64,000 bases of DNA, taken from the IMG/VR virus record IMGVR_UViG_3300033141_005858; one strand, written 5' to 3'. Source of the stretch: an uncultured virus (IMG/VR IMGVR_UViG_3300033141_005858). Its lineage: Duplodnaviria > Heunggongvirae > Uroviricota > Caudoviricetes. Position numbers and translations under genes: made by a program. This document shows, in pieces, positions 1-64,000 of the stretch (positions are counted from its first letter, which is position 1; every line of letters begins with the position of its first letter). A model generated the notes under the pieces. That model ran no database searches. It saw nothing but the letters and a program-made list of their open reading frames with translations, and was not told the DNA's origin.

Positions 1-49
1 TTGACAAATAGAGTCTCTTAAACAGTTGCATTGCATTGACTCTTATCTC

Positions 50-77
50 GTTTATGTTGTTCATGGAGTCTATGACA
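50..77. repeat. 28-bp inverted repeat, left arm (partner 596-623)
   Basis: GTTTATGTTGTTCATGGAGTCTATGACA matches the reverse complement of 596-623 at 27/28 positions. Confidence 0.9.
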
Positions 78-98
78 AAACTAAAAAGGATAGACAAA

Positions 99-446
99 AT
101 GACACAAAAACAAAATAACAAAAATGAAGAGAGTATATCTCTTAACTCTATTGCTGGAGCTAGTGGAGCTAGCTTTGACACAATAGTCAAGGATATTAAA
201 GAACTTGGTGAATTACGGCTAGCCGATATAAAAAGCTATAAAGATAAGGTTATAGCAGATTATAGAGGCAAAGGAAAACACTTGTTTTTTGTACAAGGTA
301 AAACTAGAAATTGGAGTGTTGGGGCTACTTCTCTTAAAAGACTAGAAAAAGAAACAGGTATGCAGGCAGTGATGGACAAAAGCTTGCTAGACAAATTTCT
401 GAATAGCAAGCATATTGTACTTTACAGGAACGCCAAAACAGAATAA
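99..446 (+). CDS. Hypothetical protein (plus-strand cluster)
   Basis: ORF 36..446; the ATG at 99 follows an AAGGA RBS and is the more likely start. Confidence 0.7.
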   Translation: MTQKQNNKNEESISLNSIAGASGASFDTIVKDIKELGELRLADIKSYKDKVIADYRGKGKHLFFVQGKTRNWSVGATSLKRLEKETGMQAVMDKSLLDKFLNSKHIVLYRNAKTE

Positions 447-574
447 TGTCAATAATACCTTTTTTGCTTATGGTGTTATTGCTAGGATTTATTGGAGTTA
501 TGGATTATCTTTTTATTGCAGTGATTCGAATAATTCTTTCAGTACAGAATTATCTTCACAAAATGAAAAGATAA
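446..574 (+). CDS. Small hydrophobic protein (42 aa)
   Basis: TAATG overlap with the upstream ORF; MSIIPFLLMVLLLGFIGVMDYLFIAVIRIILSV... Not in the ORF track (too short). Confidence 0.5.
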   Translation: MSIIPFLLMVLLLGFIGVMDYLFIAVIRIILSVQNYLHKMKR

Positions 575-595
575 AATTCAATCTATAGCTTCACA

Positions 596-623
596 TGTCA
601 TAGACTCCATTAACAACATAAAC
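596..623. repeat. 28-bp inverted repeat, right arm
   Basis: TGTCATAGACTCCATTAACAACATAAAC. Confidence 0.9.
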
Positions 624-643
624 AAAAAACAGGAGCATATATC

Positions 644-835
644 ATGAAACAGACTAACAAAGAATTAATCGAAACAATTAATGTCTTGAAACAGGTCAAT
701 TCTCTAGAAAAAGAAGTTAATGAATTACGAACTCTTTTGAATGAAAAAGAAAAAGAACTCGATAGACAAAAAACTCTGTTATGCATGCGATTGCAAAAGT
801 ACTACTACATAAGAGATATTCTTAATGACTACTAA
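644..835 (+). CDS. Small coiled-coil hypothetical protein
   Basis: AGGAG RBS at 631-635; heptad-rich sequence. Confidence 0.7.
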   Translation: MKQTNKELIETINVLKQVNSLEKEVNELRTLLNEKEKELDRQKTLLCMRLQKYYYIRDILNDY

Positions 836-861
836 AGATAATTATTGTTTTGGTTAAAAAG

Positions 862-910
862 ACAAAAAAGCATAATTTGAGTTTAATTGCTTAAATTATG
901 CTTTTTTTGT
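862..910. terminator. Bidirectional rho-independent terminator
   Basis: ACAAAAAAGCATAATTTGAG-loop-CTTAAATTATGCTTTTTTTGT hairpin with A/T tracts on both sides, just after the plus-strand genes. Confidence 0.8.
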
Positions 911-924
911 TTATTCTAAAAATA

Positions 925-958
925 TGGCATGAATTTTGCATATGCAAGAATTGTGCCA
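925..958. promoter_or_regulatory. Two face-to-face sigma54 (-24/-12) consensus sites
   Basis: Plus strand 925-940 TGGCATGAATTTTGCA; minus strand 958-943 TGGCACAATTCTTGCA. Both have exact GG-N10-GC spacing. Confidence 0.7.
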
Positions 959-1249
959 AATTAATCCGAGTAAATCGATCGGGTAAATAACTTCTAAATT
1001 AATAATTATTCTAAATTAAAAATAATTCTAAATAAGCCCCGACCTGCCAAACCCTATTTCCGCCCCTTTTGCCACCCGAAACCAATCTACCTACCAGCCA
1101 ACCTACCCACGTCTGCAACCTCTATATTAAAAGAAAAAACAACCTACCCATCCAACCCTATTTCCGACCTCTATGCCGCGAGAAACCATAACCATTTCTC
1201 AAAATGGTTAAAATATCCAGTGAAAATTCATACCTCCAACCCCCTTTGT

Positions 1250-1636
1250 TAACCTACCTCCCACCATGTAACCTACCTCCTCGATATCCAGTGAGAAAAT
1301 GGTGGTTTTTTCTTCAGTAACCTACCGTATCTTGGGTAACCTACCTTGGTAACCTACCACATGTCGTGTAACCTACCTCCATACACACCTAGGGTTAAAC
1401 TAACCACATCCAGAAGCGAATTGGTAACCTACCAGTGCATGTAAGTTGTTGATAAGGTTGAGTTTATGCATACCCAGCCTGCCTCCCCACCAACCCCCTT
1501 AACTTCTACCCCAGTTATCCTACAACCATCCCCATTCTTTACACCAGCTTAGAACCATTCTAAATTAAAAACTGGTGTAACTTAATAACCACTATAACTA
1601 CCCCCCTCTACACTACCTACCACTATATAACCTACC
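1250..1636. repeat. Iteron-like TAACCTACC repeats (8 exact copies) in a non-coding region
   Basis: Copies start at 1250, 1269, 1318, 1337, 1350, 1369, 1425 and 1628. ATATCCAGTGA also occurs twice. Confidence 0.85.
1442..1454 (-). promoter_or_regulatory. IHF-consensus site
   Basis: Reverse complement TATCAACAACTTA fits WATCAANNNNTTR. Confidence 0.5.
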
Positions 1637-1809
1637 TCTACCTACTACCTCCCCTTTATATATAACCACATACCTTGTATGCTAAACCATTACTCTATAC
1701 CATGCTATAGTAAACCTAGATATATTTGTATAAAAGAATACCTCTACCATATACTTGACCAAAGAAAGTAAACCCTGTAACCCCCTCTTTGCAGGTAATC
1801 CATAAAATC

Positions 1810-1968
1810 TCATTTCTTCCCCCAATCCATATTTAAAAGCTCTGCTCCTGCCCACATAAAACATAAGGTGAATACCAGTAACCAAAAAAGTCTACCTTCT
1901 TGTATGCTTATAACTATGGATACCCCACAAAAGACTTCCAGTATACCAAACATAAACTTTTCTGCCAT
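1810..1968 (-). CDS. Small membrane protein (52 aa)
   Basis: AAGGAGG RBS; MAEKFMFGILEVFCGVSIVISIQEGRLFWLLVFTLCFMWAG... Not in the ORF track. Confidence 0.55.
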   Translation of the reverse strand: MAEKFMFGILEVFCGVSIVISIQEGRLFWLLVFTLCFMWAGAELLNMDWGKK

Positions 1969-2016
1969 TTTCAATCCCTCCTTTGCTCAGACCCCAAAAT
2001 TTCATTCTTTCTCTCT

Positions 2017-2044
2017 TTCCATCTCAGAGTCCTTAAACTTTTTT
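2017..2044. repeat. 28-bp dispersed direct repeat (partner 17675-17702)
   Basis: TTCCAT(C/T)TCAGAGTCCTTAAACTTTTTT, 27/28 identical. Confidence 0.85.
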
Positions 2045-2051
2045 CCACTCT

Positions 2052-2354
2052 TCATTCCTTAAACTTCTCAACCCCAAACATTTTTCCAGCTCCCCCAGCC
2101 TTGCACCAAAGCTCTACCTTTTCCTCCGAACCCCAACAACCTATAGGTAACTCATTAAGAACAAACATAACCCAATCATGAATATGTGCCTGATTCACTT
2201 CATCTGCCCTCGTTATAGCCCCTACAAGATCATTCTTCAACACAGCAGTTAAAAACCCTCCAGGACGAACCCCTCTCTCTACATATAACCGCATCCCATA
2301 TCTCATATGTTTAGGTATCCTTAAATAATTAATACCATATGTACTTTCCGTCAT
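2052..2354 (-). CDS. Conserved phage hypothetical protein
   Basis: IPxHM...PGGFLTAVLxNDL...A...AD...P..CWGS.EKV..W pattern, recalled as a widespread phage family. Confidence 0.75.
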   Translation of the reverse strand: MTESTYGINYLRIPKHMRYGMRLYVERGVRPGGFLTAVLKNDLVGAITRADEVNQAHIHDWVMFVLNELPIGCWGSEEKVELWCKAGGAGKMFGVEKFKE

Positions 2355-2671
2355 CTTTCTCCTCCTAAACGCTTTCTTTTTCCATTCATTACATCATATG
2401 AATAATTAATCATTTCTTTAATGAAATCACAAGCCTCCTTCCCAAAAACTTCCAATATATAATCATGCAAACTTCTTCCCTCCTTCATCTCATAACCCTT
2501 CGCGGAAGAAAGCCAACTTTCAAACCCCAATAAATCAAAATCATAAACACCACAAGCCAAAGTCACCATACTAAAAAAAGAGTTATGTACCCCAAAATGT
2601 TTCTTAAACCCTTTCTTTATTTCAGTAACTTCTGCCACCAACATATTATGCCCTTTATTTTTCTCTTTCAT
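2351..2671 (-). CDS. Hypothetical protein
   Basis: ORF overlapping its neighbours; codon usage like the rest of the genome. Confidence 0.7.
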   Translation of the reverse strand: MKEKNKGHNMLVAEVTEIKKGFKKHFGVHNSFFSMVTLACGVYDFDLLGFESWLSSAKGYEMKEGRSLHDYILEVFGKEACDFIKEMINYSYDVMNGKRKRLGGER

Positions 2672-2843
2672 CTTTTAAACCTCCAACAGGAAAAGTACCT
2701 GCCTCTATTTTTCTTAAAATGTTCTTACCTCCACACTCATCTGTCCCGCGCATAGGACAATCTTGACATGCAGATATCCCCCAAAACTGAACCAACCAAC
2801 AATCTGAAGTCAGACCACTTTGCTTAATAACCTTTGTCTTCAT
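2655..2843 (-). CDS. Small Cys-containing hypothetical protein
   Basis: C..CxxC..CGG; RBS present. Confidence 0.65.
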   Translation of the reverse strand: MKTKVIKQSGLTSDCWLVQFWGISACQDCPMRGTDECGGKNILRKIEAGTFPVGGLKDEREK

Positions 2844-2857
2844 TTTCCCTCCCTTCT

Positions 2858-3100
2858 TTATTCAAAAAACTTATCCCATTCATGACTAAACCTATCTAAA
2901 AGCTTCTTTGACCCAAATTCCTTTGCTGCAAGAATTAAAACATCAATTAACCCTTCATAAAAAATCGAATATTCCTTATCCAAACACTGATCCTCTTTAT
3001 TCCAGATCCTTAAAAAAATAAGGTCAATACCTCCCATTTTAGAAAACTCCACAGTTTCTTTCTCTGCACCATCCTCATATAAAACATATTCTTTCTTCAT
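2858..3100 (-). CDS. Hypothetical protein
   Basis: ATGA overlap with the upstream gene. Confidence 0.65.
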   Translation of the reverse strand: MKKEYVLYEDGAEKETVEFSKMGGIDLIFLRIWNKEDQCLDKEYSIFYEGLIDVLILAAKEFGSKKLLDRFSHEWDKFFE

Positions 3101-3531
3101 TTCCCTGCCTCCTCGACTTCCTTCGGAATAAAAATTTCATCTGCCACAATTACTTCTGCATCACAGTAATTACCACCAACTACCCTAGCCTTTCGATACT
3201 TCACTTTCACACATTTTACATCACCTCTTGATAACTCAACAAAATCTGCAACCTCAGCATCCTTCTTCCTTTTGTAAATATGCCATCCTGAAAAATAAAA
3301 ATCCGAAGAACCCCTACATTTAATTTTAAAATCAGTATTAGCCAATAACCACACTCCTTTTGGTCTTTTTTCATGACTAATAAAAGGGTTACTACTAACA
3401 AGCATACAACCAGCACTCCAGGAATAAACAAAAAAACCATAAAGATTTCCTGATGAGTCTACCCTAAAAGTCTTATAACCTTCTCCAGATCTACCTTTAG
3501 GAAATTTCTCATAAATTGAAACTAAACACAT
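3097..3531 (-). CDS. Phage hypothetical protein (MCL family; paralog of 14436..14885)
   Basis: MCL start; GYK, Y..G[WF]H.Y and VKVKYRK...VA.EI motifs. Confidence 0.75.
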   Translation of the reverse strand: MCLVSIYEKFPKGRSGEGYKTFRVDSSGNLYGFFVYSWSAGCMLVSSNPFISHEKRPKGVWLLANTDFKIKCRGSSDFYFSGWHIYKRKKDAEVADFVELSRGDVKCVKVKYRKARVVGGNYCDAEVIVADEIFIPKEVEEAGK

Positions 3532-3532
3532 A

Positions 3533-3874
3533 TCAACCTCCTAACTTTTTAATTATCTTAAACTCACCAACATAAAAGTCCTCTCTTGCTTCTTCCCGCC
3601 GAATAACTTCATATTTATCATCAAACACCATAACACCATCATAACCAACTAAACCAATATCTTCATCAGCATAACGAATATTCAAATAACAACTTCCTAC
3701 AGCTAAATCCTTTTCTGGTATAAATTTACACTCTTCCGTAATATCCAGACCCTCTTCCTCTTCTTCAAAAACTTCCGGAAATAACGTTTCTAAAACCTCT
3801 GCCGCCTCCTCACACTCCTTAGCCGCTAATAAAACTCGATCCTTGCGTATTTTTAATTCCTCTTTACCTTTCAT
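3533..3874 (-). CDS. Hypothetical protein
   Basis: AGGAGG RBS; acidic protein. Confidence 0.7.
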   Translation of the reverse strand: MKGKEELKIRKDRVLLAAKECEEAAEVLETLFPEVFEEEEEGLDITEECKFIPEKDLAVGSCYLNIRYADEDIGLVGYDGVMVFDDKYEVIRREEAREDFYVGEFKIIKKLGG

Positions 3875-4031
3875 TTTTCCTCCTTTTTAAACTTTTAAAT
3901 AAATTATCCAATCGATTCTCTGTTTTTACATAATCATACAAAAGCCAAACTCCTACCAAAAAACCAGAAACTTCGTCTACTAAAATACAAATCAAACAAA
4001 ATAATGCCACTCTCATAATTCTACCTCCTCT

Positions 4032-4259
4032 TTAATCAAAAGACACTGGAACCGGCTTAATAAGTTCTCCATCCTCATCCTGAAATTCAACTGTCTCAAC
4101 AACCCGAATACCTCTCCGATCTATCTCCTCTTGGGCAACCAAAAAATTAGCAGAGTCTTTTGAGCTATAAGAATTTTGAGCTTGAATAATATCCCAGTAA
4201 CTCAAATACAACCCACAAAGCTCGCAATCAGTTAAATCCTTTAATTTTTTCTTATTCAT
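4032..4259 (-). CDS. Hypothetical protein
   Basis: AGGAGG RBS. Confidence 0.7.
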   Translation of the reverse strand: MNKKKLKDLTDCELCGLYLSYWDIIQAQNSYSSKDSANFLVAQEEIDRRGIRVVETVEFQDEDGELIKPVPVSFD

Positions 4260-4284
4260 TATTCCCTCCTTTAAACTCCTATCA

Positions 4285-4644
4285 CTAATAGTCGCCGAGC
4301 CAATCTCTGACTTGTTCCATAATTTCTAAATCATATCCAAAGAGTGGTCTTTTTGCCCCATCAAACCAATCCAGGAAATGATAAGTAATTTGCCCATTTT
4401 CATGGAAAACAAAATAATCTTGTGGACCACCATAAGATAATTCTAACCGCTTACCTCTGTAATAAGGATCATCACTATAAGCCAATGCATATTCATTAAT
4501 CCAATCAACAAAATCATACTCCTCTGACGGGCTGTCTCCAGTTAACTCTTTAAACTTCCCGTCAAGAGCTAATTCAAAATCATGAATACGCCTTTTTAAT
4601 TCCTGGTCAATTCGTTCTTCACATGTTTTTTGTCTTCCACTCAT
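4285..4644 (-). CDS. Conserved phage hypothetical protein
   Basis: LSYGGP...I.YHFLDWFDGA motif; start moved to the ATG at 4644 after GGAGG. Confidence 0.75.
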   Translation of the reverse strand: MSGRQKTCEERIDQELKRRIHDFELALDGKFKELTGDSPSEEYDFVDWINEYALAYSDDPYYRGKRLELSYGGPQDYFVFHENGQITYHFLDWFDGAKRPLFGYDLEIMEQVRDWLGDY

Positions 4645-4692
4645 TTTAAAACCTCCAATTTTTTGTTCATCCTTTCCCAACAACCTTCTCCA

Positions 4693-5139
4693 TTAAAATG
4701 AAAATCTAACAGAAATACTCGCACCCCTAACTTCAGGCTTAACCTCCACCGAAAGGTAACCCCTCTCAACGCCAAACCCCTGCAAAAACTCTACCCGCTG
4801 CTTCGCATAACTAGTAAGAACTCCACCAACTCCCAGCGTCACAAAACCTGCAACACCCATAACCACATAACCAGGCTTGACTCTTTTTTCCGTCTTCACA
4901 TATAACCAACCCACATCGGTTACAACCTCCTTCGGGTCTGCAACCATTAAAAACCCACCAGCAAGAAGAGCAACACTACCAACCCCACAAATAATTTCAC
5001 CAATCATAAAATCACTCCTTGCTCTTTCATAATCCAGCCTCCACTGTTGATATCCATAGTCTTGAACATTTAAGTCTTGGCTTCTTAAATTAAATACCGA
5101 TAAACTAAATAATAAAAATACAATCAATCCTTTCTTCAT
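4693..5139 (-). CDS. Exported/membrane protein with C-terminal beta-signal-like end
   Basis: N-terminal signal peptide, two Gly-rich hydrophobic segments, ends ISVRFSF. Confidence 0.7.
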   Translation of the reverse strand: MKKGLIVFLLFSLSVFNLRSQDLNVQDYGYQQWRLDYERARSDFMIGEIICGVGSVALLAGGFLMVADPKEVVTDVGWLYVKTEKRVKPGYVVMGVAGFVTLGVGGVLTSYAKQRVEFLQGFGVERGYLSVEVKPEVRGASISVRFSF

Positions 5140-5287
5140 TTTTTCCTCCTTATTAAATACCTCTCAGCATTAAACAAAGCATCGTTAACAATTCCCCAGT
5201 CAGTAGCCTTTTTTCCAACAACCTCATCCATTAAAGTTTCACATGCCTTAATTAAATCTTGAATAATTTGCCTTTCTTCTGTTTTAC

Positions 5288-5524
5288 TCATTTATTTGCC
5301 TCCTTTTTAGCAAACTCTGAATTAAAAAAATAACTTGCTGCATAATCACAAACCTCAAGCATAAACACATTATCCTCGACCCTCTGCTTTGGAAAAAGCT
5401 CACTAAAATAACGTTTCATCATATAAAAAACCTCATCCTCTAATATTTCACCATCCTCATCAAGCCGCAATCTAATAAATGCCTTATCTTTTTCTTTTAA
5501 TTTAAAATATCTCTTTGTTTCCAA
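5288..5524 (-). CDS. Hypothetical protein
   Basis: AGGAGG RBS, TTG start. Confidence 0.6.
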   Translation of the reverse strand: METKRYFKLKEKDKAFIRLRLDEDGEILEDEVFYMMKRYFSELFPKQRVEDNVFMLEVCDYAASYFFNSEFAKKEANK

Positions 5525-5725
5525 CCTGCCCTCCTTTTTATTTTATCTGTCCTTTCCTTGAAGTTTTTTCATTTGCTTTGCCGCATTTCTAATCCTTCTA
5601 GATTCCTTTTGATGGTTTCTACTACCAGGGATAAACCTCTCTTGTCGTTTCTGGCATTTAGCCACATAATCCACAAGTTCCTGCTTATCCATTTCAGTTA
5701 ATTTCCTCATTTTTTATCCTCCTTA

Positions 5726-6070
5726 CTATGCAGTCTCTTCAAAGATTCCTGGAAAAAACTCCTCCGCCGTATCCATCTCTTCTGGATTAAGCCCACCCCA
5801 ACTCATAATACCAGCTTTTTCAATCAGAAATTCCCTTGCTTCTTTTTCTGACACTAAATAGATAGAGTCACTTTCTTTATCCCACATAGTCCAGTCATAG
5901 GCATAGAAATACAAACCCCCTTTTTCTGTTTTATGGGCATATAAGTTTGTACCTCTAGTGAAAGCTGTTCCAGTATGTGGCGGATTCACCGGAGCCTGAT
6001 AAAGACAAGTGTCTTTTTCCATGTCAACCTTGACGATTTTCCCTTCTTTTGTCTTTAAAAGTTTAATCAT
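5726..6070 (-). CDS. Hypothetical protein
   Basis: AGGAGG RBS. Confidence 0.75.
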   Translation of the reverse strand: MIKLLKTKEGKIVKVDMEKDTCLYQAPVNPPHTGTAFTRGTNLYAHKTEKGGLYFYAYDWTMWDKESDSIYLVSEKEAREFLIEKAGIMSWGGLNPEEMDTAEEFFPGIFEETA

Positions 6071-6092
6071 TTTACTTACCTCCTTTTTGATT

Positions 6093-6299
6093 TTAAGATT
6101 TTGTATTTATTCTATTAAAATTATTTGGCTTACCTGAAATATTTATCCCTACTGAATAATATGCCTGTTTCCAATATTTTTGCTCAATTCCATGTGGTTT
6201 TTTATCTGTTGCTCCAATGTAATCCTCAAATTCATTTTCATTAAATACATTTCTAGCCAAAATACCTTTACAATAATGAAGTTTTTCTTTTTTGGTCAT
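6093..6299 (-). CDS. Hypothetical protein
   Basis: AGGAGG RBS. Confidence 0.65.
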   Translation of the reverse strand: MTKKEKLHYCKGILARNVFNENEFEDYIGATDKKPHGIEQKYWKQAYYSVGINISGKPNNFNRINTKS

Positions 6300-6384
6300 T
6301 CTTTTATCCTCCTTTTATTTTATATTTGCAATTTTTATCTTCCAGATTGCCTCCCTAGCCTCAGCTATACTACGTAGCCAGCTT

Positions 6385-6696
6385 TTAGTCCTTTAAAAAC
6401 TCAGGATTAAAACCATATTCTGTTACATTATCAATAATCGCACGATAAACTATAGCAACAATCTTTTTTACCTCTACCATAGGATACTTATTGTTTACAT
6501 AAAATATCTTTTGATTTGTACTCTCAAGGTTAAACATTTCTCTTTCCACAACTATTGATTCCAACCCATCTTGATAAGAACCAACTCCAAAATCTACAGA
6601 ACCTCCTTTAGGCATCTTTTCAATTTCCTCCTTAATACCATTATAAACATCTCTTAACTTTTTCTTATCCATCCTTACCTCCCAAATATTTACCAC
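6385..6696 (-). CDS. Hypothetical protein
   Basis: ORF; true start is likely the internal MDKK. Confidence 0.65.
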   Translation of the reverse strand: MVNIWEVRMDKKKLRDVYNGIKEEIEKMPKGGSVDFGVGSYQDGLESIVVEREMFNLESTNQKIFYVNNKYPMVEVKKIVAIVYRAIIDNVTEYGFNPEFLKD

Positions 6697-6792
6697 AGCT
6701 TGGACAATAATCTGCTCTAAAAATTACCGACTTACAATAAGGACACTTCATTAAAGGATCCTTCTTCCGTTTCTTTTTAGCTCGTTCCGTCA

Positions 6793-7308
6793 TCAGTATA
6801 AACCCCTCACTGGCATAATAACTCCTGCCATTCTATCCAGTTTCTTATCAATAACATAAACAGGATTTGTTTTACCAAGTGAACGGATTTCTACATCCTG
6901 TAAACTCGGTAAAACCCCCAACATCATAGTTAAATAATAACCATTCACCCAAGTTTCATTACCCCCTCCAGGTGTAGCAAGAACCACAATAGGAACATCC
7001 AGTGAAAAAACATGCAACTTATTAAAAATTTCAAACTTCAAAAGCCCCCTCCAATCCCAATTAAAAAACATATCTAACCTTTCCTTCTTAGAATCTTCTT
7101 CCCGAACAAGCCGCCTTTTAGCTTTAACAACATAGGATGGGGCATACTCAGCCCGTAATGCCCAAGCCCCGTTAGAATAATAAGTTAAACCAATCAACAA
7201 ACCCTTTTCTTTATCAAAACCCACACGCTTCGCTGAAGGCTTCAATAAATTACATAAACTTTTTAATTGTTCTTCCAGCATAGGTTTTTCATAATTCTTC
7301 ATACTCAT
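6793..7308 (-). CDS. Hypothetical protein with a beta-clamp domain III-like C-terminus
   Basis: VNGYYL...VEI...NPVYV...GVIMPVR resembles the DnaN C-terminal pattern. Confidence 0.55.
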   Translation of the reverse strand: MSMKNYEKPMLEEQLKSLCNLLKPSAKRVGFDKEKGLLIGLTYYSNGAWALRAEYAPSYVVKAKRRLVREEDSKKERLDMFFNWDWRGLLKFEIFNKLHVFSLDVPIVVLATPGGGNETWVNGYYLTMMLGVLPSLQDVEIRSLGKTNPVYVIDKKLDRMAGVIMPVRGLY

Positions 7309-7309
7309 T

Positions 7310-7477
7310 TTAATCCTCCTTTACTGAAATTTCTAATAATTCATTTCTACCAGAAAGAGTAAAAATATGACCAAAATCTTCATGTAAATTCCATTCTATC
7401 ATAGAACAAAGCTCTTCTTCATCCATAGGCTCCTTCAACTTTAATCTTACCTTAAAACTATATACTTTTTTATTCAT
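7310..7477 (-). CDS. Hypothetical protein
   Basis: Internal ATG (MNKKVY) overlapping the upstream stop. Confidence 0.55.
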   Translation of the reverse strand: MNKKVYSFKVRLKLKEPMDEEELCSMIEWNLHEDFGHIFTLSGRNELLEISVKED

Positions 7478-7781
7478 AGTGCCCCCCTGCTTCCTCAATA
7501 ATTTTATCAAAAACTTTTTCCTCAAACTCATCCAACAAAGCATCATACTCTTCATCTAAAATTACTTCCATATCTAAATCAGCTAACAACCTATCAAACC
7601 TTCCCTGAATCGCTATTCTCAAAGCTTCTATAAACAAGTGATAATCCTCTGATAAAATAGTATCCATCCCCTGTCTAATAATCTTTTTATCTGTTTCCAT
7701 CTGAACCGCAGCTTCCCGCATAGCCTCTAGTTCCAACTCCTCTTTAACATGCTCCTCCCGTCTTTTCCTTTCATCATTCAT
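7470..7781 (-). CDS. Acidic hypothetical protein
   Basis: Translationally coupled ORF, very E/D-rich. Confidence 0.7.
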   Translation of the reverse strand: MNDERKRREEHVKEELELEAMREAAVQMETDKKIIRQGMDTILSEDYHLFIEALRIAIQGRFDRLLADLDMEVILDEEYDALLDEFEEKVFDKIIEEAGGHYE

Positions 7782-8014
7782 TATAATACCTCCTTTATAA
7801 AGTCTAATGCCTTTTCATAAGCCCAAACAAGCAACATACTTATATCGTCATATGACAACGCATCGTATTTTTCCACCTCTTCATCAAGTATCAACCTATG
7901 AACAATATATCTTGACGCTTCATTTATAGCCTGAAGGAACCCATCAAGATCTCCCTTTATCCGCTCTTCTAAATCCTTTTTTGCCTCCTCAATCAAATCT
8001 TGCTTCTTCCTCAT
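7781..8014 (-). CDS. Hypothetical protein
   Basis: Translationally coupled ORF. Confidence 0.7.
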   Translation of the reverse strand: MRKKQDLIEEAKKDLEERIKGDLDGFLQAINEASRYIVHRLILDEEVEKYDALSYDDISMLLVWAYEKALDFIKEVL

Positions 8015-8016
8015 CT

Positions 8017-8325
8017 TTATTTCTCCTTTAAACTTAAATGAACCATAGAAACCAAATATCTCTTTTCTCCTGCCAATCGACCAGTTACAAAATTCCCCAG
8101 TACTCGGCTCCTTCGAACTTCCTTTACCTTAAATTCAGATACTGTCCCATCAGTATGAGAAAAATTAACTATTAAACCCGGATGTAGTTTTCCTTTTAAG
8201 TTAAAAACTGCTTCCATTTTAAGCTGATCATATCTAGCCTTACAAGCATCACTAACCTTTACAATCTCATCAAAAGACTGAAGAAACATAACTTTATCCA
8301 TCAAATCTTGCAAATTATCACTCAT
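8017..8325 (-). CDS. Hypothetical protein
   Basis: AGGAGG RBS. Confidence 0.7.
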   Translation of the reverse strand: MSDNLQDLMDKVMFLQSFDEIVKVSDACKARYDQLKMEAVFNLKGKLHPGLIVNFSHTDGTVSEFKVKEVRRSRVLGNFVTGRLAGEKRYLVSMVHLSLKEK

Positions 8326-8505
8326 CCGCTGCCTCCTTAACTAGTTTAACTAAATCCTTAATACTCTCGTCAAACCCCGACTGCATACAGTCCATTAGTT
8401 CAGGATGAATATTCGTATTTTTTGACCTTAATATTATCCTGGACAAAACCGTAAGCTCCTGAAGATTTTCATACAACTCTTGTGTTACCTTCACAGTAAC
8501 CTCCT

Positions 8506-8805
8506 TTAAAATAATTTATAAAAAACCCAATCCATACCACGCTCTTCTGCAAACTTAATATCATCTTTCAACCTCTCTAGAACCCAATCCACCCCATCCT
8601 CACCTGAAAATGTTTCAAGATACGTAACCAGACCTCTTAAATCCTCTACACTCAACTCTGTAAAACCACAACCATCATAATTTAAAGATTCATAAAAATT
8701 GGTATTCTCCTCCAACCACCTCATCACAATCTCATGATGCCAAGCATTAAAACTAGGAGAATCCTTTAAAACTATTTTATTTACCCTGTAAACTCTTACA
8801 CTCAT
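8506..8805 (-). CDS. Hypothetical protein
   Basis: Coupled ORF with RBS. Confidence 0.7.
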   Translation of the reverse strand: MSVRVYRVNKIVLKDSPSFNAWHHEIVMRWLEENTNFYESLNYDGCGFTELSVEDLRGLVTYLETFSGEDGVDWVLERLKDDIKFAEERGMDWVFYKLF

Positions 8806-9230
8806 TATTTCCTCCTTTCAAATAAATCATTAATTTCCTCATAAACCCGGTCATAAACAAGTTTTCTAATATCTATTAAATGCAAAACACTATCCGAATG
8901 AACCTCTCCAGATCCAGGAACTCCTAACCGCTCAGCCAACCACAACACTATCTCTTCTACATCCCGCTCAACATCCTCTATAAAACTGCTCACTTCCTCC
9001 TTTACACCCAAATAAGCCCTCACCATAGCAAGTAACCACATAATTGTTTTATGAACTGCCATACTAACAGAATCATGTAGCTCTAAATATAAAACATCAT
9101 TCTTACCTTCTTTTTTTATTGTACCCAACTCAATTGAAGAGCCGCCTGAACAACACTCAATAGTAAAAGTCTCATCATACCGCTCTCTTACCTTTAAACC
9201 ATTCTTCTCTAAAATATATGTTCCTTCCAT
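8805..9230 (-). CDS. Hypothetical protein
   Basis: Start moved to MEGTY at 9230 after GAGGAGG. Confidence 0.65.
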   Translation of the reverse strand: MEGTYILEKNGLKVRERYDETFTIECCSGGSSIELGTIKKEGKNDVLYLELHDSVSMAVHKTIMWLLAMVRAYLGVKEEVSSFIEDVERDVEEIVLWLAERLGVPGSGEVHSDSVLHLIDIRKLVYDRVYEEINDLFERRK

Positions 9231-9231
9231 A

Positions 9232-9423
9232 TCATCCTCCTCTATAATATATTTCTTTAGCATATAAAATAGCCTCATCTGGAAAATCAGAGAATCCCTC
9301 CATCTTCTTCGGAAATAATTCTTCTAAACCATCTTTAAGCAACAAAACAACTTCTTCATCAATCTCATCTACACGCTCTCTTACCATCGCCCTTATTTCT
9401 TGTTCTTCTTTTTTTGTTAACAT
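9232..9423 (-). CDS. Hypothetical protein
   Basis: ORF with RBS. Confidence 0.65.
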   Translation of the reverse strand: MLTKKEEQEIRAMVRERVDEIDEEVVLLLKDGLEELFPKKMEGFSDFPDEAILYAKEIYYRGG

Positions 9424-9436
9424 AATAATATCCCCC

Positions 9437-9685
9437 CTAATCCAACGGATCTAATGGAGTTAGTTCTTCCAAAAGCTCATTTAACTCCTTACCATCCAAG
9501 TTACCTTCAAAAAAATCTAACCAGATACGAAAACCTTCGGCTACTTCCTGAACCTGATCTCCATCCATCGGATCTTCTGAATTTTTATTCCTCCAAAACA
9601 AATCAAAAATAAATGCCAAAGATTCAATCAAATCCTCATAATCATTACCAAGACCCGTCTTTTTTGACATTTTTTCTAAAGCCAT
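9437..9685 (-). CDS. Acidic hypothetical protein
   Basis: Translationally coupled ORF. Confidence 0.65.
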   Translation of the reverse strand: MALEKMSKKTGLGNDYEDLIESLAFIFDLFWRNKNSEDPMDGDQVQEVAEGFRIWLDFFEGNLDGKELNELLEELTPLDPLD

Positions 9686-9870
9686 TATTCCTCTCCTTTC
9701 TTACCTTGGTCATGAAACTGAATCCGAAACTGTGCATACCGCGGAGAATCCTTCGGAGGAATCTTTTTCTTTGCCAACCTCAAAGGACCAGTATAAATTA
9801 CTTTTTCCCTTTTCGAACCATCTTCAAAAGTCCAAATCTTAATAACACTAACAGTCTTCCTATTACTCAT
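9685..9870 (-). CDS. Basic hypothetical protein
   Basis: AAGGAGG RBS. Confidence 0.6.
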   Translation of the reverse strand: MSNRKTVSVIKIWTFEDGSKREKVIYTGPLRLAKKKIPPKDSPRYAQFRIQFHDQGKKGEE

Positions 9871-10101
9871 AATAACCTCCTTCTTGTTTCTCCTTTGTAA
9901 CCTCTGAAATGTTGAAGTTTTTCAAACCTCTTAGCCAACTCTTGAATAATAGAAACTTTCTTTTCCTCCTTTTCCTCGTTCTCCAACTTTTCAGTTAATT
10001 CCTTGATTGTCATATCCTTAATTTTCATACCTCTCTCCTTATTCAATAATTTTTAATGCCTCGCTACCCGATAAGTAACTTTACACCAGCCCCTCTCTCC
10101 C

Positions 10102-10707
10102 TCAATCCTCAAAATGTTTTAATTCTTCAATAGCATAATCAATTCCATAAACCCCGCCAACAACATCATAATCAAGTGGAATTTTATCCTTATCATATTT
10201 CTCCAATACCATCAGGTACACATCTCCGCTCAAATATTGATTCCAACTCTCTACCAAACCCTTCGCTAATCTTAAAGCCTTCTCCTCAGAATCAGCCTCC
10301 CTTTTATCAACAAGAACAACTCCAACATGGCTTGTATCCCAACCTTGTGGATCTGACATAAAGCTTCTACTTAAACTCAACCACACCCCGCTATGCACTA
10401 AACAAGACAACTCAAATACAAAATACTTATTCTCCAAACCTTCTGTATCCTCTCCTCGGTAAAAACTTATTACCTGTTCCTTTGTAACTAAATCCGGTCT
10501 CTCTACATAGAAATCCCTATGATAATTAACTAAAAATACCATATCATCTCCCCAATCATCCGGATTTTCTGCATCCTCATCATAAACAAGATAACGTGCC
10601 TCAAAACCATTCTTAACCTTTTTAATCGTTAAAGTATCCTCGATAGGCTTAAATAGAAACTCAAACCCATCATCACTAACATAAGTAATTTTTTTGCTAA
10701 TTTTCAT
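10102..10707 (-). CDS. Conserved phage hypothetical protein
   Basis: HSGVWLS...WDTSHVG...WNQYLSGDVY...GGVYG motifs; start moved to MKISKK. Confidence 0.75.
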   Translation of the reverse strand: MKISKKITYVSDDGFEFLFKPIEDTLTIKKVKNGFEARYLVYDEDAENPDDWGDDMVFLVNYHRDFYVERPDLVTKEQVISFYRGEDTEGLENKYFVFELSCLVHSGVWLSLSRSFMSDPQGWDTSHVGVVLVDKREADSEEKALRLAKGLVESWNQYLSGDVYLMVLEKYDKDKIPLDYDVVGGVYGIDYAIEELKHFED

Positions 10708-11632
10708 CCTTTTCTCCTTTTGTTTTAAGAGCAGCAACCTCAAGGTACTTTAATACTTCCCTCTTAGCCTGCTCTCTTGTAAGTTTCCTTATAACCTTTA
10801 ACCTCTTCACCCGAAACTTCCCATCAGAAGCAAAAGGAATGGCTACAATATCCTTAACACAAAATTCTACCTCAATGAATTCGAATTCATTCGCCAAAGC
10901 ACCGTCAATATCCTCAAAACACCACTGTAAAGTAGCAACATTAAAACCTTCTGCACAACTCAACCGCTCATCTGCTGAATAGTCTTTTACAGCATACGCC
11001 TTCCCTACCTCATAATGAAAATCAAAATACGGAGACTTCCCATCAACTAAATACTTCCATGCTCTCAACCTTGTCTCCGGCGGCTGCATCTTTAGAATAT
11101 ATAAACCAGGAAATGCCCAGGAAACCTCACCAAACTCCCAGTATCCAATCCTTGCTTTATCAAGAAAAGCACCACAGAGATTCACACCACAAAGATTCGC
11201 ATTCCTAAGATCTGCATAAGCAAGATTCGTATACCGAAGATTTGCACCTTCCAAACTCGCACCATAAAGATCTGCATGCTCAAGAACTGCATCCCTAAAA
11301 CTAACCTTTCTAAAATCTACATCCCTAAGGTTTGCATAATTAAGATCCGCACTACTAAAATCCGCACCTCCAAATTCTGCACACCTAAGATCTGCATACC
11401 TAAGATTCGCATACCTAAAATTCGCACCCCAAAAATCTGCATACCTAAGATCCGCATCCCCAAGACATGCATACCTAAGATCCGCCTCTCTGAGACTTGC
11501 ATACCTAAGATCCGCATGTTCAAGATCTGCATCCCTAAGATCCGCATACTCTAACTCTAACCTTTTACCACCCTTCTCCTTTAACCACAAACCATGGTCA
11601 TGAAGAAGTTCTTTTAATTTTTTTTCATCCAT
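10697..11632 (-). CDS. Pentapeptide repeat protein with a C-terminal phage domain
   Basis: Roughly 25 A[DN]L[RE]x-type pentapeptides after an H..WL...G.R cap; C-terminal YEVGK...C..G.....KFRV domain. Confidence 0.9.
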   Translation of the reverse strand: MDEKKLKELLHDHGLWLKEKGGKRLELEYADLRDADLEHADLRYASLREADLRYACLGDADLRYADFWGANFRYANLRYADLRCAEFGGADFSSADLNYANLRDVDFRKVSFRDAVLEHADLYGASLEGANLRYTNLAYADLRNANLCGVNLCGAFLDKARIGYWEFGEVSWAFPGLYILKMQPPETRLRAWKYLVDGKSPYFDFHYEVGKAYAVKDYSADERLSCAEGFNVATLQWCFEDIDGALANEFEFIEVEFCVKDIVAIPFASDGKFRVKRLKVIRKLTREQAKREVLKYLEVAALKTKGEKDEN

Positions 11633-11832
11633 TCCTTTCTCCTTTTTTAACTCTGGGTTTACTCCAACTCATAAACAAGTCAGCAGACCAAGTTGGAATA
11701 AGTAAACCAAAAGACAAAATTATGATAACTGACTCTACTAACTCAACCCAAGCACATAACCAAAAAATTAACTGCTGTTTACTAAATATTTCCTTCTTCA
11801 CAGTCTCCTCCTATTAAATACAATTAGAACAA

Positions 11833-11858
11833 CGGGGGCTGGTTTTATTCAGCCCCCG
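11833..11858 (-). terminator. GC-rich hairpin, probable terminator
   Basis: CGGGGGCTG-8 nt-CAGCCCCCG in an intergenic gap. Confidence 0.6.
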
Positions 11859-11882
11859 CCAAAGGAAAAACAAAATAACAGA

Positions 11883-12206
11883 TCAATCCAAATACACAAA
11901 CAAAAAACCATTCTCTTTCTTTACCGGATAATTCTTCGCTTTTTTAATCCCAACAGCCTTTAAAAAACTACTACAATAAACCCTAGGACGCCTATCAGGC
12001 TCATACCTACGAACAGCTACCCTCTCATCTCCTAAATCATTAATCTTCAAACCAATAACTCGCTCTTCTTCATTATAATAAAGCTCCACCTCATCCACAC
12101 CTTCTAACAATTCATTCTTAACCTTCGTATTAAAAACCATCTGATCCTTATCCACATAAACAAAATATTTTGACCTTGTAGGTGCTTCATATTTTATGAA
12201 TCCCAT
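11883..12206 (-). CDS. Hypothetical protein
   Basis: AAGGAGG RBS. Confidence 0.7.
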   Translation of the reverse strand: MGFIKYEAPTRSKYFVYVDKDQMVFNTKVKNELLEGVDEVELYYNEEERVIGLKINDLGDERVAVRRYEPDRRPRVYCSSFLKAVGIKKAKNYPVKKENGFLFVYLD

Positions 12207-12216
12207 AATAACCTCC

Positions 12217-12645
12217 TTATAAATCTAAATCTGCTAAATCATCCAAAATCTTATTTATATCCTCATCCAACACTTCCTTCTCTTTTTCAACCTTTCCCAC
12301 CTTTAACCCTTTCTTCTTTTTTTCCTTTTTCTTCTCTTTCTTTTGCTTTTTCTTTCTGCTTCTAACCGAACTACCTCCTGAAATATCAACCTCTTCACCT
12401 TTTTTTAATCTCAACATCTGATTCCTCCAGATACTTCGAATCTTCAAACCAGTTTTCTCTGCACAATTCATTCCCACCTGATATTCAGCCCCATCATCTC
12501 GCACCACCTTTATATACCGAACCCCAATTCCACCACAAAAAGCACATTTAAACTTCTTTCCTTCTGCCATCTTACCCATCGATTTAAAATCGAACTGATG
12601 ACCATAAACAATAGCCTCAAAATCTTTTTTCATTTTTACCTCCAA
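12217..12645 (-). CDS. Zn-finger-like hypothetical protein with Lys-rich tail
   Basis: CAFCG...VGMNC; poly-Lys stretch. Confidence 0.7.
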   Translation of the reverse strand: MEVKMKKDFEAIVYGHQFDFKSMGKMAEGKKFKCAFCGGIGVRYIKVVRDDGAEYQVGMNCAEKTGLKIRSIWRNQMLRLKKGEEVDISGGSSVRSRKKKQKKEKKKEKKKKGLKVGKVEKEKEVLDEDINKILDDLADLDL

Positions 12646-12655
12646 TCATTTAAAA

Positions 12656-13213
12656 TTAACTTTCCAACTTTAATAATTCAATCCCATAATCTATTATTTT
12701 AACAATACTTCCTTTGTCTTTAACAACATCAGCAGAATTTCGAGCAGTACCAGTAACACTCTTAACAATGATAGCTTCAATATCAGATTCAACAACCTCA
12801 GCAGCCCAAGCAGTAATCCAAGCAACAATCCCAGGAATCCCAACAGTGACATCCCCAACAGCCAAAGCAGCGACTTTAGCAGTTCTAGCAATGGCTCTAT
12901 TTTTTTCCGTTGGGCTGTTTATCCAGTTTTTTGTTGCCTGTATTGCCTGCCTAGGACGTTTATCATTAGGATATTTCCTCTCAAACATAGGCAATACTAA
13001 TTCTGCACAATATACAGCAAGCCTCGCCCTGTTCTCTCTTGTTTTGAGAAGCCTTGGTATAGCCCAGAACAACCAATCATCCGTATCCTCAATGTTAGAC
13101 TTACGAAGCCTATTAATAAGCTTGAACACATCTTTCGTGTCTTGTTCTTTAATCCATCTTATGGAGTCTTTGCAGGGTTTCCATTTCTCAATCCATGCTT
13201 TTGTTATTTTCAT
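12656..13213 (-). CDS. Imm5-like helical phage protein
   Basis: RLAVYCAELVLPMFE..YPNDKRPRQAI motif. Confidence 0.65.
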   Translation of the reverse strand: MKITKAWIEKWKPCKDSIRWIKEQDTKDVFKLINRLRKSNIEDTDDWLFWAIPRLLKTRENRARLAVYCAELVLPMFERKYPNDKRPRQAIQATKNWINSPTEKNRAIARTAKVAALAVGDVTVGIPGIVAWITAWAAEVVESDIEAIIVKSVTGTARNSADVVKDKGSIVKIIDYGIELLKLES

Positions 13214-13527
13214 TTTTTACCTCCAAACATTCTCCTTGCATGACCTTTCCACTTATCCAAAACAGAACCATCAAGTACATTTCCCTTCTTTCCTAAACTC
13301 AATTTCCTTCTCCTTGTAATCCCTTGAATAAAAAAAGGTCTATTATCTAACTCCTTCTTACCATTCTTTTTAACTTCATTAAATTTTACACCTTTATCCT
13401 TAAACTCCTCCAGGTCTCCACCAACCCACAGAACAAACAAAAAAATCAAAAACTTCACCAGACACCAGAAACCTAACAAAATCAAAACAAAAAGAAGTAA
13501 CCAAAAAACACCCGCTCCATCTTTCAT
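13210..13527 (-). CDS. Membrane-anchored hypothetical protein
   Basis: N-terminal hydrophobic stretch. Confidence 0.65.
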   Translation of the reverse strand: MKDGAGVFWLLLFVLILLGFWCLVKFLIFLFVLWVGGDLEEFKDKGVKFNEVKKNGKKELDNRPFFIQGITRRRKLSLGKKGNVLDGSVLDKWKGHARRMFGGKK

Positions 13528-13528
13528 C

Positions 13529-14443
13529 TTAATCTACCCGAACACCAAACTGTGACCCAGTCCAACTCCGTATTGCAGTGTTAGCAAAAGCCCACCACCA
13601 CTCTTCACCTAAAACAACCATTTTATGATCTCCTTCTACATGTCTCACCGAACCCCTGCAAACATATCGACCTTCTGGGCTAACTACTAAATCTCTCACC
13701 TTATGATGAGGTTCCCTACCATTCTGTGAAGGAAGCTTCCCCCACTTCTCAATAGGTAAGGCAAACCTCCGCCCTTCTAATAAAGGAAATATTTCCTTTT
13801 TCATTTTTTTAGTATCCCCTAAAGGAAGAAAAAACCACTCTCCTTGCCTTAAATAAGGTATACCTGCTTCAAGTGCTGAACAAACCTCATATGGCATTAA
13901 AGCTTTATAAGCCTCAGCCACCGTCACTTCATCCTTAACAGGAAGTTCAGACAAAAAATAACCTTCACCCCAACGAGCAGCCCCCTCGTCTACAGCACTC
14001 AAAAAATACCTTCCATCACATTCAATAACGGAAGCCCCCATAAGATGCAATTGGTGCTCTACCAACTCTCCCTTATTATTCCGTTCCCATATTGTTTTAT
14101 AACTATCCTCACTAACATCTACAATATATAATGAGCGAGGTTCCAAATTTGCTGCCCCTAAAACCGAAAAGGGAATTTCACAAAACCTAACTTCATCAGG
14201 AACACTCCATCTAGTTATTGTTTGATGACTACCTGTAGCAGGAGAATACCGATCTGAGTTAAGAATATACTGACCATAAACTGTATGAACAGCCAATGGA
14301 AAATGCTTTCCATACGAATACAAAGTATCCTCATCCATCAAAAGATTTTGATGATGCCTTGTATACCTCCCATAAGCCAAACGTTTCTTTCTATCTTCAC
14401 TTCCCCATTTAAAAAAATCATCAATAAAACTATTATTACTCAT
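13529..14443 (-). CDS. Conserved phage hypothetical protein
   Basis: YSYGxHFPLA, YSxxTxxHQ and RQGEWFF motifs. Confidence 0.8.
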   Translation of the reverse strand: MSNNSFIDDFFKWGSEDRKKRLAYGRYTRHHQNLLMDEDTLYSYGKHFPLAVHTVYGQYILNSDRYSPATGSHQTITRWSVPDEVRFCEIPFSVLGAANLEPRSLYIVDVSEDSYKTIWERNNKGELVEHQLHLMGASVIECDGRYFLSAVDEGAARWGEGYFLSELPVKDEVTVAEAYKALMPYEVCSALEAGIPYLRQGEWFFLPLGDTKKMKKEIFPLLEGRRFALPIEKWGKLPSQNGREPHHKVRDLVVSPEGRYVCRGSVRHVEGDHKMVVLGEEWWWAFANTAIRSWTGSQFGVRVD

Positions 14444-14885
14444 GACAAACCTCCTCTATTATTTTTATTTCTTTAGCCACATCAACAAAATAACAGCCTT
14501 CTTCAACCCCACTAGCTACACACTTTCTATACAAAACCTTCACTATACAAACCGAGAATTTCCTATTATTAACTTCGGCTGGATAAGACCGCTTAAACTT
14601 AACCTGTGCATCCCTTAAAAGAGTATAAACATGAAAACCATACAAGTAATGCCCACAAGAATCCACACCAACACTAGTTAAATATCTTTTACCAGCATCC
14701 CCAGCACATCTATAATCTCCCTCTCTTAACCAAACACCTTTTTTAAGAAATTGAGAACATAAATCGCTTCTCCAATAAGAACAATAAAAATCATCTACTT
14801 TAAGAACTACCTTATATCCAATCTGCACATCTTCATAACCAGGGCTGCCTTTCTTATACACTCTTTCAATATTACTCAAACACAT
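14436..14885 (-). CDS. Phage hypothetical protein (MCL family; paralog of 3097..3531)
   Basis: MCL, GYKV, Y..GFH.Y and VKV.YRK motifs. Confidence 0.75.
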   Translation of the reverse strand: MCLSNIERVYKKGSPGYEDVQIGYKVVLKVDDFYCSYWRSDLCSQFLKKGVWLREGDYRCAGDAGKRYLTSVGVDSCGHYLYGFHVYTLLRDAQVKFKRSYPAEVNNRKFSVCIVKVLYRKCVASGVEEGCYFVDVAKEIKIIEEVCHE

Positions 14886-15042
14886 ATCAAACCTCCCTCC
14901 TGTTAATTAAAAAGACTACAAAGTATATCCCACAAAATAAACACCCAAAAGATAATAGCAATCTTTCCAAAAACAAAAAGAAATGTTGAAACTAAACCAT
15001 CCTCCTCACTTTTAATTCTTCTTGTTTCATCTGAATCCTTCA

Positions 15043-15372
15043 TCACTTTACCGCCTCTTCAATCCTTAATTCATCTTTCTCTGGACGCTCTGCCTTCTGA
15101 AGTAACCGCTCCACATAAGCCGCCCCCTTAACCTTAATAAGCTCTTCTTTCCAACGAATGCTTGCTCTCCCAGTAGCCCTCTCTATTAAAGCAATCAAAC
15201 GACCGCGCTCTACCTTTTCACCTTTTTTCAGCCTCTCTAATATCTCTGCTCTTTTGTCTTTTACCAAAGCCTCTGCTAAATTAAGTTTCTTTTTCTTTTC
15301 CTTTAAAGCTTCTTCATACTTAACCAACTTTTCCAATAAATTTTGTTTAATCATAATAAATCTCCTCCTCAA
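15043..15372 (-). CDS. Hypothetical coiled-coil protein
   Basis: ORF in the operon; true start probably the internal MIKQ. Confidence 0.65.
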   Translation of the reverse strand: MRRRFIMIKQNLLEKLVKYEEALKEKKKKLNLAEALVKDKRAEILERLKKGEKVERGRLIALIERATGRASIRWKEELIKVKGAAYVERLLQKAERPEKDELRIEEAVK

Positions 15373-15670
15373 TACTTTGCTTCATTAAACGCAACCATTT
15401 AAGATAACTCCTCGGAAGAAACCCATACTTCCTAAACCAGGAATCTACTTTATTGAAAGACCGCTGAGCCTCTAACGACAAATCCCGATAAAACCCACGA
15501 ACTTCATCTAAACGCTTCTTGTGTGACCTAGTTAATGCTCGAATCCTTCTTCGCTGCCTTAAATCAGCATTCTTAATAATATCCTCAATCTTTTCGGCTG
15601 CCCAATGCTTACCCGTATTCCTTACTCGCTCTCTTTTAGTTTGTTCAGCTACTGCTGCCAAACTAATCAT
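15347..15670 (-). CDS. Basic hypothetical protein
   Basis: AAGGAGG RBS. Confidence 0.7.
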   Translation of the reverse strand: MISLAAVAEQTKRERVRNTGKHWAAEKIEDIIKNADLRQRRRIRALTRSHKKRLDEVRGFYRDLSLEAQRSFNKVDSWFRKYGFLPRSYLKWLRLMKQSIEEEIYYD

Positions 15671-15700
15671 TTTAATACCTCCTTTCTTTTAACCCTTAAC

Positions 15701-15991
15701 TCAATCCCGCACATAAACAGTTTCTATACCAGTAATAAAATAAACTGGTTCAACTAACCAGACCCAATCAGGAGTCAAGTTATCAAGAGCCCAAGCCTGT
15801 GCTGACCTGCTAGTTCTAAAAACTAAAAGTTTACCAACACAAACACTAATATAACCAGCAGGATCAACCTCATCACCCTCATAAGGAAGCTGAGCCCTGA
15901 TAGCCCAATACTGATTCACCTTACCCACTCTTCCCAACTCTCCTGTCTCTGAACTACCAACATTTTGCTTATTTGTTTTTTCATTTACCAT
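15701..15991 (-). CDS. Hypothetical protein
   Basis: AGGAGG RBS. Confidence 0.65.
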   Translation of the reverse strand: MVNEKTNKQNVGSSETGELGRVGKVNQYWAIRAQLPYEGDEVDPAGYISVCVGKLLVFRTSRSAQAWALDNLTPDWVWLVEPVYFITGIETVYVRD

Positions 15992-16017
15992 TTTTTCCTC
16001 CTATCATAAATTTACCA

Positions 16018-16239
16018 TTATTTAGGCACGGATTTAATACGACCTTGATCGATTCGTGCCAAACACTTTTGACCTTTCCTATAACCACAAAGATTACAAT
16101 TAACCACTTCTGCTCCATCCTTATTAACAATTTCAGAGTGGTCAAACCTCGGACAATCTTTTACATAACTTTTCATTTTAATATCTCCTTTATTTATTTT
16201 TATTTTGCCTGGACATAGCAAATATCCCCATAACCTCAA
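16018..16239 (-). CDS. Small Cys-containing hypothetical protein
   Basis: C..CxxC..C; true start likely the internal MKSY. Confidence 0.55.
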   Translation of the reverse strand: MRLWGYLLCPGKIKINKGDIKMKSYVKDCPRFDHSEIVNKDGAEVVNCNLCGYRKGQKCLARIDQGRIKSVPK

Positions 16240-16312
16240 TTCTCCCTTCTTATTAAATAAAAGGATTCAATAATGTTTATCTTATAGTATAACATTATAT
16301 ATAGGGGGAAAT

Positions 16313-16492
16313 TCATTTGCCCGACTCTTCCAAAACTTCCAAAGCTTTCCTTAAAGCCCCTTCACTCTGCAAAGAATAAATAGGAAAATTACACCGGTCT
16401 ACCCTTATATCCTTTGCTAACCGATTAGCTTCTGCGATATCCAGATTATACCTTTTCTGGATAACTGCCCGCACTTGCCGATGTGAAAGCAT
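16313..16492 (-). CDS. First gene of the early operon (59 aa)
   Basis: AAGGAG RBS; MLSHRQVRAVIQKRYNLDIAEANRLAKD... Not in the ORF track. Confidence 0.6.
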   Translation of the reverse strand: MLSHRQVRAVIQKRYNLDIAEANRLAKDIRVDRCNFPIYSLQSEGALRKALEVLEESGK

Positions 16493-16546
16493 TTAACCTT
16501 CTCCTTCCGTTTGTTTATTTTGACTTGTTTTATTCATTCTATTTAT

Positions 16547-16575
16547 AATATAGGATAATATGGAGTACTTGTCAA
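16547..16575 (-). promoter_or_regulatory. Sigma70-type promoter for the early gene cluster
   Basis: TTGACA-17 nt-TATATT. Confidence 0.8.
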
Positions 16576-16579
16576 CTCT

Positions 16580-16606
16580 GTAAGTGCTTGAAAATAAAGG
16601 ACTTAC
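16580..16606. promoter_or_regulatory. Palindromic IHF-like site
   Basis: GTAAGTGCTTGAAAATAAAGGACTTAC, immediately upstream of the -35 box. Confidence 0.45.
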
Positions 16607-16839
16607 GGCTAATTTTTAGCAGAACTAAAAAAAGAGCTTTTACCACTTTGACCCCTCAAGCTTCATGACCAAAAAACTCCCACAAACCTTTTTGAAAAAT
16701 TAACCTGAAACTCCAGTTAACCCTTAATTGAACCAACCAACACATAAACCATCCAACCCACCAACGATCTAACCAACCTTTCCAAATTAACCTCTATTTC
16801 CCGCTTCAAAGTCCCCCAGAATCCAACCCAAAAATCTAC

Positions 16840-16910
16840 CTATTTCCCTACGTTTTTGGCTCCAAAAATCAGACAACCCCCTTGTCTATTTCCCTACGTT
16901 TTCGGCTCCA
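16840..16910. repeat. 25-bp direct repeat x2
   Basis: CTATTTCCCTACGTTTT(T/C)GGCTCCA at 16840-16864 and 16886-16910; partial copy at 16794. Confidence 0.85.
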
Positions 16911-16954
16911 GAATTTCAGCCCCCCAAAACTAAAACCTGTAAATAGAAATGGAA

Positions 16955-17644
16955 TTAATATTCTACAAATCTAAACCCTAATAAAGCTTCTCTGGCTTCT
17001 CTTTTAAACCTACCAAAATCTTCCCAGCTTTTATGGTAATTTTTTACCATTCTTTTCGATTCAAAAAACCAATCTTTTACCTTATCTATAAGTTCAATAT
17101 CTAATTCATTAACCCCGGATACATAACCATCAAAAAACTCCCATCTCCAATCAATAAAATACCCAATTTCTCTCCAGTGAGGTAAAGATTGATAAAATGT
17201 TATAAAATCTTTAGCTATTCTTAATATTAATTTTCTATAGAAAAAACTTTTATTCTCTTTATTTACTCCTCTAGACCAACTCCTCAGCTTCGGCAGAACC
17301 TCATTAAGCTCTTCTTGATGGTACTTTATATTACTTATCTTGCAAAGCTTCGTTACCGCCCGTTTAAAGCTCTTGTTTTCTTTTGCTTGAATAAATTTTA
17401 TGGCTCCACCAACCCATTGGCACCCAAAACAATAACCATAATTGTTTTTAACCCAAAAAGATGCTTTTGTTTCATGGTGAAAAGGACATTGAATAAAAAA
17501 ACTATCTTTTTTCGAAAATCTAATTCCATAATAATCTAATACCTTTATAAAAGGTACTGAAACTATCTTTTCATATAAACTATTATGTTTAACCGAAATC
17601 ATTTTCGACTTCCAGTTCGATGCTTTTGAAATAAAATTTGGCAT
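16955..17644 (-). CDS. CHC2 zinc-finger (primase Zn-binding domain) protein without TOPRIM
   Basis: CPFH.E...SF.......CFGC motif; no TOPRIM DxD region follows. Confidence 0.85.
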   Translation of the reverse strand: MPNFISKASNWKSKMISVKHNSLYEKIVSVPFIKVLDYYGIRFSKKDSFFIQCPFHHETKASFWVKNNYGYCFGCQWVGGAIKFIQAKENKSFKRAVTKLCKISNIKYHQEELNEVLPKLRSWSRGVNKENKSFFYRKLILRIAKDFITFYQSLPHWREIGYFIDWRWEFFDGYVSGVNELDIELIDKVKDWFFESKRMVKNYHKSWEDFGRFKREAREALLGFRFVEY

Positions 17645-17674
17645 GGGATATTTTTTAAAAAATTAGTTTTTAGA

Positions 17675-17702
17675 TTCCATTTCAGAGTCCTTAAACTTTT
17701 TT
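17675..17702. repeat. 28-bp dispersed direct repeat, copy 2
   Basis: See 2017-2044. Confidence 0.85.
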
Positions 17703-17704
17703 TG

Positions 17705-19087
17705 TTAATCAAATTCCTCTAAAACCTCAGACCCAAACTCATACATATGCTGATGAGCAAAATCCGCTTTAAGCTTAAAAACTATATTTGCATTTCCATC
17801 TCGTAACTTTAAAACTTCTCCCTTAATATCATTCGGAGAATCTGTATCAGCCCAAAGTGCAAAAATCACATCACTTAAACGCTCAGCTTCAGAAGTACTG
17901 GCTAAACCAGAAAGACTTGCCCTCCTCTCTCCACGAGGTCTCTCCTGTGCCTGTTTCAACTCTTCTCTCGTAAGATGATGAGGAGAAATAACAGGTACTC
18001 CTCTATTTGCATGTGTCCTTGCAATTGTCTTAGCCCCCTTCATCAAATCAGCCTTCTCTGCAAAATCTGCCCTCCTTCTAATCGTTGGAACCATGTTTCG
18101 AATATCATCTAAAAGCACAACATCTACCTTAAAACGAGTCTCATATTCTAAAAGCTTCCCTGAAAGCCAATCCATAGTCGCCTTCGCCGGAGCTTGAACA
18201 AGCATCAGCCTCCCATGATCTCCTTTCTTTAAAAACTCTTTTAATTGTAAAAGAGTCTTCCGTTCTTCCTCACTAAGATCTCCACTTTTAAATTTTTTTG
18301 TGGTTATCGGAGTTTTAAATAAAGACTCTACCGTCAACCTACTATAAATTCTTCGCCTTAATTGTGACCTTTTTGTCTCTGTTGTAACATAAACAACATT
18401 CTTCTTTTGATTCAATATCAAATGTACTGCAATATTAACCAAAAGTGTTGTCTTACCACAACCCGGACCTCCCGCAATTAAACAAAGCTCTCCACCCTCC
18501 AAACCCAAAATTTCATTATCTAACTTTGGAATTCCAAAATTAATAGGTCTAAATTGAGCGGCTTTCGACTTTGCTTTAGCCACCTCTTCAATAAAGTTAC
18601 CAATATCCTCCTCTAATTCCCCCTCTTGAGCCTCATCAATGGAAGCTCCCTCCAAATTAGCCAGTTCTTTTAATACATAATTTTTCGCTTTCCCAAAACT
18701 TCCCTCTGCCAACGTTTTATCAGCTTCTTCTAATAATTTACTAAACTTATACTCTTTATATAACTCCTCAACTCTACCCACATACCAAACAAACTCAGCC
18801 TTATCCACATCATCAGAAACTTCCTTTAAATCATCTACAGCTTTCTCTAAAAGAAAAATCCTATCCTCACTCACCTTCTTAGCTCTCAAAAACCTACGCA
18901 ATTGCTTAACTTTAAGTAAACCACCAGAATCTTTATAATAAAGATTTAAAAGATTCCATAAAGCCTTTAAAGGATTATAAAAATATTTTGACCTTAAACG
19001 ATTCCGCGCAATATAAAAATCTGAAAGTTCTGCTTTATAAAAAAGATAACCAATAACCGCTCTCTGTGCTTCTTCTTGCGTATACAT
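17705..19087 (-). CDS. dnaB: DnaB-like replicative helicase
   Basis: Walker A GGPGCGKTT, YVTTE, VVLLDD and KLRDG motifs. Confidence 0.9.
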   Translation of the reverse strand: MYTQEEAQRAVIGYLFYKAELSDFYIARNRLRSKYFYNPLKALWNLLNLYYKDSGGLLKVKQLRRFLRAKKVSEDRIFLLEKAVDDLKEVSDDVDKAEFVWYVGRVEELYKEYKFSKLLEEADKTLAEGSFGKAKNYVLKELANLEGASIDEAQEGELEEDIGNFIEEVAKAKSKAAQFRPINFGIPKLDNEILGLEGGELCLIAGGPGCGKTTLLVNIAVHLILNQKKNVVYVTTETKRSQLRRRIYSRLTVESLFKTPITTKKFKSGDLSEEERKTLLQLKEFLKKGDHGRLMLVQAPAKATMDWLSGKLLEYETRFKVDVVLLDDIRNMVPTIRRRADFAEKADLMKGAKTIARTHANRGVPVISPHHLTREELKQAQERPRGERRASLSGLASTSEAERLSDVIFALWADTDSPNDIKGEVLKLRDGNANIVFKLKADFAHQHMYEFGSEVLEEFD

Positions 19088-20593
19088 TTATTCCCTCACC
19101 AAAGAAGCTAACTCAATAGCATCTAATTTCGGAAATGCATCTGACCGCTCACCCCATAACTCATCAGTCAAAGCACTCTCATACTTTAACCTCTCCCAAA
19201 GCCTCTCCTCAATGGTACCCCGACACAATAAAGGATAGACAACAACATTCTTATTAATACTCCCTAACCTCCGAACTCTTCCAATTAATTGAATCATCCT
19301 CTGCGAATTTAATATTAAATTAACTAAAATTAAATATCTAGCCGACTGCAAATTTAAACCGGTCTCCGCAGTACCAGTCACTATTAAAATATTACATTGG
19401 TTTGTATCCTGAAACTTCCTCCGCACTCTCTCATGTAACTTTTTAGATTCTCCTCCTAACATAACACCATAATCATATCTTCCCATCTTCTTCAATCTCT
19501 TCTTAATCAAATCAACAGTTTTCCGATAAAAAGAATAAATAACAACCTTTTCATCCCCCAGCTTATCATCAATAAACTGCTCTATTGCATCTAATTTACA
19601 AGATTCATCTGTCTCTAAACCTGCCTGAGCAGTACTAGCACACACTTGAATCATTGAATGAAATCCTTTATTTACAATATCTTTAATGACTCCCTTATCC
19701 AACTCCTTAATAATTCTCTTTCTCAATTGCCCATAAATGCTCTTTTGCTTTGGTGATAGATCTAACCAAACCGGTTTAAGTATCAATTTAGGCAATTGCT
19801 CCCCAACCTGTTTAAACGTCCTCTTAATAAAAAATGGATATAACTTCTTCTGCAACTCTCGCTTATTCCGCATCCCAATTTCTTCTCTCTTCCAAAACTT
19901 TCTCCCATCCTTTCTCGTGATCTGAGTCTTCCTAACAATACAATAACGATTCTCAAAACCAATCTTAGTCCCAAAAACTTTATTCAAACCTAATGCCTCT
20001 AATAAAGAATGTAAATCGAGAAGTGATTTTTGTTTTGGTGTCGCGGTAGCTAAAACTACCCGTTTAGCCCCCGCAGTAAGATTCTTTATAATTTCTGCTG
20101 TTTTAGTATTATGATTCCTAAAAAAATGAGCATCGTCCATAACCCAACACTTCACATTTAAGTCTCGTATTAACTTCCAATCTCTCCATAAAATCTGATA
20201 GGATATTATAAGCACCTTCCACATTTTACTAATATAATATTGTACCCGCTCTCTTGAATCTCCTACCCCCAACGCCACATCAATATCTGAAAATTTCTTA
20301 AACTCTGAATCCCACTGATATAAAGTTGAAGGGGGAGCCACAACAATCCACCTCCCTTCTTCCTTACCAAGAAACTCTAAAAGCTGAATCAACCCAATAA
20401 CCTGAGCAGTCTTACCAAGCCCTGTAGAATCAGCTAATATCGCCTTCTTTGCCGCTGCCAAAAACAATACCCCCCGAACTTGAAAAGGATATAAAGAAAG
20501 TTTCAAACCAAAATCCCCAATCTTCCGAATAATCTGGTCCTGAGTAAACTCTTCAGAATATCTTTTAATTTTAACAGCTTTTCTATAAGACAC
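19088..20593 (-). CDS. SNF2-family helicase/translocase
   Basis: LYPFQ, ILADSTGLGKT, DDAH, ATATP, GLNLQ.A and Q..GRVRRLG motifs. Start moved to the GTG at 20593 after GAGGAAGGA. Confidence 0.92.
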   Translation of the reverse strand: MSYRKAVKIKRYSEEFTQDQIIRKIGDFGLKLSLYPFQVRGVLFLAAAKKAILADSTGLGKTAQVIGLIQLLEFLGKEEGRWIVVAPPSTLYQWDSEFKKFSDIDVALGVGDSRERVQYYISKMWKVLIISYQILWRDWKLIRDLNVKCWVMDDAHFFRNHNTKTAEIIKNLTAGAKRVVLATATPKQKSLLDLHSLLEALGLNKVFGTKIGFENRYCIVRKTQITRKDGRKFWKREEIGMRNKRELQKKLYPFFIKRTFKQVGEQLPKLILKPVWLDLSPKQKSIYGQLRKRIIKELDKGVIKDIVNKGFHSMIQVCASTAQAGLETDESCKLDAIEQFIDDKLGDEKVVIYSFYRKTVDLIKKRLKKMGRYDYGVMLGGESKKLHERVRRKFQDTNQCNILIVTGTAETGLNLQSARYLILVNLILNSQRMIQLIGRVRRLGSINKNVVVYPLLCRGTIEERLWERLKYESALTDELWGERSDAFPKLDAIELASLVRE

Positions 20594-20616
20594 AGAATCC
20601 TTCCTCTTTAAATTTT

Positions 20617-20759
20617 TGATCCGCTTCAAAGCGATGGGTTTCTAGCTCATTTTGGCTCACTTTTTTTAAATGGGTTTCTAGCTCGCTTCGATATGATGGG
20701 TTTCTTAGAAGAGATGGCTCACTTAAATATTATGGGCTCCTTTCAATCCATGGCTCGCG
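20617..20759 (-). ncRNA. TIGR-like dual-repeat guide RNA array (4 units, 36-nt period)
   Basis: Alternating 9-nt repeats AG(C/T)GAGCCA and AGAAACCCA separated by unique 9-nt spacers; one unit has a 10-nt deletion. Confidence 0.8.
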
Positions 20760-20768
20760 TTTTCTTCT

Positions 20769-20801
20769 ATTATATATACCCACCCCAGACACTTTCTGCA
20801 A
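20769..20801 (-). promoter_or_regulatory. Putative sigma70 promoter upstream of the TIGR-like array
   Basis: TTGCAG-17 nt-TATATA, with an overlapping TATAAT about 10 nt before the first repeat. Confidence 0.55.
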
Positions 20802-20807
20802 TTTCAT

Positions 20808-21110
20808 TCATAAAAGCAACTTGATAATGATCCCAATTAAAGACGCAGTTAAAGGAAGCAGGCTCCATTTTATCCACCTTACTACCCTTTTCATATCCTT
20901 AACATCACTAGGGATCTGTTCAAACTTTAACAAAAGTTTATTTTGATCTTCACACAACTTCTTTTGTAAATCAACCGATTCTTCAATTTTATCTGCAACC
21001 TTATCCAATTTCATAGAAATTTTAGCATTGGCTTTTAATTGCTCTGAAAATAAATCAAGCAGAATCCCATTCCTTATACCAACATCTGAATCTTCACTGT
21101 ATTTATCCAT
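20808..21110 (-). CDS. Coiled-coil protein with C-terminal TM helix (holin/XhlA-like candidate)
   Basis: Coiled coil followed by WIKWSLLPLTASLIGIIIKLLL; lies at the end of the tail operon. Confidence 0.55.
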   Translation of the reverse strand: MDKYSEDSDVGIRNGILLDLFSEQLKANAKISMKLDKVADKIEESVDLQKKLCEDQNKLLLKFEQIPSDVKDMKRVVRWIKWSLLPLTASLIGIIIKLLL

Positions 21111-21121
21111 TTTCTACCCTT

Positions 21122-22369
21122 TCAAATCGTATCTTTATATTTCTGAACCACAGCACAAGGAACATTAAGATTAATAACCGAAAGATCATACTTCCAGCCA
21201 TTCTCAGCCCCTGGTAACCTAAGTTCATCTGTTCTATGACCATACATAAGCTCTAACCCAAAATTCTGATCTATTATAATTTGATTGATTAATCTTAAAG
21301 CTTCTGCTTTCTTCATCAAAAACTTCTTACCCCCTATCCTTGACCCATCACTTGAAGCCATAAAACGATTAATTGGTATTTGATTTTTAAGTTCATTATA
21401 TTTTTCTAAACTTGCTACATGATGAAGCTGATAAAGACACTTCTCTTCAATCCCTAAAGGCAAAGCAGAATAAGGCAAGGCACTTCCTATCATCTGCCAG
21501 CGATACATCTTTACACCGGGTGTTATTTTTTGGATCTCTTCATTCACAATTTCACATATCCTATCATGCCATTCTTTTACCGGTGGTACCTCATTACCAG
21601 GGTTAAACCCCAATGATGTATTCCACCCAGGTCTCTTATACTTTACTTCTTCTTGCCAAATAATACGCACCACATATCTAGTAAATTTTTCAACATATTT
21701 AAAACTTTCTGAACATATATCAAAAGCTTTTTGAGGCTTATCATCAATCTGTTTAAGCCAATGAGTACCCCAAGAAGCATTGTCTCTATAATGCATCTGA
21801 CAAAAATCCCAAAGACCAATCGACCTAAATATCTCCCGTTCTCTTAGTATCTCCAGTCTTTCCAAAAGTAACCGCTTCCAGGTAGGATTAATATAATCCT
21901 CTATATCTTCATTAAGACTTGGTAAAAGATATACACCATGCTCGTTTTTAAGAAAAGGCTTTTCAATCCAAACTTCAAATTTTCCAGCCCAAGATGTATG
22001 ACCAATAAAAACTCTAGTCCCAGTACAAGCATCCTTCTCAGCAACCCGATCCCAAAATTTAACAGCTTCTTTCTTTGACAATTGTGCTTCTCTCACATAC
22101 AAAAATTCAGGAAAGAAAACTGTAAAAAGATAAGTAGGATAACCCTGCCTCTGCATAGAAGCAATCGGACGTACTTCTTCACTTATCTTAGGAACCTCTA
22201 TCCCAGGTTCTGGCAAAGGTGGTTCTGGTTCAACAGGTACTGGTTTATTTTTAGGTTTATGCAAATGTAAAAATACTATAACAACAAAAAGAACCGCACA
22301 AATAATTATCAATACCATATTATACCTCCTTCCAAACTCCAGAAACTTTGACATATACTTTTTCAACAC
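21122..22369 (-). CDS. Membrane-anchored glycoside-hydrolase-like TIM barrel (endolysin candidate)
   Basis: N-terminal TM helix, Pro-rich linker, GNE motif resembling the clan GH-A acid/base; lysis-cassette position. Confidence 0.5.
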   Translation of the reverse strand: MLKKYMSKFLEFGRRYNMVLIIICAVLFVVIVFLHLHKPKNKPVPVEPEPPLPEPGIEVPKISEEVRPIASMQRQGYPTYLFTVFFPEFLYVREAQLSKKEAVKFWDRVAEKDACTGTRVFIGHTSWAGKFEVWIEKPFLKNEHGVYLLPSLNEDIEDYINPTWKRLLLERLEILREREIFRSIGLWDFCQMHYRDNASWGTHWLKQIDDKPQKAFDICSESFKYVEKFTRYVVRIIWQEEVKYKRPGWNTSLGFNPGNEVPPVKEWHDRICEIVNEEIQKITPGVKMYRWQMIGSALPYSALPLGIEEKCLYQLHHVASLEKYNELKNQIPINRFMASSDGSRIGGKKFLMKKAEALRLINQIIIDQNFGLELMYGHRTDELRLPGAENGWKYDLSVINLNVPCAVVQKYKDTI

Positions 22370-23039
22370 TTTTCCACACCCCAGAAACCCTAACAGAAGG
22401 AGTACATTTTTTCCAATTTCCTGATACTTTTGCGTATATTTCTGGGGTTACGGCGATTAGCCTAGCACCCGCAGCAGCAAACCTGTTTAGAGTTCCCCAT
22501 GTTATCGTTCCGTTGCCGACTTTTGTATCGCCAACTAAATACCAGGGATTTGATGGACTACAGAAGAACCTCTCTACCTGACCACTTCCTCTTCCGTTTC
22601 GGGGATTGCTATAGCCAGACCAGACAGCCCCCACAGCCCAGTCGTTCGCTCCGACACTCCCTATGCTAAGAGTGCAGTTTGAGCCATCTGGATCACCCTT
22701 ATCAGTAGCTGCGTTACCTATGCCACTGACTCCAGAAAACGACATGCCACCTAATCCTTTCATATTACCCGCTGCACTAAATGTAGCAGAGAGAGATTTC
22801 ACACCAGAAGGTGGTGATAACATGTAAAACATCTTGATTCTTCTCCAAGTTCCCGCCGCCGATGCTATGAGGGTCATATCGACTCCATTAAACTTTGGAA
22901 CCGGAGTGCTTTGATTGTTAGAACCGCAAGTCCACGCTAGAACTATCCTGTTGCTTCCAGAACCCGCATCTAGATTTAATTGTACAGATGCAGAACTATC
23001 GTCTGTTAAACAATCCGCATCAATAATTGATATAGCCAT
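22320..23039 (-). CDS. Tail fibre / receptor-binding protein
   Basis: Gly/Ser-rich beta domain; C-terminal (Y/V)xKVSGxWK repeats typical of phage fibre tips. Confidence 0.75.
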   Translation of the reverse strand: MAISIIDADCLTDDSSASVQLNLDAGSGSNRIVLAWTCGSNNQSTPVPKFNGVDMTLIASAAGTWRRIKMFYMLSPPSGVKSLSATFSAAGNMKGLGGMSFSGVSGIGNAATDKGDPDGSNCTLSIGSVGANDWAVGAVWSGYSNPRNGRGSGQVERFFCSPSNPWYLVGDTKVGNGTITWGTLNRFAAAGARLIAVTPEIYAKVSGNWKKCTPSVRVSGVWKSVEKVYVKVSGVWKEV

Positions 23040-23048
23040 TTTCTATTC

Positions 23049-24659
23049 CTAAGCTGTATATTTCAGCCAAACGTCCCCATCAGAGCCTCCACTAGGATCG
23101 CTTGTACTAATGGTTATTTTCCTATGTCTATCAGATGCGTAATTCACTAATGAATTATGGTCAACTGTATCTGAGCCTCCTGACTGATGACTGCTTGCGT
23201 GAGCCTTAGGAGTCCTCGTTGCTGACTTATCATCAAGCTCCGCATCGCTTATCTTGGAGTTCAGATTTGCCAATGTATCTGCATTATGCTTGTCTCCACC
23301 AAGGTCGTGAGCAATAGGAGTCCTTGGCTCCGACTTATCATCAAGCTCCGCATCGCTTATCTTGGAGTTCAGATTTGCCAATGTATCTGCATTATGCTTG
23401 TCTCCACCAAGGTCATGAGCCGGTATTCCGCCGGTTGCCTCTGCTATCCACCTGCTTGTACTCTCGTCCCAGGATAATACATCATTGTCATTTGGCGTTT
23501 CTGCGTTCACGTCCACCAAATCGCTGAGCTTTGGGGGGAAAGTCGTAGGGAACAATTCCTTATACGCCGACGCAACAGTTAATAGATTTGCTCCAGATTT
23601 TTGAACTACGATTTTTGCAGCCAGGATTCCAAATTCACTGACTAATTCCGGGACAGTGTCAGGAAGCACTGCGTTTTCAGCCTCAGCCAGTTTATAATTT
23701 CCCTGCCCATAAACCACATTTATGTCGCTATCAAAATGGACATAGACCCAGTGGACCCCATAGCGGTTTGTTGTAAGTGTCGCAAGAGCCCCAGAACCAT
23801 CATCATAATGGATATTGTCGATTTGTTGCTGACCTGTGACTTTTGTCCAACCACCCCCACCGTCTCTATACCAGCAGGTAAACCTATCTGCCCCAGACGT
23901 ATCCTGTGCCGAAGTCTCTATCTTATTAAGCCCGAAATAGAAAACGCCGGCACCAGAGGTCAGGTATCTCTGTCCGGTCTCTGATATTTCCCCGCCAGAA
24001 GCACGCTCGAACCCTCTGACGTTTATCAGCCTTTCGTGTTCGTTGTATGCTAGTTCAGTTAACCTAATCCCATAACTTAGGATATGAAGTGTCGTCCCTT
24101 CTCTATAGACTTTACCCAGGATAAATTCTGTCCGCCCATCAAGCGTAGTTCTATCGATCGTCACTCCTATAACGGGGGAACCACCATTATAATTCATATA
24201 AACATAATTTATCTTACTGTCAGTTAAGGCTATTCCCGTATCAGCGTCCCAATCAAACGATTTTGTCAGCCCTGTAGGTGAGTCAGTCGTTTTTATAAAC
24301 CCAGTCCCTGCTGCCACGTCTATTGTCCCGTTATGTGCTGCGTTCTCTGTTATCTCCCCGCCAGAGATACGCCCAGCAGATTGTATGATATTCAGCCAAT
24401 CTTGGAGATCATCATAAGTCGGTGTTGTTCCTATGCTTTCTATTGAAATGTCATCAGCACTTATATTAAACAAACTATTACTCAATTCACCAAAACGATT
24501 AGTTAAAACCGGCTTTAATTTATCTTCCACCCCACGAGATCTTCGTATAAAATCCTTTTTTAAGAAGAAAAAGTTCTCTCCTCTATGTGCCAAATTAGCA
24601 GGCTGTGAGGCATGTTTATTGAACTTCTCAAAATCTGCAAATTTCTGTTTCTTAGCCAT
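23049..24659 (-). CDS. Tail fibre protein
   Basis: LSDLVDVN...VLSWD....W motif, AHASSH..GGSD motif, PSGGSDGDVW end, internal duplication. Confidence 0.8.
   Translation of the reverse strand: MAKKQKFADFEKFNKHASQPANLAHRGENFFFLKKDFIRRSRGVEDKLKPVLTNRFGELSNSLFNISADDISIESIGTTPTYDDLQDWLNIIQSAGRISGGEITENAAHNGTIDVAAGTGFIKTTDSPTGLTKSFDWDADTGIALTDSKINYVYMNYNGGSPVIGVTIDRTTLDGRTEFILGKVYREGTTLHILSYGIRLTELAYNEHERLINVRGFERASGGEISETGQRYLTSGAGVFYFGLNKIETSAQDTSGADRFTCWYRDGGGGWTKVTGQQQIDNIHYDDGSGALATLTTNRYGVHWVYVHFDSDINVVYGQGNYKLAEAENAVLPDTVPELVSEFGILAAKIVVQKSGANLLTVASAYKELFPTTFPPKLSDLVDVNAETPNDNDVLSWDESTSRWIAEATGGIPAHDLGGDKHNADTLANLNSKISDAELDDKSEPRTPIAHDLGGDKHNADTLANLNSKISDAELDDKSATRTPKAHASSHQSGGSDTVDHNSLVNYASDRHRKITISTSDPSGGSDGDVWLKYTA
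23224..23420. repeat. 89-bp tandem duplication (108-nt period) in the tail fibre gene
   Basis: 23224-23312 vs 23332-23420, 1 mismatch; encodes AHDLGGDKHNADTLANLNSKISDAELDDKS twice. Confidence 0.95.
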
Positions 24660-24669
24660 CTAAAATCTC

Positions 24670-26070
24670 CTAAACCATACAAACCCCACCTTTCTTTATT
24701 TGGCTATTATCTCGCAAAGATAACTTACCTAAATCAGCTAAAATATCCAAAGCCACACTTACTTCTATCCTAGTCAAGCGACAATAATTTGGCATCACTA
24801 GCTTTCGACTACCCATCAACTTGGCATAAGTAGCATTACAACCCTTCATACAAAATTGCCGAGCCATACAATCATCACAATCAAACCCTTCTCTAACATC
24901 TCCTCTTACCTGACGCCTTTCTAAAGACCGAGTCTTAAATAATGTAAATTCATCCCAACCATTCCAAACATCCCCCATCGCCCATTTATCTGGATTATTG
25001 TAACTACCATAACGTTGGCATGCATATAACTTCCCTCTCCAATCAATAGAAGCACTATTCCAAGCAACCCCACACATTCTACCTTCCGGAGGATTAGGGC
25101 TCCTCAATTGACTTAAAACAGTATTAAGGAATTTAAGATTAATATTTACACCACTTCTCTGAGCATATTTATAATACTCTCCTAGCTTCTCTAAAAGATG
25201 CCGGTAATCCATTAATTGTTTCTCCGACCAATCAGTTTCAAAATCTGGCTCTATTGCAATTGACTTAAAACCTTTATTCCTTAAAAACCTAAAATCATCA
25301 AACCAATCACCTACAGTTTCCGGAGTTATTGTAGGTCGGATCTCAATATTAGGAAACCTAGACAAAATCTCATCTACTGGAATATCATCAAAAGAACCTT
25401 TACCATCTTTATAAATTCGATTCAAATCATGCGTCTCTTTTCTCCCGTCAATACTCAAAAGAAAAGGATTCCTTGAATTAAAATTCTTCTCTATCCAATC
25501 CAGACGCTCTGTATTTAATAAAGTACCATTCGTGGTCATCCCCCAACCCACACTCACTCCGTTCTTTTTAGCTAATTGATTTCCAATATTAACGATATCC
25601 TCCAATTGACTCCATCTTGTAGTTGGCTCTCCCCCAAAAAAATGACACTTTATATTTTTATGGGGTTGAATTTCAAATAACCACTTCAACATTTGATGCA
25701 TCGTTTCTTTAGACATATTCCCAGGGTTGGTTGTAGCATAACAATACCTGCAAGCTAAATTACATCCACTAGTATGATGAATAAAATACACCATCGGCAT
25801 CCCCCCGCCGCTCTTCTTTTGACCCGCTGTCACATCGCTACCAACTCCCTGTTGGCAAGTATAACAATTCCTACAAAGTTCCATTAAAGTTTTTTTCTTT
25901 TTTTCAATACCCTTCTGCCTCATATCATTTACAGTCACACCCCCATCAACTCCCTGTTGACAAGTATAACAATTCCTACACAAACTTTCTTTATTATCTT
26001 TCTTATTGTCTCCTCCATAACTAACTTCACAAGTATAACAATTTTTACATATTTCCTTCTTTTTATCCAT
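24670..26070 (-). CDS. Radical SAM/SPASM peptide/protein maturase with N-terminal CxxCxxC repeats
   Basis: CNLACRYC, FFGGEP, TTNGTLL and LSIDG motifs; SPASM CG...G.LYAC and CxxCx5Cx3C...C. Start moved to the ATG at 26070 after AGGAG. Confidence 0.93.
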   Translation of the reverse strand: MDKKKEICKNCYTCEVSYGGDNKKDNKESLCRNCYTCQQGVDGGVTVNDMRQKGIEKKKKTLMELCRNCYTCQQGVGSDVTAGQKKSGGGMPMVYFIHHTSGCNLACRYCYATTNPGNMSKETMHQMLKWLFEIQPHKNIKCHFFGGEPTTRWSQLEDIVNIGNQLAKKNGVSVGWGMTTNGTLLNTERLDWIEKNFNSRNPFLLSIDGRKETHDLNRIYKDGKGSFDDIPVDEILSRFPNIEIRPTITPETVGDWFDDFRFLRNKGFKSIAIEPDFETDWSEKQLMDYRHLLEKLGEYYKYAQRSGVNINLKFLNTVLSQLRSPNPPEGRMCGVAWNSASIDWRGKLYACQRYGSYNNPDKWAMGDVWNGWDEFTLFKTRSLERRQVRGDVREGFDCDDCMARQFCMKGCNATYAKLMGSRKLVMPNYCRLTRIEVSVALDILADLGKLSLRDNSQIKKGGVCMV

Positions 26071-26081
26071 TACACTCTCCT

Positions 26082-26861
26082 TTATATTCCCTGCACTGTA
26101 ACACACACCTGACAGGTAGATACACAAGATTCACATGTATCACAAAACTGGCATGTATCACACGAATAACAACTTACATTCAACTGACACGTATTACACT
26201 TTTCACATGAATCACATAGATTACAATTTACCTGATTCTGGCAAGTATTACAAACATCACACGCTGCACAATCCTGTGCTGTGTTACACACCTCGCATGT
26301 ATTACATTTTACACAACTCACTGCACTCTCACAAGTATCACATACATCACAAGTAGCACAATCCTGTGTTGTGTTACATATTTGACAAGCATCACACATA
26401 TCACACACTTCACAATCCTGTGCTGTGTTACATACCTGGCAGGTATCACATTTTGCACAGCTTACCTGGCTCTCACAGGAATCACATATATCACACACTG
26501 CACAATCCTGTGCCGAAACACACACATCACAAGTATCACACACTTGACAAGCATTACATACCTGGCATGTATTACAAGTTTGGCAACCACCCTGATCTGT
26601 ATTACAAGTTTCACATGAATCACATAGCTCACAAGAATCACAAAAATAACAACCACTCTCCGCAGTATTGCACACCTCACACGTATCACATAATTCACAA
26701 GTCTGGCAACCCGCCACATTTGTTTCACAAGTATCACACACCTGACAAGTTTCGCACGAAACCACTCCCTGCTGGCAAACATCACACACCTCACAAGCAG
26801 AACATTCCGCCGTATTACACAACTGACAAGTATTACATAATTCGCAAGCTCCGCAAGCCAT
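26082..26861 (-). CDS. Cys-every-third-residue (Cxx)n repeat protein, putative rSAM substrate or tail component
   Basis: 70 Cys in 259 aa (manual count); lies directly upstream of the rSAM gene. Confidence 0.85.
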   Translation of the reverse strand: MACGACELCNTCQLCNTAECSACEVCDVCQQGVVSCETCQVCDTCETNVAGCQTCELCDTCEVCNTAESGCYFCDSCELCDSCETCNTDQGGCQTCNTCQVCNACQVCDTCDVCVSAQDCAVCDICDSCESQVSCAKCDTCQVCNTAQDCEVCDMCDACQICNTTQDCATCDVCDTCESAVSCVKCNTCEVCNTAQDCAACDVCNTCQNQVNCNLCDSCEKCNTCQLNVSCYSCDTCQFCDTCESCVSTCQVCVTVQGI

Positions 26862-26889
26862 TTTAAATTCCTTTATTCATTATAATATC

Positions 26890-29628
26890 CTAAAAAACAG
26901 AAGTCACGCAAAGCTGGCAAAGATTGCAATTTTGACATTCATAACAATTCTCACAAGCATCACACACATCACACAATGCACAATCCTGTGTTGTGTTACA
27001 TATTTGACAAGCATCACACACATCACACACTTCACAATCCTGTGCTGTGTTACATACCTGGCAGGTATCACATTTTGCACAGCTTACCTGGCTCTCACAG
27101 GAATCACACACATCACACACTTCACAATCCTGTGCTGTGTTACATACCTGGCAGGTATCACATTTTGCACAGCTTACCTGGCTCTCACAGGAATCACATA
27201 CCTGACAGGTATCACATTTTTGACAACTTACTTGGGATTCACAACTATCACACACATCACACACTGCACAATCCTGTGCTGTGTTACATACCTGGCAGGT
27301 ATCACATTTTTGACAACTTACTTGAGATTCACAACTATCACACACATCACAAGTATTGCACGCCTGGCATCCATAACAATTTTGACAGGTTCCACATGAA
27401 CTCACATTTACTTCACAAGCATTACATGCCTGGCACGTATTACACAACTGACAAGTTGAACAAGTACCAACGGTAGTTTGACATGTATTACAAGTCTGAC
27501 AAGAATTACATAGCTGGCAACCACCCTGATCTGTATTGCATAACTGGCAACTGTCACACACCGCACAACCACCCTGTGCAGATACACAGGTTTCACATTC
27601 ATAACAAACATCACAAGATTGTTCCTCTACATTACAAACCTGACAAGAATAACAAACATAACAAAAAACTTCACCCAGCGTTTGTAAATCATCCATAACC
27701 ACAAAATTAGTCTTCTCGTTTTTTGTATCTTTAACGACTTCTCGGATTCTAAAAACATCTCCATCTAAACTCCCACCAGCAACTCCTGCCCTCTCCCTAT
27801 TTAATTTCAATTTCCTTGTAGGAAATAAACCAAAACCTTTAACCCCACAAGAAGATTCTATTATAGTTAAAGGCTTAGAACACATACTAAGAATACCACC
27901 AGCCACAGATTCAGCATCTGCTGAATTTTTTAAATATGTTTCAAAAGGTAATGTATCCCTAACCTTATACTTATATAAAACAGAATAATTAACCTTCTCC
28001 ACTTCCTTAAATTCTAAAGTCTTCGGATCTTGATCATATAAAATTCTAACCTTATCCCGCACATAAGATTCATCCTGTTTCACGTCAAACTTCTTACCAT
28101 AATCTCCGTCTTTCAATTCCAAAGTACCTTCCGGTACCGTAGGCTCATAAGCCTCAAAAGATAATTTACCATTTTCAGTTGGAGCAAAAAAAGCCACAAT
28201 ACTCCGACCAATGGTTTGTAAAACTTCTCTTGAACCAACTTCAGTATCTAAATAAATAGCTAATTCATACGTTCTTAAACTCTCTGTAGCAGAAAAAGAA
28301 TCCAAATCCAAATCATCATCTAAAAAACCAAGTACATTTTTCAAAATATCCAAAGCAATTTCAGAACCATGAATCAAAAGACTTCCATCACCTGCTTCAA
28401 AGCCCTCTCCATCAATCAATAACTCGTCTCCCCCATTAACATCTATTTCTTTATGTAGAGTTAATTCAGCGTTAGCTAAATCTAAAGTATAATCAGTACC
28501 CGAAGATAATACAGTTCCATTTAAACGAACAGCACTCACCGAATGCACTTTCCGGCTCGCCCACTTCCACTTAGTGTCTCCCCCTACAATATATACTATA
28601 TCGGAATCGGAATAATTTCCAATAAGCTCACAACCAGCATCTACACACAATTGAAAAATACCATGACCAGAAGAGTTCGACCAGCTTGTATAATAATATC
28701 TATGAAAAGGTTTCCCTTTAATACCCACAATTCCAGAAGATGGAACCGCAGCATCAATTTCTTCCTGAACCTCTATTGTAGTATCCCCTTCATTATTAAC
28801 CCCAGAAACCGCAGAAGTGTATTCCCAAGGCATCTGAATACAAGTCGGAACTATATTCTCCTTTTTCCCATAAAATAAAGGAATTGGTCTACCTTCTGCA
28901 TTAGGATCTAACCTAGGATAATTAGAAGTCCAATAATGATCAATAGGAAGTGTTGCAAAAGTACCCACTCTTATATCCTTAACACTAGGAACAACCTCCT
29001 CATCAGAAACATAAGCATCAGACCAACGACCCACAAAAAATGCTTGGTACTCTGAAGAAGGAAGAGAAAGACTTCCAACCTCAATAACAACTCTAGCATT
29101 ATACCAGATATAATCAACAATCGCAGTATCCCACCACCCATTATTTTCCATACTAAAAGATCCAAAATTAAACTTATAAAAACCTTCAATTATATCATCA
29201 ACTGAAAGCTTCAATAAAGGAAAAGAATCTTGACGAACTATTGGCATACAAGGAATTCCATCAATCTCCAATACACTTGTTGCAAAAAACTTCCAACATT
29301 TTACAATAATAACCACATCAGTAGATGAATTACTAAGGTCATCATTATCGGTTGCATGTACATAAATAATTTGATTATAAAAATCAAAATACCAACTCCC
29401 AGCATTAGCCTTAACATCCCCAACAGATGTTTTTTCAGTCAACTCAACCCCATCATCCAAAACCGCATTCACTTTTTGCTCTTCACAAGTATGTGAATAT
29501 GTATTACTACCCTCAGAAACCCAACCACTACCAGTATCCATAAAAATACCCGGATTCACTTTTACCACATACTCTAAATCAGGATTAGGCAACCGAGAAA
29601 GTTTTTTCCAAGTATCCACACCACTCAT
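26890..29628 (-). CDS. Tail hub/tip protein fused to a C-terminal (Cxx)n repeat domain
   Basis: Position after Dit and TMP; GRPIPLFYG hub-like motif; last ~257 aa (26893-27663) are Cxx repeats. Confidence 0.85.
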   Translation of the reverse strand: MSGVDTWKKLSRLPNPDLEYVVKVNPGIFMDTGSGWVSEGSNTYSHTCEEQKVNAVLDDGVELTEKTSVGDVKANAGSWYFDFYNQIIYVHATDNDDLSNSSTDVVIIVKCWKFFATSVLEIDGIPCMPIVRQDSFPLLKLSVDDIIEGFYKFNFGSFSMENNGWWDTAIVDYIWYNARVVIEVGSLSLPSSEYQAFFVGRWSDAYVSDEEVVPSVKDIRVGTFATLPIDHYWTSNYPRLDPNAEGRPIPLFYGKKENIVPTCIQMPWEYTSAVSGVNNEGDTTIEVQEEIDAAVPSSGIVGIKGKPFHRYYYTSWSNSSGHGIFQLCVDAGCELIGNYSDSDIVYIVGGDTKWKWASRKVHSVSAVRLNGTVLSSGTDYTLDLANAELTLHKEIDVNGGDELLIDGEGFEAGDGSLLIHGSEIALDILKNVLGFLDDDLDLDSFSATESLRTYELAIYLDTEVGSREVLQTIGRSIVAFFAPTENGKLSFEAYEPTVPEGTLELKDGDYGKKFDVKQDESYVRDKVRILYDQDPKTLEFKEVEKVNYSVLYKYKVRDTLPFETYLKNSADAESVAGGILSMCSKPLTIIESSCGVKGFGLFPTRKLKLNRERAGVAGGSLDGDVFRIREVVKDTKNEKTNFVVMDDLQTLGEVFCYVCYSCQVCNVEEQSCDVCYECETCVSAQGGCAVCDSCQLCNTDQGGCQLCNSCQTCNTCQTTVGTCSTCQLCNTCQACNACEVNVSSCGTCQNCYGCQACNTCDVCDSCESQVSCQKCDTCQVCNTAQDCAVCDVCDSCESQVSCQKCDTCQVCDSCESQVSCAKCDTCQVCNTAQDCEVCDVCDSCESQVSCAKCDTCQVCNTAQDCEVCDVCDACQICNTTQDCALCDVCDACENCYECQNCNLCQLCVTSVF
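27013..27198. repeat. 90-nt tandem repeat within the Cxx domain, also shared with the neighbouring gene
   Basis: 27013-27108 repeats exactly at +90; 26356-26486 matches 26978-27108 with 1 mismatch. Confidence 0.9.
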
Positions 29629-29632
29629 TTTA

Positions 29633-30748
29633 TCATCCTTCTATAAACCAACTCAATGAAACCCTTGTAAAATAAGCATCCTGCCTCTGTTTATTAAAAC
29701 CAGAAGCAAAAAAACAATATTGCATAGTTTTCTTTACATCAGAAAAATCTTCAACAAAAATAAAAGGATAATGACCTCCCACCGCATCATAAACCTGTTT
29801 AAGTTTATCCAAATCATCATCTAAAACTATATAATCAACTCCTCGCAATGTCAAAACATAACCTCTACTAATATTTAAGTATCCCTTTTTTGTTCTTCTT
29901 TGCTCACTTTGATCTTCATATTTAACAACTTCTCCATATTCATAACCCCGGCTAGTTTCAATATAAGTACCAAGCAAAGGAAAACCCACCTCTACATAAC
30001 CATCAGGATTCATCCAATCCTTTATTTTCACTTTCCATTTAGATCCGCTAACTTCAGAAAAAAATAAATGTGCGCGACCTTTATCCGAATCATATATAAA
30101 ATCCCCAACCTTTTGCCACGAAGACGTGTAACGATACAACTCTAAAGTCTGATAACTTGCTGTTAAATTCAAACCCAAAAGAACACACCCCTTCATCGCA
30201 ATTGCACTGCCATCTCCCGAAGCAATCTCAAAACCAGCACAGTTATGAATTCTAACATAATCAGAAGTATAATTATCGGAACCAGTATCATCTGAAGAAG
30301 TATCAAAACCCAAATCTGCTCCTATACTAGCAGAAGCATTAGCCCCAGTAGCCCACAAAAGAGAAAAAACTACACTTTCATTTTTAATATTAAATTTATT
30401 AGCATTATCCGAATAAGATACCGTATAATAATAACCTCCCCCATGAGCTGCACTTTCTGTCTCTAAAGCAGCCTCCACTTCTGCAATCAAACTACTGGCA
30501 TCATACCAACCTGGTGTAACAACCGCAGTTAATTCTGTACCATTTTCTTTAAAATTTATATATTTATTATTATCATCTATATACCAAGAACCCCAACCAG
30601 AATTATTTCCATATTTAGACCGATAAGAATAATCCACCCAAATATCTTTTAAAAAACTAATTGGATAAGAAGGATGATAATCTCCATTCCGGATAGGAGT
30701 TACAGTACCATCTAATGTAATTGTATCCCACATAAAAACATTACCCAT
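29633..30748 (-). CDS. Distal tail (Dit-like) / minor tail protein
   Basis: Immediately downstream of the TMP; GYVEVG...G motif. Confidence 0.65.
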   Translation of the reverse strand: MGNVFMWDTITLDGTVTPIRNGDYHPSYPISFLKDIWVDYSYRSKYGNNSGWGSWYIDDNNKYINFKENGTELTAVVTPGWYDASSLIAEVEAALETESAAHGGGYYYTVSYSDNANKFNIKNESVVFSLLWATGANASASIGADLGFDTSSDDTGSDNYTSDYVRIHNCAGFEIASGDGSAIAMKGCVLLGLNLTASYQTLELYRYTSSWQKVGDFIYDSDKGRAHLFFSEVSGSKWKVKIKDWMNPDGYVEVGFPLLGTYIETSRGYEYGEVVKYEDQSEQRRTKKGYLNISRGYVLTLRGVDYIVLDDDLDKLKQVYDAVGGHYPFIFVEDFSDVKKTMQYCFFASGFNKQRQDAYFTRVSLSWFIEG

Positions 30749-33700
30749 TAGAATATCCCCTCTCCATTAACTTCATAATCAGCATATCTTCCACCCTTTC
30801 TCAAAAATGGAACCAACACATGATAAAGCCTCTCACCATCAACATTTAAGTTAACTTCAATAACCTGATTTCCACTATCTTCAGATCGCACAGGAGTAGT
30901 CTGTTTACCAAAGAATGCCCTCAAAGCAGAAGCAATCTGCTCTGGTAAAATTGCCTCCCCTTGATGAATATAACCAAAACCAGCCTTTGTAATTTCAAGA
31001 GCCCCTGTCTGAAAAGAAGGAATAGTTGCTCCTGCCCCTTTATCAAACCCGAAATTGGTTAAACCATCCAATAGAGTGAAAGACTTTTCTAACTCTTCAT
31101 TAGCATCCCCAGCAGAACGGGCAATTCTATCAAAATTATCCAACAAACTCTGCTCCATGCGATCTCCAGCCAAAGTCATATCATTAGACATATAATCCGC
31201 CATTCTATCTAAAGCACCATAAAAAATATCACCCATCTCCACAACATTATCATCAAAAGAATCTCTAAACCTATGCACATCTCGTGTTGCATTATCAGAA
31301 AATTTCGACACATCCCCTTCCATTATTTTTAAATTCCTACCAAGTTTTTGTGATAATCGATCAGTTAAAAACCCAAAAATCTCTATCAATTTCTGCAAAC
31401 GCTCATCCAACATATTAAAACCATCACTGATAGCATCTTGCATCGAATTAAAACCCTCTTTCATAATATCAGCAGTATCCACATATTCATCCTTCAAGAA
31501 ACCAGCCTGGTCTGCCTGCTGTATCATAGAACGAGTGGTTGCATCCAGAGTATAACCATACTCGTCTGCAAAATGCTGCAACTGAGATAAAGTAGGAGCC
31601 ATAATCCTTAAAGCCTGCTCTGAAGTATAACCAGCATCAACAAGACGCTGATAATAATTTAAAGCCTGATCAGCAACATCTGACAGGCTCTCGGTTGTCA
31701 GAAAACCAGTAAGCCCCAAAGATTTAAGAACATCCACATTACCTTGGATTGCTTTAAAAAGAGCTTCGTTTTCTTCTTTTAAAGTAACCATACCAGATAG
31801 TACTTTAAAAGCTTCACTGCCCTCTAAACCAAGAGCGGCATACCGATCTCTTAAAGCAGCCACTGCATCTCCCATAACATCAAAAACTTCTATCAAAGGC
31901 AGCCCCTGAGACAGCATACTCTCAAACAAAGTTAAAGATAAACGAGCTGTTCTATCTAACTCATCTTGAAGGTCGGGACCCAACTCATCCCCTAAAGCCT
32001 CTATCTGATTTTGAAGATCTTTATATTGATCAGTAGCACAACCAAACTCTTCCTGAGCCTCAATCAATTTTTGGAGCTCTTCCTCTGCTATTGTATAACC
32101 CTCAGCCATAGCTTTAAGACCTTTACTACCAGTATCAAACCACGTTTTCACATATTCAGTAACTTCTTTAACTTCAATACCCATCTTTCTTAAAGTCTGA
32201 ATAAACTTAAAGGCTGCTCTAAACGCTCCCTGACCAGCATCTATCATTTCCTCAAAAGTAGATCCTAAAAGTTCAGAAGCTGCTCTAGCATCCAAAATAC
32301 CAGAACGAATCAAACCAAGAACTTGATTCATATAACCCCAAGCCTCATTCAAAAGACCCTCCTCAATAAACGATTCTATCATCTCTTGAAGGGTATCTAT
32401 CGAAACATAAGCTGAAATCGCTCCGCTCTTTATTTTCTGAAACAGTTCATTTACTATCTTAATTGCATCCTTAAAAACCTTAGCATCTAAAGCCGCAGTA
32501 AAAATATCCATAAGCTCTTTTAAAGCAGTCATAGGAGCCCCCGGCAAAGTTCCTCTCCCTAAATAATGCCAAATCTCTTCTAATGCTTGATCAAGATAAT
32601 TATAAAACCCATTAAAACCTTTACCACTAAAAGTAACAAGACTACTTCCAAAAGTCTCATAAGCTTCTATCAAAGCTTCAACAGCAGACTGATTCTCCTC
32701 TACAGAATCTGTTAACTCATCCATCTCATCTTTTGCGTCATTAATAGCTTTATTAATGGCAGAAAATAACAAAATCACCATAGCCATAATCAACATAATC
32801 CAATTACTCATATTTGTAAATATAGTTTCAACAGACTCCGCAATTAAATCAACTAACTTCTGAGCCAAATACTGCCGAGCCGCACTCACTATAGAACGAA
32901 AAAGACTTGTAAAAGAGTCTTTAATCGACTTTGTAACATCAAAAATATCTCCAGCAAAACCTCCAAGCGCCTGGGCTAACTGCTGACTAAACGACCGTAA
33001 AGCTGAAGCCAACTCTTCCCAACCAGCTTTATAATGCTCCATAACTTTCTTGATATTCTCAATTGAAAGTTTAGTAAAAAATAATAAATAAGCTAACAAT
33101 CTATTATACATCTCCTTTTGAATCCTAACCCGCTCCTCAGAATTCGCCCTCTCTGCCCGTATCATCTCTTTTCCTTTCTTTATAAACTGATCAGCTAACC
33201 GAGAATAAGCCACCATTTGAGACATTTCTAATTCTTTCTGCATAATCTTCAACAATTCATTATATTTTTCCTCCACTTCCAACTTTTTCTCAGCCGCCAT
33301 TTCAGCCTCTTCTATTTCCTTTTGATACCGTCTTTTAACTAATTCAATTTCTGCTTTCTTCTGTTCTACAACTTTCAACCAACTCTCTCCTTCTATTTCA
33401 GCCAACATCTGAGAAATTTTACTTTGATGTTTAATTAAATCATCACCCAGACTCTGTATAAGATTTATATAATCTTCATTAGTTTCTTTACTTTTCTTTC
33501 TAAATTCCTCTAACTTTTCAATCCAACCTTCAAGAGCTTCTCGAACTTTTACATTTTTAACTTCTTCCAACCTTTTTTTTAAAGTCTCTAAAGGCTCTTT
33601 CATTGACAAAACCCACTCTTTAAGCTGCCCCTTAGAAACTGCCTTCCCCATCATATCAAAAGCTTTAACCAAACCCGCGGCATATTCTTGTAAACTACTA

Positions 33701-35973
33701 GTCGTCATTGAAGCCTCTTCCATAGTACTAATAAATGTACGCATATGATCATCTACACGCTTCTGAATATCATATTGATCTTTCTGATGCTGCGCCACCA
33801 ACACCACATCTTGCAGAAAACTTTCCAATTGCTTTTCCAAATTCTCATAAGATAAACCAGCCTGAGCCGCCATCCTCCCAAAAGACTCTCTAAAAGCATC
33901 CGCTAAAATACTATCTTCGCTTAAATAACTACCCAAGTTTTGTAAAAATTTAGCTAGCTCATTAATATCTTCCTTAGTCATTGAATCCATCATCTCAGTT
34001 GGAAGCATCCTTATACTCTGCACCGCCTTATTAAGCATATCTGTCCTTCGTAAAAGTGTTCGATACCTATTACCAACCTCACTAGCCACAGCATCCACTT
34101 TAAGCCACTGATCAATCTGTTTCTCCAAAACTTTATTAATTATACCCAACTCTCTAGCCACCCTAGCCAAAAGAGTAATCTGTTCTTGGGTAGCCGATCC
34201 CTCAAAAAAAGCCTCCAATGCTTCCTTAATCTTTTTATACATATAAACTGCTTCTTGACTAGCATAACCTAAAGCTTTTGTCATTTTAGCACTAGCCACC
34301 TCTATACCTTTAGCCTTCCGAATATACTCACCGAATGCAGAACTTATATCAGCATAATGAGTAGTCATCATTTTAATAGAACTTGACAAAGTAACCTCTT
34401 TATCAGTAACTTCCTCAACAATCTCAGCAATCTCTTTATACTTCTTCAAAGTTTTAAAATAAGCATCTGACCTTGCTCGCTCAGCCGCAATCTGCCGATC
34501 AATTGCATCAGTCCAAGATTTAATAGCCGCCTTAGCCGCAATATAAATCGGAATAGCAATCATAAGACTCCGCGAAGCAAAAGATAAAACACCAGCCCAT
34601 GCTTTAATCCTTGCAGCCGAAGCAGCCGCTTGTGCTGTTGCCGCTTTTATTTGAACATGTGTAGCATATACACTGGTAGCTAAACCAGCCATCCTTTCCT
34701 GTACTATTAAAAGTGCAGCATTTAATGCTTGAATTGCATAACGCAAACCAACCACTATTAAAATCAAACCACTAACCTCTCTAAAATTTCTAATCAAAGC
34801 CTCAAACAAATTACCCAAAATTCTAACCAAAATTGAGACTGACCCGGTATATCTCGAAACTGACATAGCAGCCTGCTGAACTTGAACCCCAAACGCCTTT
34901 ATCTCTTCTTTTAAAGTTTTTGTAACTTTTAAAAATGCCCGATGAGTAACCCCAGCTCCTTCAGCAGCCTTATCCATCTTACCTAAAATTCTAGTATAAT
35001 CTTCAATACCTTTACCAGTTAAAATAAAAGCTCCTCTCAAAGCCCGCTGCCTTCTAAAAATTTCTGGAAGTATTCCTTGATAACGAATAGACGCATTTCT
35101 TAAATCCTGAATACGCTCAGTAAAACTACGTGCTTGAAAAGCATTAATACCCCATTCCCATCCTAACTTTTTAAACCAATCCTTTGCTTTATCAATAGGA
35201 CGAAGAAATGAAATCAGCATTCTATTCAAAGCAGTAGCAGCCTGGCGTGCATCCATACCCTGCTGAGACATAGCAGCTAAAGCCGCTGCAACCTCATTCA
35301 CACCAACCCCCATAGCAGCCGCAGTCGGTAATACTGTACCTAAAGCCGCATTCAAATCTTCAACATGAAACTTACCTTCTTGAACCGAAACAAAAAGTTG
35401 ATCTGACACTTTTCGCATATCATCTGCTTTTAAATGATAAGCCTTCATAATAGAAGTCAAAGAGGAAGCAGCAGTACCTAAATCAGTCAACCCCCCTTTT
35501 GCATATTCAGCAGAAACCTTTAAAAGTTTTGTTGCCTCTGACACACTATTAACACCAGCCGACATAATCTCATAAAGACCTCTTGTTAAATTAGTAGCAC
35601 TACCCAGATGAGTGTTCATAGACAAAATTTGTTCTTTCACATTAGCAAATGCTACCGCATTCTCCCGAACCCGCGTATCTATTAAAGTCGAAACCTCAGC
35701 AAAACGATGCTCCAATTCAACTACATCTTTAAGAACAGAAGCCATTCCAGTAAAAAATGTAAAAATCATTGAATAAGTAGCTATTCTTTTTAAAGACAAA
35801 ATCAAATAATCAAAATTTGTAGACATCTTCTTTGTCATACGCATAACTTCAACCATTTTTTTATGTGTACGCTCAAATGCAGTAGTAGCATCCCCCAAAG
35901 GACGGACAACCCCCCCAGTATCGACTGCTAATTCAGCCTTAACATTTGCCTGAACATTCGTTACATCAAACAA
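30748..35973 (-). CDS. Tail tape measure protein (TP901-like core)
   Basis: 1741 aa, helical; FAEVSTL...LYEIMSAG...AKGG.TD core and C-terminal FQTGA...IHQGEAILP. Confidence 0.95.
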   Translation of the reverse strand: MFDVTNVQANVKAELAVDTGGVVRPLGDATTAFERTHKKMVEVMRMTKKMSTNFDYLILSLKRIATYSMIFTFFTGMASVLKDVVELEHRFAEVSTLIDTRVRENAVAFANVKEQILSMNTHLGSATNLTRGLYEIMSAGVNSVSEATKLLKVSAEYAKGGLTDLGTAASSLTSIMKAYHLKADDMRKVSDQLFVSVQEGKFHVEDLNAALGTVLPTAAAMGVGVNEVAAALAAMSQQGMDARQAATALNRMLISFLRPIDKAKDWFKKLGWEWGINAFQARSFTERIQDLRNASIRYQGILPEIFRRQRALRGAFILTGKGIEDYTRILGKMDKAAEGAGVTHRAFLKVTKTLKEEIKAFGVQVQQAAMSVSRYTGSVSILVRILGNLFEALIRNFREVSGLILIVVGLRYAIQALNAALLIVQERMAGLATSVYATHVQIKAATAQAAASAARIKAWAGVLSFASRSLMIAIPIYIAAKAAIKSWTDAIDRQIAAERARSDAYFKTLKKYKEIAEIVEEVTDKEVTLSSSIKMMTTHYADISSAFGEYIRKAKGIEVASAKMTKALGYASQEAVYMYKKIKEALEAFFEGSATQEQITLLARVARELGIINKVLEKQIDQWLKVDAVASEVGNRYRTLLRRTDMLNKAVQSIRMLPTEMMDSMTKEDINELAKFLQNLGSYLSEDSILADAFRESFGRMAAQAGLSYENLEKQLESFLQDVVLVAQHQKDQYDIQKRVDDHMRTFISTMEEASMTTSSLQEYAAGLVKAFDMMGKAVSKGQLKEWVLSMKEPLETLKKRLEEVKNVKVREALEGWIEKLEEFRKKSKETNEDYINLIQSLGDDLIKHQSKISQMLAEIEGESWLKVVEQKKAEIELVKRRYQKEIEEAEMAAEKKLEVEEKYNELLKIMQKELEMSQMVAYSRLADQFIKKGKEMIRAERANSEERVRIQKEMYNRLLAYLLFFTKLSIENIKKVMEHYKAGWEELASALRSFSQQLAQALGGFAGDIFDVTKSIKDSFTSLFRSIVSAARQYLAQKLVDLIAESVETIFTNMSNWIMLIMAMVILLFSAINKAINDAKDEMDELTDSVEENQSAVEALIEAYETFGSSLVTFSGKGFNGFYNYLDQALEEIWHYLGRGTLPGAPMTALKELMDIFTAALDAKVFKDAIKIVNELFQKIKSGAISAYVSIDTLQEMIESFIEEGLLNEAWGYMNQVLGLIRSGILDARAASELLGSTFEEMIDAGQGAFRAAFKFIQTLRKMGIEVKEVTEYVKTWFDTGSKGLKAMAEGYTIAEEELQKLIEAQEEFGCATDQYKDLQNQIEALGDELGPDLQDELDRTARLSLTLFESMLSQGLPLIEVFDVMGDAVAALRDRYAALGLEGSEAFKVLSGMVTLKEENEALFKAIQGNVDVLKSLGLTGFLTTESLSDVADQALNYYQRLVDAGYTSEQALRIMAPTLSQLQHFADEYGYTLDATTRSMIQQADQAGFLKDEYVDTADIMKEGFNSMQDAISDGFNMLDERLQKLIEIFGFLTDRLSQKLGRNLKIMEGDVSKFSDNATRDVHRFRDSFDDNVVEMGDIFYGALDRMADYMSNDMTLAGDRMEQSLLDNFDRIARSAGDANEELEKSFTLLDGLTNFGFDKGAGATIPSFQTGALEITKAGFGYIHQGEAILPEQIASALRAFFGKQTTPVRSEDSGNQVIEVNLNVDGERLYHVLVPFLRKGGRYADYEVNGEGIF

Positions 35974-35985
35974 AGAAATAAACCC

Positions 35986-36396
35986 TTATCTCAGTTTTTT
36001 TGCTCCCTTCATAACTCTCTGTAAATTTCTCCGCTCTTCCTCTTTTTTCTCTTTCTCTTTCCTTATATCTTCTTTTGCCGATGCTATTATCATTAAACCA
36101 TCCCACTCTTCTTTAGTAAGGTCATTAATCATAAAATGAGCTCCTACATTCTTCAACCCTTCCAGATAAAATAAATGAGAAAGCCAAGGAATAATTCCTT
36201 CAACCCCTTCGAGTTCATACAACTTACTCCTTGATTCATTGTTCGGGCACCTCTCACAAACCGTCTTCTTGTTAAGAGCAGATTTATACTTTAAACAACT
36301 ATCCTCACCAGGACACACCCTCCTTCCAAGACCCTCTCTTATAAGACTTTTTGAAGCCTCGCGTAAAAGAGAATCTATATCCCTATCTCTTTTCCC
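35986..36396 (-). CDS. Tail assembly chaperone gpGT extension (-1 frameshift product)
   Basis: The -1 frame is open from the slippery site into ORF 35986..36318. Confidence 0.8.
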   Translation of the reverse strand, partial: GKRDRDIDSLLREASKSLIREGLGRRVCPGEDSCLKYKSALNKKTVCERCPNNESRSKLYELEGVEGIIPWLSHLFYLEGLKNVGAHFMINDLTKEEWDGLMIIASAKEDIRKEKEKKEEERRNLQRVMKGAKKLR

Positions 36397-37127
36397 TCAG
36401 CAAGAGACACTGTAAATAAATTCTTAATTGCTTCTCGCTTGTGGTAAGCGTCTACCTTACTCCTCCACTTCGGATCTTCCATCAAATCTTTATTGTTATA
36501 ACGGTAACCCTTAGCACTCTCAACTAACCTATCAAACAAATCAATAAAAGGCTTAATGTCAGTAGGAACCCGAACTTCACTAACCTTTCTCTGCTTTGTC
36601 CGTACTAATTGCATTTTTGAAGAAATTCGATTAAATTTAATATAATCTTTAGACTCTGGATTTTTGAAATTAAACACAATCTCATGAACTTTATTATTCT
36701 GTAAAACCTCCAACGACATCTCTAAACTATCTTCTGCCAAATCTAAAACAGAAACTTCTTCCATACTTGTTTCCGGTTCACTCTTCAAAGACACCCACAT
36801 AAAACCCCCAATAGCCGCTAACTTGTGTTGAATAGGAATAAGATCTTTCCAATTTTCTTTTTCCATCAAAGGCTTCCCCTTAAAGGAGTAACCCTCAACC
36901 CGAAGAATCAGCTCTTCCCAAAGCTCTTCGTCTTTTTCCTGCATAGTGGATGAAACTTCAAAAATATCCTTACCTTTAGATAAACCTAGCTGAGAAACAC
37001 CTTTATGGTAATCAACCCAAACTTCCTCAGTAGGCGGACGAAAAAAATGCGTGAGAGTAATTCTCTTACCCCCACGCTCTTCAATTACCTGATGAAAAAC
37101 CTCTTTTAAACTTAAATCAAACATCAA
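36375..37127 (-). CDS. Tail assembly chaperone gpG-like (internally duplicated)
   Basis: Lies between tube and TMP; the two halves share GY...K.LME...W......HK..AI. Confidence 0.8.
   Translation of the reverse strand: MMFDLSLKEVFHQVIEERGGKRITLTHFFRPPTEEVWVDYHKGVSQLGLSKGKDIFEVSSTMQEKDEELWEELILRVEGYSFKGKPLMEKENWKDLIPIQHKLAAIGGFMWVSLKSEPETSMEEVSVLDLAEDSLEMSLEVLQNNKVHEIVFNFKNPESKDYIKFNRISSKMQLVRTKQRKVSEVRVPTDIKPFIDLFDRLVESAKGYRYNNKDLMEDPKWRSKVDAYHKREAIKNLFTVSLAEGKEIGI
36390..36396 (-). other. Programmed -1 frameshift slippery site G GGA AAA
   Basis: X XXY YYZ heptamer in the correct frame, 4 codons before the gpG stop. Confidence 0.85.
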
Positions 37128-37157
37128 TTCCCTCCTATTTATTTACTAAATTCAAAA

Positions 37158-38222
37158 TTATGTAGCCGCTACTAAATAAGACTCCTGCTCGTTTTGTACC
37201 TCCACTGTAACTAAAGGATTCGGAGTGTCTGAACTCTTATAAACAACCGTCTCCTCACTAAAAGTAACACCATAAGTAAACACACCATCAGCCTCTGAAA
37301 TAGGCAACGCTGAATAATAAAGTCTCGGAAACCTTAACCTCAAATAATGATAATAATCACCATCACTAGTCAAATCACCTCTAGCATAAATCTCCAACGC
37401 AAGCTCTGTGTTATTCAAAAAGTCAGTATACAAATCCGAAGAAGCATCTAAATCTACAACTAAACTAGGAACAATAGACCTAGCCCCCACTTCTAAACGA
37501 CCTCGATACAAACCACTACCTGGAAAATATCCTCGACCTTCCGCAGGTGCATTATTTAATTCAACTCCCCAGCTTCGGACTCTTGTTGAAATATCCTCCG
37601 CCGCGTCACCTAATTTAATTGTCGCATAATTTGAAGCTAAATACGATAATGTAGGCATCGAAGGCATGGATAAAGTAGAACTAGAAACCACACCACTTCC
37701 AATAAAATTAGCAGAGGCACTAATGTGCTCGAAACCCTCAGCCGTCAATGAAACAGAAGTAATCGCCAAAGAAGGTATTAACCTTTTAATACCAGTAGAA
37801 ACCTTTTCAACAATTGAAGTTGTGGGCATTACCGCAGTACCTTCAGTAGCAGGATCAAAAAATGAAAATGTATGTAGATAAGTATTAGGATGCCCTCCAG
37901 AATCAGGCTGTATTGTAGTAACCTTACCCATCGCAAAAGCAAATAACCAGCCAAGAATTAAAGAGCTTCCATCCATACCACGAGTAAAAGAAGTACTCTG
38001 TGCCACCTGTCGAACAGTAGTAGGAAATTCATGTCCTTTACCATAAGTGTCTCTATCAGTCCGCAATTCCTTTGAAATTTCAGCCACACTTGGATCCGTT
38101 ATAGGATGAGTCAATGTTAAATCTCCATCTTCAAGCGCTGTTACATAATCTGATTGTTTTTTTGTAGAAAAAGCCCAAGACATATCTAAAGCACGTTGAG
38201 CTTCATAACCTGGAAGTCCCAT
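37158..38222 (-). CDS. Major tail tube protein
   Basis: Position and YLHTF / ELNN / LRLRFPRLYY-type tube motifs. Confidence 0.8.
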   Translation of the reverse strand: MGLPGYEAQRALDMSWAFSTKKQSDYVTALEDGDLTLTHPITDPSVAEISKELRTDRDTYGKGHEFPTTVRQVAQSTSFTRGMDGSSLILGWLFAFAMGKVTTIQPDSGGHPNTYLHTFSFFDPATEGTAVMPTTSIVEKVSTGIKRLIPSLAITSVSLTAEGFEHISASANFIGSGVVSSSTLSMPSMPTLSYLASNYATIKLGDAAEDISTRVRSWGVELNNAPAEGRGYFPGSGLYRGRLEVGARSIVPSLVVDLDASSDLYTDFLNNTELALEIYARGDLTSDGDYYHYLRLRFPRLYYSALPISEADGVFTYGVTFSEETVVYKSSDTPNPLVTVEVQNEQESYLVAAT

Positions 38223-38224
38223 AA

Positions 38225-38443
38225 TTAACCTCCTCTAAAAAAGTTTTTCTCTCGCTTTGGTTCCTCCCTTTCAACTTCAATTTTCTTTTTCTTTTTCACC
38301 TTCTTCCTAACAGGAACAACCAAATCTTTCAAATACTTCTCATAATCCTCTTTCGAAACATCCGTACCCTCTCCTGTAATAATAAGTGAGATTGTAGGAG
38401 TTGTCAATACTAAATAATCTGTATTTTTAGGTCTTACTTTCAT
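38225..38443 (-). CDS. Small hypothetical protein
   Basis: GGAGG RBS. Confidence 0.6.
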   Translation of the reverse strand: MKVRPKNTDYLVLTTPTISLIITGEGTDVSKEDYEKYLKDLVVPVRKKVKKKKKIEVEREEPKREKNFFRGG

Positions 38444-38457
38444 CAGTAATAAACCTC

Positions 38458-38952
38458 CTAAGCCAAATCCACGAATCTAACTCCTCGCGGACGATAATTA
38501 ACCTTACCCTCCATCAAAAATACATCTAAATCCCCACCAGAAATAAGATTAAAATCCGCAGGGGTATCTAATTCATTCTGATGAGGCAAAAGCTCGATTT
38601 CCCCACCTAAGTTATTCCCATACAAAGTTCTAAAAACATCTTCATACATTGGTAAAATCCCAACATTTGGCGGAGTTGTATCCGGACTATCCGCCATAAC
38701 CGCAGCCACATCACCATTCAAAATTTTCCCTAATAAATACAACTCAATAAAATTTATAATATACCTCTGGTTTGCAGGATATAAAGTAGGCTGTGCCCCA
38801 GCCGGACTAATTACAATAGCATAATAATCAAAATCTGGGAGTGCTTCCCTTTTATACTTTTTAATTACAACTGTATCCACATAAGACAAATAAGCAGAAC
38901 CCTCTAAAGTATATTTTAATGCTGTATAAACAGTCTCAGGAAAAATAGCCAT
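38458..38952 (-). CDS. Tail terminator-like protein
   Basis: Size and synteny only. Confidence 0.5.
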   Translation of the reverse strand: MAIFPETVYTALKYTLEGSAYLSYVDTVVIKKYKREALPDFDYYAIVISPAGAQPTLYPANQRYIINFIELYLLGKILNGDVAAVMADSPDTTPPNVGILPMYEDVFRTLYGNNLGGEIELLPHQNELDTPADFNLISGGDLDVFLMEGKVNYRPRGVRFVDLA

Positions 38953-38953
38953 T

Positions 38954-39445
38954 TTAATCCTCTTCCTTTAGCTTAATATCTAGAGTAAGAGTAACCGTAT
39001 GAGCAATATGATTCCAATAAACCACCGACTCTAGTGGAGACCCGCCTAAAACAGTCGTCTGAGCCACTCCAGACGGATAAGAATCCGATATTAATTTTTT
39101 ATTATTTATTAAAATTGTCCGTACCGCTTTTGACAAAACCCAAGCCCTATACTCAGACTCCGCTTCGTTGTTAATTTCATCTTTTCGTAAAGACACACAC
39201 AAAATATCCTGAGAAATATTCATATACTTGTCTTTTAAATTACCCTTCAAAATATCAAGAGCAAAAAAGTTACCTAAAGTTATAAAATTAAAAAAATCAT
39301 CAGGTATATCAGAACCAGCACTTACTAGAATACCATCACAAATACCATCTAATAAACCTTCAGAAAGCAACTCTGCTTCAAAAATTTCTCTTAATGCTTC
39401 CTTATGTGTAATTATATTAGCCATATTGCCGAAAACTTTTCTCAA
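38954..39445 (-). CDS. Neck/tail completion protein
   Basis: Synteny; true start likely MANII. Confidence 0.5.
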   Translation of the reverse strand: MRKVFGNMANIITHKEALREIFEAELLSEGLLDGICDGILVSAGSDIPDDFFNFITLGNFFALDILKGNLKDKYMNISQDILCVSLRKDEINNEAESEYRAWVLSKAVRTILINNKKLISDSYPSGVAQTTVLGGSPLESVVYWNHIAHTVTLTLDIKLKEED

Positions 39446-39923
39446 AGCCCTCCCGAATAGCTGACCGAATTAACAAAGAACCATCAACTACTGTTAATTT
39501 TGAAGCCTTTTCCAACAAATTCTGAGGAGGCTGCCCCCGCACAGAAAAAGTAACAACCTCTCTCTCCCCTATAAAGAACCTAAGAACTTTCGCCTTTCGT
39601 GGAACGATTGGTGTTTTGTAAGGACCCCAAATACCAGACCCTTCTTCCACATATTTAGGATAAAAAGCTTTTTTATCCTTAAAATCTGAAGACTTCCAAC
39701 CAAACGAAAAACGATAACCTCCTCTTGAATAAACACGAAGACCCCAAGCCTTTGCCCGGCTTCTCATAAAACCAGTCCGAACCGGAGTCACATTCTTTAA
39801 ATTAGTGACTGCAAGTCCCATTAATAAATTAATTTTAGATTTTACAATAGTTAAAGCCAAATCAAAACCACGAGGCACTACAGGATAAAATCCTTTATTA
39901 CTAACAAACCTAGAAACCGACAT
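39417..39923 (-). CDS. HK97 gp10-like neck protein
   Basis: TPVRTG.MRS...Y..YVEEG.G...IVP..AKVLRF...V.GQ.PQ motif. Confidence 0.75.
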   Translation of the reverse strand: MSVSRFVSNKGFYPVVPRGFDLALTIVKSKINLLMGLAVTNLKNVTPVRTGFMRSRAKAWGLRVYSRGGYRFSFGWKSSDFKDKKAFYPKYVEEGSGIWGPYKTPIVPRKAKVLRFFIGEREVVTFSVRGQPPQNLLEKASKLTVVDGSLLIRSAIREGFEKSFRQYG

Positions 39924-40474
39924 TATCCTTCCTTTGTAGGATCATAACTCTGATCCCCCCTCTCATATTTCAAAAGAGATTCTGCATACGAAGCAATAGT
40001 ACCCATTGTAGGAATTTCATCTAAACCAGGAAAGACTCTCATTACAACATTATACCAAACCTGCTTATAAGCATCGGCTGAAATATAAGAACTCGGAATC
40101 ATCGCATGACCAGTTGAAATAAAAGTATTTGCTAATTCCATAATCTCTTTAGTAAAAGAAACAGTTTCAAGCTCCCCTCCTCGACCTCCAGTAGAAAAAG
40201 ATCTTAACATCCCCTGCTCTGCAATAGAAACACCAACAGCCGGTAAAGAAAAACCAACAGCCAACATAGCTTCAGCTATCTTTAATTTGACATTATTATA
40301 ACTAGGAGAAAGGGAACCAGCAACCGCTTGATTATAACGAGTAATTCCTATTATCTCTCGCAAAAAGAAAGATGTAAAATCTAAATAAAATTGTAAAGTT
40401 CCTGCATCTACTTTTTGACTAATATTACCCGCATTCCTAACATCTTCCAAACTAGCAATTGTGGTTTCCGCCAT
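39923..40474 (-). CDS. Head-tail adaptor
   Basis: ASLEDVR start, LKIAEA.LA motif; synteny. Confidence 0.6.
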   Translation of the reverse strand: MAETTIASLEDVRNAGNISQKVDAGTLQFYLDFTSFFLREIIGITRYNQAVAGSLSPSYNNVKLKIAEAMLAVGFSLPAVGVSIAEQGMLRSFSTGGRGGELETVSFTKEIMELANTFISTGHAMIPSSYISADAYKQVWYNVVMRVFPGLDEIPTMGTIASYAESLLKYERGDQSYDPTKEG

Positions 40475-40482
40475 TACTCATC

Positions 40483-40932
40483 CTATTTTTTCTTAGGTTT
40501 ACTCCCTCCTTTTTTCGTAACCACCTTTGAACTTTTCGGTTCTTCCTCAGCTTCTTCCAACACCGGTTCAACCTGCTTCATTAAAGATTCATCCAATTCC
40601 ATATCTGCCTTCTTTTTATCCCTTAAATAAGGAATTAATTTCTTTTTCTCGTTCTTAGAACAATCTCCAATACTAAAAACACCTTGTTTCAAACCACGAT
40701 AAAGTTCAGAAGCAGTTGGCTTCCTTAACATAACCGAACCAAAAACTTCTTTTTGTTTCTTTTCGAACTCTTTCCCATCTAAATCTTCAAGCTCCTTCAT
40801 ATACAAACCAGTATAAAGAAAAATATCCCCTTCCTGATAAATATAAGGAGCCACTGTCATTCCATCAGTTTTACATACAACAATCATAATACTCTCCTTC
40901 TCATTAAGATAGCCCGCCACCACAAACCCCAC
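40483..40932 (-). CDS. Hypothetical protein downstream of the capsid gene
   Basis: True start likely MIVVC after AAGGAG. Confidence 0.6.
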   Translation of the reverse strand: MGFVVAGYLNEKESIMIVVCKTDGMTVAPYIYQEGDIFLYTGLYMKELEDLDGKEFEKKQKEVFGSVMLRKPTASELYRGLKQGVFSIGDCSKNEKKKLIPYLRDKKKADMELDESLMKQVEPVLEEAEEEPKSSKVVTKKGGSKPKKK

Positions 40933-40980
40933 CCTTTAATAATAAAGGGCACATATATAAGCCAAGAGGACAAGGAACCT

Positions 40981-41976
40981 TTAAGTCAAAACTGTACCCA
41001 AAACAACAGTATCAGGATACTTTATAGTGGGCAAGAAATGATATTCAACTAACACAAACCTAGCAGAAGGATCTTTTGTCTGCCAACTCTTAGAAAACTT
41101 ACCAGTTAAACCATCAGGAGCATCAAAATCTGCACTCGGACCTTCTAACAACTCAAAATTATCATTTCGTTTACCAAGCATTATAATTTTCTTATCTGGA
41201 ACATAAGGAACAAAAACATCAGAGCTGTTAACATATCCATTATCATAAACATGCCAATTCATACCAACGAGACCATGAATTTCTCCAGTATTCAAATATT
41301 CATCTTTTTTTCGATCTGACAAAAGGGATTGAATTTTATGATTCTTAAATACATAATCCATAACAGTAGACTGTAAATATATATCAGTCGCTCTAATACC
41401 AGAATCTTTAGCAATTAAACGCCCCCAAGTCTTAACATCTCCTATAACATCCGCATCATAATTACCACTAGCATCAGTATGATCCCACTTTACAGAAGCG
41501 GTCACTTTATGTGAAGCATCAAAACCCAAATCAATAGATACATTAGGAGCATCCGGATAAACAACTGTAATAGTACCAGTAAGCGCTTCCCAAATGGTAG
41601 ATTCAACAAACCTTTCCAGTCGTTCATTCAAATCAGCAAGCTCTCTCCGCACAGCAGCCTCTGCATTACTCTTAGCCAAATTACCAGGCGATCTAAGCCA
41701 ACGCAGAGTAGTAGGTTCAAATGCTTTCTTTTCCCTCATATAAATAAAACTAGCTGTTTTCTGACCCACTCCATGCTGACCAACTAACCTAGCTTCTCTA
41801 TTAGGATAAATAGGGTCACTCCGATACCTAGTACCCTGAACAACATCCCACACAGCTTGAGAAAAGGCATAACCCTTAGTTCTAAAGAGACCTCGACCAA
41901 CATTACCAGGAGGAGCTGTATACTTTTGTATAATCCCCGTCAAAACAGTTGGTGTTAATAAAGAACTTTCGTACAT
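40981..41976 (-). CDS. Major capsid protein (lambda gpE-like family)
   Basis: E...WEALTG.I...IDLG...H......W and VYDNGY...SKSW...DPS motifs. Confidence 0.9.
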   Translation of the reverse strand: MYESSLLTPTVLTGIIQKYTAPPGNVGRGLFRTKGYAFSQAVWDVVQGTRYRSDPIYPNREARLVGQHGVGQKTASFIYMREKKAFEPTTLRWLRSPGNLAKSNAEAAVRRELADLNERLERFVESTIWEALTGTITVVYPDAPNVSIDLGFDASHKVTASVKWDHTDASGNYDADVIGDVKTWGRLIAKDSGIRATDIYLQSTVMDYVFKNHKIQSLLSDRKKDEYLNTGEIHGLVGMNWHVYDNGYVNSSDVFVPYVPDKKIIMLGKRNDNFELLEGPSADFDAPDGLTGKFSKSWQTKDPSARFVLVEYHFLPTIKYPDTVVLGTVLT

Positions 41977-42010
41977 CTCTAACTACCTCCATTAATTTTC
42001 TACTTCTCTC

Positions 42011-42676
42011 TTAAAATAATATGGCACCCGCTGCCTCACTCTCTCTTCCTCGCAATTCCACAAGAACCAAAGGCAAAACTATATCAGGATTATCACTGAT
42101 ATTAGTCCCTGCACGAATCACAGAACTTTTCACTGCTCCACCAACCACAACCTCAATAGGAACATCCGCAGAAGTCGAATCTGCATCATAACGAGCAACC
42201 CCAACAGCAACAGCAGCCTCAGTTCCTCCATTCTTTGCATGATAATAATCAATATGAAGATAATTACCACTAGCTATCTTCTTATCCCCTATAAAAGTAA
42301 TGGAACCTTGAGTATAATTCACAATAAAATCATCATCTTCCACAATCTCCTCAACCAAACTACCATCAGACTCTTTCCGAACCTCTGCATTAGCAACAGT
42401 ACCCTTGAGTAAATAATCATTTGTCAAATTAATCTGAAAAGTATCACTACCATAAGGACCCTGCTTCTCATCAACAACAGCCACTTCGTCCATATCAAAC
42501 TTAATAAATTTCTTTGAACTTGTTTCCCATGCAACAAAATCTCCAGCCGAAACCGCCCCTTCTCCAGATTTCAAAATACCGGTAACCTGATAATAAGGAA
42601 GCGTTGTAAAAGCCAAGATTTCTGGATAGGTGGATATAGCCTGCTCGGTAATACCCGGAATCTTAACACTTTTCAT
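42011..42676 (-). CDS. Head decoration protein (gpD-like) with an inserted beta domain
   Basis: Position before the MCP; ILKSG.G.V.AG and AVGVA..DADST.AD motifs. Confidence 0.7.
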   Translation of the reverse strand: MKSVKIPGITEQAISTYPEILAFTTLPYYQVTGILKSGEGAVSAGDFVAWETSSKKFIKFDMDEVAVVDEKQGPYGSDTFQINLTNDYLLKGTVANAEVRKESDGSLVEEIVEDDDFIVNYTQGSITFIGDKKIASGNYLHIDYYHAKNGGTEAAVAVGVARYDADSTSADVPIEVVVGGAVKSSVIRAGTNISDNPDIVLPLVLVELRGRESEAAGAILF

Positions 42677-42711
42677 CGTAAAGTAACCTCCGTTAGTTTT
42701 CTACTCCCCTC

Positions 42712-44061
42712 TTAATTTTTTTTGATAATATAACCTTCTTCTTCAGCCGCTTTAATATTTCTAGCCACCATGTCTTCAACTTCTTTTTTCTTTTCCTGCT
42801 CTACATCCAACTCTTCTTTAGTTTTAACACCCTTCTCACCGAACTGAATCAAAGGACTTCCTTTACGTCTGGCTTCTTCCATACTATCAAACAACTTTTT
42901 ATCAGACAAATAAAGCTTTGTTAAAACATCCTTTTCAGAAGGTAATGCATAACCTTCAGAAAGCATAGCATCAACTCGCTTATCAGCTTCCATAGAAGAA
43001 AGTTGTTCTGTCAAAGTTTTTACTTTTTCAGAAAGTTCAGTATGGTTTGAAATAACTTCTTTTATCACGCCAGTAACTCCTTTTTCCTTAAATTCTCCAT
43101 CCGACAATTTCATCTCTTCTTTCATTTTAGTAATCAGCTCATCACTAAGTAAAGTCTCTGCATCTCCTTTATTTATTAACTCACCATCATCAATCTTTTT
43201 ATGCAGACCCAACAGTTCCTCCTTATCAGCAAGAAGCGCCTCAACATCAATATTCTCCGTTTCTTTTAGAAATGCAATAGCAGCCTCTTTTGTAAGTTTC
43301 TTATCAAGACCATCCTTATCTTTGTTTTTCGCGCTCATTATTTGTTTTCCTCCAATAAATTTTTTACTCTCGCTTAATAATAAAGGCATATAACCTTTAT
43401 CTTCTGAAAAGTCAACCTGTTCGAAACCATAAAGTTTCTCAATATATGGATTATTAACCAAAGCTACATGCTTAATAACCGCACCCAAACTTTCGCCTGT
43501 TTCTTTATCATGATAATCAAGATCTAACCACACACTTACTCCTGGCATTGTTTCTTCATCATCAATTTTCTTTTGCATTTCTTTATCACTAACACTTAAA
43601 ATCGCATAAATACCACTATCATCATAATCAAACCACTTAACAGTACCAACCTTCATCCGAGGATCTTGTGTATGCATAAGAACCACAGGAGATTCATCCG
43701 GCACTCCATTATTAAAATTTTCAACAATCTGCTTTGCCACTTCCGGAGTTATATCAAATTCTATTTCAGGATCTTCAGGATGCCGCCAAGTACCAAATCT
43801 TAAAACTTGTTTTTTATAAAGACCAACGCCACCCCTACCAGGTAAAAATCCTACTGCTTTTTCATCAAAAAATGCCATTTTACCCATCTTTGATAAAACC
43901 TCCCCAGTTTTTTGACCCTTCGCTCTTGCCCACTTATCATAACAAATTGCTTGAACCTGTTTATTAGGTCGATTAGGATCTGCTTCACTAACATATTTAA
44001 TGCATCTAGAAATAAAATCACTTTCTTTTTCATCCCTTCGAGGTGTTATATTAAGAGGCAT
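42712..44061 (-). CDS. Prohead protease/scaffold (Mu gpI-like)
   Basis: G.W.H...IVENF...H...G.V...VS......G..IKHVALVNNPYI, then a coiled-coil scaffold region. Confidence 0.85.
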   Translation of the reverse strand: MPLNITPRRDEKESDFISRCIKYVSEADPNRPNKQVQAICYDKWARAKGQKTGEVLSKMGKMAFFDEKAVGFLPGRGGVGLYKKQVLRFGTWRHPEDPEIEFDITPEVAKQIVENFNNGVPDESPVVLMHTQDPRMKVGTVKWFDYDDSGIYAILSVSDKEMQKKIDDEETMPGVSVWLDLDYHDKETGESLGAVIKHVALVNNPYIEKLYGFEQVDFSEDKGYMPLLLSESKKFIGGKQIMSAKNKDKDGLDKKLTKEAAIAFLKETENIDVEALLADKEELLGLHKKIDDGELINKGDAETLLSDELITKMKEEMKLSDGEFKEKGVTGVIKEVISNHTELSEKVKTLTEQLSSMEADKRVDAMLSEGYALPSEKDVLTKLYLSDKKLFDSMEEARRKGSPLIQFGEKGVKTKEELDVEQEKKKEVEDMVARNIKAAEEEGYIIKKN

Positions 44062-44737
44062 TTCCTAAAACCTCCAGTTCATTTTTTATTTTAAATAACC
44101 TATCTAGCTCTTCCAATTTATATTTATCTTGTTTCTGTGTTTCAATACCTACAGACTTAGCCACCCTTAACAATTTTTTCAAGGCTGCTTGTTTTAAGTT
44201 CGCAGGAGCACTCGCTTGATTTACTCTAGCCAAAGCATTTCTTAAATGTGCTTTGTCAATTTTACCATCCTTATCCTTATAAGGAAGTTTTCTCTTGCTT
44301 CTAGGAACTGTTTTCCCTTCACTATCTTTTTTACCTCCAGGTAAAATTAAAGCAAAAGCAGAATCCGGCAAAGCATTTATATAAGCAGTATCCCATTCAG
44401 CTAACCGCACTTCAGACAAATTAAATCTTCTTATCAATTTATCTAAGACTTCTAAAGCATCCTCCAATGTCATACCTCCAACTTCATTCAACAATTCTTT
44501 TCTTGAAGACCTAGGAGTAGCCGGCTCAAAATCTCCTCCACAACTTTTACAAAGACGATACGCTACTCGTATAGGCACAGAAGCCGGAATTCGTATTCCT
44601 CTTTGCTTTCTTTTACCCGCAGGATCCTTACCAAAAACCCTCTGTATTACCCCCCAACTTGTTTTCACTTCTTCAATATCCGTAATTTCAGTAACCTCGC
44701 TATCTATAACACATGAATGAAGATTACGAAATGGCAT
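44051..44737 (-). CDS. Head-associated protein (DUF6582-like domain)
   Basis: WDTAYINALPDSAFA...RKLPYKD..G.ID..HLRNALAR motif. Confidence 0.7.
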   Translation of the reverse strand: MPFRNLHSCVIDSEVTEITDIEEVKTSWGVIQRVFGKDPAGKRKQRGIRIPASVPIRVAYRLCKSCGGDFEPATPRSSRKELLNEVGGMTLEDALEVLDKLIRRFNLSEVRLAEWDTAYINALPDSAFALILPGGKKDSEGKTVPRSKRKLPYKDKDGKIDKAHLRNALARVNQASAPANLKQAALKKLLRVAKSVGIETQKQDKYKLEELDRLFKIKNELEVLGNAS

Positions 44738-44766
44738 TTTGCTATCCTATTTAAAACCCTAAAAAT

Positions 44767-44795
44767 AATCTACCATCTAAAAAACAACTTGTCAA
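44767..44795 (-). promoter_or_regulatory. Sigma70-type promoter for head/tail genes
   Basis: TTGACA-17 nt-TAGATT; shares TTGACAAGT with the promoter at 16547-16575. Confidence 0.7.
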
Positions 44796-44815
44796 GTACT
44801 TAAACCTATTTATTT

Positions 44816-46153
44816 TCATTCTTCTAACAAATCCTCATCCTCTTCTTCCTCACCACGTGGAGCGGAAGACCCTTCATTAGCTATTCTTTTTGCCTCTGCC
44901 TCCTCTTCTTCTAACCGCTTTTCAACCTCATCATAATCAACTTCTAAACCTAAATGATTTGCAACCTCCTTCTCTAACTCAAGCACAAATTCCTGAGTAA
45001 CCCCAGGAAACCTTGCACTTAAAACATTCTGAAAAGTATTCATTATTGCATTCCTAGCAGTGTCTGAAAAAGGAGTAAATACTAATTGTGGATATTTACC
45101 AGTACCAAAATTCCAATCAATTAATTGAGGAATCACCTGCTCATTAAAAACCCCAGCAATCTCTTCCAACAAAACCATAATTGATAAAAGAAATAAAGTA
45201 CTTTGATCACTAGATAAAGCAAAACTACCACCTCTGCCCTCTTGACCCAAATTTAAAAATTGAGTAAGAAAACTCATTGTCATCATACTATCGTGATGCT
45301 TTATCAATGGTATAAAATCTGCCAACCGTCTAGACGCCTCAAACGGTTCAACTTCTAAAGTATTCGGTATTGTCATAACCACAGAGGAGCCCATTGTCTT
45401 CAATGCATTCCTAAAAGCTTCTAAATCCTCAGGATTTATTCGAGGAGGGTGCTTCCCCACCCTAACCGGAATCGCATTTAATTGATAGGCTAAATGTGCA
45501 ATTGCATATAACTTATGCTTTTTATCATAATGATAAAAAACTGGATAAAAATCACTTTCCCCCATATATGGATTAGATTCTTCATTGTATATATAATAAG
45601 CTATTTTATCTTTTTTCCAAACAGGTTTATAAGTCTTCCCTTTAAATGTTGTCTCCTGCTTAGCTCCGTCAATTTCTCCATGATTATCATAAGTAAATTT
45701 TGTATCCAAAGTACTTCGATAAGCTAATTTATGTAACCAAACCTTACCATCCCTAGGCTTCCACACTTTCTCGAAAACTTTATAACCATCTCGAACTGCT
45801 AAACCCATCCGAGAAACAATTAACCGTAAAGGAGTCACCATACCACCTTCCCTCGGATTACCTAATAAATTCTGTCTTATAAAATCTGCTTCCACACCTC
45901 CATCCGGAGCCGCTTTTATCTTTGCTTTAGCCGCTTTTAAAGGATATTTAATTGCATTTAAAATAGCCTTTGCCTGACCATCATTCCTCGTCATAAAAAT
46001 AATCTGATCAAGTGTCACGTTTCGATTATCAAGAACCCCATCTTGAAAAAATTGAATCACATCTTTAATAGAACCAACAGCCCCCAACTCCCTTGATTTT
46101 CTTTCACTGGGAGGCACTAACCGTTGCCCTTCATCCAATTTCACGTTTGGCAT
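44816..46153 (-). CDS. Portal protein (Mu gp29/DUF935-like)
   Basis: GYKVFEKVW, NPYMG.S, GGSFALS and IPQLIDWNFG motifs; start moved to MPNV. Confidence 0.9.
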   Translation of the reverse strand: MPNVKLDEGQRLVPPSERKSRELGAVGSIKDVIQFFQDGVLDNRNVTLDQIIFMTRNDGQAKAILNAIKYPLKAAKAKIKAAPDGGVEADFIRQNLLGNPREGGMVTPLRLIVSRMGLAVRDGYKVFEKVWKPRDGKVWLHKLAYRSTLDTKFTYDNHGEIDGAKQETTFKGKTYKPVWKKDKIAYYIYNEESNPYMGESDFYPVFYHYDKKHKLYAIAHLAYQLNAIPVRVGKHPPRINPEDLEAFRNALKTMGSSVVMTIPNTLEVEPFEASRRLADFIPLIKHHDSMMTMSFLTQFLNLGQEGRGGSFALSSDQSTLFLLSIMVLLEEIAGVFNEQVIPQLIDWNFGTGKYPQLVFTPFSDTARNAIMNTFQNVLSARFPGVTQEFVLELEKEVANHLGLEVDYDEVEKRLEEEEAEAKRIANEGSSAPRGEEEEDEDLLEE

Positions 46154-47807
46154 TGTCTTCTTCTCCTTTACTTGTCCAAATATCAAGATTACCTAACTGA
46201 TTTTCAGACAAGACACAATTATGGACAGCCCCCGCAACTGCATCAGAACCATCCTTACCTCGCCCCTTCCTATGTTCAATCTTTCGACCTTTCCAATCTA
46301 TTAAATTAGGAATTTCTTCCTCTACTAATATTTTATGATAATAAGCTTTAAACCGCTTCTCATAAATTGCATCCTGCCAAGACTCATAAGCATCCCTAGT
46401 TCGATCTACAGACTGCTCACCAACCGGAATCCCCTCTCCTTCTAAAGTCTGCATCATCTGAATCGACTGATACCCATCAAATGTTAAAAGCTCTATCGGA
46501 AAACCCCGTTCATCAGTAAATTCAAGTATACGATCTTGAATTTCTATGTAATCTATCCAGCTACCAGGAGAAGCCTCAAAATACATAATCACATCCAGTT
46601 TAATCAAAGGAACACGAGTCGTTAAAACTTTTCCGTCTTCACTAACATCCCGATTATTAACAAAATCATAAGCATGGACAAACGCAAAAGCCGCCCGACA
46701 ACGATCTTTTGCCAAATCACAATGACCAAATCTAGGAAAATGATCTTGACATTGAAACCAAGACTTAAACCTGTTTGTAAAATGATCTACTGGATCTGGT
46801 CGCTTTACATCAAAAGCCTCATCAAGAGCCACCTTATTTTTAAAAAAAGCATCTTCAGCCACAGTAGGATCACAAAGAATTCGGCTAGCATACCTATCTG
46901 GATTTTTTCTTTTTTCTCTTGCAAAATCCTTCTCTTTCACAATTGGGTTTACTTCAAAAGTAGCTGCCTTGCTAGTAAAAACTTTTGGATCTTTTTTACC
47001 TTCTTCATAAGCAGTTGTTATATAGTCTCCTTTAAATCTAGGAAATGAAAGTAAAACAACCTTTCCAACTTTAGGAAACCTAGTCTGTACAGTTGAAGAC
47101 ACAAAATCAAAAACAGCCGAAGCAGACATAGGAATGTTCTTCCTCATTCGCTGCCTTTGTAATTCTGCTACTTCATCATCTGTTTTAAAAGCCGCGATTT
47201 CATCTAAAATTCCAATAATAATATTCATGCCTTCCTGAGATTCTGCTCCTGAATAACCACTAACCAAATAAATCCCCTTCTCAAATTTAATGTTTCTTGT
47301 CTCAATAACCCCACGTCTCTTAAAAAAAGGAGACCTTTTGGCATAATCCCGTAAAGGACTAAAAAAACAATTCGATGCCTGTTCTTTGGTCGTAGCTGTA
47401 TTCAACATGTGTATTTTTTCAACCCCAACCTGCTGATCTTCCCCCCAAAAATAAGCTTGAGGATTCTTTAAAGCTAAAAGTAAATAAGCCACCCTTAATA
47501 AAATTATCCTAGATATAAAATCCTTCCCAGAACCTTTACCCCATAGATACACCAGCTCTTTATAATAAGGACCCTTCTTCCAACCAAGTTCATATAGTGT
47601 CTTCGGAAAATAAATCTGAGTCGCGGCTTCAACCGCACGATATTGAATTTTAGAAAGCTTCGGAACCCCAATATACGTTTTATCTCTTAAAAAAACATCA
47701 AGAGGAACCGGCTCAAATTCAAAAACATCCCCAGTTTGTGGAGAAGCCTCCTCCGCCCGATCCAACCGACTGATTGCTTCATCTAATAAATTACTCGGTA
47801 GTTGCAT
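46131..47807 (-). CDS. terL: Terminase large subunit
   Basis: GKGSGKD Walker A, ILDE Walker B, HCDLA RNase H-like, FDGYQS and KDGSDAVAG motifs. Confidence 0.93.
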   Translation of the reverse strand: MQLPSNLLDEAISRLDRAEEASPQTGDVFEFEPVPLDVFLRDKTYIGVPKLSKIQYRAVEAATQIYFPKTLYELGWKKGPYYKELVYLWGKGSGKDFISRIILLRVAYLLLALKNPQAYFWGEDQQVGVEKIHMLNTATTKEQASNCFFSPLRDYAKRSPFFKRRGVIETRNIKFEKGIYLVSGYSGAESQEGMNIIIGILDEIAAFKTDDEVAELQRQRMRKNIPMSASAVFDFVSSTVQTRFPKVGKVVLLSFPRFKGDYITTAYEEGKKDPKVFTSKAATFEVNPIVKEKDFAREKRKNPDRYASRILCDPTVAEDAFFKNKVALDEAFDVKRPDPVDHFTNRFKSWFQCQDHFPRFGHCDLAKDRCRAAFAFVHAYDFVNNRDVSEDGKVLTTRVPLIKLDVIMYFEASPGSWIDYIEIQDRILEFTDERGFPIELLTFDGYQSIQMMQTLEGEGIPVGEQSVDRTRDAYESWQDAIYEKRFKAYYHKILVEEEIPNLIDWKGRKIEHRKGRGKDGSDAVAGAVHNCVLSENQLGNLDIWTSKGEEDNAKREIG

Positions 47808-48807
47808 CTCTATAACCCCGGTATAAAGCCTCAGCTAAAGAATAATTAATACTTTTCAAACCTTTCCGATAAAGCTGATAACAATAACACGCTCCCCAAC
47901 CACTCCGTACTGCCTTTGCTACAAACTTCCTCAAACCTAAAAAACTAACTTTCTCTTTCTCTCCTAAACGTGCTATTTTTATCCCCTTATCATTCTCAGG
48001 AATTGCCTCCCCAGGAGCAAACTCCTGTATTAAATAACTAACCCCTTCTCCTCCAACCCGATCTACACACTCTTCTGGAACCACCATCAAAGCATCATCA
48101 AATTTAGAATGTATACTATCAATATAACTCATTTTCTCTTTACCTGTAAGATTAACACTAAAATCCCATACAATTCTAAATCTTCGACCCCAATCAACGA
48201 AATCCATAAGAAAATCTTTTAATTGATTTTTAAACTCCGGAGAATATTTAATATCAGAATCAAAAGGAGATAAATAAACGGTTAAACCCCGCTCAGTTAA
48301 AATTGAAAAAACCAAATTTAACCATTTTCTAAATGCCTTATCTGAAAATTTATAACCGGTCTCCTGAATTTTTTCTAAAACCTCTAACGAAAATAAATTA
48401 AAATAAGTATTATTTATTAACCTCTCCGATAACCTATTACTAAAAAACCGAATATCTGAAATCGAATAAGATAACAAAGACGGTACCGAAAACATCAAGG
48501 GTACTTTTAAATCTATCACATTAAATAATAAAGCTTCTTCAACTAGTAACTTACCCCCCATAAAAACTTTAAAATCTACAACATCAGTCTCTTTTAGATT
48601 AACAAAAAACCTATTCCAACTCTGCCTTACAACTTTACTACCACCATCTCTTGAATCAATAGAAAAATCAATAAACTCATCATAAATACCCTTTAAAATA
48701 AATTCAATATAAATATCAGTAAAAGGCAACCAATATTCACGAGATTTCAAAAAATCTAAATCTATCCTCTTTTCTTCATCAAATAAAACATCTACTTTAA
48801 CCCTCAT
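47791..48807 (-). CDS. Hypothetical protein, apparently a diverged paralog of 21122..22369
   Basis: Colinear similarity blocks seen by eye. Confidence 0.5.
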   Translation of the reverse strand: MRVKVDVLFDEEKRIDLDFLKSREYWLPFTDIYIEFILKGIYDEFIDFSIDSRDGGSKVVRQSWNRFFVNLKETDVVDFKVFMGGKLLVEEALLFNVIDLKVPLMFSVPSLLSYSISDIRFFSNRLSERLINNTYFNLFSLEVLEKIQETGYKFSDKAFRKWLNLVFSILTERGLTVYLSPFDSDIKYSPEFKNQLKDFLMDFVDWGRRFRIVWDFSVNLTGKEKMSYIDSIHSKFDDALMVVPEECVDRVGGEGVSYLIQEFAPGEAIPENDKGIKIARLGEKEKVSFLGLRKFVAKAVRSGWGACYCYQLYRKGLKSINYSLAEALYRGYRDATTE

Positions 48808-48822
48808 AATAAAGCTCCTTCA

Positions 48823-49221
48823 TTAACCTCCCTCTTCAAGAACACTCTTTAATTGCCTAAAAATGGTTTTTTTAAGCCTATCATCCGAAATATTATCATC
48901 AATAATTTCAATACATTTTTGGATAAAATCTCTTTGAACCTGTTCAACCCTTGAAGTCGAATTTATTTCAGAAAAAACCAATTTCAACCAATTCTGTAAT
49001 TGCCTCCTAGCATTTTCTAATTTTTTTGAACCACCATCTCCCCCCTCACACCGCTGCACCTCTATATAACTATTAGCTACCCGGTCAATAAGAACTTTAT
49101 GAAAAATAGAAACTTTCCCTTTACCACCAAAAACATCAATACCCTCTTTTACCACTTTAAGATAAGCCGCTTTCTCGTCTTTAGTAAAATCAATAACCTT
49201 AATATTTAACACAAAGACCAA
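48823..49221 (-). CDS. Possible terminase small subunit
   Basis: Small helical protein upstream of terL; synteny only. Confidence 0.35.
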   Translation of the reverse strand: MVFVLNIKVIDFTKDEKAAYLKVVKEGIDVFGGKGKVSIFHKVLIDRVANSYIEVQRCEGGDGGSKKLENARRQLQNWLKLVFSEINSTSRVEQVQRDFIQKCIEIIDDNISDDRLKKTIFRQLKSVLEEGG

Positions 49222-49243
49222 CCTCTAAAATAAAAATAAAACA

Positions 49244-50344
49244 CTACCATCCCTTTGTCAAGGTTTCAATAACATCTTTTTTACTAATCCGATTATTTTC
49301 CTTTGATTTAACCAATAAACCTAAAGAATCAATAATTTCAAAAAATAAAAGCCGCACAGCCGCCTCAGCTCCCAAGATACGAACCTTCTGCACAAATTGA
49401 TAACAACATTTCAACATTTTTACATAAACTGAACTTTCGCCTTCTCCTGTTTTCAAGGATTTTCTCAATAAATCCCCCAGAGTAGCTATAAAACCATCCA
49501 TAAACATCTCTAAATTCGGCTGTAATTTAGAAAACTGCTTAAATAAATTTAGAGCCTTATCATAATCCCCACTCTTTAACTCCTTAACAATCCTGGAAAA
49601 AACAAATATATCTCCATAATTTTCTACAATTAAACCTTTTGTTATTTTCCCAACCCCCAATACCGAAAGCTGTTCCAACATAACAATAGCCTCTCGAAGA
49701 TTACGACCACTTAAAAAATAAACTTGATTAATAACCCCATCTTCAAATTCAATATTTTCTTTTTTTAAAATACCTTCTAAAAATACCTTTACTTTAGACC
49801 ACTCTAATGATTTAAAAGAAAACTCTAACAAACGACTTTTTATTGTCTCTTTTACTTTATAAGCCTCAGTAGTCACTAAAATAAAAAATACTTTTTCCGG
49901 AGGATCTTCTAAAAGTTTTAAAAGAATATCAAAAGACCTTTGAGAGAGAGCATGGCATTCATCTAAAATAACTACCTGATAATTCAAAAAAGTATGATAA
50001 GATAATTGTCCTCTTAATTCTCTCACCTGGTCAGCCTTACCAAAAAAAGCCGAATCTATTTCTATAATACCACCGGTTCCTTTAATAATACTCTTGCAAA
50101 CATCACAAACTCCACAGGGCTCATCCCCAATTCTATTAGGACAATTCAAAGTAGCCGCAATCACCCTAGCCATAGTGGTTTTACCTACTCCGCTTTTCCC
50201 CCCAAACAGGGCTCCAGATGGAAGCGCCTTCCCCTCTCTAAAATAACTGCTTAATAAAATCCTAAAATACTTCACTACATGCTGCTGCCCAAGAACCTCA
50301 GAAAGCTTACGAGGACGGTATTTAATGCTCCACATTTTACTCAT
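49244..50344 (-). CDS. dnaX: DNA polymerase III gamma/tau-like clamp loader subunit
   Basis: KYRP..L.EVLGQ.HV, GVGKTT.AR, LNC...PCGVC..C, ILDECH and LLK.LE.PP motifs. Confidence 0.93.
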   Translation of the reverse strand: MSKMWSIKYRPRKLSEVLGQQHVVKYFRILLSSYFREGKALPSGALFGGKSGVGKTTMARVIAATLNCPNRIGDEPCGVCDVCKSIIKGTGGIIEIDSAFFGKADQVRELRGQLSYHTFLNYQVVILDECHALSQRSFDILLKLLEDPPEKVFFILVTTEAYKVKETIKSRLLEFSFKSLEWSKVKVFLEGILKKENIEFEDGVINQVYFLSGRNLREAIVMLEQLSVLGVGKITKGLIVENYGDIFVFSRIVKELKSGDYDKALNLFKQFSKLQPNLEMFMDGFIATLGDLLRKSLKTGEGESSVYVKMLKCCYQFVQKVRILGAEAAVRLLFFEIIDSLGLLVKSKENNRISKKDVIETLTKGW

Positions 50345-52836
50345 GGCAACAATTCCATTTTATTATGTTCATCTAAATAAAAAGCCTTTTCTTTGTTTAC
50401 AACAAACTTCATAACCCGCCTTTTAGAAATGCCTTTCATCAACGCAATTAAAACCGAACGAATCTGCAACTCTGTATCAAACATCTCAATAAAAAATTCT
50501 CCTTCTCTATTTCCCGTCAAAAACATCCGCAGAATTTTAGGTTTTGCATCAACCTTTCGCGCACGTGTACCAGAAAAATATCGGGTTTTATGTTGTATTA
50601 CCATCAGCTCATCCATAAACCTAAACCCATCAATATAATTAGAATATAAATCATCATTTGATAAATAAGTTTGAATCCTATATAAACCAATTAAATTTTT
50701 CCAAATAACCCTACTATACGGAAAAAAGGATACCAACTTTATACCAAAAAGATGCTCATTAATCCTCCCAAGTTTCTCCATACTAAAATTAATATTTTTC
50801 CTCAAACCCACAGAAAAATAATCTACACCAGAAAACCAATTCCCATTATCCCTATCTGCAACAAACCGAACTTTATTAGTCGCTAAAGGAACCTCTGCCA
50901 ACCAAAAAGCACGATGAATCTGGGCTTTCCAATGAGAATTAGAAACTGTATTAAATTTATCTTCAATATGAAATTTAACCATAATTAAACTCTGAGCAAT
51001 AGACTCTCCTGCTTTTTGCACTTGAGATAAATCATAATCATCCAACTTTGGTCTAATCTTTAATAACGACATCTTTTGATTTTTATGCTTAATATATAAA
51101 TTTTTCAATGCCTTTTTCGAAACCCCTCTATCAACACAATCCCAAAGAAAAACTTCATCTAAACTCCGCTCTCTCATAAAATGCTCCCACTTAGCCCCCC
51201 GCTGTTTCATATTCTCCTCAAGATTTTTCTTTGTATCCTTCCCCAATGAAACATAAAAAGGACGATCTAACTTTAAAGCCGTATCAACGAAAGCTTCGGC
51301 AAAACGAGTATCCCCCATATGAAGTCCCTGGACAGTCCACAAAAAATTCTCTTCACTCTTCCCACCACCTCCACGAGGATAATCTATCCCTAAAGCATCT
51401 AAATGCTTATCTACTTCTTTCCAAGGTTGCTTCTCGTCTATTGTAGGTTTTTTATACTGTAAAGGAGTAGCCGGCTCTACAAAAAGAGGAGTCCATGAAG
51501 CCTTTATTTTTATTTTAGACTTCTTATACTCTTTATAATCCACGATCCGCTTCAATAAAGCGAAAAACTCTTCGTAATCATCCCAAGTTTCTCCTAAATT
51601 AGAAATCATAAAAAATTTAATCCTTTTAAATTTACCACTATCTATCGCAATTCGACAAGCCTTCTCTATATCTTCTTCTGTAATCCCCTTCCCCAACTGA
51701 ACACGAATCCTTTGTGAAACCCCCTCAACTCCAAGAGCTAATTGATTCATCCCACGCTCAGCTAATAAATCATCAAAATAAGAATCTTCAATAAAAGCAT
51801 CCATTCTCATTGATAAAGGATCAATAAAATCATTCGTCTTACTAAGACGAACTAATAATTCTTTTTTATTTGTATAATAAGCAAACTCAGCCGCAATCGG
51901 ACAAACTCCTTTATAGCTACCACCAAATTTCTTATTTGTATTTAAAGCCCGAACAGCTTCCTCCACACCCCGTTCTCTATAAGGACGGTATTTCCAACCA
52001 AGCCCACAAAACAAACAGGCTCCACGACAACCTCTAGATATTTCTGCCTCTCCTAAACCCATTGTAGCATCAGTATAAGAAGGAATCGGTTTGAGTAAAG
52101 GCTCTTCTTCATTCAAATCCTTACAAACAATCCGCCTAAACTTTGTCCGCAAACCAGAAACAAAAGGTTTCCATTTTATAAACTTTTCATCTCTATAAAC
52201 TGGTTTATAACATTTTGGAACAAAAATATAATCAAATTCTTTTTGCAAACGATACAAGCTTTTATTATACTCTTCAAATTTATCAAGCAAAGGAAACAAA
52301 CCAGCCTCAGCCTCTCCAAAATAAATAAGATCTACCACAGGATAAGCCGGAGCAAAATTACCAAACATCGCACTCCCACCAATCATAAAAACAGGATCTT
52401 TTCTATTTCGATCTTTTCGAAAAGGTGAAACCCCACTCATTCGAAGCATTAACGGAAAATTCCACCAGGGCATCACAAAGCTCAAAGAAGTCATCACAAT
52501 ATCATATTCCCCTAAACTATGCTTTGTTTCCAAACCAAATATCGGAATTTTATATTTTCTAAAAAACCGATATTCTCTTTCTGCATTCGGAAAAAAGGCT
52601 CGGTCACAAATAATATTATCTTTTTTATTTAACATTTGATACAACAATGGAACCGTTTGATTCCCTCTAACATCTTCATATCGAACAGGAATAGCCAACA
52701 GAATTTTCAGCCCTGCTTCTTCCCAGATTTTACCATGCGTATTTGGTTCTTTACCTAAATAGACTTCTGGTCTTTCCAAATCAACCTTATGCCTTTCTAA
52801 AAACTCTTCTATTTCTTCAGGACTTCTTAATAACAT
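50341..52836 (-). CDS. B12-binding-type radical SAM protein (TIGR03960-like) with DUF2344-like C-terminus
   Basis: ERP..YLG.E.N start, EISRGCRGACLFC and RPYRER motifs; C-terminal segment resembles the radical SAM-linked domain. Confidence 0.8.
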   Translation of the reverse strand: MLLRSPEEIEEFLERHKVDLERPEVYLGKEPNTHGKIWEEAGLKILLAIPVRYEDVRGNQTVPLLYQMLNKKDNIICDRAFFPNAEREYRFFRKYKIPIFGLETKHSLGEYDIVMTSLSFVMPWWNFPLMLRMSGVSPFRKDRNRKDPVFMIGGSAMFGNFAPAYPVVDLIYFGEAEAGLFPLLDKFEEYNKSLYRLQKEFDYIFVPKCYKPVYRDEKFIKWKPFVSGLRTKFRRIVCKDLNEEEPLLKPIPSYTDATMGLGEAEISRGCRGACLFCGLGWKYRPYRERGVEEAVRALNTNKKFGGSYKGVCPIAAEFAYYTNKKELLVRLSKTNDFIDPLSMRMDAFIEDSYFDDLLAERGMNQLALGVEGVSQRIRVQLGKGITEEDIEKACRIAIDSGKFKRIKFFMISNLGETWDDYEEFFALLKRIVDYKEYKKSKIKIKASWTPLFVEPATPLQYKKPTIDEKQPWKEVDKHLDALGIDYPRGGGGKSEENFLWTVQGLHMGDTRFAEAFVDTALKLDRPFYVSLGKDTKKNLEENMKQRGAKWEHFMRERSLDEVFLWDCVDRGVSKKALKNLYIKHKNQKMSLLKIRPKLDDYDLSQVQKAGESIAQSLIMVKFHIEDKFNTVSNSHWKAQIHRAFWLAEVPLATNKVRFVADRDNGNWFSGVDYFSVGLRKNINFSMEKLGRINEHLFGIKLVSFFPYSRVIWKNLIGLYRIQTYLSNDDLYSNYIDGFRFMDELMVIQHKTRYFSGTRARKVDAKPKILRMFLTGNREGEFFIEMFDTELQIRSVLIALMKGISKRRVMKFVVNKEKAFYLDEHNKMELLP

Positions 52837-53374
52837 TAGCCAAAACCCTCATAGAATCAAGAAATTTATCTAAATTAGCTTTTCGATTATAACAAACAGC
52901 AGCCGGATGAATAGAAACCACGACTTTAAACCCACCACTATGCTTAAAAACATTACCGTTATATTCGGAAACCTTATTTATTCCACATAAAAAATAATTA
53001 GGCTGGGCTCCTAAGATTAAGACCACCTTAGGCTTAACAAGTTCAAACTCCTTCCTCAAAAAAAGATTAAAACAAGTCTTAGCCTCCTCTTTTCTTAAAT
53101 TCCTATTGTCTTTCGTTTTACACTTACACAGATTTGTAATAAATACTTCAGATCGCCGGATACCCACATATTCAAGACCCGCATCTAACACATGACCAGC
53201 CTGCCCAACAAAAGGTCTCCCTAATCTATCCTCTACGTCTCCGGGGTTCCTACCCACAATCATTAAATCACTACCAGACTCCCTGCCCTCAAAAGGAACC
53301 GGATTTAAACATTCCTTACGTGCAGAACAAGCTTTACACTGTAATATAGAATTAATCAAATTTTCTCGACTCAT
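52817..53374 (-). CDS. Uracil-DNA glycosylase family 4-like protein
   Basis: CxxC Fe-S ligands, PG..ED..GRPFVG.AG, FITN..KC...NR and HPAA motifs. Confidence 0.88.
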   Translation of the reverse strand: MSRENLINSILQCKACSARKECLNPVPFEGRESGSDLMIVGRNPGDVEDRLGRPFVGQAGHVLDAGLEYVGIRRSEVFITNLCKCKTKDNRNLRKEEAKTCFNLFLRKEFELVKPKVVLILGAQPNYFLCGINKVSEYNGNVFKHSGGFKVVVSIHPAAVCYNRKANLDKFLDSMRVLANVIKKS

Positions 53375-53715
53375 TCAAAATCCTCTTCCTTATATTTTTT
53401 CAAACGCGGTTTCCAAATCATCAACTTTCCATTTCTTTTCTTTTTCACTTTCCTCCAGCCCCAAAGTTGAATTGGATTAGACTTTATCCACCTCCTAGCA
53501 AATCTATTATTTAAAATCTTTTGATCATGCTCCTTAAAACGTGAATCACAAGCCTGTACCGCACAAATACCATCATCTGTAATTGCTATAATATCAATAA
53601 AATCAAAAAGATCTTTCCGTTTTTTTACATAAGGATTCCAATGCTCCACAATCCCACAATCATAACCTAAATCTCTTAACACCTTTAAAGTCCGTTGCAC
53701 ACTTTTAGTAGCCAT
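53371..53715 (-). CDS. PD-(D/E)XK nuclease / Holliday junction resolvase-like
   Basis: LR..GY....VE.WN....R.DLF.F.DIIA......AVQ pattern. Confidence 0.7.
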   Translation of the reverse strand: MATKSVQRTLKVLRDLGYDCGIVEHWNPYVKKRKDLFDFIDIIAITDDGICAVQACDSRFKEHDQKILNNRFARRWIKSNPIQLWGWRKVKKKRNGKLMIWKPRLKKYKEEDFE

Positions 53716-54297
53716 TTACTTATCCATTTTATCAAATTTTCTAGGTAAGATTTTACTACTTGTTCTATTTTCTGGCTCCGCATGATAACAAGCCCGCTTC
53801 CCATCTCCACTCTCATAAACTTTCATAGGATAAGAAAACCCACAATCTTCCATCATCTCCCGAACACATTGATCTGTAGGCACCCACCAATTAGAAAAAT
53901 TATTATCATAATGATTCCCACCACAATATTCCGCAAACGAACCAGGAGACTTTAAAACTTCCGTTTCTAAAAATATCTTCTTCCTTGTTTTATTTTTAAG
54001 CCGTATTAATAAATCAATAGGACTTTCTATATGATAAAGAACTCCCGCACATAAAACATAATCAAAATCCCGCAACTCCAAGAACTTAGGAGACATTACA
54101 TCTAACTGAAAAAAATGAAACTGAGAATGCTTAATAAGAAACGGAGACTTTACTATATCGATACCTACCGCAAACACAGCTCCTCTACGAATCGCTTCGC
54201 CACACATATCACCACTCCAGCACCCTATATCTAAAAAAGTTTCGTTAGAAAGCGTTTCTGGCATTCTATATACTTCCCATCTTTGTTTGGCATTCAT
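53716..54297 (-). CDS. Class I SAM-dependent methyltransferase (CmoB/DUF1698-like)
   Basis: LDIGCWSG, FDYVLC.GVLYH and NWWVP motifs; start moved to MNAKQ. Confidence 0.85.
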   Translation of the reverse strand: MNAKQRWEVYRMPETLSNETFLDIGCWSGDMCGEAIRRGAVFAVGIDIVKSPFLIKHSQFHFFQLDVMSPKFLELRDFDYVLCAGVLYHIESPIDLLIRLKNKTRKKIFLETEVLKSPGSFAEYCGGNHYDNNFSNWWVPTDQCVREMMEDCGFSYPMKVYESGDGKRACYHAEPENRTSSKILPRKFDKMDK

Positions 54298-54298
54298 A

Positions 54299-54922
54299 TC
54301 ATTTCTCCTTTTTAACAATAGTTTTATGCTCCTTCTGTTCAAATTTATATAAAACATCAGCATAGCTCCCAAAATCTTCACAATGGGCTAACAAGACAAT
54401 CTGAATCTTCAATTTTTCAGAAAGCTCTTTTAACAATTTAGACATCCTTCGTTTATATAAATCAGACAAATGAAGCAAACCAGCATCTAATACAAGTAAA
54501 TTCGAGATCTCATCTTTTTTATAAACCAAGAAAAAAAGATGCAATAAAATACTAACCACCTCAACTAAACCCCCTCCCCTAGCCTCAGCCACCTTTGTCC
54601 TCAAACCACTTGTATCAATTCTAAAATCAATTCTTAAATCTTTTCCTTCATAATTAGAAATTGTTTCAAATTTATAACCTTCTCCAAACACAGAAAATAA
54701 ACCATAAGTAATAAAATCCTCTAACTGCTTCAGCAAATCCTCCTGCTGTAACCCACCAAGACTCTTAAACAACTCAGCCACCTGAACAAGAATACCAAGC
54801 TCTTCTCGCTTCTCATTTATAGTAAGCCTTAATTTTGTTTCCTCCTTTTTAGAAAAAGCAAGCTCCGCCTTTTGCCTATTAACAACTTCAATTAAATTAT
54901 CTATTCTTTTTTGTGTATTCAT
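54299..54922 (-). CDS. SbcC/Rad50 C-terminal half (ABC signature, Walker B, H-loop)
   Basis: Coiled coil, RGGG signature, LVLDAG Walker B variant, LLAH. Confidence 0.8.
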   Translation of the reverse strand: MNTQKRIDNLIEVVNRQKAELAFSKKEETKLRLTINEKREELGILVQVAELFKSLGGLQQEDLLKQLEDFITYGLFSVFGEGYKFETISNYEGKDLRIDFRIDTSGLRTKVAEARGGGLVEVVSILLHLFFLVYKKDEISNLLVLDAGLLHLSDLYKRRMSKLLKELSEKLKIQIVLLAHCEDFGSYADVLYKFEQKEHKTIVKKEK

Positions 54923-56043
54923 TGTACTAAGCTAATAATCCCTCTGCTGTCTTCACCCTTCAAAACAACATAATTACCCCGCACTTCAAACTCAATAACC
55001 TCATCCTTCACAGAAGAAAGAGCATCTTTTAATAAGGAATAATCTAGTTTATAAACCCCAGGCTTCTCAGACCCCTCTATATGAATTGCTATCTTCTCAC
55101 TGCTCTTATTACCAACCCTATCCTCAGCCTTTATAAGCACCTCTTTCCCCGAAGATAAATCAATTTCTATAATATTATTATCTTCATCCACAGAACCTAC
55201 TCTCTCTATTACAGACTTTAATCTCTTTACCTCTGTATGAAACCCTAAACCACTTTCCGGTAAACTGTTTTTCAGAAGCTCCTCGCTAAAACCTTCTTCC
55301 TGTTTTCTATAAATAAAATAATCTGAACCTAGAATAAAATATAAGTTTCCATCAAGCTCTCTTATCATGATCTCATCTTCAACTGAATTTTTAACAAATT
55401 TAAACAAACCAAAAGCCTCAAAAGGAATATGGACAGGCTCCTTCAAATTAAACCCCTTCCCTTCTATTTCCTGATAACAAGAATATAAATCAGAAGCTCT
55501 TCCGCCTTCTTTGGTCAACACAATTCTTTGTTTGTTTGCCTGAAAAGTAAATTTAGGAACAGCATAAATAACACGATTAACCACATCAACAAAATCTTTT
55601 CTATTAACTACTCCCAGCTCTTTACTCTTTTTAAAACCCGAATCTTCAACAGCAGTTATATTTCGAACTCCCTCCTTTTGAGGAGCTTCCCATAAAAACC
55701 AAGTAGCATTAAAAGAACCAGACAAAACCTTCACTTTATTCTTTTTCAAGGTAAACTCTATTTCTGCATCTTCAGGTAAATGCTTCACTAAATTATGCAA
55801 ATAAGAATCTTTAACAAAAAACATACTTTTTTCATCATCCTGTAACTTATCAGACAAGTTTAAACGAACAACACCAGTCACTTCTCCATTAGTCCTTAAC
55901 ACAAAAAGATTTTCACCTGTCAACGAATCAGGAATAAAACCAAAACTCGCACACTTCTCCTGATGACCAGTTTTAACAGATATAGACATTAACTTATCCA
56001 AAACTGACTCTAAAAATACTTTATTGACTTTAAAATTCATCAA
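54919..56043 (-). CDS. dnaN: DNA polymerase III beta sliding clamp-like protein
   Basis: 374 aa with a three-domain pattern (FKVNK..L, LVKHLP, RV.YAV, LKSVIERV, Y.LLKDAL). Confidence 0.75.
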   Translation of the reverse strand: MMNFKVNKVFLESVLDKLMSISVKTGHQEKCASFGFIPDSLTGENLFVLRTNGEVTGVVRLNLSDKLQDDEKSMFFVKDSYLHNLVKHLPEDAEIEFTLKKNKVKVLSGSFNATWFLWEAPQKEGVRNITAVEDSGFKKSKELGVVNRKDFVDVVNRVIYAVPKFTFQANKQRIVLTKEGGRASDLYSCYQEIEGKGFNLKEPVHIPFEAFGLFKFVKNSVEDEIMIRELDGNLYFILGSDYFIYRKQEEGFSEELLKNSLPESGLGFHTEVKRLKSVIERVGSVDEDNNIIEIDLSSGKEVLIKAEDRVGNKSSEKIAIHIEGSEKPGVYKLDYSLLKDALSSVKDEVIEFEVRGNYVVLKGEDSRGIISLVQ

Positions 56044-56350
56044 ATTCCTCCAAAATATCTAAATTATCCTTTTCCGAATCAGAAGACAAAAACTTACCAA
56101 CTAACTTTTCCTTTTCACTTATCTCTTTTTTTAAAATCTCCTCCTTTTCTCGAACAACTTTTTCCAATTTTTGTATTACTAAATCTAAATCTTTTATTTC
56201 ATCTTTTTTTAATAATTTTTTAGCCTCATCAACTAATTCTTTATTCCTCTGCTTCGCCTGCGCTTTTCGTTCTCTTAAAATTGCCAGCTCCTGAGATAAA
56301 GAATTATAACGGTTCAGTAACCGCTTGTACTCTAATTTTAAATCATCCAT
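56030..56350 (-). CDS. Coiled-coil protein
   Basis: Continuous heptads. Confidence 0.7.
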   Translation of the reverse strand: MDDLKLEYKRLLNRYNSLSQELAILRERKAQAKQRNKELVDEAKKLLKKDEIKDLDLVIQKLEKVVREKEEILKKEISEKEKLVGKFLSSDSEKDNLDILEEFDEF

Positions 56351-56570
56351 GGTTCCTCCCTCTTACAACACGCCTCTGCCAATGATGCCCTTTATTGTTT
56401 TTATCATGCTTACGCTTCCATAACTTTTTTAACTTTCGACTTTCCTCAGTATTCTTATCAGCAATAAACTTTGAACCACATTCACATAAATAAATAATCA
56501 TTTTTCTGGCTCCAAATAAAGTAAAATAAAACCTAAAATTGACCAAACCCCTACTACAAAAATCAACCAT
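56343..56570 (-). CDS. Small hypothetical protein
   Basis: CxCG motif; start probably MIIYL. Confidence 0.5.
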   Translation of the reverse strand: MVDFCSRGLVNFRFYFTLFGARKMIIYLCECGSKFIADKNTEESRKLKKLWKRKHDKNNKGHHWQRRVVRGRNHG

Positions 56571-56689
56571 TTCTGAATATTATGGATAACCGGATTAACA
56601 CAACCTGACAAAATCTCACCTGAAGAAATAGCAAAAATTATAAACAAAACCAGAAAAAAGAATTTTTTAGTTGTTTTTTTAACTGCCAT
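56498..56689 (-). CDS. Small two-TM membrane protein
   Basis: Two hydrophobic helices. Confidence 0.6.
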   Translation of the reverse strand: MAVKKTTKKFFFLVLFIIFAISSGEILSGCVNPVIHNIQKWLIFVVGVWSILGFILLYLEPEK

Positions 56690-57463
56690 TTACTTTCTCC
56701 TTTTTATATAGATATTAAAAATACCATCTTTATTTCTCTGACTTTCAAATAAATCCATATCCTCTTGACACCAATTTCTCACTGGGCAATTCCAACACTC
56801 TTCCATATTTTTATTAAATTTTCTTTGCTGTACATCAGCAAGAGTCTTTTTTAAATCCTTTTCAAACTGAGCAAGATCTTCCTTATTATATTCGACTGTT
56901 TCTAAACCCTTCGTTCTTAAAGGAACCAAAAAAGCCAAATTTTTTGCCTCTATTCCCGAATGCACAAAAAGCCATTTATAAAAAAATAACTGCCCTTTCT
57001 TTAAATATTTAAGGCTTTCCGTTATTTTCAAATCCCAAATTGCATTCTCTTCTGGTAACCAAATATCAATCTTACCGGTAAAGGTAAAAGACCCTCCTTT
57101 AAACAAAATCTTCTTTTGGGTAATTAACTTCTTTTTATCTAACCCCAGCTCAAACGAAAGCGCCTCTAAAGCCTCCACGCTCTTTTGCAACTTATATAAT
57201 AATTTATAATAATCGTCACTAGACCTATATTTAACATTCACCTTCTTCAACCACCAATCAAATATATCTTTAGCTTTTCCCTGCATCCAACCTTCAGAAA
57301 AATTCCTCTCTACCCATTTAGTAAATAACCAATCTCCAACAATCCCAACAATAAAAGGTCTATGATCTACTTTATCTCTTGGAATAACCTTCTCAATAAA
57401 CTGCAACCGCGCTCTTAACGGACACCTTCTATACGTATCTAAAAACGTCCATGAAATATTCAT
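56690..57463 (-). CDS. RecB/Cas4-like PD-(D/E)XK exonuclease
   Basis: S.T....Y.RCP, GKID, WDLK, QL.FY and C-terminal CxxCx5C motifs. Confidence 0.85.
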   Translation of the reverse strand: MNISWTFLDTYRRCPLRARLQFIEKVIPRDKVDHRPFIVGIVGDWLFTKWVERNFSEGWMQGKAKDIFDWWLKKVNVKYRSSDDYYKLLYKLQKSVEALEALSFELGLDKKKLITQKKILFKGGSFTFTGKIDIWLPEENAIWDLKITESLKYLKKGQLFFYKWLFVHSGIEAKNLAFLVPLRTKGLETVEYNKEDLAQFEKDLKKTLADVQQRKFNKNMEECWNCPVRNWCQEDMDLFESQRNKDGIFNIYIKRRK

Positions 57464-58407
57464 AATAAACCTTCCAAAATTTCTATTGCTTTTTCCTTCA
57501 CCTTCACTTCAATATCCATGTTTTTAATTTTATTTATAATATAATCATTATCCAAACCCCCGGATAACTCCATATTTTCTACATAATCTATTAAATCTTG
57601 AGCCTTCTTCCCAGCCTGCTTCTCCTCCTCTCTAGCCTCTAAATCAAACACATCCTCCGCTTTTTTATATTTTAACTTTTTAAATTCCACCTTCTCTGTA
57701 TTTTTATCTTTAACAGTAATTAAAGAATAACCCACTGCACGATCTAAAGATTCGTCTTCTCTTAAAACTCCTCTTGACAAAGAACCAGGAGCAGCCACAT
57801 ACAAAGACTGCCCACTCTTTTTAACCGCACCATGAAACTGCTGATCATGAAGATGACCTAATAAAATTAAATTAAATAAATCAAAAAACTTCGTAGAAAG
57901 AGAGATAGTAGGAAAAGGATATTTCTTTTTAGCCACCTTAATAGATGAATGAAACACTCCCACAGAAAAAACCGACTGTTTCTTAATTCCATTCAAATAC
58001 TTTTTAAATTCTTCAAAAGAAAAATAATCTCCTCCCCCAAAAAAGATAAACCTAACCCCCCGATTAACTACCTCTGCTTGTAAAACCACATCTACATTAG
58101 GCAATTTATTCAAAGCATAAACATGATTCCACTCAAGTTCTTCATGAGTCTTATCAAAATCATGGTTACCAGCAAGAATTATCAAATTCCCCAGTTCTCG
58201 ATAAATCTCTGCAAGCTTATTCCATAATTTAAAAGAAGCTGGTTTTTTCGAGTGGAACACATCTCCACCATGGATAACCAAATCACACTTCTTCGCTGGC
58301 TCAATTAATTGTTCTTGTTTATCCAAAAGATCCTCCATATAGGTTTCAACCCTAGACCTAGGAGCCCTTTCAGCATTATGAGGATCTGTAAAAAATAAAA
58401 TCTTCAC
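57460..58407 (-). CDS. sbcD: SbcD/Mre11-like nuclease
   Basis: DPH, GGDVFH, GNHD, GHLH and PGSL motifs. Confidence 0.88.
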   Translation of the reverse strand: MKILFFTDPHNAERAPRSRVETYMEDLLDKQEQLIEPAKKCDLVIHGGDVFHSKKPASFKLWNKLAEIYRELGNLIILAGNHDFDKTHEELEWNHVYALNKLPNVDVVLQAEVVNRGVRFIFFGGGDYFSFEEFKKYLNGIKKQSVFSVGVFHSSIKVAKKKYPFPTISLSTKFFDLFNLILLGHLHDQQFHGAVKKSGQSLYVAAPGSLSRGVLREDESLDRAVGYSLITVKDKNTEKVEFKKLKYKKAEDVFDLEAREEEKQAGKKAQDLIDYVENMELSGGLDNDYIINKIKNMDIEVKVKEKAIEILEGLL

Positions 58408-59336
58408 TTTTCAATCTCCAAAATTGATATTTCATAACCACACTTCGGACAAGGAAATTTCATCTTTTCTTTTAAATTATCCAATTTCTTTTTCATTTCT
58501 TTCATTTTTTGGATCATCAAAACTTCTTCATCCGCCAAAGCAGTTTCTTCATCCAAACCCTTCCTTGTTGTTTTCAAATGTTCCAAAAGTTTAATTAACT
58601 TATCTAAATTTTTCCATTCCTCTACCGCAACCCATTTAAACTCACTTTTTAAAATCTCCTCGTTTTCTTTAATCAAATTATTTATTTCAGACAGCCGCTC
58701 CACTACCCGATAACCTTTCTGTAACCTTTCTCCTGAAAGTTTCAGCTTCTGCAAAGAATCTAAAACAGAATCCCAATCAACTTCTTGCCTCTCTTTTAAC
58801 CTCTCTAAAAATTCTTGAAGACCACGAATATCCGCAGATTTTTGATTCCGTTCTCTATTAGCACACTGGATTCCATCTAATAAAATATTCGAAATTAACC
58901 ATCCCAACAACTTAGCCCGCTTTCCTGAAGATTCAAAAATTAAAAACAAAGGATCAAATTGACCATGAAAATTAGGATAAAAAGAACCACCAAATACATC
59001 AATTGAATCTAGTTTTATTATCTTTTTTAACGCATCCGGTAAACTATTACATCTTCTCCAAACTTTTCCTTTAAAAGAATAACGTGAACTTTTATCTTTT
59101 TCCTTTATCCACTCAATCGGCTCATTTAAATCATCCAAAAAGAATGCTACTTTAACCTTTTTTTCTCCCTTAGAAATAAAATCATCTCCTCGCTCGGCTG
59201 TAACAAAACCTTTCAATGCCCTATAAAAAGCCGACTTGCCTACATTAGTTTCTCCATAAATAACCGTAAAAGCACCTAACTCAACCTTTACATCATACAA
59301 ACTTTGATACCCTTGAACTTCTATTCGTTTTATCAT
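58404..59336 (-). CDS. SbcC/Rad50 N-terminal half (Walker A, Q-loop, coiled coil, Zn hook)
   Basis: GETNVGKS, GQFD and terminal CPKCG; start moved to MIKRIE. Confidence 0.85.
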   Translation of the reverse strand: MIKRIEVQGYQSLYDVKVELGAFTVIYGETNVGKSAFYRALKGFVTAERGDDFISKGEKKVKVAFFLDDLNEPIEWIKEKDKSSRYSFKGKVWRRCNSLPDALKKIIKLDSIDVFGGSFYPNFHGQFDPLFLIFESSGKRAKLLGWLISNILLDGIQCANRERNQKSADIRGLQEFLERLKERQEVDWDSVLDSLQKLKLSGERLQKGYRVVERLSEINNLIKENEEILKSEFKWVAVEEWKNLDKLIKLLEHLKTTRKGLDEETALADEEVLMIQKMKEMKKKLDNLKEKMKFPCPKCGYEISILEIEK

Positions 59337-59354
59337 TCTCTCTCCACTTAAAAC

Positions 59355-59388
59355 CTGGGGGTCCCCCACGCACCAAAGAGACCCCCAG
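59355..59388 (-). terminator. Rho-independent terminator
   Basis: CTGGGGGTC...GACCCCCAG stem followed by GTTTT on the minus strand. Confidence 0.65.
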
Positions 59389-59413
59389 CCCTAATATAAA
59401 AAGGAGGCAAAAC

Positions 59414-60436
59414 CTAAAAAGGTCTTTTACACCTAGCACAACGCTCAGTATGAGAAGCAAGAAAACCACCAATTCTTTGCAAATCATACACCTCATTTCG
59501 ATTCTCGTAAGTATGAGTTACTGAAGTAACTGCATTCATTAACTGATACAAATTCTTAGGGTTCTTTTCAACTACCTTATTCAAAATAGCTTCCCTTGCC
59601 TTTCTATTAACATTCATTTGATCAAATACATGAGTAATATAAGGAGGAATATCCTCATTAGAAATCTTTTGCTCTGTCAAATTTCGAACTTTTTCAACCT
59701 CAGCATTAAGCGCAACCACAGCATTATTAATACCATCTTCAATCCAATCATCCTGCCCATCAAATCCAGACTTTCTATTATAAGTATAAACCTCATCTAT
59801 ACTAGTCATACCATTCAAACAAGCTAGTGTCAAAAGAAAAGCAGAAATCCTAAAAGGAAACTCACCAAGCAGTGAATTCCTAATTTTAACGCCTCCATAC
59901 AAAATATCTCCCTTCTTAGCATCCTTATCATTAATATCAAACACATGATCAGGAAATACCAAACCAAAGGTAGAATTTCGCCAGCTTACATCTTCAAGAC
60001 CTTCAACTAAATAACCAGATTGTACTTTATCCACCACCGAAAAAATTCTAGAAATCGGATAATAATAAGCATCCGGTCTAGCAAACCCCGAAATCCTATC
60101 AGCTCCTGTTGTTTTCTTAATAAAACCTTTCACCTCTTTATCCCCAACAGACAACCAATAAACTAAATGAGGAAACAACAAATTACTAGGCACCTTACGA
60201 ACATAAGTATGAGGAATACCTAATAACCGATTCAACTTAATGAAAGCATCCAAACCAACTTCATACTCCTTACCACGATAATTCATAAGATAATGATCAC
60301 CTTTATTAGGATGCTCCTGAAATTGAACCTTGCCAGAAAACACCATCTCTTCACAGCTCTCATACTGGGATACTTTTTCTAAAGCATCCTCCTTCGATAA
60401 AAGATTCTTTTTTAACTTTTCAAGTCCGACACTCAT
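59414..60436 (-). CDS. DUF932-like phage protein
   Basis: L...LGIP..Y, GV.I.NS..G...I.A.L..L.C.NGM and LY.L.NAVT motifs. Confidence 0.7.
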   Translation of the reverse strand: MSVGLEKLKKNLLSKEDALEKVSQYESCEEMVFSGKVQFQEHPNKGDHYLMNYRGKEYEVGLDAFIKLNRLLGIPHTYVRKVPSNLLFPHLVYWLSVGDKEVKGFIKKTTGADRISGFARPDAYYYPISRIFSVVDKVQSGYLVEGLEDVSWRNSTFGLVFPDHVFDINDKDAKKGDILYGGVKIRNSLLGEFPFRISAFLLTLACLNGMTSIDEVYTYNRKSGFDGQDDWIEDGINNAVVALNAEVEKVRNLTEQKISNEDIPPYITHVFDQMNVNRKAREAILNKVVEKNPKNLYQLMNAVTSVTHTYENRNEVYDLQRIGGFLASHTERCARCKRPF

Positions 60437-61473
60437 TCTTTTTCCTCCTTTTTTAATCTTCTAACCAATTCATTCTTGACATCAGTTAAAAGTAAATTAC
60501 CAATCTCAGGCTCTCTAGAAAAATAAAGCCTTAAATTCTCTAAACCTCTCTCTTTATGCCCCTCGGCATCATCACCACTATACTTTTCATCTAAACGATA
60601 AACTCCTCCTCTTCCTTTTCTAATCCACCCAAAAAACTCAGCTATCTTAATAGCACTCATTATATTATCTATACCTGCATTCATACGTAAATACAAAATT
60701 CCTTTAACATAACTTGGAGCAAATTTATTTTTAATCACCTTAGCTCGAATTTCAACTGTGGTTACTCGCTTTTCACGTTTCCCGGACAACGGACTTTCTT
60801 CGGTTGTTTCAATACTCCCTTTAGGTTGCAATTGTAAACGAATAGCCGCATAAAACTTAACAGCAAAACCACCAGGCGTTGTCTTCATGCCTCCAATACC
60901 TCCACTAATCTTAGCTCTTTCTTGGTTCATAAAAACAAGACAATTCTTCGATTTCCTTAAAACATTTGTCATCTGCTTTAAAGCCACAGACATCACACTT
61001 GCAGTACTTGCAATCTTAACCTGTCCTATAACCTCTTTCATCTTTTCAATATCCCCAATCGGAGGCATCGCAGCCAAACTATCAACCACAATTAAACCTT
61101 TAGAAAAATTTTCACAAAACCTCTTAATTATCATCCAACCATCTTCTAAACTATTAGGAGTAACCTTAACATCTTTAAGTCTTGCCTTTCCAATCTCTAA
61201 CCGCTCAATCTGCTCATCACTCACAGTTGTTTCATAATCTTCAAATAACACAGGTCTACCCTCATTCAAAGCATCTCTAATAGCACACAAACCTAAAGTA
61301 GTTTTCCCTACACCCTCAGGACCAAACATCTCTACAATTGAACCAAGAGGCAGACCTCCAATTCCAGTTAAAATATCAATTATAAAACTACCACTAGATA
61401 TAACCTCTCCTTTAAAACCAGAATCGAAGATCTCTGCCCCAAATTCGGTTTCTATTTCTTCTCTCCAGCCCAT
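60433..61473 (-). CDS. recA: RecA recombinase
   Basis: SGS..ID...GIGGLP.G.IVE.FGPEG.GKTT, VVDSLAA, NQ.R.KI, TPGG.A.KFYA.IR and KNK.AP motifs. Confidence 0.95.
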   Translation of the reverse strand: MGWREEIETEFGAEIFDSGFKGEVISSGSFIIDILTGIGGLPLGSIVEMFGPEGVGKTTLGLCAIRDALNEGRPVLFEDYETTVSDEQIERLEIGKARLKDVKVTPNSLEDGWMIIKRFCENFSKGLIVVDSLAAMPPIGDIEKMKEVIGQVKIASTASVMSVALKQMTNVLRKSKNCLVFMNQERAKISGGIGGMKTTPGGFAVKFYAAIRLQLQPKGSIETTEESPLSGKREKRVTTVEIRAKVIKNKFAPSYVKGILYLRMNAGIDNIMSAIKIAEFFGWIRKGRGGVYRLDEKYSGDDAEGHKERGLENLRLYFSREPEIGNLLLTDVKNELVRRLKKEEKE

Positions 61474-61474
61474 T

Positions 61475-62338
61475 TTAATCTTCTATATCATCTAAAAAAC
61501 TCAATTCATCTTCTTCATTATCATCAACATTAGGAACTTCACTGTCTTCTTTTCCCTTAAAACCCTCTTCCTCTTCAAAAATATCAGTAGACACATCTGC
61601 TTGAGCCCTTCCTATTTCTTCTTCAGCCTCTTCCCGCGGGGGAAGCTCAGCCCCTCCTCTCATCTGCTCTCTTCGTTCTAGAGTAGAAAACCGCCTTTCC
61701 AAAGCCTCTTCAGACATTGTCTGACCTAAACAATCAGCCAACTTATATTTAGGAGCCTCTTCTTTATAAAAAGCCTTAACTTCTTTAGCAGCCGACGTCC
61801 ACAAAGCATCCCGCTTTACACCGATAGAAAGATTTTGATATTTTTCATCTTCACAAGTTAATGTCAAATCATGACCAGCTAATCTGCCTTTATCATCTCC
61901 CCATTCCTTTACTACCTCTTGAAGCCTCCAATACTTTCGGTTATCCAAAATCCAAATCTCTAACCAATATTTAAGACCGCCCGGTGAAGGTTTTCCATTC
62001 AAATCTGTTTTATACCGTAGAACTCGCATCGCAAACCGTCTCTGTGGTAACTTTATCCTAGAATTACCACCAGCCATCATCCTACAAAGTGGGCATAAAT
62101 CTGGATCTCCTCCTTCATCCTCAATCTTTAACAAATCCTGCACCGTTTTTGCTTTACTTATAGCATGACAATGCACATAACCAACATTCTGAACAAAATG
62201 CCTTATAGTAGCTTCCCAATCCGAAGTAGTTAAAATGTTAATCCTTGCTACCTCACCATTCTGCAATTCTAGTTTTGGAAACTGACCTCCTTTTGTTTCA
62301 ACCGGAGCCTCGCCTCCATTAAATTTAATAGTAGTCAT
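61475..62338 (-). CDS. Single-stranded DNA-binding protein (gp32-like)
   Basis: H...C...CPLC Zn ligands, DL.L.C....Q motif and a strongly acidic C-terminal tail. Confidence 0.7.
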   Translation of the reverse strand: MTTIKFNGGEAPVETKGGQFPKLELQNGEVARINILTTSDWEATIRHFVQNVGYVHCHAISKAKTVQDLLKIEDEGGDPDLCPLCRMMAGGNSRIKLPQRRFAMRVLRYKTDLNGKPSPGGLKYWLEIWILDNRKYWRLQEVVKEWGDDKGRLAGHDLTLTCEDEKYQNLSIGVKRDALWTSAAKEVKAFYKEEAPKYKLADCLGQTMSEEALERRFSTLERREQMRGGAELPPREEAEEEIGRAQADVSTDIFEEEEGFKGKEDSEVPNVDDNEEDELSFLDDIED

Positions 62339-62349
62339 TATAAACCTCC

Positions 62350-62754
62350 TTAATCATCAAAATGACCTTGTCCCGATATTCGCATATCGACCTTTATTAA
62401 TTCTATTTCATAAAAAAGCATCCGCTCAAGTTCTCGCAAAACTCCTCTCAGAATAGAAATCTGCTTTTCTGCCCGCTTCAACTCAATATAAGAATCAGAA
62501 CCTTTTAAAATAAGAATCTTTTCTCTTTCATTAAAATGATAACCTTTCATAATAAGCCTTTTAGCTTCACCCTCTATATCCAATTTTTCTTCTTCTTCGC
62601 TCAGCTTTAAATGTATCTCTAACTCTTTCTGTGCAAGCCACATTAAAAAAGAACGAGTAGCTGATAACCTATTAGATAAACATTGAGGAGTCCTTTCAAA
62701 ATCCAAATCTTCTAACGTTTTTTTAAATTTACTAAAAGCACTATTTAAGTCCAC
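62350..62754 (-). CDS. Coiled-coil hypothetical protein
   Basis: ORF in the operon. Confidence 0.6.
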   Translation of the reverse strand: MDLNSAFSKFKKTLEDLDFERTPQCLSNRLSATRSFLMWLAQKELEIHLKLSEEEEKLDIEGEAKRLIMKGYHFNEREKILILKGSDSYIELKRAEKQISILRGVLRELERMLFYEIELIKVDMRISGQGHFDD

Positions 62755-63082
62755 TTAAAGCCTCCTTAACTTTAGATCTCAGCTCTTTCGATAAAACCCC
62801 AAAAATTGCTTTCGTTTCCTTCTGCTTCGTCTCCTTAGTAATAAAACCAATAGCATACTGATATAAAAGACCCTGATAAACAACAAGTGTATTCATTAAA
62901 AGCATCTTGTCTAATAATGTACATCCTTCCCAAACCTTCTCATTCACATCAGATTCATCCAACTCAAAATATGCAGTATGCTGTTCAAATTCTCGCTGAC
63001 CCGGCAAACTTACTTTATTTGATACTTTCATTAAACATCTCCAAACTTTTTTCTTTTTTGTTGCATGTATTGGATTAACCAA
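62741..63082 (-). CDS. Hypothetical protein
   Basis: True start likely MKVSNK. Confidence 0.6.
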   Translation of the reverse strand: MVNPIHATKKKKVWRCLMKVSNKVSLPGQREFEQHTAYFELDESDVNEKVWEGCTLLDKMLLMNTLVVYQGLLYQYAIGFITKETKQKETKAIFGVLSKELRSKVKEALSGLK

Positions 63083-63783
63083 AATTGATCCTTAATTAAA
63101 TTCTTCCGGTAAACTGCCATGTACTCTAAAACAACTTCTCTGATTTTAAGATCCGGAACTGTAAATAACTTCGAAAGAAGCCGGTTAGGATTAATTTCTT
63201 CTGTCCGCTTAAATATAGGCAAATGCTGAGCTTTCCCTAACCTACTAGAAACATGTAAAATCTTTGTGTATGGAATAAAGCTTCTTAAAAAAGTATAATT
63301 TGACACCCCTGTATCCAAATGAGAAAAATCAATACATAAACCTAAAAAATCTCCTTCTAAATACTTCCCATACTTCCCCACCGCATAAACAGGATCTGCC
63401 AATGAATTTCTTTTTCTACTTTTTGCAGGAAAGTTCTCTAAGCATAAAGTATACAATCCATTATTAACAACGGTTTCCACAACTTCATCCATCTCATATA
63501 TCCAAGGATGAATAACAAATAAATCCACATTAAACATTTCGCTTAAATTAGTAACCACCCCATCAGGTCGAAAATCAAGTGCTCCTAATCCATTAGGCAA
63601 ATGAATAGATGTTATGTTATCCTCATAATCTCCTATCAAACTCGGAGCCAAATCCAAATCATTTCTCGCATGAAAACTCAAATGCACATTAAAATCATAA
63701 CTATCTATTACAGATTTTACAAACTGTACATCTGCTTCATCCTTCACAAACACACCCACACTTGGCTTCATTTTATTTTTCAT
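63031..63783 (-). CDS. Xylose-isomerase/AP-endonuclease-2-like TIM barrel protein
   Basis: SIHLP, VIHP, LEN, CIDFSH, LHVS, QHLP and VLEY motifs. Confidence 0.75.
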   Translation of the reverse strand: MKNKMKPSVGVFVKDEADVQFVKSVIDSYDFNVHLSFHARNDLDLAPSLIGDYEDNITSIHLPNGLGALDFRPDGVVTNLSEMFNVDLFVIHPWIYEMDEVVETVVNNGLYTLCLENFPAKSRKRNSLADPVYAVGKYGKYLEGDFLGLCIDFSHLDTGVSNYTFLRSFIPYTKILHVSSRLGKAQHLPIFKRTEEINPNRLLSKLFTVPDLKIREVVLEYMAVYRKNLIKDQFWLIQYMQQKRKKFGDV

Positions 63784-63979
63784 GGAACTTCCTCCTCCAA
63801 GCTTCGTCTATCTCATTAATAGCTCGTTTAATATTTACTTCTCCCGGAAGTATTATTCTCCTTTGTGCTTTCTGCCGCCCTTCCATCACAGCCCCAAACA
63901 TATCCTCAACAAATTTAACTACCCTTTCCTTATTTACGGTCTGCTGAACCCGCTCAAACTGCTCATCCGTAATCTGCAA
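63773..63979 (-). CDS. Hypothetical protein
   Basis: ORF with a GAGG RBS. Confidence 0.55.
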   Translation of the reverse strand: MQITDEQFERVQQTVNKERVVKFVEDMFGAVMEGRQKAQRRIILPGEVNIKRAINEIDEAWRRKFHEK

Positions 63980-64000
63980 AGCCTCTAACCAATCAATATA

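Follow-up and report, generated by a model that had tools for sequence, protein, structure and literature searches.

A short dual-repeat TIGR array far from tasH, probably part of a phage's own TIGR-TasH system

Which protein, if any, uses a guide array that has no recognizable effector gene nearby? The question is raised by a short tandem-spacer array at positions 20617..20759 (minus strand) of a 64,000-nt stretch of DNA, referred to here as the window, from an uncultured virus of the Caudoviricetes (IMG/VR record IMGVR_UViG_3300033141_005858). A sequence-only reading had likened the array to TIGR arrays, saw no Nop-domain, Tas, or IS110-like gene in the window, and left it open whether the array is an orphan, acts in trans, is a decoy, or serves a different effector.

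On re-reading, the coordinates and the minus-strand orientation given for the array were exact, and two alternating repeats, mostly ending in CCA, with a 36-nt period were found as described. The array has a length of 3.5 units, in which the edge repeat AG[C/T]GAGCCA alternates with the loop repeat AGAAACCCA around spacers of 8 to 9 nt. Along the minus strand, it opens with the first edge, CGCGAGCCA (20751..20759), which by the edge/loop criteria of TIGRFinder has a CGAG gap with pairable C..G ends. A spacer (20750-20742), a variant first loop that deviates at two positions (AGGAGCCCA, 20741-20733), and another spacer (20732-20724) follow. Next come the edge AGTGAGCCA (20723-20715), a spacer (20714-20706), the loop AGAAACCCA with the gap AAAC (20705-20697), and a spacer (20696-20688). 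Unit 3 is broken (20680..20687): a cut-off edge, AGCGAGC (20687-20681), and a single T lead directly into the loop AGAAACCCA (20679-20671) and its spacer (20670-20662). The array ends with a second copy of the edge AGTGAGCCA (20661-20653), a spacer (20652-20644), the loop AGAAACCCA (20643-20635), a last spacer (20634-20626), and a degenerate last edge, AGCGGATCA (20625-20617). Unit 3 lacks box C and spacer A; the gap of ∼10 nt corresponds to CA plus 8 nt of this spacer, presumably lost through a deletion, and makes the unit, 10 nt shorter, the exception to the 18/36-nt period. A 14-mer of unit 3, GAGCTAGAAACCCA, is found again in unit 4. Three tigRNA units (1, 2, and 4) are intact.

The elements that characterize dual-repeat TIGR arrays are present. 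Seven of the nine repeats end in box C (CCA), and eight of the nine start with box D (AG), in both repeat types, the exception being the first edge with CG. In the TIGRFinder register, seven CCA-N9-AG intervals are in phase, with 4-nt gaps between them. Edge-type gaps are CGAG or TGAG, whose terminal bases (C-G or U-G) are able to pair, and loop-type gaps are the A-rich AAAC in three of four cases and GAGC in the first loop; an edge gap with pairable terminal bases and an A-rich loop gap are among the criteria in the method text of TIGRFinder, and TasR arrays have been described with an A-rich loop gap (PMC12045711). The two alternating repeats are distinct, 9 to 10 nt long and separated by 8- to 9-nt spacers (8- to 12-nt repeats and spacers of up to 12 nt are allowed), and the boxes C and D covary between edge and loop.

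Chance does not explain this pattern. With up to 2 mismatches, AGNGAGCCA-N9-AGNANCCCA has three matches in the window, all within the array; 100 dinucleotide shuffles of the window averaged 0.04, and none of them reached three. Chains of at least three in-phase CCA-N9-AG intervals occur at three sites in the closed 81,412-nt genome described below (the array and two sites beside tasH), while 50 mononucleotide shuffles gave a mean of 0.08 chains. Two other readings of the array RNA were tried and rejected: a known RNA family (0 Rfam matches at E ≤ 1) and a structured leader or attenuator (minimum free energy of −34.9 kcal/mol, z = +0.48 relative to shuffles, thus no better folding). Both results fit a published remark that dual-repeat TIGR arrays are without extended structure (PMC12045711).

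To place the repeats in a family, public sequence collections were queried for the exact pair with its register kept (AGYGAGCCA-N9-AGAAACCCA-N9-AG). It is present in >142 viral contig stretches and, among contigs of prokaryotic genomes, in 53 stretches, with Saccharibacteria, other CPR bacteria, archaea, and Dehalococcoidia represented; often it recurs many times per contig, at multiples of 36 nt. Among the matches listed, 163 ORFs of at least 150 amino acids lie within 400 nt of arrays, and 59 of them form one BLAST cluster of proteins of ∼240 to 350 amino acids, nearly all encoded on the array strand. One cluster member matched TasH in the PDB (21kl_A) with an E value of 5e-65 and a second PDB chain, named IS116/IS110/IS902 transposase C-terminal domain, with an E value of 1.9e-10; Pfam Transposase_20 was matched by all six members tested (E ≤ 7e-3). 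A Tas profile was then built from 55 of the 59 proteins, without two short fragments, an ORF on the opposite strand, and a long outlier. Among the matches listed, it was matched in 69 of 96 groups and not in the other 27, where a group consists of loci merged by identical array units and has at least 3 kb of DNA (55 groups with <3 kb were left out).

The array also shares its edge repeat with the experimentally studied TasH array of Salicola phage CGphi29. Because the repeat pair lies beside Tas genes elsewhere and the edge is identical to that of CGphi29, the array is, as judged by its sequence, a TasH-type dual-repeat TIGR array. The TIGR edge/loop architecture proposed for it has therefore held up: the repeat pair is common to dozens of Tas-linked arrays, and the edge is that of the SpTasH array, which is proven to work with a Tas protein. 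In comparison with SpTIGR/SpTasH of CGphi29 (NC_020844; PMC12045711, PMC13421893), the edge AAGCGAGCCA is identical and the 36-nt unit, 10-nt repeats, 8-nt spacers, CCA as box C, and AG as box D in both repeats are alike, whereas the loop is AAGAAACCCA here and AAGACAACCA in CGphi29. With the dual-repeat TasR and TasA systems (TaTasR, ParTasR, and FpTasA), as they are described in PMC12045711, the array shares the alternating edge and loop, dual 9-nt spacers, 36-nt tigRNAs, the pairing edge gap, and the A-rich loop gap; unlike these systems, which have a UG box D and an effector with RuvC or no nuclease, it has AG as box D and an effector with HNH.

No such effector is encoded in the window itself, and the array is not adjacent to a tas gene. 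Pfam found no Nop, IS110, or HNH family among the 73 ORFs of the window. The 55-protein Tas profile, run against the six-frame translation with all filters off and every open frame of at least 30 amino acids included, found no Tas in the window (best E = 0.24). Three unannotated proteins encoded upstream (415, 100, and 239 amino acids) gave nothing Tas-like in PDB sequence searches. The absence noted from the sequence was thus confirmed for the 64 kb.

The last ORF of the window is a 100% match (tblastn) to the first bases of a second record, IMGVR_UViG_3300033148_010261 (G001). DNA comparison revealed that window positions 63401..64000 are 100% identical to G001 bases 1-600 and that positions 1..3674 are 100% identical to G001 bases 18013-21686 (3,674 nt). 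Since G001 overlaps both window ends without a mismatch, the two assemblies join into an 81,412-bp map that is circular (or permuted); the linkage between the array and tasH reported below rests on this second assembly overlapping both ends and not on one continuous record. The CheckV completeness of the 21,686-nt G001, 27%, agrees with 81,412 bp, and the GC contents are 36.5% for the window and 36.2% for G001.

A tasH gene of 316 codons lies on the minus strand of G001 (4709-5656), 4.1 to 5.1 kb beyond the right end of the window. Its product matches SpTasH with an E value of 1.1e-89 and is 47.5% identical to it over 99% of the length (tblastn), aligning to SpTasH residues 4-308. A Tyr and a His of the G001 protein align with Y289 and H296 of SpTasH, which are described as the residues that catalyze the autonomous processing of pre-tigRNA (PMC13421893). 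Pfam recognized Transposase_20 (3.4e-7) and HNH (5.8e-4; 20.4 bits, just under the cutoff of 21.4), and the sequence is consistent with the layout of TasH, with a predicted N-terminal HNH domain, a central coiled coil, and a C-terminal Nop-like domain that includes the Tyr/His dyad. The cognate Tas protein is thus encoded in the same genome as the mini-array, at a distance of 47.3 kb along the window or 33 kb around the circle.

tasH has an array on either side, one of 9 and one of 10 intervals, with edge and loop repeats as in the mini-array, and is followed on G001 by a DNA polymerase A gene. Degeneracy is as marked in the repeats beside tasH (e.g., AGCGAGTCA, AGAAGTCCA, and AGACGACCA) as in those of the mini-array, and the two flanking arrays, which hold ∼9 complete units, share no spacers with the mini-array. 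Both flanking arrays (L018 4529-4704 and 5689-5846) are without a terminator and run into an identical 20-nt stretch containing the ribosome-binding site (RBS) of the next gene, which is tasH itself in one case and the DNA polymerase A gene in the other. The downstream array starts at the tasH stop codon, and in the upstream array, units 1 and 2 nearly duplicate each other, with spacers that differ at 1 and 3 positions. The mini-array ends in a stretch that is similar, but not identical, to the 20-nt RBS stretch. In CGphi29, by contrast, repeats were seen only downstream of tasH, where they end in a terminator hairpin (record part 12895-16815), whereas in this phage tasH lies between two arrays, each leading into the RBS of the next gene, and a third array is 33 to 47 kb away.

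These findings change the status of the mini-array. Its orphan appearance arose because the window edge cuts off the tasH-bearing segment, and a false lead is thereby removed: a cognate tasH and two arrays with the same repeats lie just outside the window, and the mini-array need be neither an orphan nor a decoy, nor serve a different effector. The earlier proposal that an orphan array works in trans with a foreign Tas from the host or a coinfecting phage, or that its RNA is a decoy against such a Tas, could draw on the lack of a tas gene within 33 kb of the array and on the existence of tas-less phage records with this repeat pair (G007 and G006). However, a foreign partner is not needed, because the same genome encodes an intact TasH with its own arrays of the same edge and loop repeats, and we consider this proposal very improbable. 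The mini-array, remote from tasH, is probably a third array belonging to the TIGR-TasH system of the phage itself.

In its genomic setting, the array takes up 143 of the 214 nt that separate the stop of a 100-amino-acid ORF (20808..21110, minus strand; no Pfam family above the cutoff and not Tas-like) from GTG 20593, and it shares its strand with all adjoining genes. It stands at the head of a block of SNF2 helicase, DnaB, and primase genes. Directly downstream is the SNF2-family helicase gene (19088..20593, minus strand; Pfam SNF2-rel_dom, E = 1.7e-36; Helicase_C, E = 1.5e-15), which likely starts at GTG 20593, preceded by a good RBS, AAAGAGGAAGG; the longest ORF, from TTG 20629, would extend into the array. 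The last edge repeat stops 7 nt before this RBS.

This position invites a reading at the DNA level, in which the repeats are iterons or operators at 18-bp spacing ahead of replication helicase genes, e.g., an origin or a repressor array. The regular spacing of the direct repeats and their location immediately before the genes for the SNF2 helicase, DnaB-like helicase, and primase would suit such an element, but the exact repeat pair recurs, with its register, next to Tas genes of dozens of unrelated contigs and in many gene contexts, every copy is on the transcribed strand, and the two-repeat alternation with its box C/box D logic has no counterpart in iterons. We therefore give this explanation almost no weight and return to a transcribed array of the TIGR-TasH system.

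A candidate promoter had been noted ahead of the array, and a −10-like element, GGTATATATAAT (20769..20780, minus strand), is indeed visible 10 to 21 nt upstream of the first edge; however, a scan for consensus sigma-70 sites listed no promoter directly upstream of the array, and GGTATATATAAT is not among its sites. A GGTATAA-like element also precedes the tasH-upstream array and mini-arrays in two other phages, but GGTATAWW occurs 14 times on the array strand of the genome. GGTATATATAAT may act as a weak promoter of the array. A terminator scan of 20400-21000 gave 0 sites, with none after the last edge.

The condition of the array bears on the main rival explanation, decay. Decay is possible because the array is short and has one broken unit, a first loop that is off at two positions, and a degenerate last edge. 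It could then be a remnant, a piece of a TIGR array displaced by rearrangement, perhaps still carried in the leader transcript of the helicase genes but without useful guides. In addition to the 3.5 units, the loss of box C and spacer A from unit 3, and the aberrant AGGAGCCCA and AGCGGATCA, this explanation is favored by the lack of both a terminator and a consensus promoter in our scans and by the 14-mer common to units 3 and 4, which suggests a recombination scar. Typical TIGR arrays, moreover, most frequently have 5 to 15 units (PMC12045711), with a final truncated edge and a rho-independent terminator, and here 3.5 units are followed by the SNF2 RBS. Against decay, three units retain both boxes and are flanked by edges that are complete or half intact, repeat degeneracy is just as great in the arrays beside tasH, and comparable mini-arrays of 1 to 4 units recur in other phages, where they have −10-like elements and terminator hairpins of their own. 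Furthermore, minimal arrays of 1 to 3 units with full edges were processed in published experiments (PMC12045711), and units 1, 2, and 4 possess what those experiments needed. On balance, we consider a decaying remnant unlikely and favor a working third array.

We propose the following course for such an array, with SpTasH as the model for transcription, processing, loading, and targeting (PMC12045711, PMC13421893, and preprint 10.64898/2026.09.09.750476, in the parts that describe its mechanism). The array would be transcribed on the gene strand, either from its own weak −10-like element or through read-through. TasH dimers would recognize an edge and a loop repeat by their boxes C and D, and the Tyr/His dyad of the Nop domain would cut inside the edge repeats, freeing three 36-nt tigRNAs from units 1, 2, and 4. 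Each tigRNA could then steer the HNH domains to a site of 16 to 18 bp, with each spacer pairing with a different strand. In this way, the mini-array would add three guides to those of the ∼9 complete units beside tasH.

We entertain, as a doubtful conjecture, that the distant array is not a spare copy but a separately controlled guide module, in which TasH binding and cutting couple the making of guides to what becomes of the replication mRNA, and that the mini-arrays of 1 to 4 units dispersed over phage genomes, even those in complete genomes without tas such as G007, are used in trans between coinfecting phages that share a TasH type. Cutting by TasH could affect the replication mRNA because the array heads the helicase-primase unit and its last edge lies so close to the SNF2 RBS.

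Small arrays apart from tas were also found in other phages. In G004 and G005, which represent one phage (identical over 20 kb), tas is 12.6 to 13.7 kb from two small arrays. The G004 arrays are located at L028 8728-8867 and about 9996-10050 (L044 corresponds to G005), and this tas gene is the only one in the 91-kb record. In G002, ∼10.9 kb separates an array from a Tas match whose open frame is interrupted by a TGA. All of these arrays, together with those of G007, have the same repeat pair as the mini-array, are short (1 to 8 intervals), and lie kilobases from tas or occur without tas; the 33 to 47 kb reported here is the largest distance among the phages compared.

The G007 record (41,579 nt, with direct terminal repeats and rated 100% complete) contains three mini-arrays of 1.5 to 4 units with the same repeat pair (L016 9940-10130, minus strand; L016 16040-16260, plus strand; L059 9930-10110, plus strand). 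Two of them end in a hairpin plus T run, and one is preceded by GGTATAAT. Neither the Tas profile nor PF02371 had a match in G007 or in G006 (rated 93% complete), while the controls G001 and G004 were positive for both. Thus, in contrast to the phage studied here, which has a cognate tasH, none was detected in G007, and its arrays are candidates for true orphans that are used in trans. In G011, ∼13 array segments lie within 3.3 kb (L012 9965-13238 and L038, one group), and the record, rated 48% complete, has no match to the Tas profile.

CRISPR arrays that lie far from cas genes, and CRISPR mini-arrays carried by phages, likewise rely on an effector encoded elsewhere. The RNA architecture and the protein family are different, and the likeness is an analogy only.

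We searched for targets of the 12 guides in the closed genome, with both half-site orders. No site was found at 0 to 1 mismatches, as is expected for a nuclease-bearing system, and the two sites at 2 mismatches are at about chance level. In 1.78 Mb of other loci, there were no targets at 0 to 1 mismatches, compared with 0.3 to 0.7 for shuffled-spacer controls. In collections of public size, a few chance matches per 18-mer are expected, and the TIGR authors themselves report many false positives in the target searches that they describe. Spacer turnover would be read from close relatives, and none was found by DNA among the INPHARED phages (blastn with positions 17001-25000). The exact 43-nt array string is absent from viral_contigs (IMG/VR) and metagenome_contigs, and in these two collections no relatives were confirmed via the SNF2 or DnaB proteins.

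The system is thus of a known kind with an organizational twist, a third array 33 to 47 kb from tasH, which matters mainly for the cataloguing of TIGR systems. A 2026 paper describes tas genes in proximity to arrays (PMC13421893), and neither our literature search nor word searches in TIGR papers yielded a mention of orphan or remote TIGR arrays. Our findings indicate that TIGR arrays can sit tens of kilobases from tas. Since the published catalogues, as described for TIGRFinder, were built by searching around tas loci, the guide repertoires of TIGR phages may be undercounted; here, 3 of ∼12 complete guides would be missed. Phages that have arrays without tas merit a systematic look.

Several other features of the window were observed. 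Long imperfect tandem repeats with periods of 54, 90, and 144, CA-rich on the plus strand, occupy 26242-27397 inside two minus-strand ORFs (26082-26861 and 26890-29628), which probably encode repetitive tail fiber-like proteins. A pentapeptide-repeat protein is encoded at 10697-11632 (Pfam E = 1.7e-36) and accounts for the 15/30/60-nt tandem repeat at 11312-11554. There are two radical-SAM proteins, one encoded among tail genes (24670-26127) and the other in the replication block (50341-52836); the latter, of 831 amino acids with a Radical_SAM_N2 domain, adjoins UDG and methyltransferase genes, and a role of these proteins in DNA modification is possible. A 185-amino-acid protein with an Imm5-like immunity protein domain (Pfam E = 1.5e-9) is encoded at 12656-13213. 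Finally, a 213-nt stretch at 13006-13215 is 76% identical to G001 16523-16732, so that this genome holds a second copy that has diverged.

Follow-up and report, generated by a model that had tools for sequence, protein, structure and literature searches.

An uncultured phage appears to staple its own tail-tip fibre chemically with a radical SAM (rSAM) enzyme that it encodes itself. We lean towards this as the best overall explanation, since an enzyme of thioether-forming type always adjoins two cysteine-rich repeats, one fused to a tail protein and the other free. About two dozen related phages share the fused repeat, the free repeat and the adjoining enzyme. The locus lies in a window of 64,000 nucleotides (the whole stretch of DNA analysed, IMG/VR record IMGVR_UViG_3300033141_005858). 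An earlier note on this DNA had proposed that RiPP-type chemistry is applied to virion proteins, and every computationally testable part of that reading is supported. Three observations are new here: the matched lengths of the fused and free repeats, a motif shared by enzyme and hub, and the abundance of Asp, Glu, Asn or Gln (D/E/N/Q) at the fourth position after Cys.

Gene content of the tail module

The whole module is on the minus strand, in the order tape measure protein (TMP), Dit-position protein, hub, free (Cxx)n protein, rSAM/SPASM enzyme and tail fibre genes, separated by gaps of 4 to 28 nt or else overlapping by 1 nt. The tightly spaced ORFs lie where the earlier note had placed them, and its gene order stands for TMP, hub, free repeat, enzyme and fibres. 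Its label of distal tail protein (Dit) is one of position and synteny, because the protein has no family match in Pfam or NCBIfam and its best hit in the PDB sequence search has E 0.011; it is kept at the same place in relatives, with 29-46% identity. The features are as follows.

30748..35973, minus strand: tape measure protein, 1741 aa (PF10145, E 9.9e-33; TIGR01760, E 1.1e-26; 20 TMP PHROGs)
29633..30748, minus strand: Dit-position protein, 371 aa, between TMP and hub (phrog_8610, unknown function)
26890..29628, minus strand: hub protein, 912 aa, baseplate hub domain plus (Cxx)n tail
27664..29628, minus strand: baseplate hub domain, hub residues 1-655 (AF2 model and Foldseek)
26893..27663, minus strand: hub (Cxx)n domain, residues 656-912 (257 aa), 70 Cys, after a conserved junction
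26082..26861, minus strand: free (Cxx)n protein, 259 aa, 70 Cys, starting M-A-C, with an AAAGGA of its own upstream
26327..26540, minus strand: 214 nt of the free gene that match hub gene 26949-27162 at 91% identity
24670..26127, minus strand: rSAM/SPASM enzyme ORF, likely start ATG at 26070, 466 aa
25786..26070, minus strand: N-terminal region of the enzyme, in the place of an RRE, with three C-x-N-C-Y-T-C-[EQ] copies
25108..25785, minus strand: radical SAM core, cluster motif CNLACRYC (PF04055, E 1e-13)
24748..25074, minus strand: SPASM region, seven conserved Cys for two auxiliary clusters (alignment to homologues and CteB)
23049..24659, minus strand: tail fibre protein, 536 aa (phrog_5668 tail fiber, E 6.6e-11; phrog_14064, E 4e-8)
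22320..23039, minus strand: minor tail or fibre protein, 239 aa (phrog_553 minor tail, E 5.8e-6)

The module is best explained as a cassette in the late operon of an uncultured siphophage; the enzyme is encoded on a contig of 81 kb, and relatives are found on contigs of 84-101 kb. Plus-strand ORFs across the repeats (e.g. 26366-26866) were rejected as genes, being antisense by-products of the repeat.

Residues 1-650 of the hub protein were modelled by AF2 with pLDDT mostly 75-92, and the model has 65 Foldseek matches at E <= 0.001, including T5 pb3 (7zhj_b, E 1.1e-19), DT57C (8hqz_A, 4e-19) and the lambda tip (8xcg, 8.5e-12), followed by Mu gp44, VgrG and gp27. By this model the N-terminal 650 residues have the fold of a baseplate hub of the T5 pb3/lambda gpJ type, and the gene also has the position of a siphophage hub, after TMP and the Dit-position gene. 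A tblastn search of INPHARED with the hub gave 0 matches. In T5 pb3 and lambda gpJ the C-terminal side carries the central tail fibre; because residues 1-650 fold like these proteins, the hub repeat is placed where that fibre begins. No other known hub ends in a Cys-triplet repeat.

The hub repeat opens with a conserved junction ([DE]DLQ[ST]xGxxFC[YE]VC[YF]xCQ), and its Cys are spaced by 3 in 56 of 69 intervals, by 6 in 8 and by 7 in 5; the first 655 residues contain 8 Cys only. The spacing of 3 is found in 55 of 69 intervals of the free protein, which has a weak PHROG match (phrog_15341). When each repeat domain was shuffled 2000 times, this spacing occurred 10 times on average and 22 at most. 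Neither Pfam, NCBIfam nor the PDB holds a counterpart of the (Cxx)n domain. The earlier note had claimed a (Cxx)n end of about 257 aa on the hub, its fusion to a structural protein and a stand-alone, leaderless copy of 259 aa with 70 Cys, and all of these were recovered, the fusion partner being the protein that folds as a baseplate hub. The M-A-C start of the free protein is found here and in relatives, and in 13 loci the repeat begins 3-14 residues into the stop-to-stop frame, leaving no leader of the canonical RiPP kind.

Each repeat domain of the window contains 35-39 Asp+Glu, 3-4 Lys, 7 Gly and neither Arg nor Pro among its 70 Cys, a strongly acidic composition free of Arg, His and Pro. 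The residue following Cys (27 repeat ORFs from 14 loci) is Q in 25%, D in 21%, E in 14% and N in 9%, and the second is T in 26%, S in 22% and V in 15%. At Cys+4, D/E/N/Q is found for 57 of 70 Cys in the hub domain and 60 of 70 in the free protein. The collagen-like (Gly-X-Y)n segments of tail fibres have the same strict three-residue period in a fibre-forming part, but the phage repeat differs in having Cys in place of Gly, no Pro and many linkers that shift the phase. Such a repeat would not be expected to form a collagen triple helix, which was rejected, as the periodic residue is Cys and each domain has few Gly and no Pro.

Over 21 loci the lengths of the fused and free repeats (range 71-301 aa) are correlated with r = 0.995 and a median difference of 4 aa, a fit reached by 0 of 10,000 permutations. 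The repeat genes have higher-order periods of 54, 90 and 144 nt, and the stretch of 91% identity points to sequence exchange between them. Gene conversion between the repeat genes could partly cause the length match.

The radical SAM/SPASM enzyme and known maturases

The likely start of the enzyme has AAGGAG 7 nt upstream. The CxxxCxxC cluster motif of the rSAM superfamily is present as CNLACRYC at ORF residues 122-129, and the seven-Cys SPASM pattern (CX9-15GX4C...CX2CX5CX3C...C) as C352-x12-G-x4-C370, C417-x2-C-x5-C-x3-C430 and C449. Its Cys residues (C352, C370, C417, C420, C426, C430 and C449) are invariant across 3 aligned homologues, and the Pfam SPASM model itself gave no match at E <= 0.01. 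The intact rSAM motif and the seven-Cys pattern agree with the claim of a complete rSAM/SPASM enzyme.

Among NCBIfam models the best match was PapB (NF047865; 207.3 bits, E 3e-61, model positions 10-324 of 330), followed by the SCIFF maturase (140.7 bits), nif11-type (136.1) and QhpD (125.9) models; lower scores were obtained with the CXXX-repeat maturase TIGR04115 (105.1), anSME (81.4), TIGR04463 (63.7, N-terminal half only) and the sactisynthases RumMC (44.1) and StsB (41.5). The kinship to thioether-forming SPASM enzymes that had been claimed is thus confirmed, and the enzyme's nearest families, PapB, SCIFF maturase and QhpD, all form thioethers from Cys to a side chain. However, its score stays under the curated cut-off for each named NCBIfam family scored (340 bits for PapB NF047865, 453 for QhpD TIGR03906, 350 for TIGR04115 and 525 for TIGR04463), so that its membership in the PapB, TIGR04463 or TIGR04115 equivalog was rejected and its thioether chemistry is an extrapolation.

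Among solved structures, CteB (5wgg, E 1.2e-32; also 5why), the SCIFF maturase (TIGR03974), is closest in sequence, and its rSAM and SPASM parts align with the phage enzyme from chain residue 100 to residue 448. The first 100 residues of CteB, its RRE, have no counterpart in the phage enzyme, where residues 1-114 consist instead of Cys-motif repeats with Lys/Gly-rich linkers. Searches of Pfam and NCBIfam gave no match to the RRE (PqqD-like) domain of canonical RiPP systems for the enzyme or its neighbours. All 15 hub-type domains listed have the motif C..C[YF].C[EQ] at position 1 and again at about 17/18; 10 of the 17 free proteins lack it, and it occurs 1-5 times per enzyme N-terminus (12 listed plus the distant locus L203; the other distant locus, L204, has CxxCxxCY). 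The opening motif of the hub repeat therefore recurs in the enzyme N-terminus, which looks like mimicry of a substrate motif by the enzyme.

The earlier note knew of no characterised example. Protein-acting rSAM thioether systems do exist, QhpD/QhpC and, since 2026, CrpC/CrpA; neither is viral or structural. The closest published case is the non-viral CrpC/CrpA of Methanococcus voltae (Dieter et al. 2026, PMC13692751), in which a SPASM enzyme likewise forms ranthionine-type thioethers in an adjoining Cys-rich repeat protein. There CrpA is described as a 28.8 kDa protein whose repeats carry C-x-x-Q/D, with Cys preceding the acceptor, and are cross-linked by the enzyme; a second related protein and low AlphaFold confidence on the repeat are also features of both loci. 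CrpC, however, belongs to TIGR04463, for which the phage enzyme scores far below the cut-off. An RRE is predicted in CrpC, and CrpA begins with a leader-like stretch of 47 aa (PMC13692751); the phage system has neither. The CrpA repeat is a 17-residue motif present ten times, against a 3-residue period in the phage, and CrpA is cellular, of unknown role and no virion part, the word 'phage' having 0 occurrences in PMC13692751.

PapB/PapA (freyrasin) is the best-scoring family, with nearly the whole model aligned. The native PapA motif is CX3D (PMC12373016), comparable to the D/E/N/Q at Cys+4 of the phage; PapA is a short peptide that bears a leader, docks on an RRE and has six links, whereas the phage has two leaderless 250-aa domains with 70 Cys each. 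QhpD makes Cys-Asp and Cys-Glu thioethers in QhpC, a subunit of quinohemoprotein amine dehydrogenase that stays within a larger assembly (PMC13692751). QhpC, however, has three links, a leader, an RRE and a place in an enzyme, while the phage repeat is a leaderless fibre candidate, and the QhpD score is well under its cut-off. The CXXX-repeat system (TIGR04115) also pairs an rSAM/SPASM enzyme with a short-period Cys repeat, but its period is 4 and that of the phage 3, so the substrate type of TIGR04115 is not found here. We know of no CXXX-repeat system that is phage-borne or fused to a structural protein.

Co-occurrence of repeats and enzyme

Loci were fetched with the hub junction as the sole criterion, whether or not an enzyme was present, and this gave 31 distinct contigs. 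The enzyme is present in 22 of the 22 that have downstream sequence, the remaining 9 stopping no more than 200 nt after the last repeat ORF; many of the 22 are closely related (L291/L292, L289/L290, L266/L286), so that the independent count is nearer a dozen. This is the outcome of the search for hub-(Cxx)n and SPASM co-occurrence that the earlier note had proposed, and among these informative contigs hub repeat, free repeat and enzyme form an inseparable trio. In the reverse direction, all 15 IMG/VR loci whose enzyme is 29-52% identical have a pair of Cxx ORFs immediately upstream of it. The trio is kept on other phage backbones in L203 and L204 (30% identity), with the repeat fused to an N-domain different from that of the hub, and 0 Cxx ORFs are found at the 58 loci that hold the enzyme's nearest homologues in cells. 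Cys triplet repeats may nevertheless exist without an adjoining maturase, because (C-x-[ND])n proteins of Campylobacter phage CC_R7 and of L020, L070, L087 and L088 have no such enzyme within 6-8 kb.

A possible stapled tail-tip fibre

In the mechanism that we favour, a trimeric T5 pb3-like hub is extended at its C-terminus by the 257-aa Cys-triplet domain, and a second gene supplies a free domain of equal length. The enzyme would act while the proteins are in the anoxic cytoplasm of the host, ahead of tail assembly or in the course of it. It would take a hydrogen from the side chain of the Asp, Glu, Asn or Gln following each Cys, at +1 and +4, and the acceptor side chain would then be joined to the Cys sulfur as a ranthionine-type thioether. 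With thioethers all along the chain, both repeat domains would become densely stapled, redox-insensitive rods making up the central tail-tip fibre, and the matched lengths make side-by-side 1:1 pairing of fused and free domains probable. Rod shape and pairing are suggested against a background of low AF2 confidence (no confident fold for hub residues 653-912, pLDDT below 50, about 25; free protein, 43). Having neither a leader to bind nor an RRE, the enzyme would probably dock through the copies of the hub-repeat motif in its own N-terminus. According to PMC12373016, PapB joins Cys to Asp or Glu at C-terminal positions +1 to +7, and its acceptors so far are acidic only. As the acidic residues of each phage domain cover about half of its Cys, Asn and Gln acceptors must be assumed. 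Rings from i to i+4 overlapping on every triplet are without precedent.

A tentative extension, which we hold to be rather less than probable, is a two-component thioether-ladder fibre of fused and free chains in register, made by a leaderless processive rSAM enzyme. Nearly all Cys, approximately 140 in each pair and about 420 in a trimeric tip, would be turned into thioethers, and the substrate would be found through the mimic CxxC[YF]xC[EQ] motifs that replaced the RRE.

It is also conceivable, but unlikely, that the repeats form a metal-binding (Zn, Fe or other) or disulfide-held fibre and that the enzyme makes few marks or has another target. The many Cys and acidic residues against few Lys and no Arg would suit this, as would the weak PDB profile matches of the repeat, all to zinc fingers (best E 0.018), the similar-looking (C-x-[ND])n proteins without a nearby enzyme and, in PMC13692751, the suspicion that CrpA binds metal. 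However, the strict adjacency of the enzyme in the 22 informative contigs and on two unrelated backbones, the copy of the substrate motif in its N-terminus and the D/E/N/Q enrichment beside Cys, which suits acceptor sites, argue against it, and metal binding and cross-linking are compatible with each other. Somewhat less likely still, the free protein would remain outside the virion as a template or chaperone for the hub repeat, a fibre assembly factor or a released product. Phage fibre chaperone genes usually follow the fibre-bearing gene directly, as the free gene does, and matched lengths suit a template no less than a structural partner. CrpB, moreover, increased the extent of CrpA modification and was proposed as a helper presenting the repeat protein to the enzyme (PMC13692751). 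Against a helper, the free protein has no other domain and resembles the substrate itself, because its Cys count and acceptor pattern equal those of the hub domain.

Other chemistry on the repeats, namely sactionine formation (S to C-alpha), anSME-like conversion of Cys to formylglycine or epimerisation, seems very unlikely. SPASM enzymes are chemically diverse and this one is under all family cut-offs, but the ranthipeptide-type model scores 207 bits, far above the sactisynthase (44) and anSME (81) models. The anSME target motif requires Pro or Ala, and Arg, and the repeat domains contain neither Pro nor Arg.

Virions are known to be reinforced by covalent links that form by self-catalysis, the isopeptides of the HK97 capsid being an example. 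If the stapling of the tail-tip fibre is true, a radical enzyme dedicated to stapling a tail protein would represent a different principle, RiPP-type thioether chemistry would be extended to a large structural assembly, beyond peptides and the single archaeal protein CrpA, and a leaderless, RRE-less mode of substrate recognition would be defined. The system is compact (three genes) and directly testable, and the enzyme could serve for stapling repetitive proteins. Should the ladder fibre also be true, it would be a new covalent protein material suited to anoxic or reducing habitats where disulfides fail and, together with other pairs of Cys repeats and rSAM enzymes in phage tails, would make thioether stapling a general, overlooked mode of virion maturation.

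Gene order of the tail module and fold of the hub

The window is phage DNA encoding terminase, portal, capsid, tail and replication genes, with 100% of its genes on the minus strand. The tail module that the earlier note had described here, with two giant repeats of Cys at every third residue and a radical SAM/SPASM enzyme, is borne out by the open reading frames and the Cys counts. Transcription runs from the tape measure gene through those for the Dit-position protein, the hub, the free repeat protein and the enzyme to two tail-fibre-like genes.

Tail module of the window in transcription order
30748-35973, minus strand: tape measure protein (PF10145, TIGR01760)
29633-30748, minus strand: Dit-position protein, 371 aa, named for its position, without family match
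26890-29628, minus strand: hub, 912 aa, named for gene order and the fold of its N-terminal part
26082-26861, minus strand: free protein, 259 aa, Cys repeat
24670-26127, minus strand: radical SAM/SPASM enzyme ORF, with both motifs
After the enzyme, last in transcription order, minus strand: two tail-fibre-like genes

AlphaFold2 with ten homologues gave a confident model of hub residues 1-650. With this part, Foldseek retrieved the baseplate hub proteins of T5 (7zhj_b, E 1.1e-19), DT57C, lambda (gpJ tip complexes), Chi, JBD30 and T1, and more distantly Mu gp44, VgrG and gp27; a search of INPHARED with the hub gave no match. Hubs of the T5/lambda type are trimers, and the central tail fibre continues from their C-terminal side. 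Thus, the repeat, being C-terminal in the hub, would lie at the start of the central fibre.

Elsewhere in the window, GC skew is strongly negative throughout (-0.18 to -0.59 in 2-kb windows), a search for tRNA genes found none, and no capsid relatives were found in cellular genome contigs. The gene of a second radical SAM protein of 831 aa (Radical_SAM_N2 and Radical_SAM), within 50341-54381 on the minus strand, overlaps one of the UDG superfamily (52817-53374), with a methyltransferase gene (53716-54381) nearby; the three may form a DNA-modification module. At 10697-11632 and 12656-13213, among small early genes, are those for a pentapeptide-repeat protein (PF00805, E 1.7e-36) and for an Imm5-like protein.

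The repeat domains and the enzyme

Hub residues 656-912 contain 70 Cys, spaced by exactly 3 in 56 of 69 intervals, and the free protein also has 70, with this spacing in 55 of 69; shuffled controls (2000 trials) gave about 10 such spacings on average and 22 at most. Both are devoid of Arg, His, Trp and Pro, with 3-4 Lys and 35-39 Asp plus Glu, and their DNA has higher-order periods of 54, 90 and 144 nt. The hub repeat is preceded by a conserved junction, [DE]DLQ[ST]xGxxFC[YE]VC[YF]xCQ. Counted over 27 repeat ORFs at 14 loci, 69% of triplets have Gln, Asp, Glu or Asn directly behind Cys, and 63% have Thr, Ser or Val at the following place. At Cys+4, the window domains have D/E/N/Q for 57 and 60 of their 70 Cys, which is the native spacing of PapB, whose acceptors, according to PMC12373016, lie at +1 to +7 and always C-terminal to Cys. 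A non-coding repeat was rejected, as Cys is kept among relatives at 30-59% protein identity, and so was a collagen-like helix, given the total absence of Pro.

Within each phage, fused and free domains match in length (r = 0.995, median difference 4 aa; 21 loci, 71-301 aa), a fit reached by 0 of 10,000 permutations; in the window they measure 252 and 251 aa, with 70 Cys each. When parallel and antiparallel arrangements were compared without gaps, 63 of 70 Cys coincided in the forward register in the window, and other loci gave no clear signal. These sequence comparisons point to a side-by-side, 1:1 pairing of hub repeat and free protein. Gene conversion may contribute to the length match, because the two genes share a 214-nt stretch at 91% identity.

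Some relatives depart from this layout. Two hub-like proteins, P0062 (980 aa) and P0063 (1021 aa), have 126-129 Cys in Cxx domains of about 400 aa, and may be fusions of hub and free copy or simply longer fibres. The hub genes L196:2817-7229 and L202:1145-6259 (1470 and 1704 aa) have a large extra N-terminal part ahead of the hub domains and retain the Cxx tail, free copy and enzyme. In L190:7104-8048, on a contig shared with L038, the gene for the free repeat lacks an ATG, GTG or TTG where a start is expected; the sequence GGAGG followed by ATC-GCT-TGT suggests an ATC start.

The most probable start of the enzyme is the ATG at 26070, preceded by AAGGAG and in agreement with a 466-aa form in the protein collection. 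The protein contains CxxxCxxC and all seven Cys of the SPASM pattern, and falls short of every curated family cut-off.

NCBIfam model scores of the enzyme (bits; curated cut-off in brackets)
PapB: 207.3 (340)
SCIFF maturase: 140.7 (425)
nif11-type maturase: 136.1 (518.7)
QhpD: 125.9 (453)
CXXX-repeat maturase: 105.1 (350)
anSME: 81.4 (349.45)
TIGR04463 (CrpC family): 63.7 (525)
RumMC (sactisynthase): 44.1 (720)

By these scores the enzyme is related to formers of Cys-to-side-chain thioethers and stands outside every named family. Formylglycine formation of the anSME type was rejected, given the weaker model score and the absence of Pro and Arg from the domains. Among solved proteins CteB is the nearest (5wgg, E 1.2e-32), aligned from CteB residue 100 onward; the place of the RRE is occupied by about 95 residues with three copies of C-x-N-C-Y-T-C-[EQ]. 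The related motif C..C[YF].C[EQ] opens the hub-type repeats, at positions 1 and ~17/18 and often 35 (15/15 domains), is missing from 10 of 17 free proteins, and recurs one to five times in the N-termini of the enzymes; the most distant homologue retains CxxCxxCY. Thus, instead of an RRE, the enzyme has copies of the sequence with which its presumed substrate begins.

In the protein collection, about 50 clusters of the enzyme were found at no less than 35% identity, all of environmental origin. INPHARED yielded distant matches only (56 records, every one below 60% identity). No close relative was found in cellular genome contigs, where the best full-length match reached 26-28% identity, in Acidobacteriota MAGs.

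Co-occurrence of hub, free protein and enzyme

Pattern retrieval with a single enzyme sequence returned nothing from IMG/VR; with three aligned enzymes as query, 74 IMG/VR loci were found. At 29-52% identity, two Cxx ORFs stand directly upstream of the enzyme in 15 of 15 loci, 13 of them also with hub homology. The other two, L203 and L204, belong to different phages in which the fusion partner of the repeat is a small, unrelated N-domain; the repeat adjoins a virion protein or sits behind a capsid gene, with free copy and enzyme kept. Beside the nearest cellular homologues of the enzyme, at most 28% identical over their full length, Cxx ORFs were found at 0 of 58 loci.

To avoid circularity, the hub-to-repeat junction alone was also used as query. 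It retrieved 19 metagenome and 18 IMG/VR loci, or 31 distinct contigs once six same-length duplicates were merged, several of them near-identical, so that independent lineages number nearer a dozen. The enzyme is present in 22 of the 31, and the other nine end no more than ~200 nt beyond the last repeat ORF. By the earlier note's own criterion, its proposal would be refuted if homologous (Cxx)n tail proteins were often found without the enzyme; since none of the 31 contigs had room for the enzyme and lacked it, no such pattern emerged.

Broader searches were less specific. A scan for an 8 x TGY period-9 DNA pattern gave mostly unrelated low-complexity DNA, with L001-L004 and L038 as true relatives among 131 loci examined. 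A free-protein profile had 267 matches at E <= 0.001, many of them other Cys-rich proteins; real spacing-3 runs occur in 90 of the 152 examined, with the hub junction in a minority only.

Two gut-phage loci bear on other radical SAM proteins. In Phage Phass-1 (genetic code 15), an unannotated 174-aa frame with a Cys-rich tail (L298:6153-6674) directly follows a PapB-like radical SAM gene, and the two may be a further phage enzyme-substrate pair. In MT835472.1, a 91-kb sequence labelled gut phage, a SCIFF-like short precursor (GGCGECQTSCQSAC...; L299:4405-4617) lies ~400 nt upstream of a radical SAM gene.

Proposed maturation of the tail tip and known systems

We propose that the enzyme, made in an anoxic cytoplasm alongside the tail proteins, would dock via its own substrate-like motifs, move along the leaderless repeats and bond the sulfur of Cys to a carbon in the side chain of an Asp, Glu, Asn or Gln that follows. 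Once stapled, the hub-fused and the free chains would assemble into the central tail-tip fibre, where thioethers, unlike disulfides, would persist in reducing surroundings. That the repeats are the substrate of the enzyme is strongly indicated; the thioether chemistry, acceptor residues, pairing, docking and presence in virions are probable features of the proposal, and we consider the full mechanism moderately probable.

A fibre that binds metal or is self-sufficient stays alive as a rival to this stapling, because the enzyme misses all cut-offs, an acidic partner is available to only about half of the Cys, the repeat has no predicted fold, and enzyme-free Cys repeats exist in other phages. 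As to the fold, AlphaFold2 gave a pLDDT of 43 for the free protein (10 sequences) and ~25, with no fold, over hub residues 653-912 (10 homologues); the ESM Atlas model of the free protein (pLDDT 0.46) had only extended low-confidence chains as structural neighbours, and complex prediction with three copies gave no answer (score 0.00). The enzyme-free repeats form a second family of small phage proteins, with long C-x-[ND] triplet runs after a short conserved N-terminal domain and no Pfam match. Its members in Campylobacter phage CC_R7 (L264:7860-8582, XLL17427.1; next to the portal gene), L020, L070 (three paralogues), L087 and L088 have no radical SAM gene within 6-8 kb. Many further members occur among the profile matches, with up to 39 consecutive spacings of 3.

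The closest published case for the proposed stapling is CrpC/CrpA, in which, according to PMC13692751, a SPASM enzyme puts ranthionine links on a 28.8-kDa Cys-repeat protein. That system is cellular, with a 17-residue repeat, an RRE and an N-terminus resembling a leader, and its enzyme is from a different family; phages are not mentioned in the paper. QhpD/QhpC and PapB/PapA would share the proposed chemistry, but their targets, a small subunit or a peptide, bear leaders. In the literature searched, no account of radical SAM enzymes modifying virion proteins was found, and a cyanophage radical SAM protein is named merely "antibiotic synthesis gene" in PMC12801897.

Hub, free protein and enzyme form a genuine and conserved phage cassette that has so far gone undescribed, best filed under protein-directed ranthipeptide-type maturation. 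New in it are the repeat domain, the probable target, which would be the tail-tip fibre, and the way in which the enzyme may recognize its substrate.

Follow-up and report, generated by a model that had tools for sequence, protein, structure and literature searches.

Results

Two Cys-triplet proteins and a radical SAM gene in a viral tail module

The window analysed here is a stretch of 64,000 nucleotides from an uncultured tailed virus of the Caudoviricetes (IMG/VR record IMGVR_UViG_3300033141_005858). Between its tape measure gene and a tail fibre gene lies a cassette that encodes a large tail protein with a Cys-rich C-terminal module, a stand-alone protein made of Cys triplets and a radical SAM/SPASM maturase (Table 1).

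Table 1. Features of the tail cassette and its neighbours (positions refer to the window)
Feature	Position	Strand	Basis
Tail fibre protein of 536 aa, encoded next to the maturase on its 3' side	23049..24659	-	PHROG tail fiber families, 6.6e-11 and 4e-08
Radical SAM/SPASM maturase, 466 aa from the ATG at 26070	24670..26070	-	Pfam, NCBIfam and CteB matches
SPASM region, seven Cys, with invariant C351-x-R353	24781..25074	-	Translation; conservation; aligned to CteB SPASM domain
CX3CX2C radical SAM cluster motif (C103, C107, C110)	25741..25764	-	Invariant in 15/15 aligned enzymes
N-terminal extension of the maturase, ~94 aa, three substrate-like units	25789..26070	-	Stands where CteB has its N-terminal domain
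Cys-triplet (C-a-x)n protein, 259 aa, putative substrate	26082..26861	-	Translation and Cys count
Tail protein, 912 aa, ~650-aa N-terminal domain and C-terminal Cys module	26890..29628	-	Gene order
Cys-triplet module at the C-terminus of the tail protein (70 Cys in residues 653-912)	26890..27672	-	Starts after a conserved DDLQTLG junction
Perfect 90-bp (30-aa) tandem duplication in the tail Cys module	27013..27198	-	Period 90, 2.1 copies, 100% matches
Tape measure protein, 1741 aa	30748..35973	-	PHROG tape measure families, best 1.4e-33

The gene of the 912-aa tail protein comes after the tape measure gene and a gene for a 371-aa protein, a position that suggests a role at the tail tip; similarly, gene order suggests that both Cys proteins are located in the virion. 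The 912-aa protein has only weak matches to PHROG families of unknown function and none in Pfam, annotated phages or PDB chains. Profile searches assign the 259-aa protein to no Pfam or NCBIfam family, and tblastn against 50,697 phage records returned nothing for this protein, the N-terminal domain of the tail protein or the 371-aa protein. A scan for promoters and terminators did not rise above the shuffled background (29 versus 27.6 and 3 versus 4.9).

The start codon of the 259-aa protein, an ATG at 26861, has an RBS-like AAAGGAA on its 5' side. The protein contains 70 Cys (27% of all residues) and has no leader, because its first residues, MAC, already lie within the repeat. It is 52% identical to the Cys module of the tail protein. 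The DNA of the Cys-module region has tandem repeats with periods of 54, 90 and 144, and the perfect 90-bp duplication shows ongoing repeat expansion. Among the 34 homologues found for the N-terminal domain of the tail protein, 27 have the Cys repeat fused to the ~650-aa tail protein. Orthologues of the 259-aa protein with matching length are present at the same position in nine other loci; the stand-alone and the tail module are matched in length and number of Cys within each phage (10/10 pairs, r=0.99).

Structure predictions provided no fold for the 259-aa protein: the AlphaFold2 model, built from a nine-row alignment, is unusable (mean pLDDT 38.4, pTM 0.21), the ESM Atlas gave no match by features, and the ESM Atlas model (pLDDT 0.46) has only extended models as structural neighbours, which carry no meaning.

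The maturase is a radical SAM/SPASM enzyme with substrate-like N-terminal repeats

The mechanically derived ORF of the maturase begins at a TTG (26127), but the 466 residues are counted from the ATG given in Table 1; an AAGGAG six nucleotides 5' of this ATG shares bases with the stop codon that ends the 259-aa gene. Pfam identifies Radical_SAM (1e-13) and Fer4_12, and the presence of both the CX3CX2C motif and a seven-Cys SPASM region assigns the protein to the radical SAM/SPASM enzymes. The SPASM motif reads CX12GX4C ... CDDCMARQFCMKGC ... C, with a CX2CX5CX3C core. R353, two residues past the SPASM Cys C351, is invariant among the aligned enzymes; the residue in between is Q in this enzyme and H in those of L021 and L025. 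One maturase orthologue has an intein inside the CX3CX2C motif; inteins usually lodge in indispensable sites.

The best NCBIfam match is PapB (NF047865: 207.3 bits, 3.3e-61, profile positions 10-324 of 330; cut-off 340), and the maturases of SCIFF (TIGR03974: 140.7 bits, cut-off 425) and nif11 peptides, QhpD (TIGR03906: 125.9 bits, 1.7e-36, cut-off 453) and the CXXX-repeat enzymes (TIGR04115: 105 bits, 5.4e-30, cut-off 350) also match; the match to the CrpC family (TIGR04463) covers residues 112-255 only, with 63.7 bits at a cut-off of 525. The top-scoring families are without exception maturases that form thioethers or act on Cys peptides. Models of anaerobic sulfatase maturases (6.6e-23) and of cyclophane-forming enzymes (1e-16 to 1e-21) are weaker, and sactipeptide maturases score far lower (RumMC, 1.1e-11). 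The sequence-only reading had proposed PapB/QhpD-like thioether rings. For the enzyme, this likeness holds in so far as both are among the best family matches, with PapB at the top; as the scores are below the curated cut-offs for PapB, SCIFF and QhpD, the maturase is not a member of any of these families and their chemistry is not transferable by equivalog rules. We predict that it acts like the thioether-type enzymes PapB, SCIFF maturase and QhpD.

The closest solved relative is CteB (1.2e-32), aligned over CteB residues 100-448. The N-terminal ~100 residues of CteB are its RRE. The maturase has no RRE and instead carries Cys-motif repeats at its N-terminus (CKNCYTCEVSY, CRNCYTCQQGV and CRNCYTCQQGV) that resemble the putative substrate; related maturases have one to five such units.

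A putative acceptor residue four positions past each Cys

A distinct register within the 259-aa protein had been noted before: a Cys with another Cys three residues upstream was followed by D/E/N/Q in 52 of 55 cases, and a Cys lacking one in only 6 of 15. Our recount returned exactly these numbers. All three exceptions to the 52/55 have Val (CDVCVS, CESCVS, CQVCVT), and the other nine residues after the first Cys of a block are A (4), Y (2), G, S and V (1 each). It had also been stated that many block ends keep Q/E at i+4, and this is true for 8 of the 15 Cys without a Cys at +3 (six Q and two E; the rest are six V and one C). Across all 70 Cys, position i+4 is D/E/N/Q in 60 cases, Val in nine and Cys in one; 32 of the 60 are D or E and thus Cys-X3-Asp/Glu motifs. 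Since D/E/N/Q make up 78 of the 189 non-Cys residues, 22.7 of 55 would be expected (hypergeometric P(>=52) = 3.9e-23), and 20,000 shuffles with fixed Cys positions reached a maximum of 34. The observation is thus confirmed and far beyond chance, with the restriction that counts inside one protein are not independent, because its repeat units are paralogous.

This objection is removed by family-wide tests. The C-terminal 258 residues of the tail protein (from residue 655) give 50/56 for Cys with and 6/14 for Cys without a Cys at -3, and 41 homologues together give 1404/1889 versus 184/523. Of 26 aligned conserved columns, 22 hold at least three residue types and 22 hold only residues of the acceptor class defined below; such variation of residues within one class suggests selection rather than inheritance.

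The proposed D/E/N/Q acceptor class holds as a core but is too narrow: the homologues have V, Y, F, M or I at about 22% of the positions. With the class extended to D/E/N/Q/V/Y/F/M/I, all 70 Cys of the tail module have a residue of the class at i+4 (57 D/E/N/Q, nine V, four Y). This position hardly ever holds A, S, G, P, K, R or L. On each member of the class, a carbon radical could be stabilised: at the position alpha to the carbonyl in D, N, E and Q, as a benzylic radical in Y and F, as a tertiary one in V and I and alpha to sulfur in M.

It had further been suggested that the constraint is an acceptor at i+4 rather than a residue that has to follow a Cys. Block edges separate the two, and an analysis of 55 non-redundant Cys domains (homologous domains, so that P-values overstate independence) bears the suggestion out. 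Where a Cys has another one at -3, the next residue belongs to the class in 98.8% of cases and is T/A/S/G/P in 1.0% (n=2610); after a block-first Cys the values are 48.4% and 49.2% (n=721), and four residues past a block-last Cys they are 94.7% and 4.8% (n=605). Sorted by the positions of upstream Cys, the class fraction is 99% for -1, -4 and -7, 99% for -1 and -4, 99% for -1 and -5, and still 96% for -4 and -7 with none at -1 (n=566). Where -1 is a Cys and both -4 and -5 lack one, it drops (n=131-235) to 49% (-1 only), 32% (-1 and -7) and 18% (-1 and -6). This edge direction is followed by 49 of 53 proteins, while four (P0003, P0005, P0027 and P0034) have the opposite pattern.

Three other assignments were rejected. 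An acceptor directly after its own Cys does not fit, as the residue after a block-first Cys is T/A/S/G/P in 49%; an acceptor defined as two residues before the next Cys fails at the block edges, where the residue four past the last Cys is still in the class in 95%; and lanthionines to the T/S-rich third position of the triplet are not compatible with the absence of a dehydratase gene and with the V, A and L that also occupy this position.

Enzyme and repeat genes are linked and replaced together

A locus search with a single enzyme sequence found nothing; the loci were obtained by alignment-based searches. The order tail-Cys gene, small Cys gene, radical SAM gene is found in all 12 viral loci that extend far enough, six more being cut by the contig end, and the radical SAM gene is present in 7 of 8 loci from metagenome-assembled genomes (MAGs); the related contigs fall in bacterial and archaeal MAG bins. 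Starting from the enzyme, 17 loci have E<=1e-25, and Cys-dense genes lie just upstream in 16 of them, while more distant relatives of the radical SAM enzyme are mostly without such genes (none in 11/15). The link between enzyme and Cys-repeat genes therefore shows up whichever of the two a search starts from. In L044 and L028, maturase relatives adjoin Cys repeats with a period of four. Some relatives of the tail protein end in a His/Pro/Asp (His/Tyr-rich) repeat instead of the Cys module, and these adjoin a DynA/cyclophane-like radical SAM/SPASM gene together with a B12-radical SAM gene.

Discussion

A predicted ladder of thioether rings

The rule in the sequences, the enzyme family and the two-way gene linkage are direct observations, and from them we infer that the enzyme acts on the Cys proteins. 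The reading we favour, with a probability of about 0.65, is that the adjoining radical SAM/SPASM enzyme has two protein-sized substrates, the 259-aa protein and the C-terminal 260 residues of the 912-aa tail protein, and would convert them into a ladder of i to i+4 thioethers. Every computational test that we ran supports an i+4 acceptor and a PapB-like thioether enzyme. The restriction of acceptor side chains and the ranking of enzyme families are indirect support for a modification of the ranthipeptide type. Because proteins with a Cys ladder adjoin a thioether-type radical SAM enzyme, sulfur bridges probably turn the tail fibre of this phage into a welded ladder.

The enzyme would take a side-chain hydrogen from the residue four past each Cys (five past, where Cys are spaced by four) and the acceptor carbon would be joined to the Cys sulfur, giving a ranthionine-type thioether at a non-alpha carbon. 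Since Cys recurs every third residue, the rings of each block, five residues in size, would fuse into a ladder, and one chain could have up to ~70 links. The rings had been expected to overlap by the dozen and to be nested. Successive rings would indeed overlap or be fused, with the Cys(i+3)-acceptor(i+4) dipeptide common to ring n (Cys i to i+4) and ring n+1, but they would not be nested. No radical SAM enzyme is known to make fused rings with two residues in common. The product could be a rigid tail fibre that is independent of the redox state and built from the C-terminus of the tail protein and the equally long stand-alone chain. The substrate-like units at the N-terminus of the maturase may dock the enzyme on the repeat, or may be modified themselves.

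More tentatively, and at somewhat less than even odds, the central fibre of the tail in a lineage of tailed viruses may consist of two (Cys-acceptor-x)n chains of matched length, stapled into a continuous fused-ring ladder of ~70 rings per chain by an RRE-less radical SAM enzyme that carries its own substrate motif, with a fibre module that can be swapped for a His/Tyr-rich repeat served by cyclophane-type and B12-radical SAM enzymes.

Alternative explanations

The enzyme could make thioethers of another connectivity, namely between chains, be it from the tail module to the stand-alone protein or among the subunits of a trimer, or at the alpha carbon (sactionines), or at a few sites only. The matched lengths and Cys numbers of the two modules fit chains that lie in register and could be linked to each other, sactisynthases are SPASM enzymes with weak matches to the maturase, and CrpA is only partly modified in vivo (PMC13692751). 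However, the i+4 rule needs a Cys of the same chain at a fixed distance, which a link between chains would not obviously require; the restriction by type of side chain speaks against attack at the alpha carbon, and the best-scoring families of the maturase are of the ranthipeptide type. We therefore regard such connectivities as unlikely.

Equally, the repeat could be a metal-binding or disulfide-rich domain, with the i+4 rule reflecting folding or ligand geometry and the radical SAM enzyme doing something else. A Cys content of 27% resembles metal-binding proteins, and the tail-tip protein gpL of phage lambda has an Fe-S cluster; a profile search of the PDB returned marginal zinc-finger matches only (E 0.087 and above). 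Yet the acceptor site shows no ligand pattern, as it admits V, Y, F, M and I beside D/E/N/Q and has next to no S, T, H, K or R, and stretches of over 25 CXX units without a break (P0003) leave no fixed four-Cys site. CxxC-repeat proteins outside the family, found among the weak matches, break the i+4 rule (class fraction down to 0.12), which argues against a generic metal domain. The AlphaFold2 prediction shows no autonomous fold, and enzyme and repeat are linked both ways and swapped together, all of which makes a metal or disulfide domain distinctly improbable.

Other radical chemistry on Cys without any thioether (oxidation to formylglycine, C-C bond formation or methylation) would agree with the matches to sulfatase maturase and cyclophane models, but these are at least 14 orders of magnitude weaker than those to PapB, SCIFF maturase and QhpD, and such chemistry leaves the i+4 partner residue unexplained; we consider it very unlikely. 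That the 259-aa protein is the precursor of a secreted RiPP-like product (a bacteriocin or signal) and not a part of the virion is hardly credible: a stand-alone gene beside a maturase is the layout of a RiPP cluster and the short leader-like N-termini of MAG relatives fit a precursor, but the protein itself is leaderless, the cassette has no protease or transporter gene and sits between tape measure and tail fibre genes, and the same repeat is fused to the 650-aa tail protein in most homologues.

Significance

If the thioether ladder exists, RiPP-type radical chemistry would build a structural part of a virus instead of a small secreted peptide, and enzyme-made thioether cross-links would extend to virion proteins. 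No other virion protein would then be known to have covalent cross-links installed by an enzyme, and no known ribosomal polymer would be cross-linked more densely. In anoxic habitats, the ladder would offer a redox-independent substitute for disulfides. The (C-acceptor-x)n repeat would be a simple programmable grammar for rigid, ladder-like polycyclic polypeptides, and the predicted leaderless, RRE-less recognition with its wide acceptor range is of interest for peptide stapling. The exchange of tail-fibre modules together with their maturases (Cys versus His type) hints that tails diversify at a level that has gone unrecognised; if the Cys module is interchangeable with a His/Tyr-rich repeat, RiPP chemistry could be a general, swappable way of tail hardening. 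A search of the full-text literature found no paper on a phage-tail cassette of Cys ladder and radical SAM enzyme, the nearest being the work on CrpA/CrpC from 2026, which concerns a cellular protein. New are the RRE-less maturase with substrate-like repeats, the matched module lengths and the replacement of Cys by His modules.

Comparison with known systems

The PapB/PapA system (freyrasin, NF047865) resembles the viral cassette in its radical SAM/SPASM enzyme, the Cys-X3-acceptor motif and the presence of several motifs per substrate. PapB makes Cys-X3-Asp/Glu rings, in-line as well as nested, and prefers CX3D over CX0D and CX6D (PMC9413430). In the mechanism discussed for PapB, the radical is adjacent to the carboxylate and stabilised by resonance, and a model places a carboxylate-binding His-Arg pair at H377/R378; the enzyme needs a carboxylate or an isostere, fails to cross-link D23H, and the main text mentions neither Asn nor Gln (PMC10739248). 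Since the characterised PapB has this requirement, N, Q, V, Y, F and M as acceptors are put forward on the basis of CrpC and of what we infer from the pattern. PapA has six motifs in a short peptide, while here a 26-kDa protein and, in addition, a tail protein domain have ~70 motifs that overlap; the viral system further differs by its N/Q/V/Y/F/M/I acceptors, the lack of a leader peptide, the substrate-like N-terminal repeats of the enzyme and the phage tail context.

CrpC of Methanococcus voltae puts ranthionine links on CrpA, a 28.8-kDa Cys-repeat protein, and the modified motifs CAGM, CAVD, CAGD and CPLV have M, D and V as acceptors (PMC13692751, Dieter et al. 2026). The words 'phage' and 'viral' are absent from the main text of that study. 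The two systems share a SPASM radical SAM enzyme, a protein-sized Cys-repeat substrate, a Cys that always precedes its acceptor, a paralogous second protein and a low AlphaFold confidence for the repeat (PMC13692751). Unlike the viral proteins, CrpA has a 17-residue unit with C-X-X-Q/D (i+3) and a 47-residue leader-like N-terminus, and CrpC is an RRE-bearing enzyme of a cellular system. The CXXX-repeat system (TIGR04115) likewise has a Cys-periodic target with Q/E after each Cys, but with a period of four, not three; a literature search for 'CXXX repeat' together with 'radical SAM' found no paper.

CteB, the SCIFF maturase with the closest solved structure (PDB 5WGG, 5WHY; TIGR03974), aligns with the viral maturase in the radical SAM and SPASM regions, while CteB residues 1-99 have no aligned counterpart and are replaced by the Cys-motif repeats. 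The viral cassette has two Cys modules with 70 Cys each. SCIFF has a single Cys-to-Thr link. QhpD acts on a protein subunit, QhpC, in which it makes three Cys-to-Asp/Glu thioethers; it is similar to the viral enzyme in that its substrate is a protein subunit and not a leader peptide, but QhpC has no repeat and is part of a periplasmic enzyme. Covalent cross-links that reinforce a phage structural protein are also the basis of the HK97 capsid chainmail; these are autocatalytic isopeptide bonds in a capsid, whereas here the links are predicted to be thioethers made by a radical SAM enzyme in a tail fibre.

Residues after Cys in the 259-aa protein and its relatives

The stand-alone Cys-triplet protein (259 aa) had been read as holding D, E, N or Q after 52 of the 55 Cys that have another Cys three residues before them, but after only 6 of the 15 Cys that open a block (a run of CXX units). 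A computational recount gave identical figures for both, and the three exceptions are all Val. The further claim that many block ends keep Q or E at i+4 (the residue four after a Cys) agrees with the 15 block-ending Cys, which have Q (6), V (6), E (2) or C (1) there. By chance, 22.7 of 55 would be expected (hypergeometric P = 3.9e-23); when all residues but the Cys were shuffled 20,000 times, the maximum was 34 vs 52 observed. The last 258 residues of the neighbouring 912-aa tail protein are the same repeat, again with 70 Cys and 52% identical to the 259-aa protein; this second domain gives 50/56 vs 6/14. The 912-aa gene contains a 90-bp unit that is 100% identical over 2.1 copies. Because recent repeat duplication inflates the counts within one protein, the rule was tested on relatives.

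Of the homologues found, four are about as long as the 259-aa protein and 37 are longer; almost all of the longer ones are relatives of the tail protein, 800-1000 aa in length, and carry a Cys module at the C-terminus. The 62 domains taken were reduced to 55 once near-duplicates were dropped. Here too the register holds: where a Cys is preceded by another at -3, the next residue belongs to the class D/E/N/Q/V/Y/F/M/I in 98.8% (D/E/N/Q alone 76.5%; T/A/S/G/P 1.0%; n=2610) vs 48.4% (T/A/S/G/P 49.2%; n=721) for the residue that follows a block's first Cys. Four residues past a block's last Cys, the class accounts for 94.7% (T/A/S/G/P 4.8%; n=605).

When all non-Cys residues were instead grouped by the positions of upstream Cys, class members made up 99% with Cys at -1, -4 and -7 (n=1939), 99% with Cys at -1 and -4 (n=610) and 99% with Cys at -1 and -5, a Cys spacing of four (n=114); the fraction was 32% with Cys at -1 and -7 (n=181) and 18% with Cys at -1 and -6 (n=131). 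The decisive contrast is that between residues with Cys at -4 and -7 and none at -1 (96%, n=566) and residues with Cys at -1 only (49%, n=235): the constraint therefore tracks the Cys at -4 (-5 if the Cys spacing is four) and not the adjacent Cys, in agreement with the proposed acceptor at i+4. The edge pattern is as described in 49 of 53 proteins and is opposed by P0003, P0005, P0027 and P0034. Among 26 aligned conserved columns, 22 have at least three residue types and 22 have class members only; residues are exchanged freely within the class, so that selection, and not inheritance alone, keeps it in place. The weak matches of an exhaustive profile search include other CxxC-repeat proteins; these break the rule, their class fractions going down to 0.12, which shows that it is not generic to CxxC repeats.

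Gene order in the phage genome

All genes of the window, a phage genome, are on the - strand. They encode terminase, portal, major head protein, tape measure protein (1741 aa) and tail fibre proteins, as well as the bacterial-type replication genes DnaB, DnaG zinc ribbon, RecA and clamp loader. From gene order alone, a virion role of the Cys proteins may be proposed. For the radical SAM gene, the mechanical ORF begins at TTG; translation more likely starts at an ATG that has AAGGAG before it, giving a product of 466 aa.

Features of the window and of related loci
Feature	Position	Strand	Context
371-aa gene		-	first downstream of tape measure gene
912-aa gene	26890-29628	-	second downstream of tape measure gene
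259-aa gene	26082-26861	-	between 912-aa gene and radical SAM gene
Radical SAM gene	likelier ATG start at 26070	-	between 259-aa gene and tail fibre gene
Tail fibre gene	23049-24659	-	directly past radical SAM gene
Second radical SAM gene	50341-52836	-	replication region
Uracil-DNA glycosylase family gene	52817-53374		adjoins second radical SAM gene
Methyltransferase gene	53716-54381		near second radical SAM gene
Pentapeptide-repeat protein (1.7e-36)	10697-11632	-	early genes
Imm5-like putative immunity protein (1.5e-09)	12656-13213	-	early genes
H/T/Y-rich open frames, 155-166 aa	26366-26866, 26932-27476	+	opposite Cys repeats
Tail-protein homologue and the genes that follow it	L015:7998-15775
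Maturase split by intein	L017:11014-13335
Large proteins with period-4 repeats	L044:1603-4980; L028:2372-3778, 7987-9498

The long frames opposite the Cys repeats were rejected as genes: they arise from the TGY-rich triplet repeat as a by-product. The tail fibre protein has a 30-aa unit, AHDLGGDKHNADTLANLNSKISDAELDDKS, in two near-identical copies. The second radical SAM protein (831 aa; Radical_SAM_N2 + Radical_SAM) may, with its neighbours, be part of a DNA modification module. The two strands are extremely asymmetric: GC skew of the + strand lies between -0.24 and -0.50 in all 4-kb bins (1-64000; GC 33-40%) with an AT skew of about 0, and G is therefore about 2.5 times as frequent as C on the coding strand throughout.

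Linkage of the enzyme to the Cys proteins

The search from the tail protein yielded 19 viral loci. In 12 of them a tail-Cys gene, a small Cys gene and rSAM follow one another in this order, in six the contig ends before the position of the enzyme, and one (L015) has neither the Cys module nor this enzyme. Small Cys-triplet proteins are also present on eight MAG contigs with bacterial and archaeal record titles; the enzyme adjoins the gene in seven, the eighth contig being only 2.8 kb, and one of these cassettes is placed after a tape measure gene. The search from the enzyme (E<=1e-25) returned 17 viral loci, 11 of them contigs already seen; five of the six new ones (not L041) have Cys-dense genes directly upstream, in total 16/17. 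Among weaker relatives of the enzyme, 11 of 15 lack such a gene.

Titles of the cassette relatives L021-L028 name Thermoprotei, Thermofilales, Brockarchaeota, Woesearchaeota, Ca. Lithacetigena and Clostridiales, and the tail N-domain homologue P0190 (52% identical) carries a Promethearchaeota MAG name; hosts cannot be assigned reliably from MAG binning, and the replication genes of the window are bacterial in appearance. In L044 and L028, genes beside more distant relatives of the enzyme encode large proteins with terminal period-4 repeats, (C-[QE]-x-x)n, in the style of 'CXXX repeat' proteins; the acceptor-like residue again comes after the next Cys.

The C-terminal module of the tail protein begins after a conserved DD[LF]Q[ST]xG junction; in 34 homologues of the N-domain it is a Cys repeat (27), a His/Pro/Asp/Tyr repeat (5) or absent or truncated (2). 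The homologue of L015, 56% identical, ends in a His/Pro/Asp/Tyr repeat (HTPHSHTPH...), and its gene is followed by an rSAM/SPASM enzyme (best DynA, cyclophane-forming maturases) with a substrate-like GDKPHGDKPYGD repeat at its C-terminus, a B12-binding radical SAM enzyme, a 572-aa ORF and another His-repeat ORF. Thus, substrate type and enzyme type change together.

Within one phage, tail Cys module and stand-alone protein are nearly equal in length and Cys count (260/259, 303/310, 249/253, 251/247, 240/237, 295/292, 252/276, 154/150, 284/276 and 108/107 aa; r=0.99 for the 10 pairs, which include related ones). Paralogue likeness is 0.46 within one phage vs 0.40 across phages (orthologues: 0.45). 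The length matching may reflect co-assembly in register or concerted evolution, or a combination of the two.

The enzyme

The enzyme contains a CX3CX2C motif, and its SPASM region has the full set of seven Cys. Its best NCBIfam matches are all below the curated cut-offs: PapB (E 3.3e-61, 207 bits, cut-off 340), SCIFF maturase (6.3e-41, 140.7, 425), nif11 maturase (1.4e-39, 136.1, 518.7), QhpD (1.7e-36, 125.9, 453), CXXX-repeat maturase (5.4e-30, 105.1, 350) and TIGR04463, the CrpC family (1.3e-17, 63.7, 525); sactipeptide maturase models reach E ~1e-11. The closest solved structure is CteB (1.2e-32). The alignment begins at CteB residue 100, and the CteB N-terminal domain therefore has no counterpart; instead, the N-terminus of the enzyme consists of about 94 residues with three C[KR]NCYTC[EQ]xx[VY] units.

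Such substrate-like units, one to five per enzyme, are present in 12 of 12 orthologues examined and obey the substrate rule: the class is found at internal +1 in 102/102, at +4 of the last Cys in 39/41 and at +1 of the first Cys in only 23/45 (K or R in 17). They also mirror the local substrate style, with ...CFTGQ where the substrates of that lineage close blocks with CYTGQ. In L017, an intein (Pfam: Hint 5.1e-05, LAGLIDADG_3 3.3e-16) splits the orthologous maturase inside the CX3CX2C motif (CNLRC|H...).

Proposed chemistry and comparison with known systems

We consider it fairly probable (roughly two chances in three), judging from these patterns, that the enzyme installs ranthionine-type thioethers, each from a Cys to residue i+4. 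Such links would create fused rings with a Cys-acceptor dipeptide in common; we know of no precedent for fused rings, and this weighs against the thioether conclusion, as do the four proteins that violate the edge rule and the position of the enzyme below all family cut-offs. The AF2 model of the 259-aa protein has no fold (pLDDT 38.4), which would fit a modification-shaped domain and proves nothing.

The odd acceptor class would fit radical chemistry, as every member could give a stabilised side-chain radical. For PapB, PMC10739248 describes a resonance-stabilised radical adjacent to the carboxylate and PMC9413430 a preference for CX3D, with in-line and nested rings tolerated. However, PapB itself requires a carboxylate or isostere, which counts against thioethers at i+4. 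CrpC, according to PMC13692751, installs links of this kind on an entire Cys-repeat protein, with motifs that contain M, D and V; the main text of that paper uses neither 'phage' nor 'viral'. A full-text literature search found no paper in which a phage structural protein is tied to thioether chemistry of radical SAM enzymes and none with 'CXXX repeat' together with 'radical SAM'. That radical SAM enzymes cross-link Cys-rich substrates through thioethers is already known; what appears new here is the virion context suggested by gene order, the triplet ladder grammar, the length-matched pair, the swappable module and the RRE-less enzyme with substrate-like repeats.
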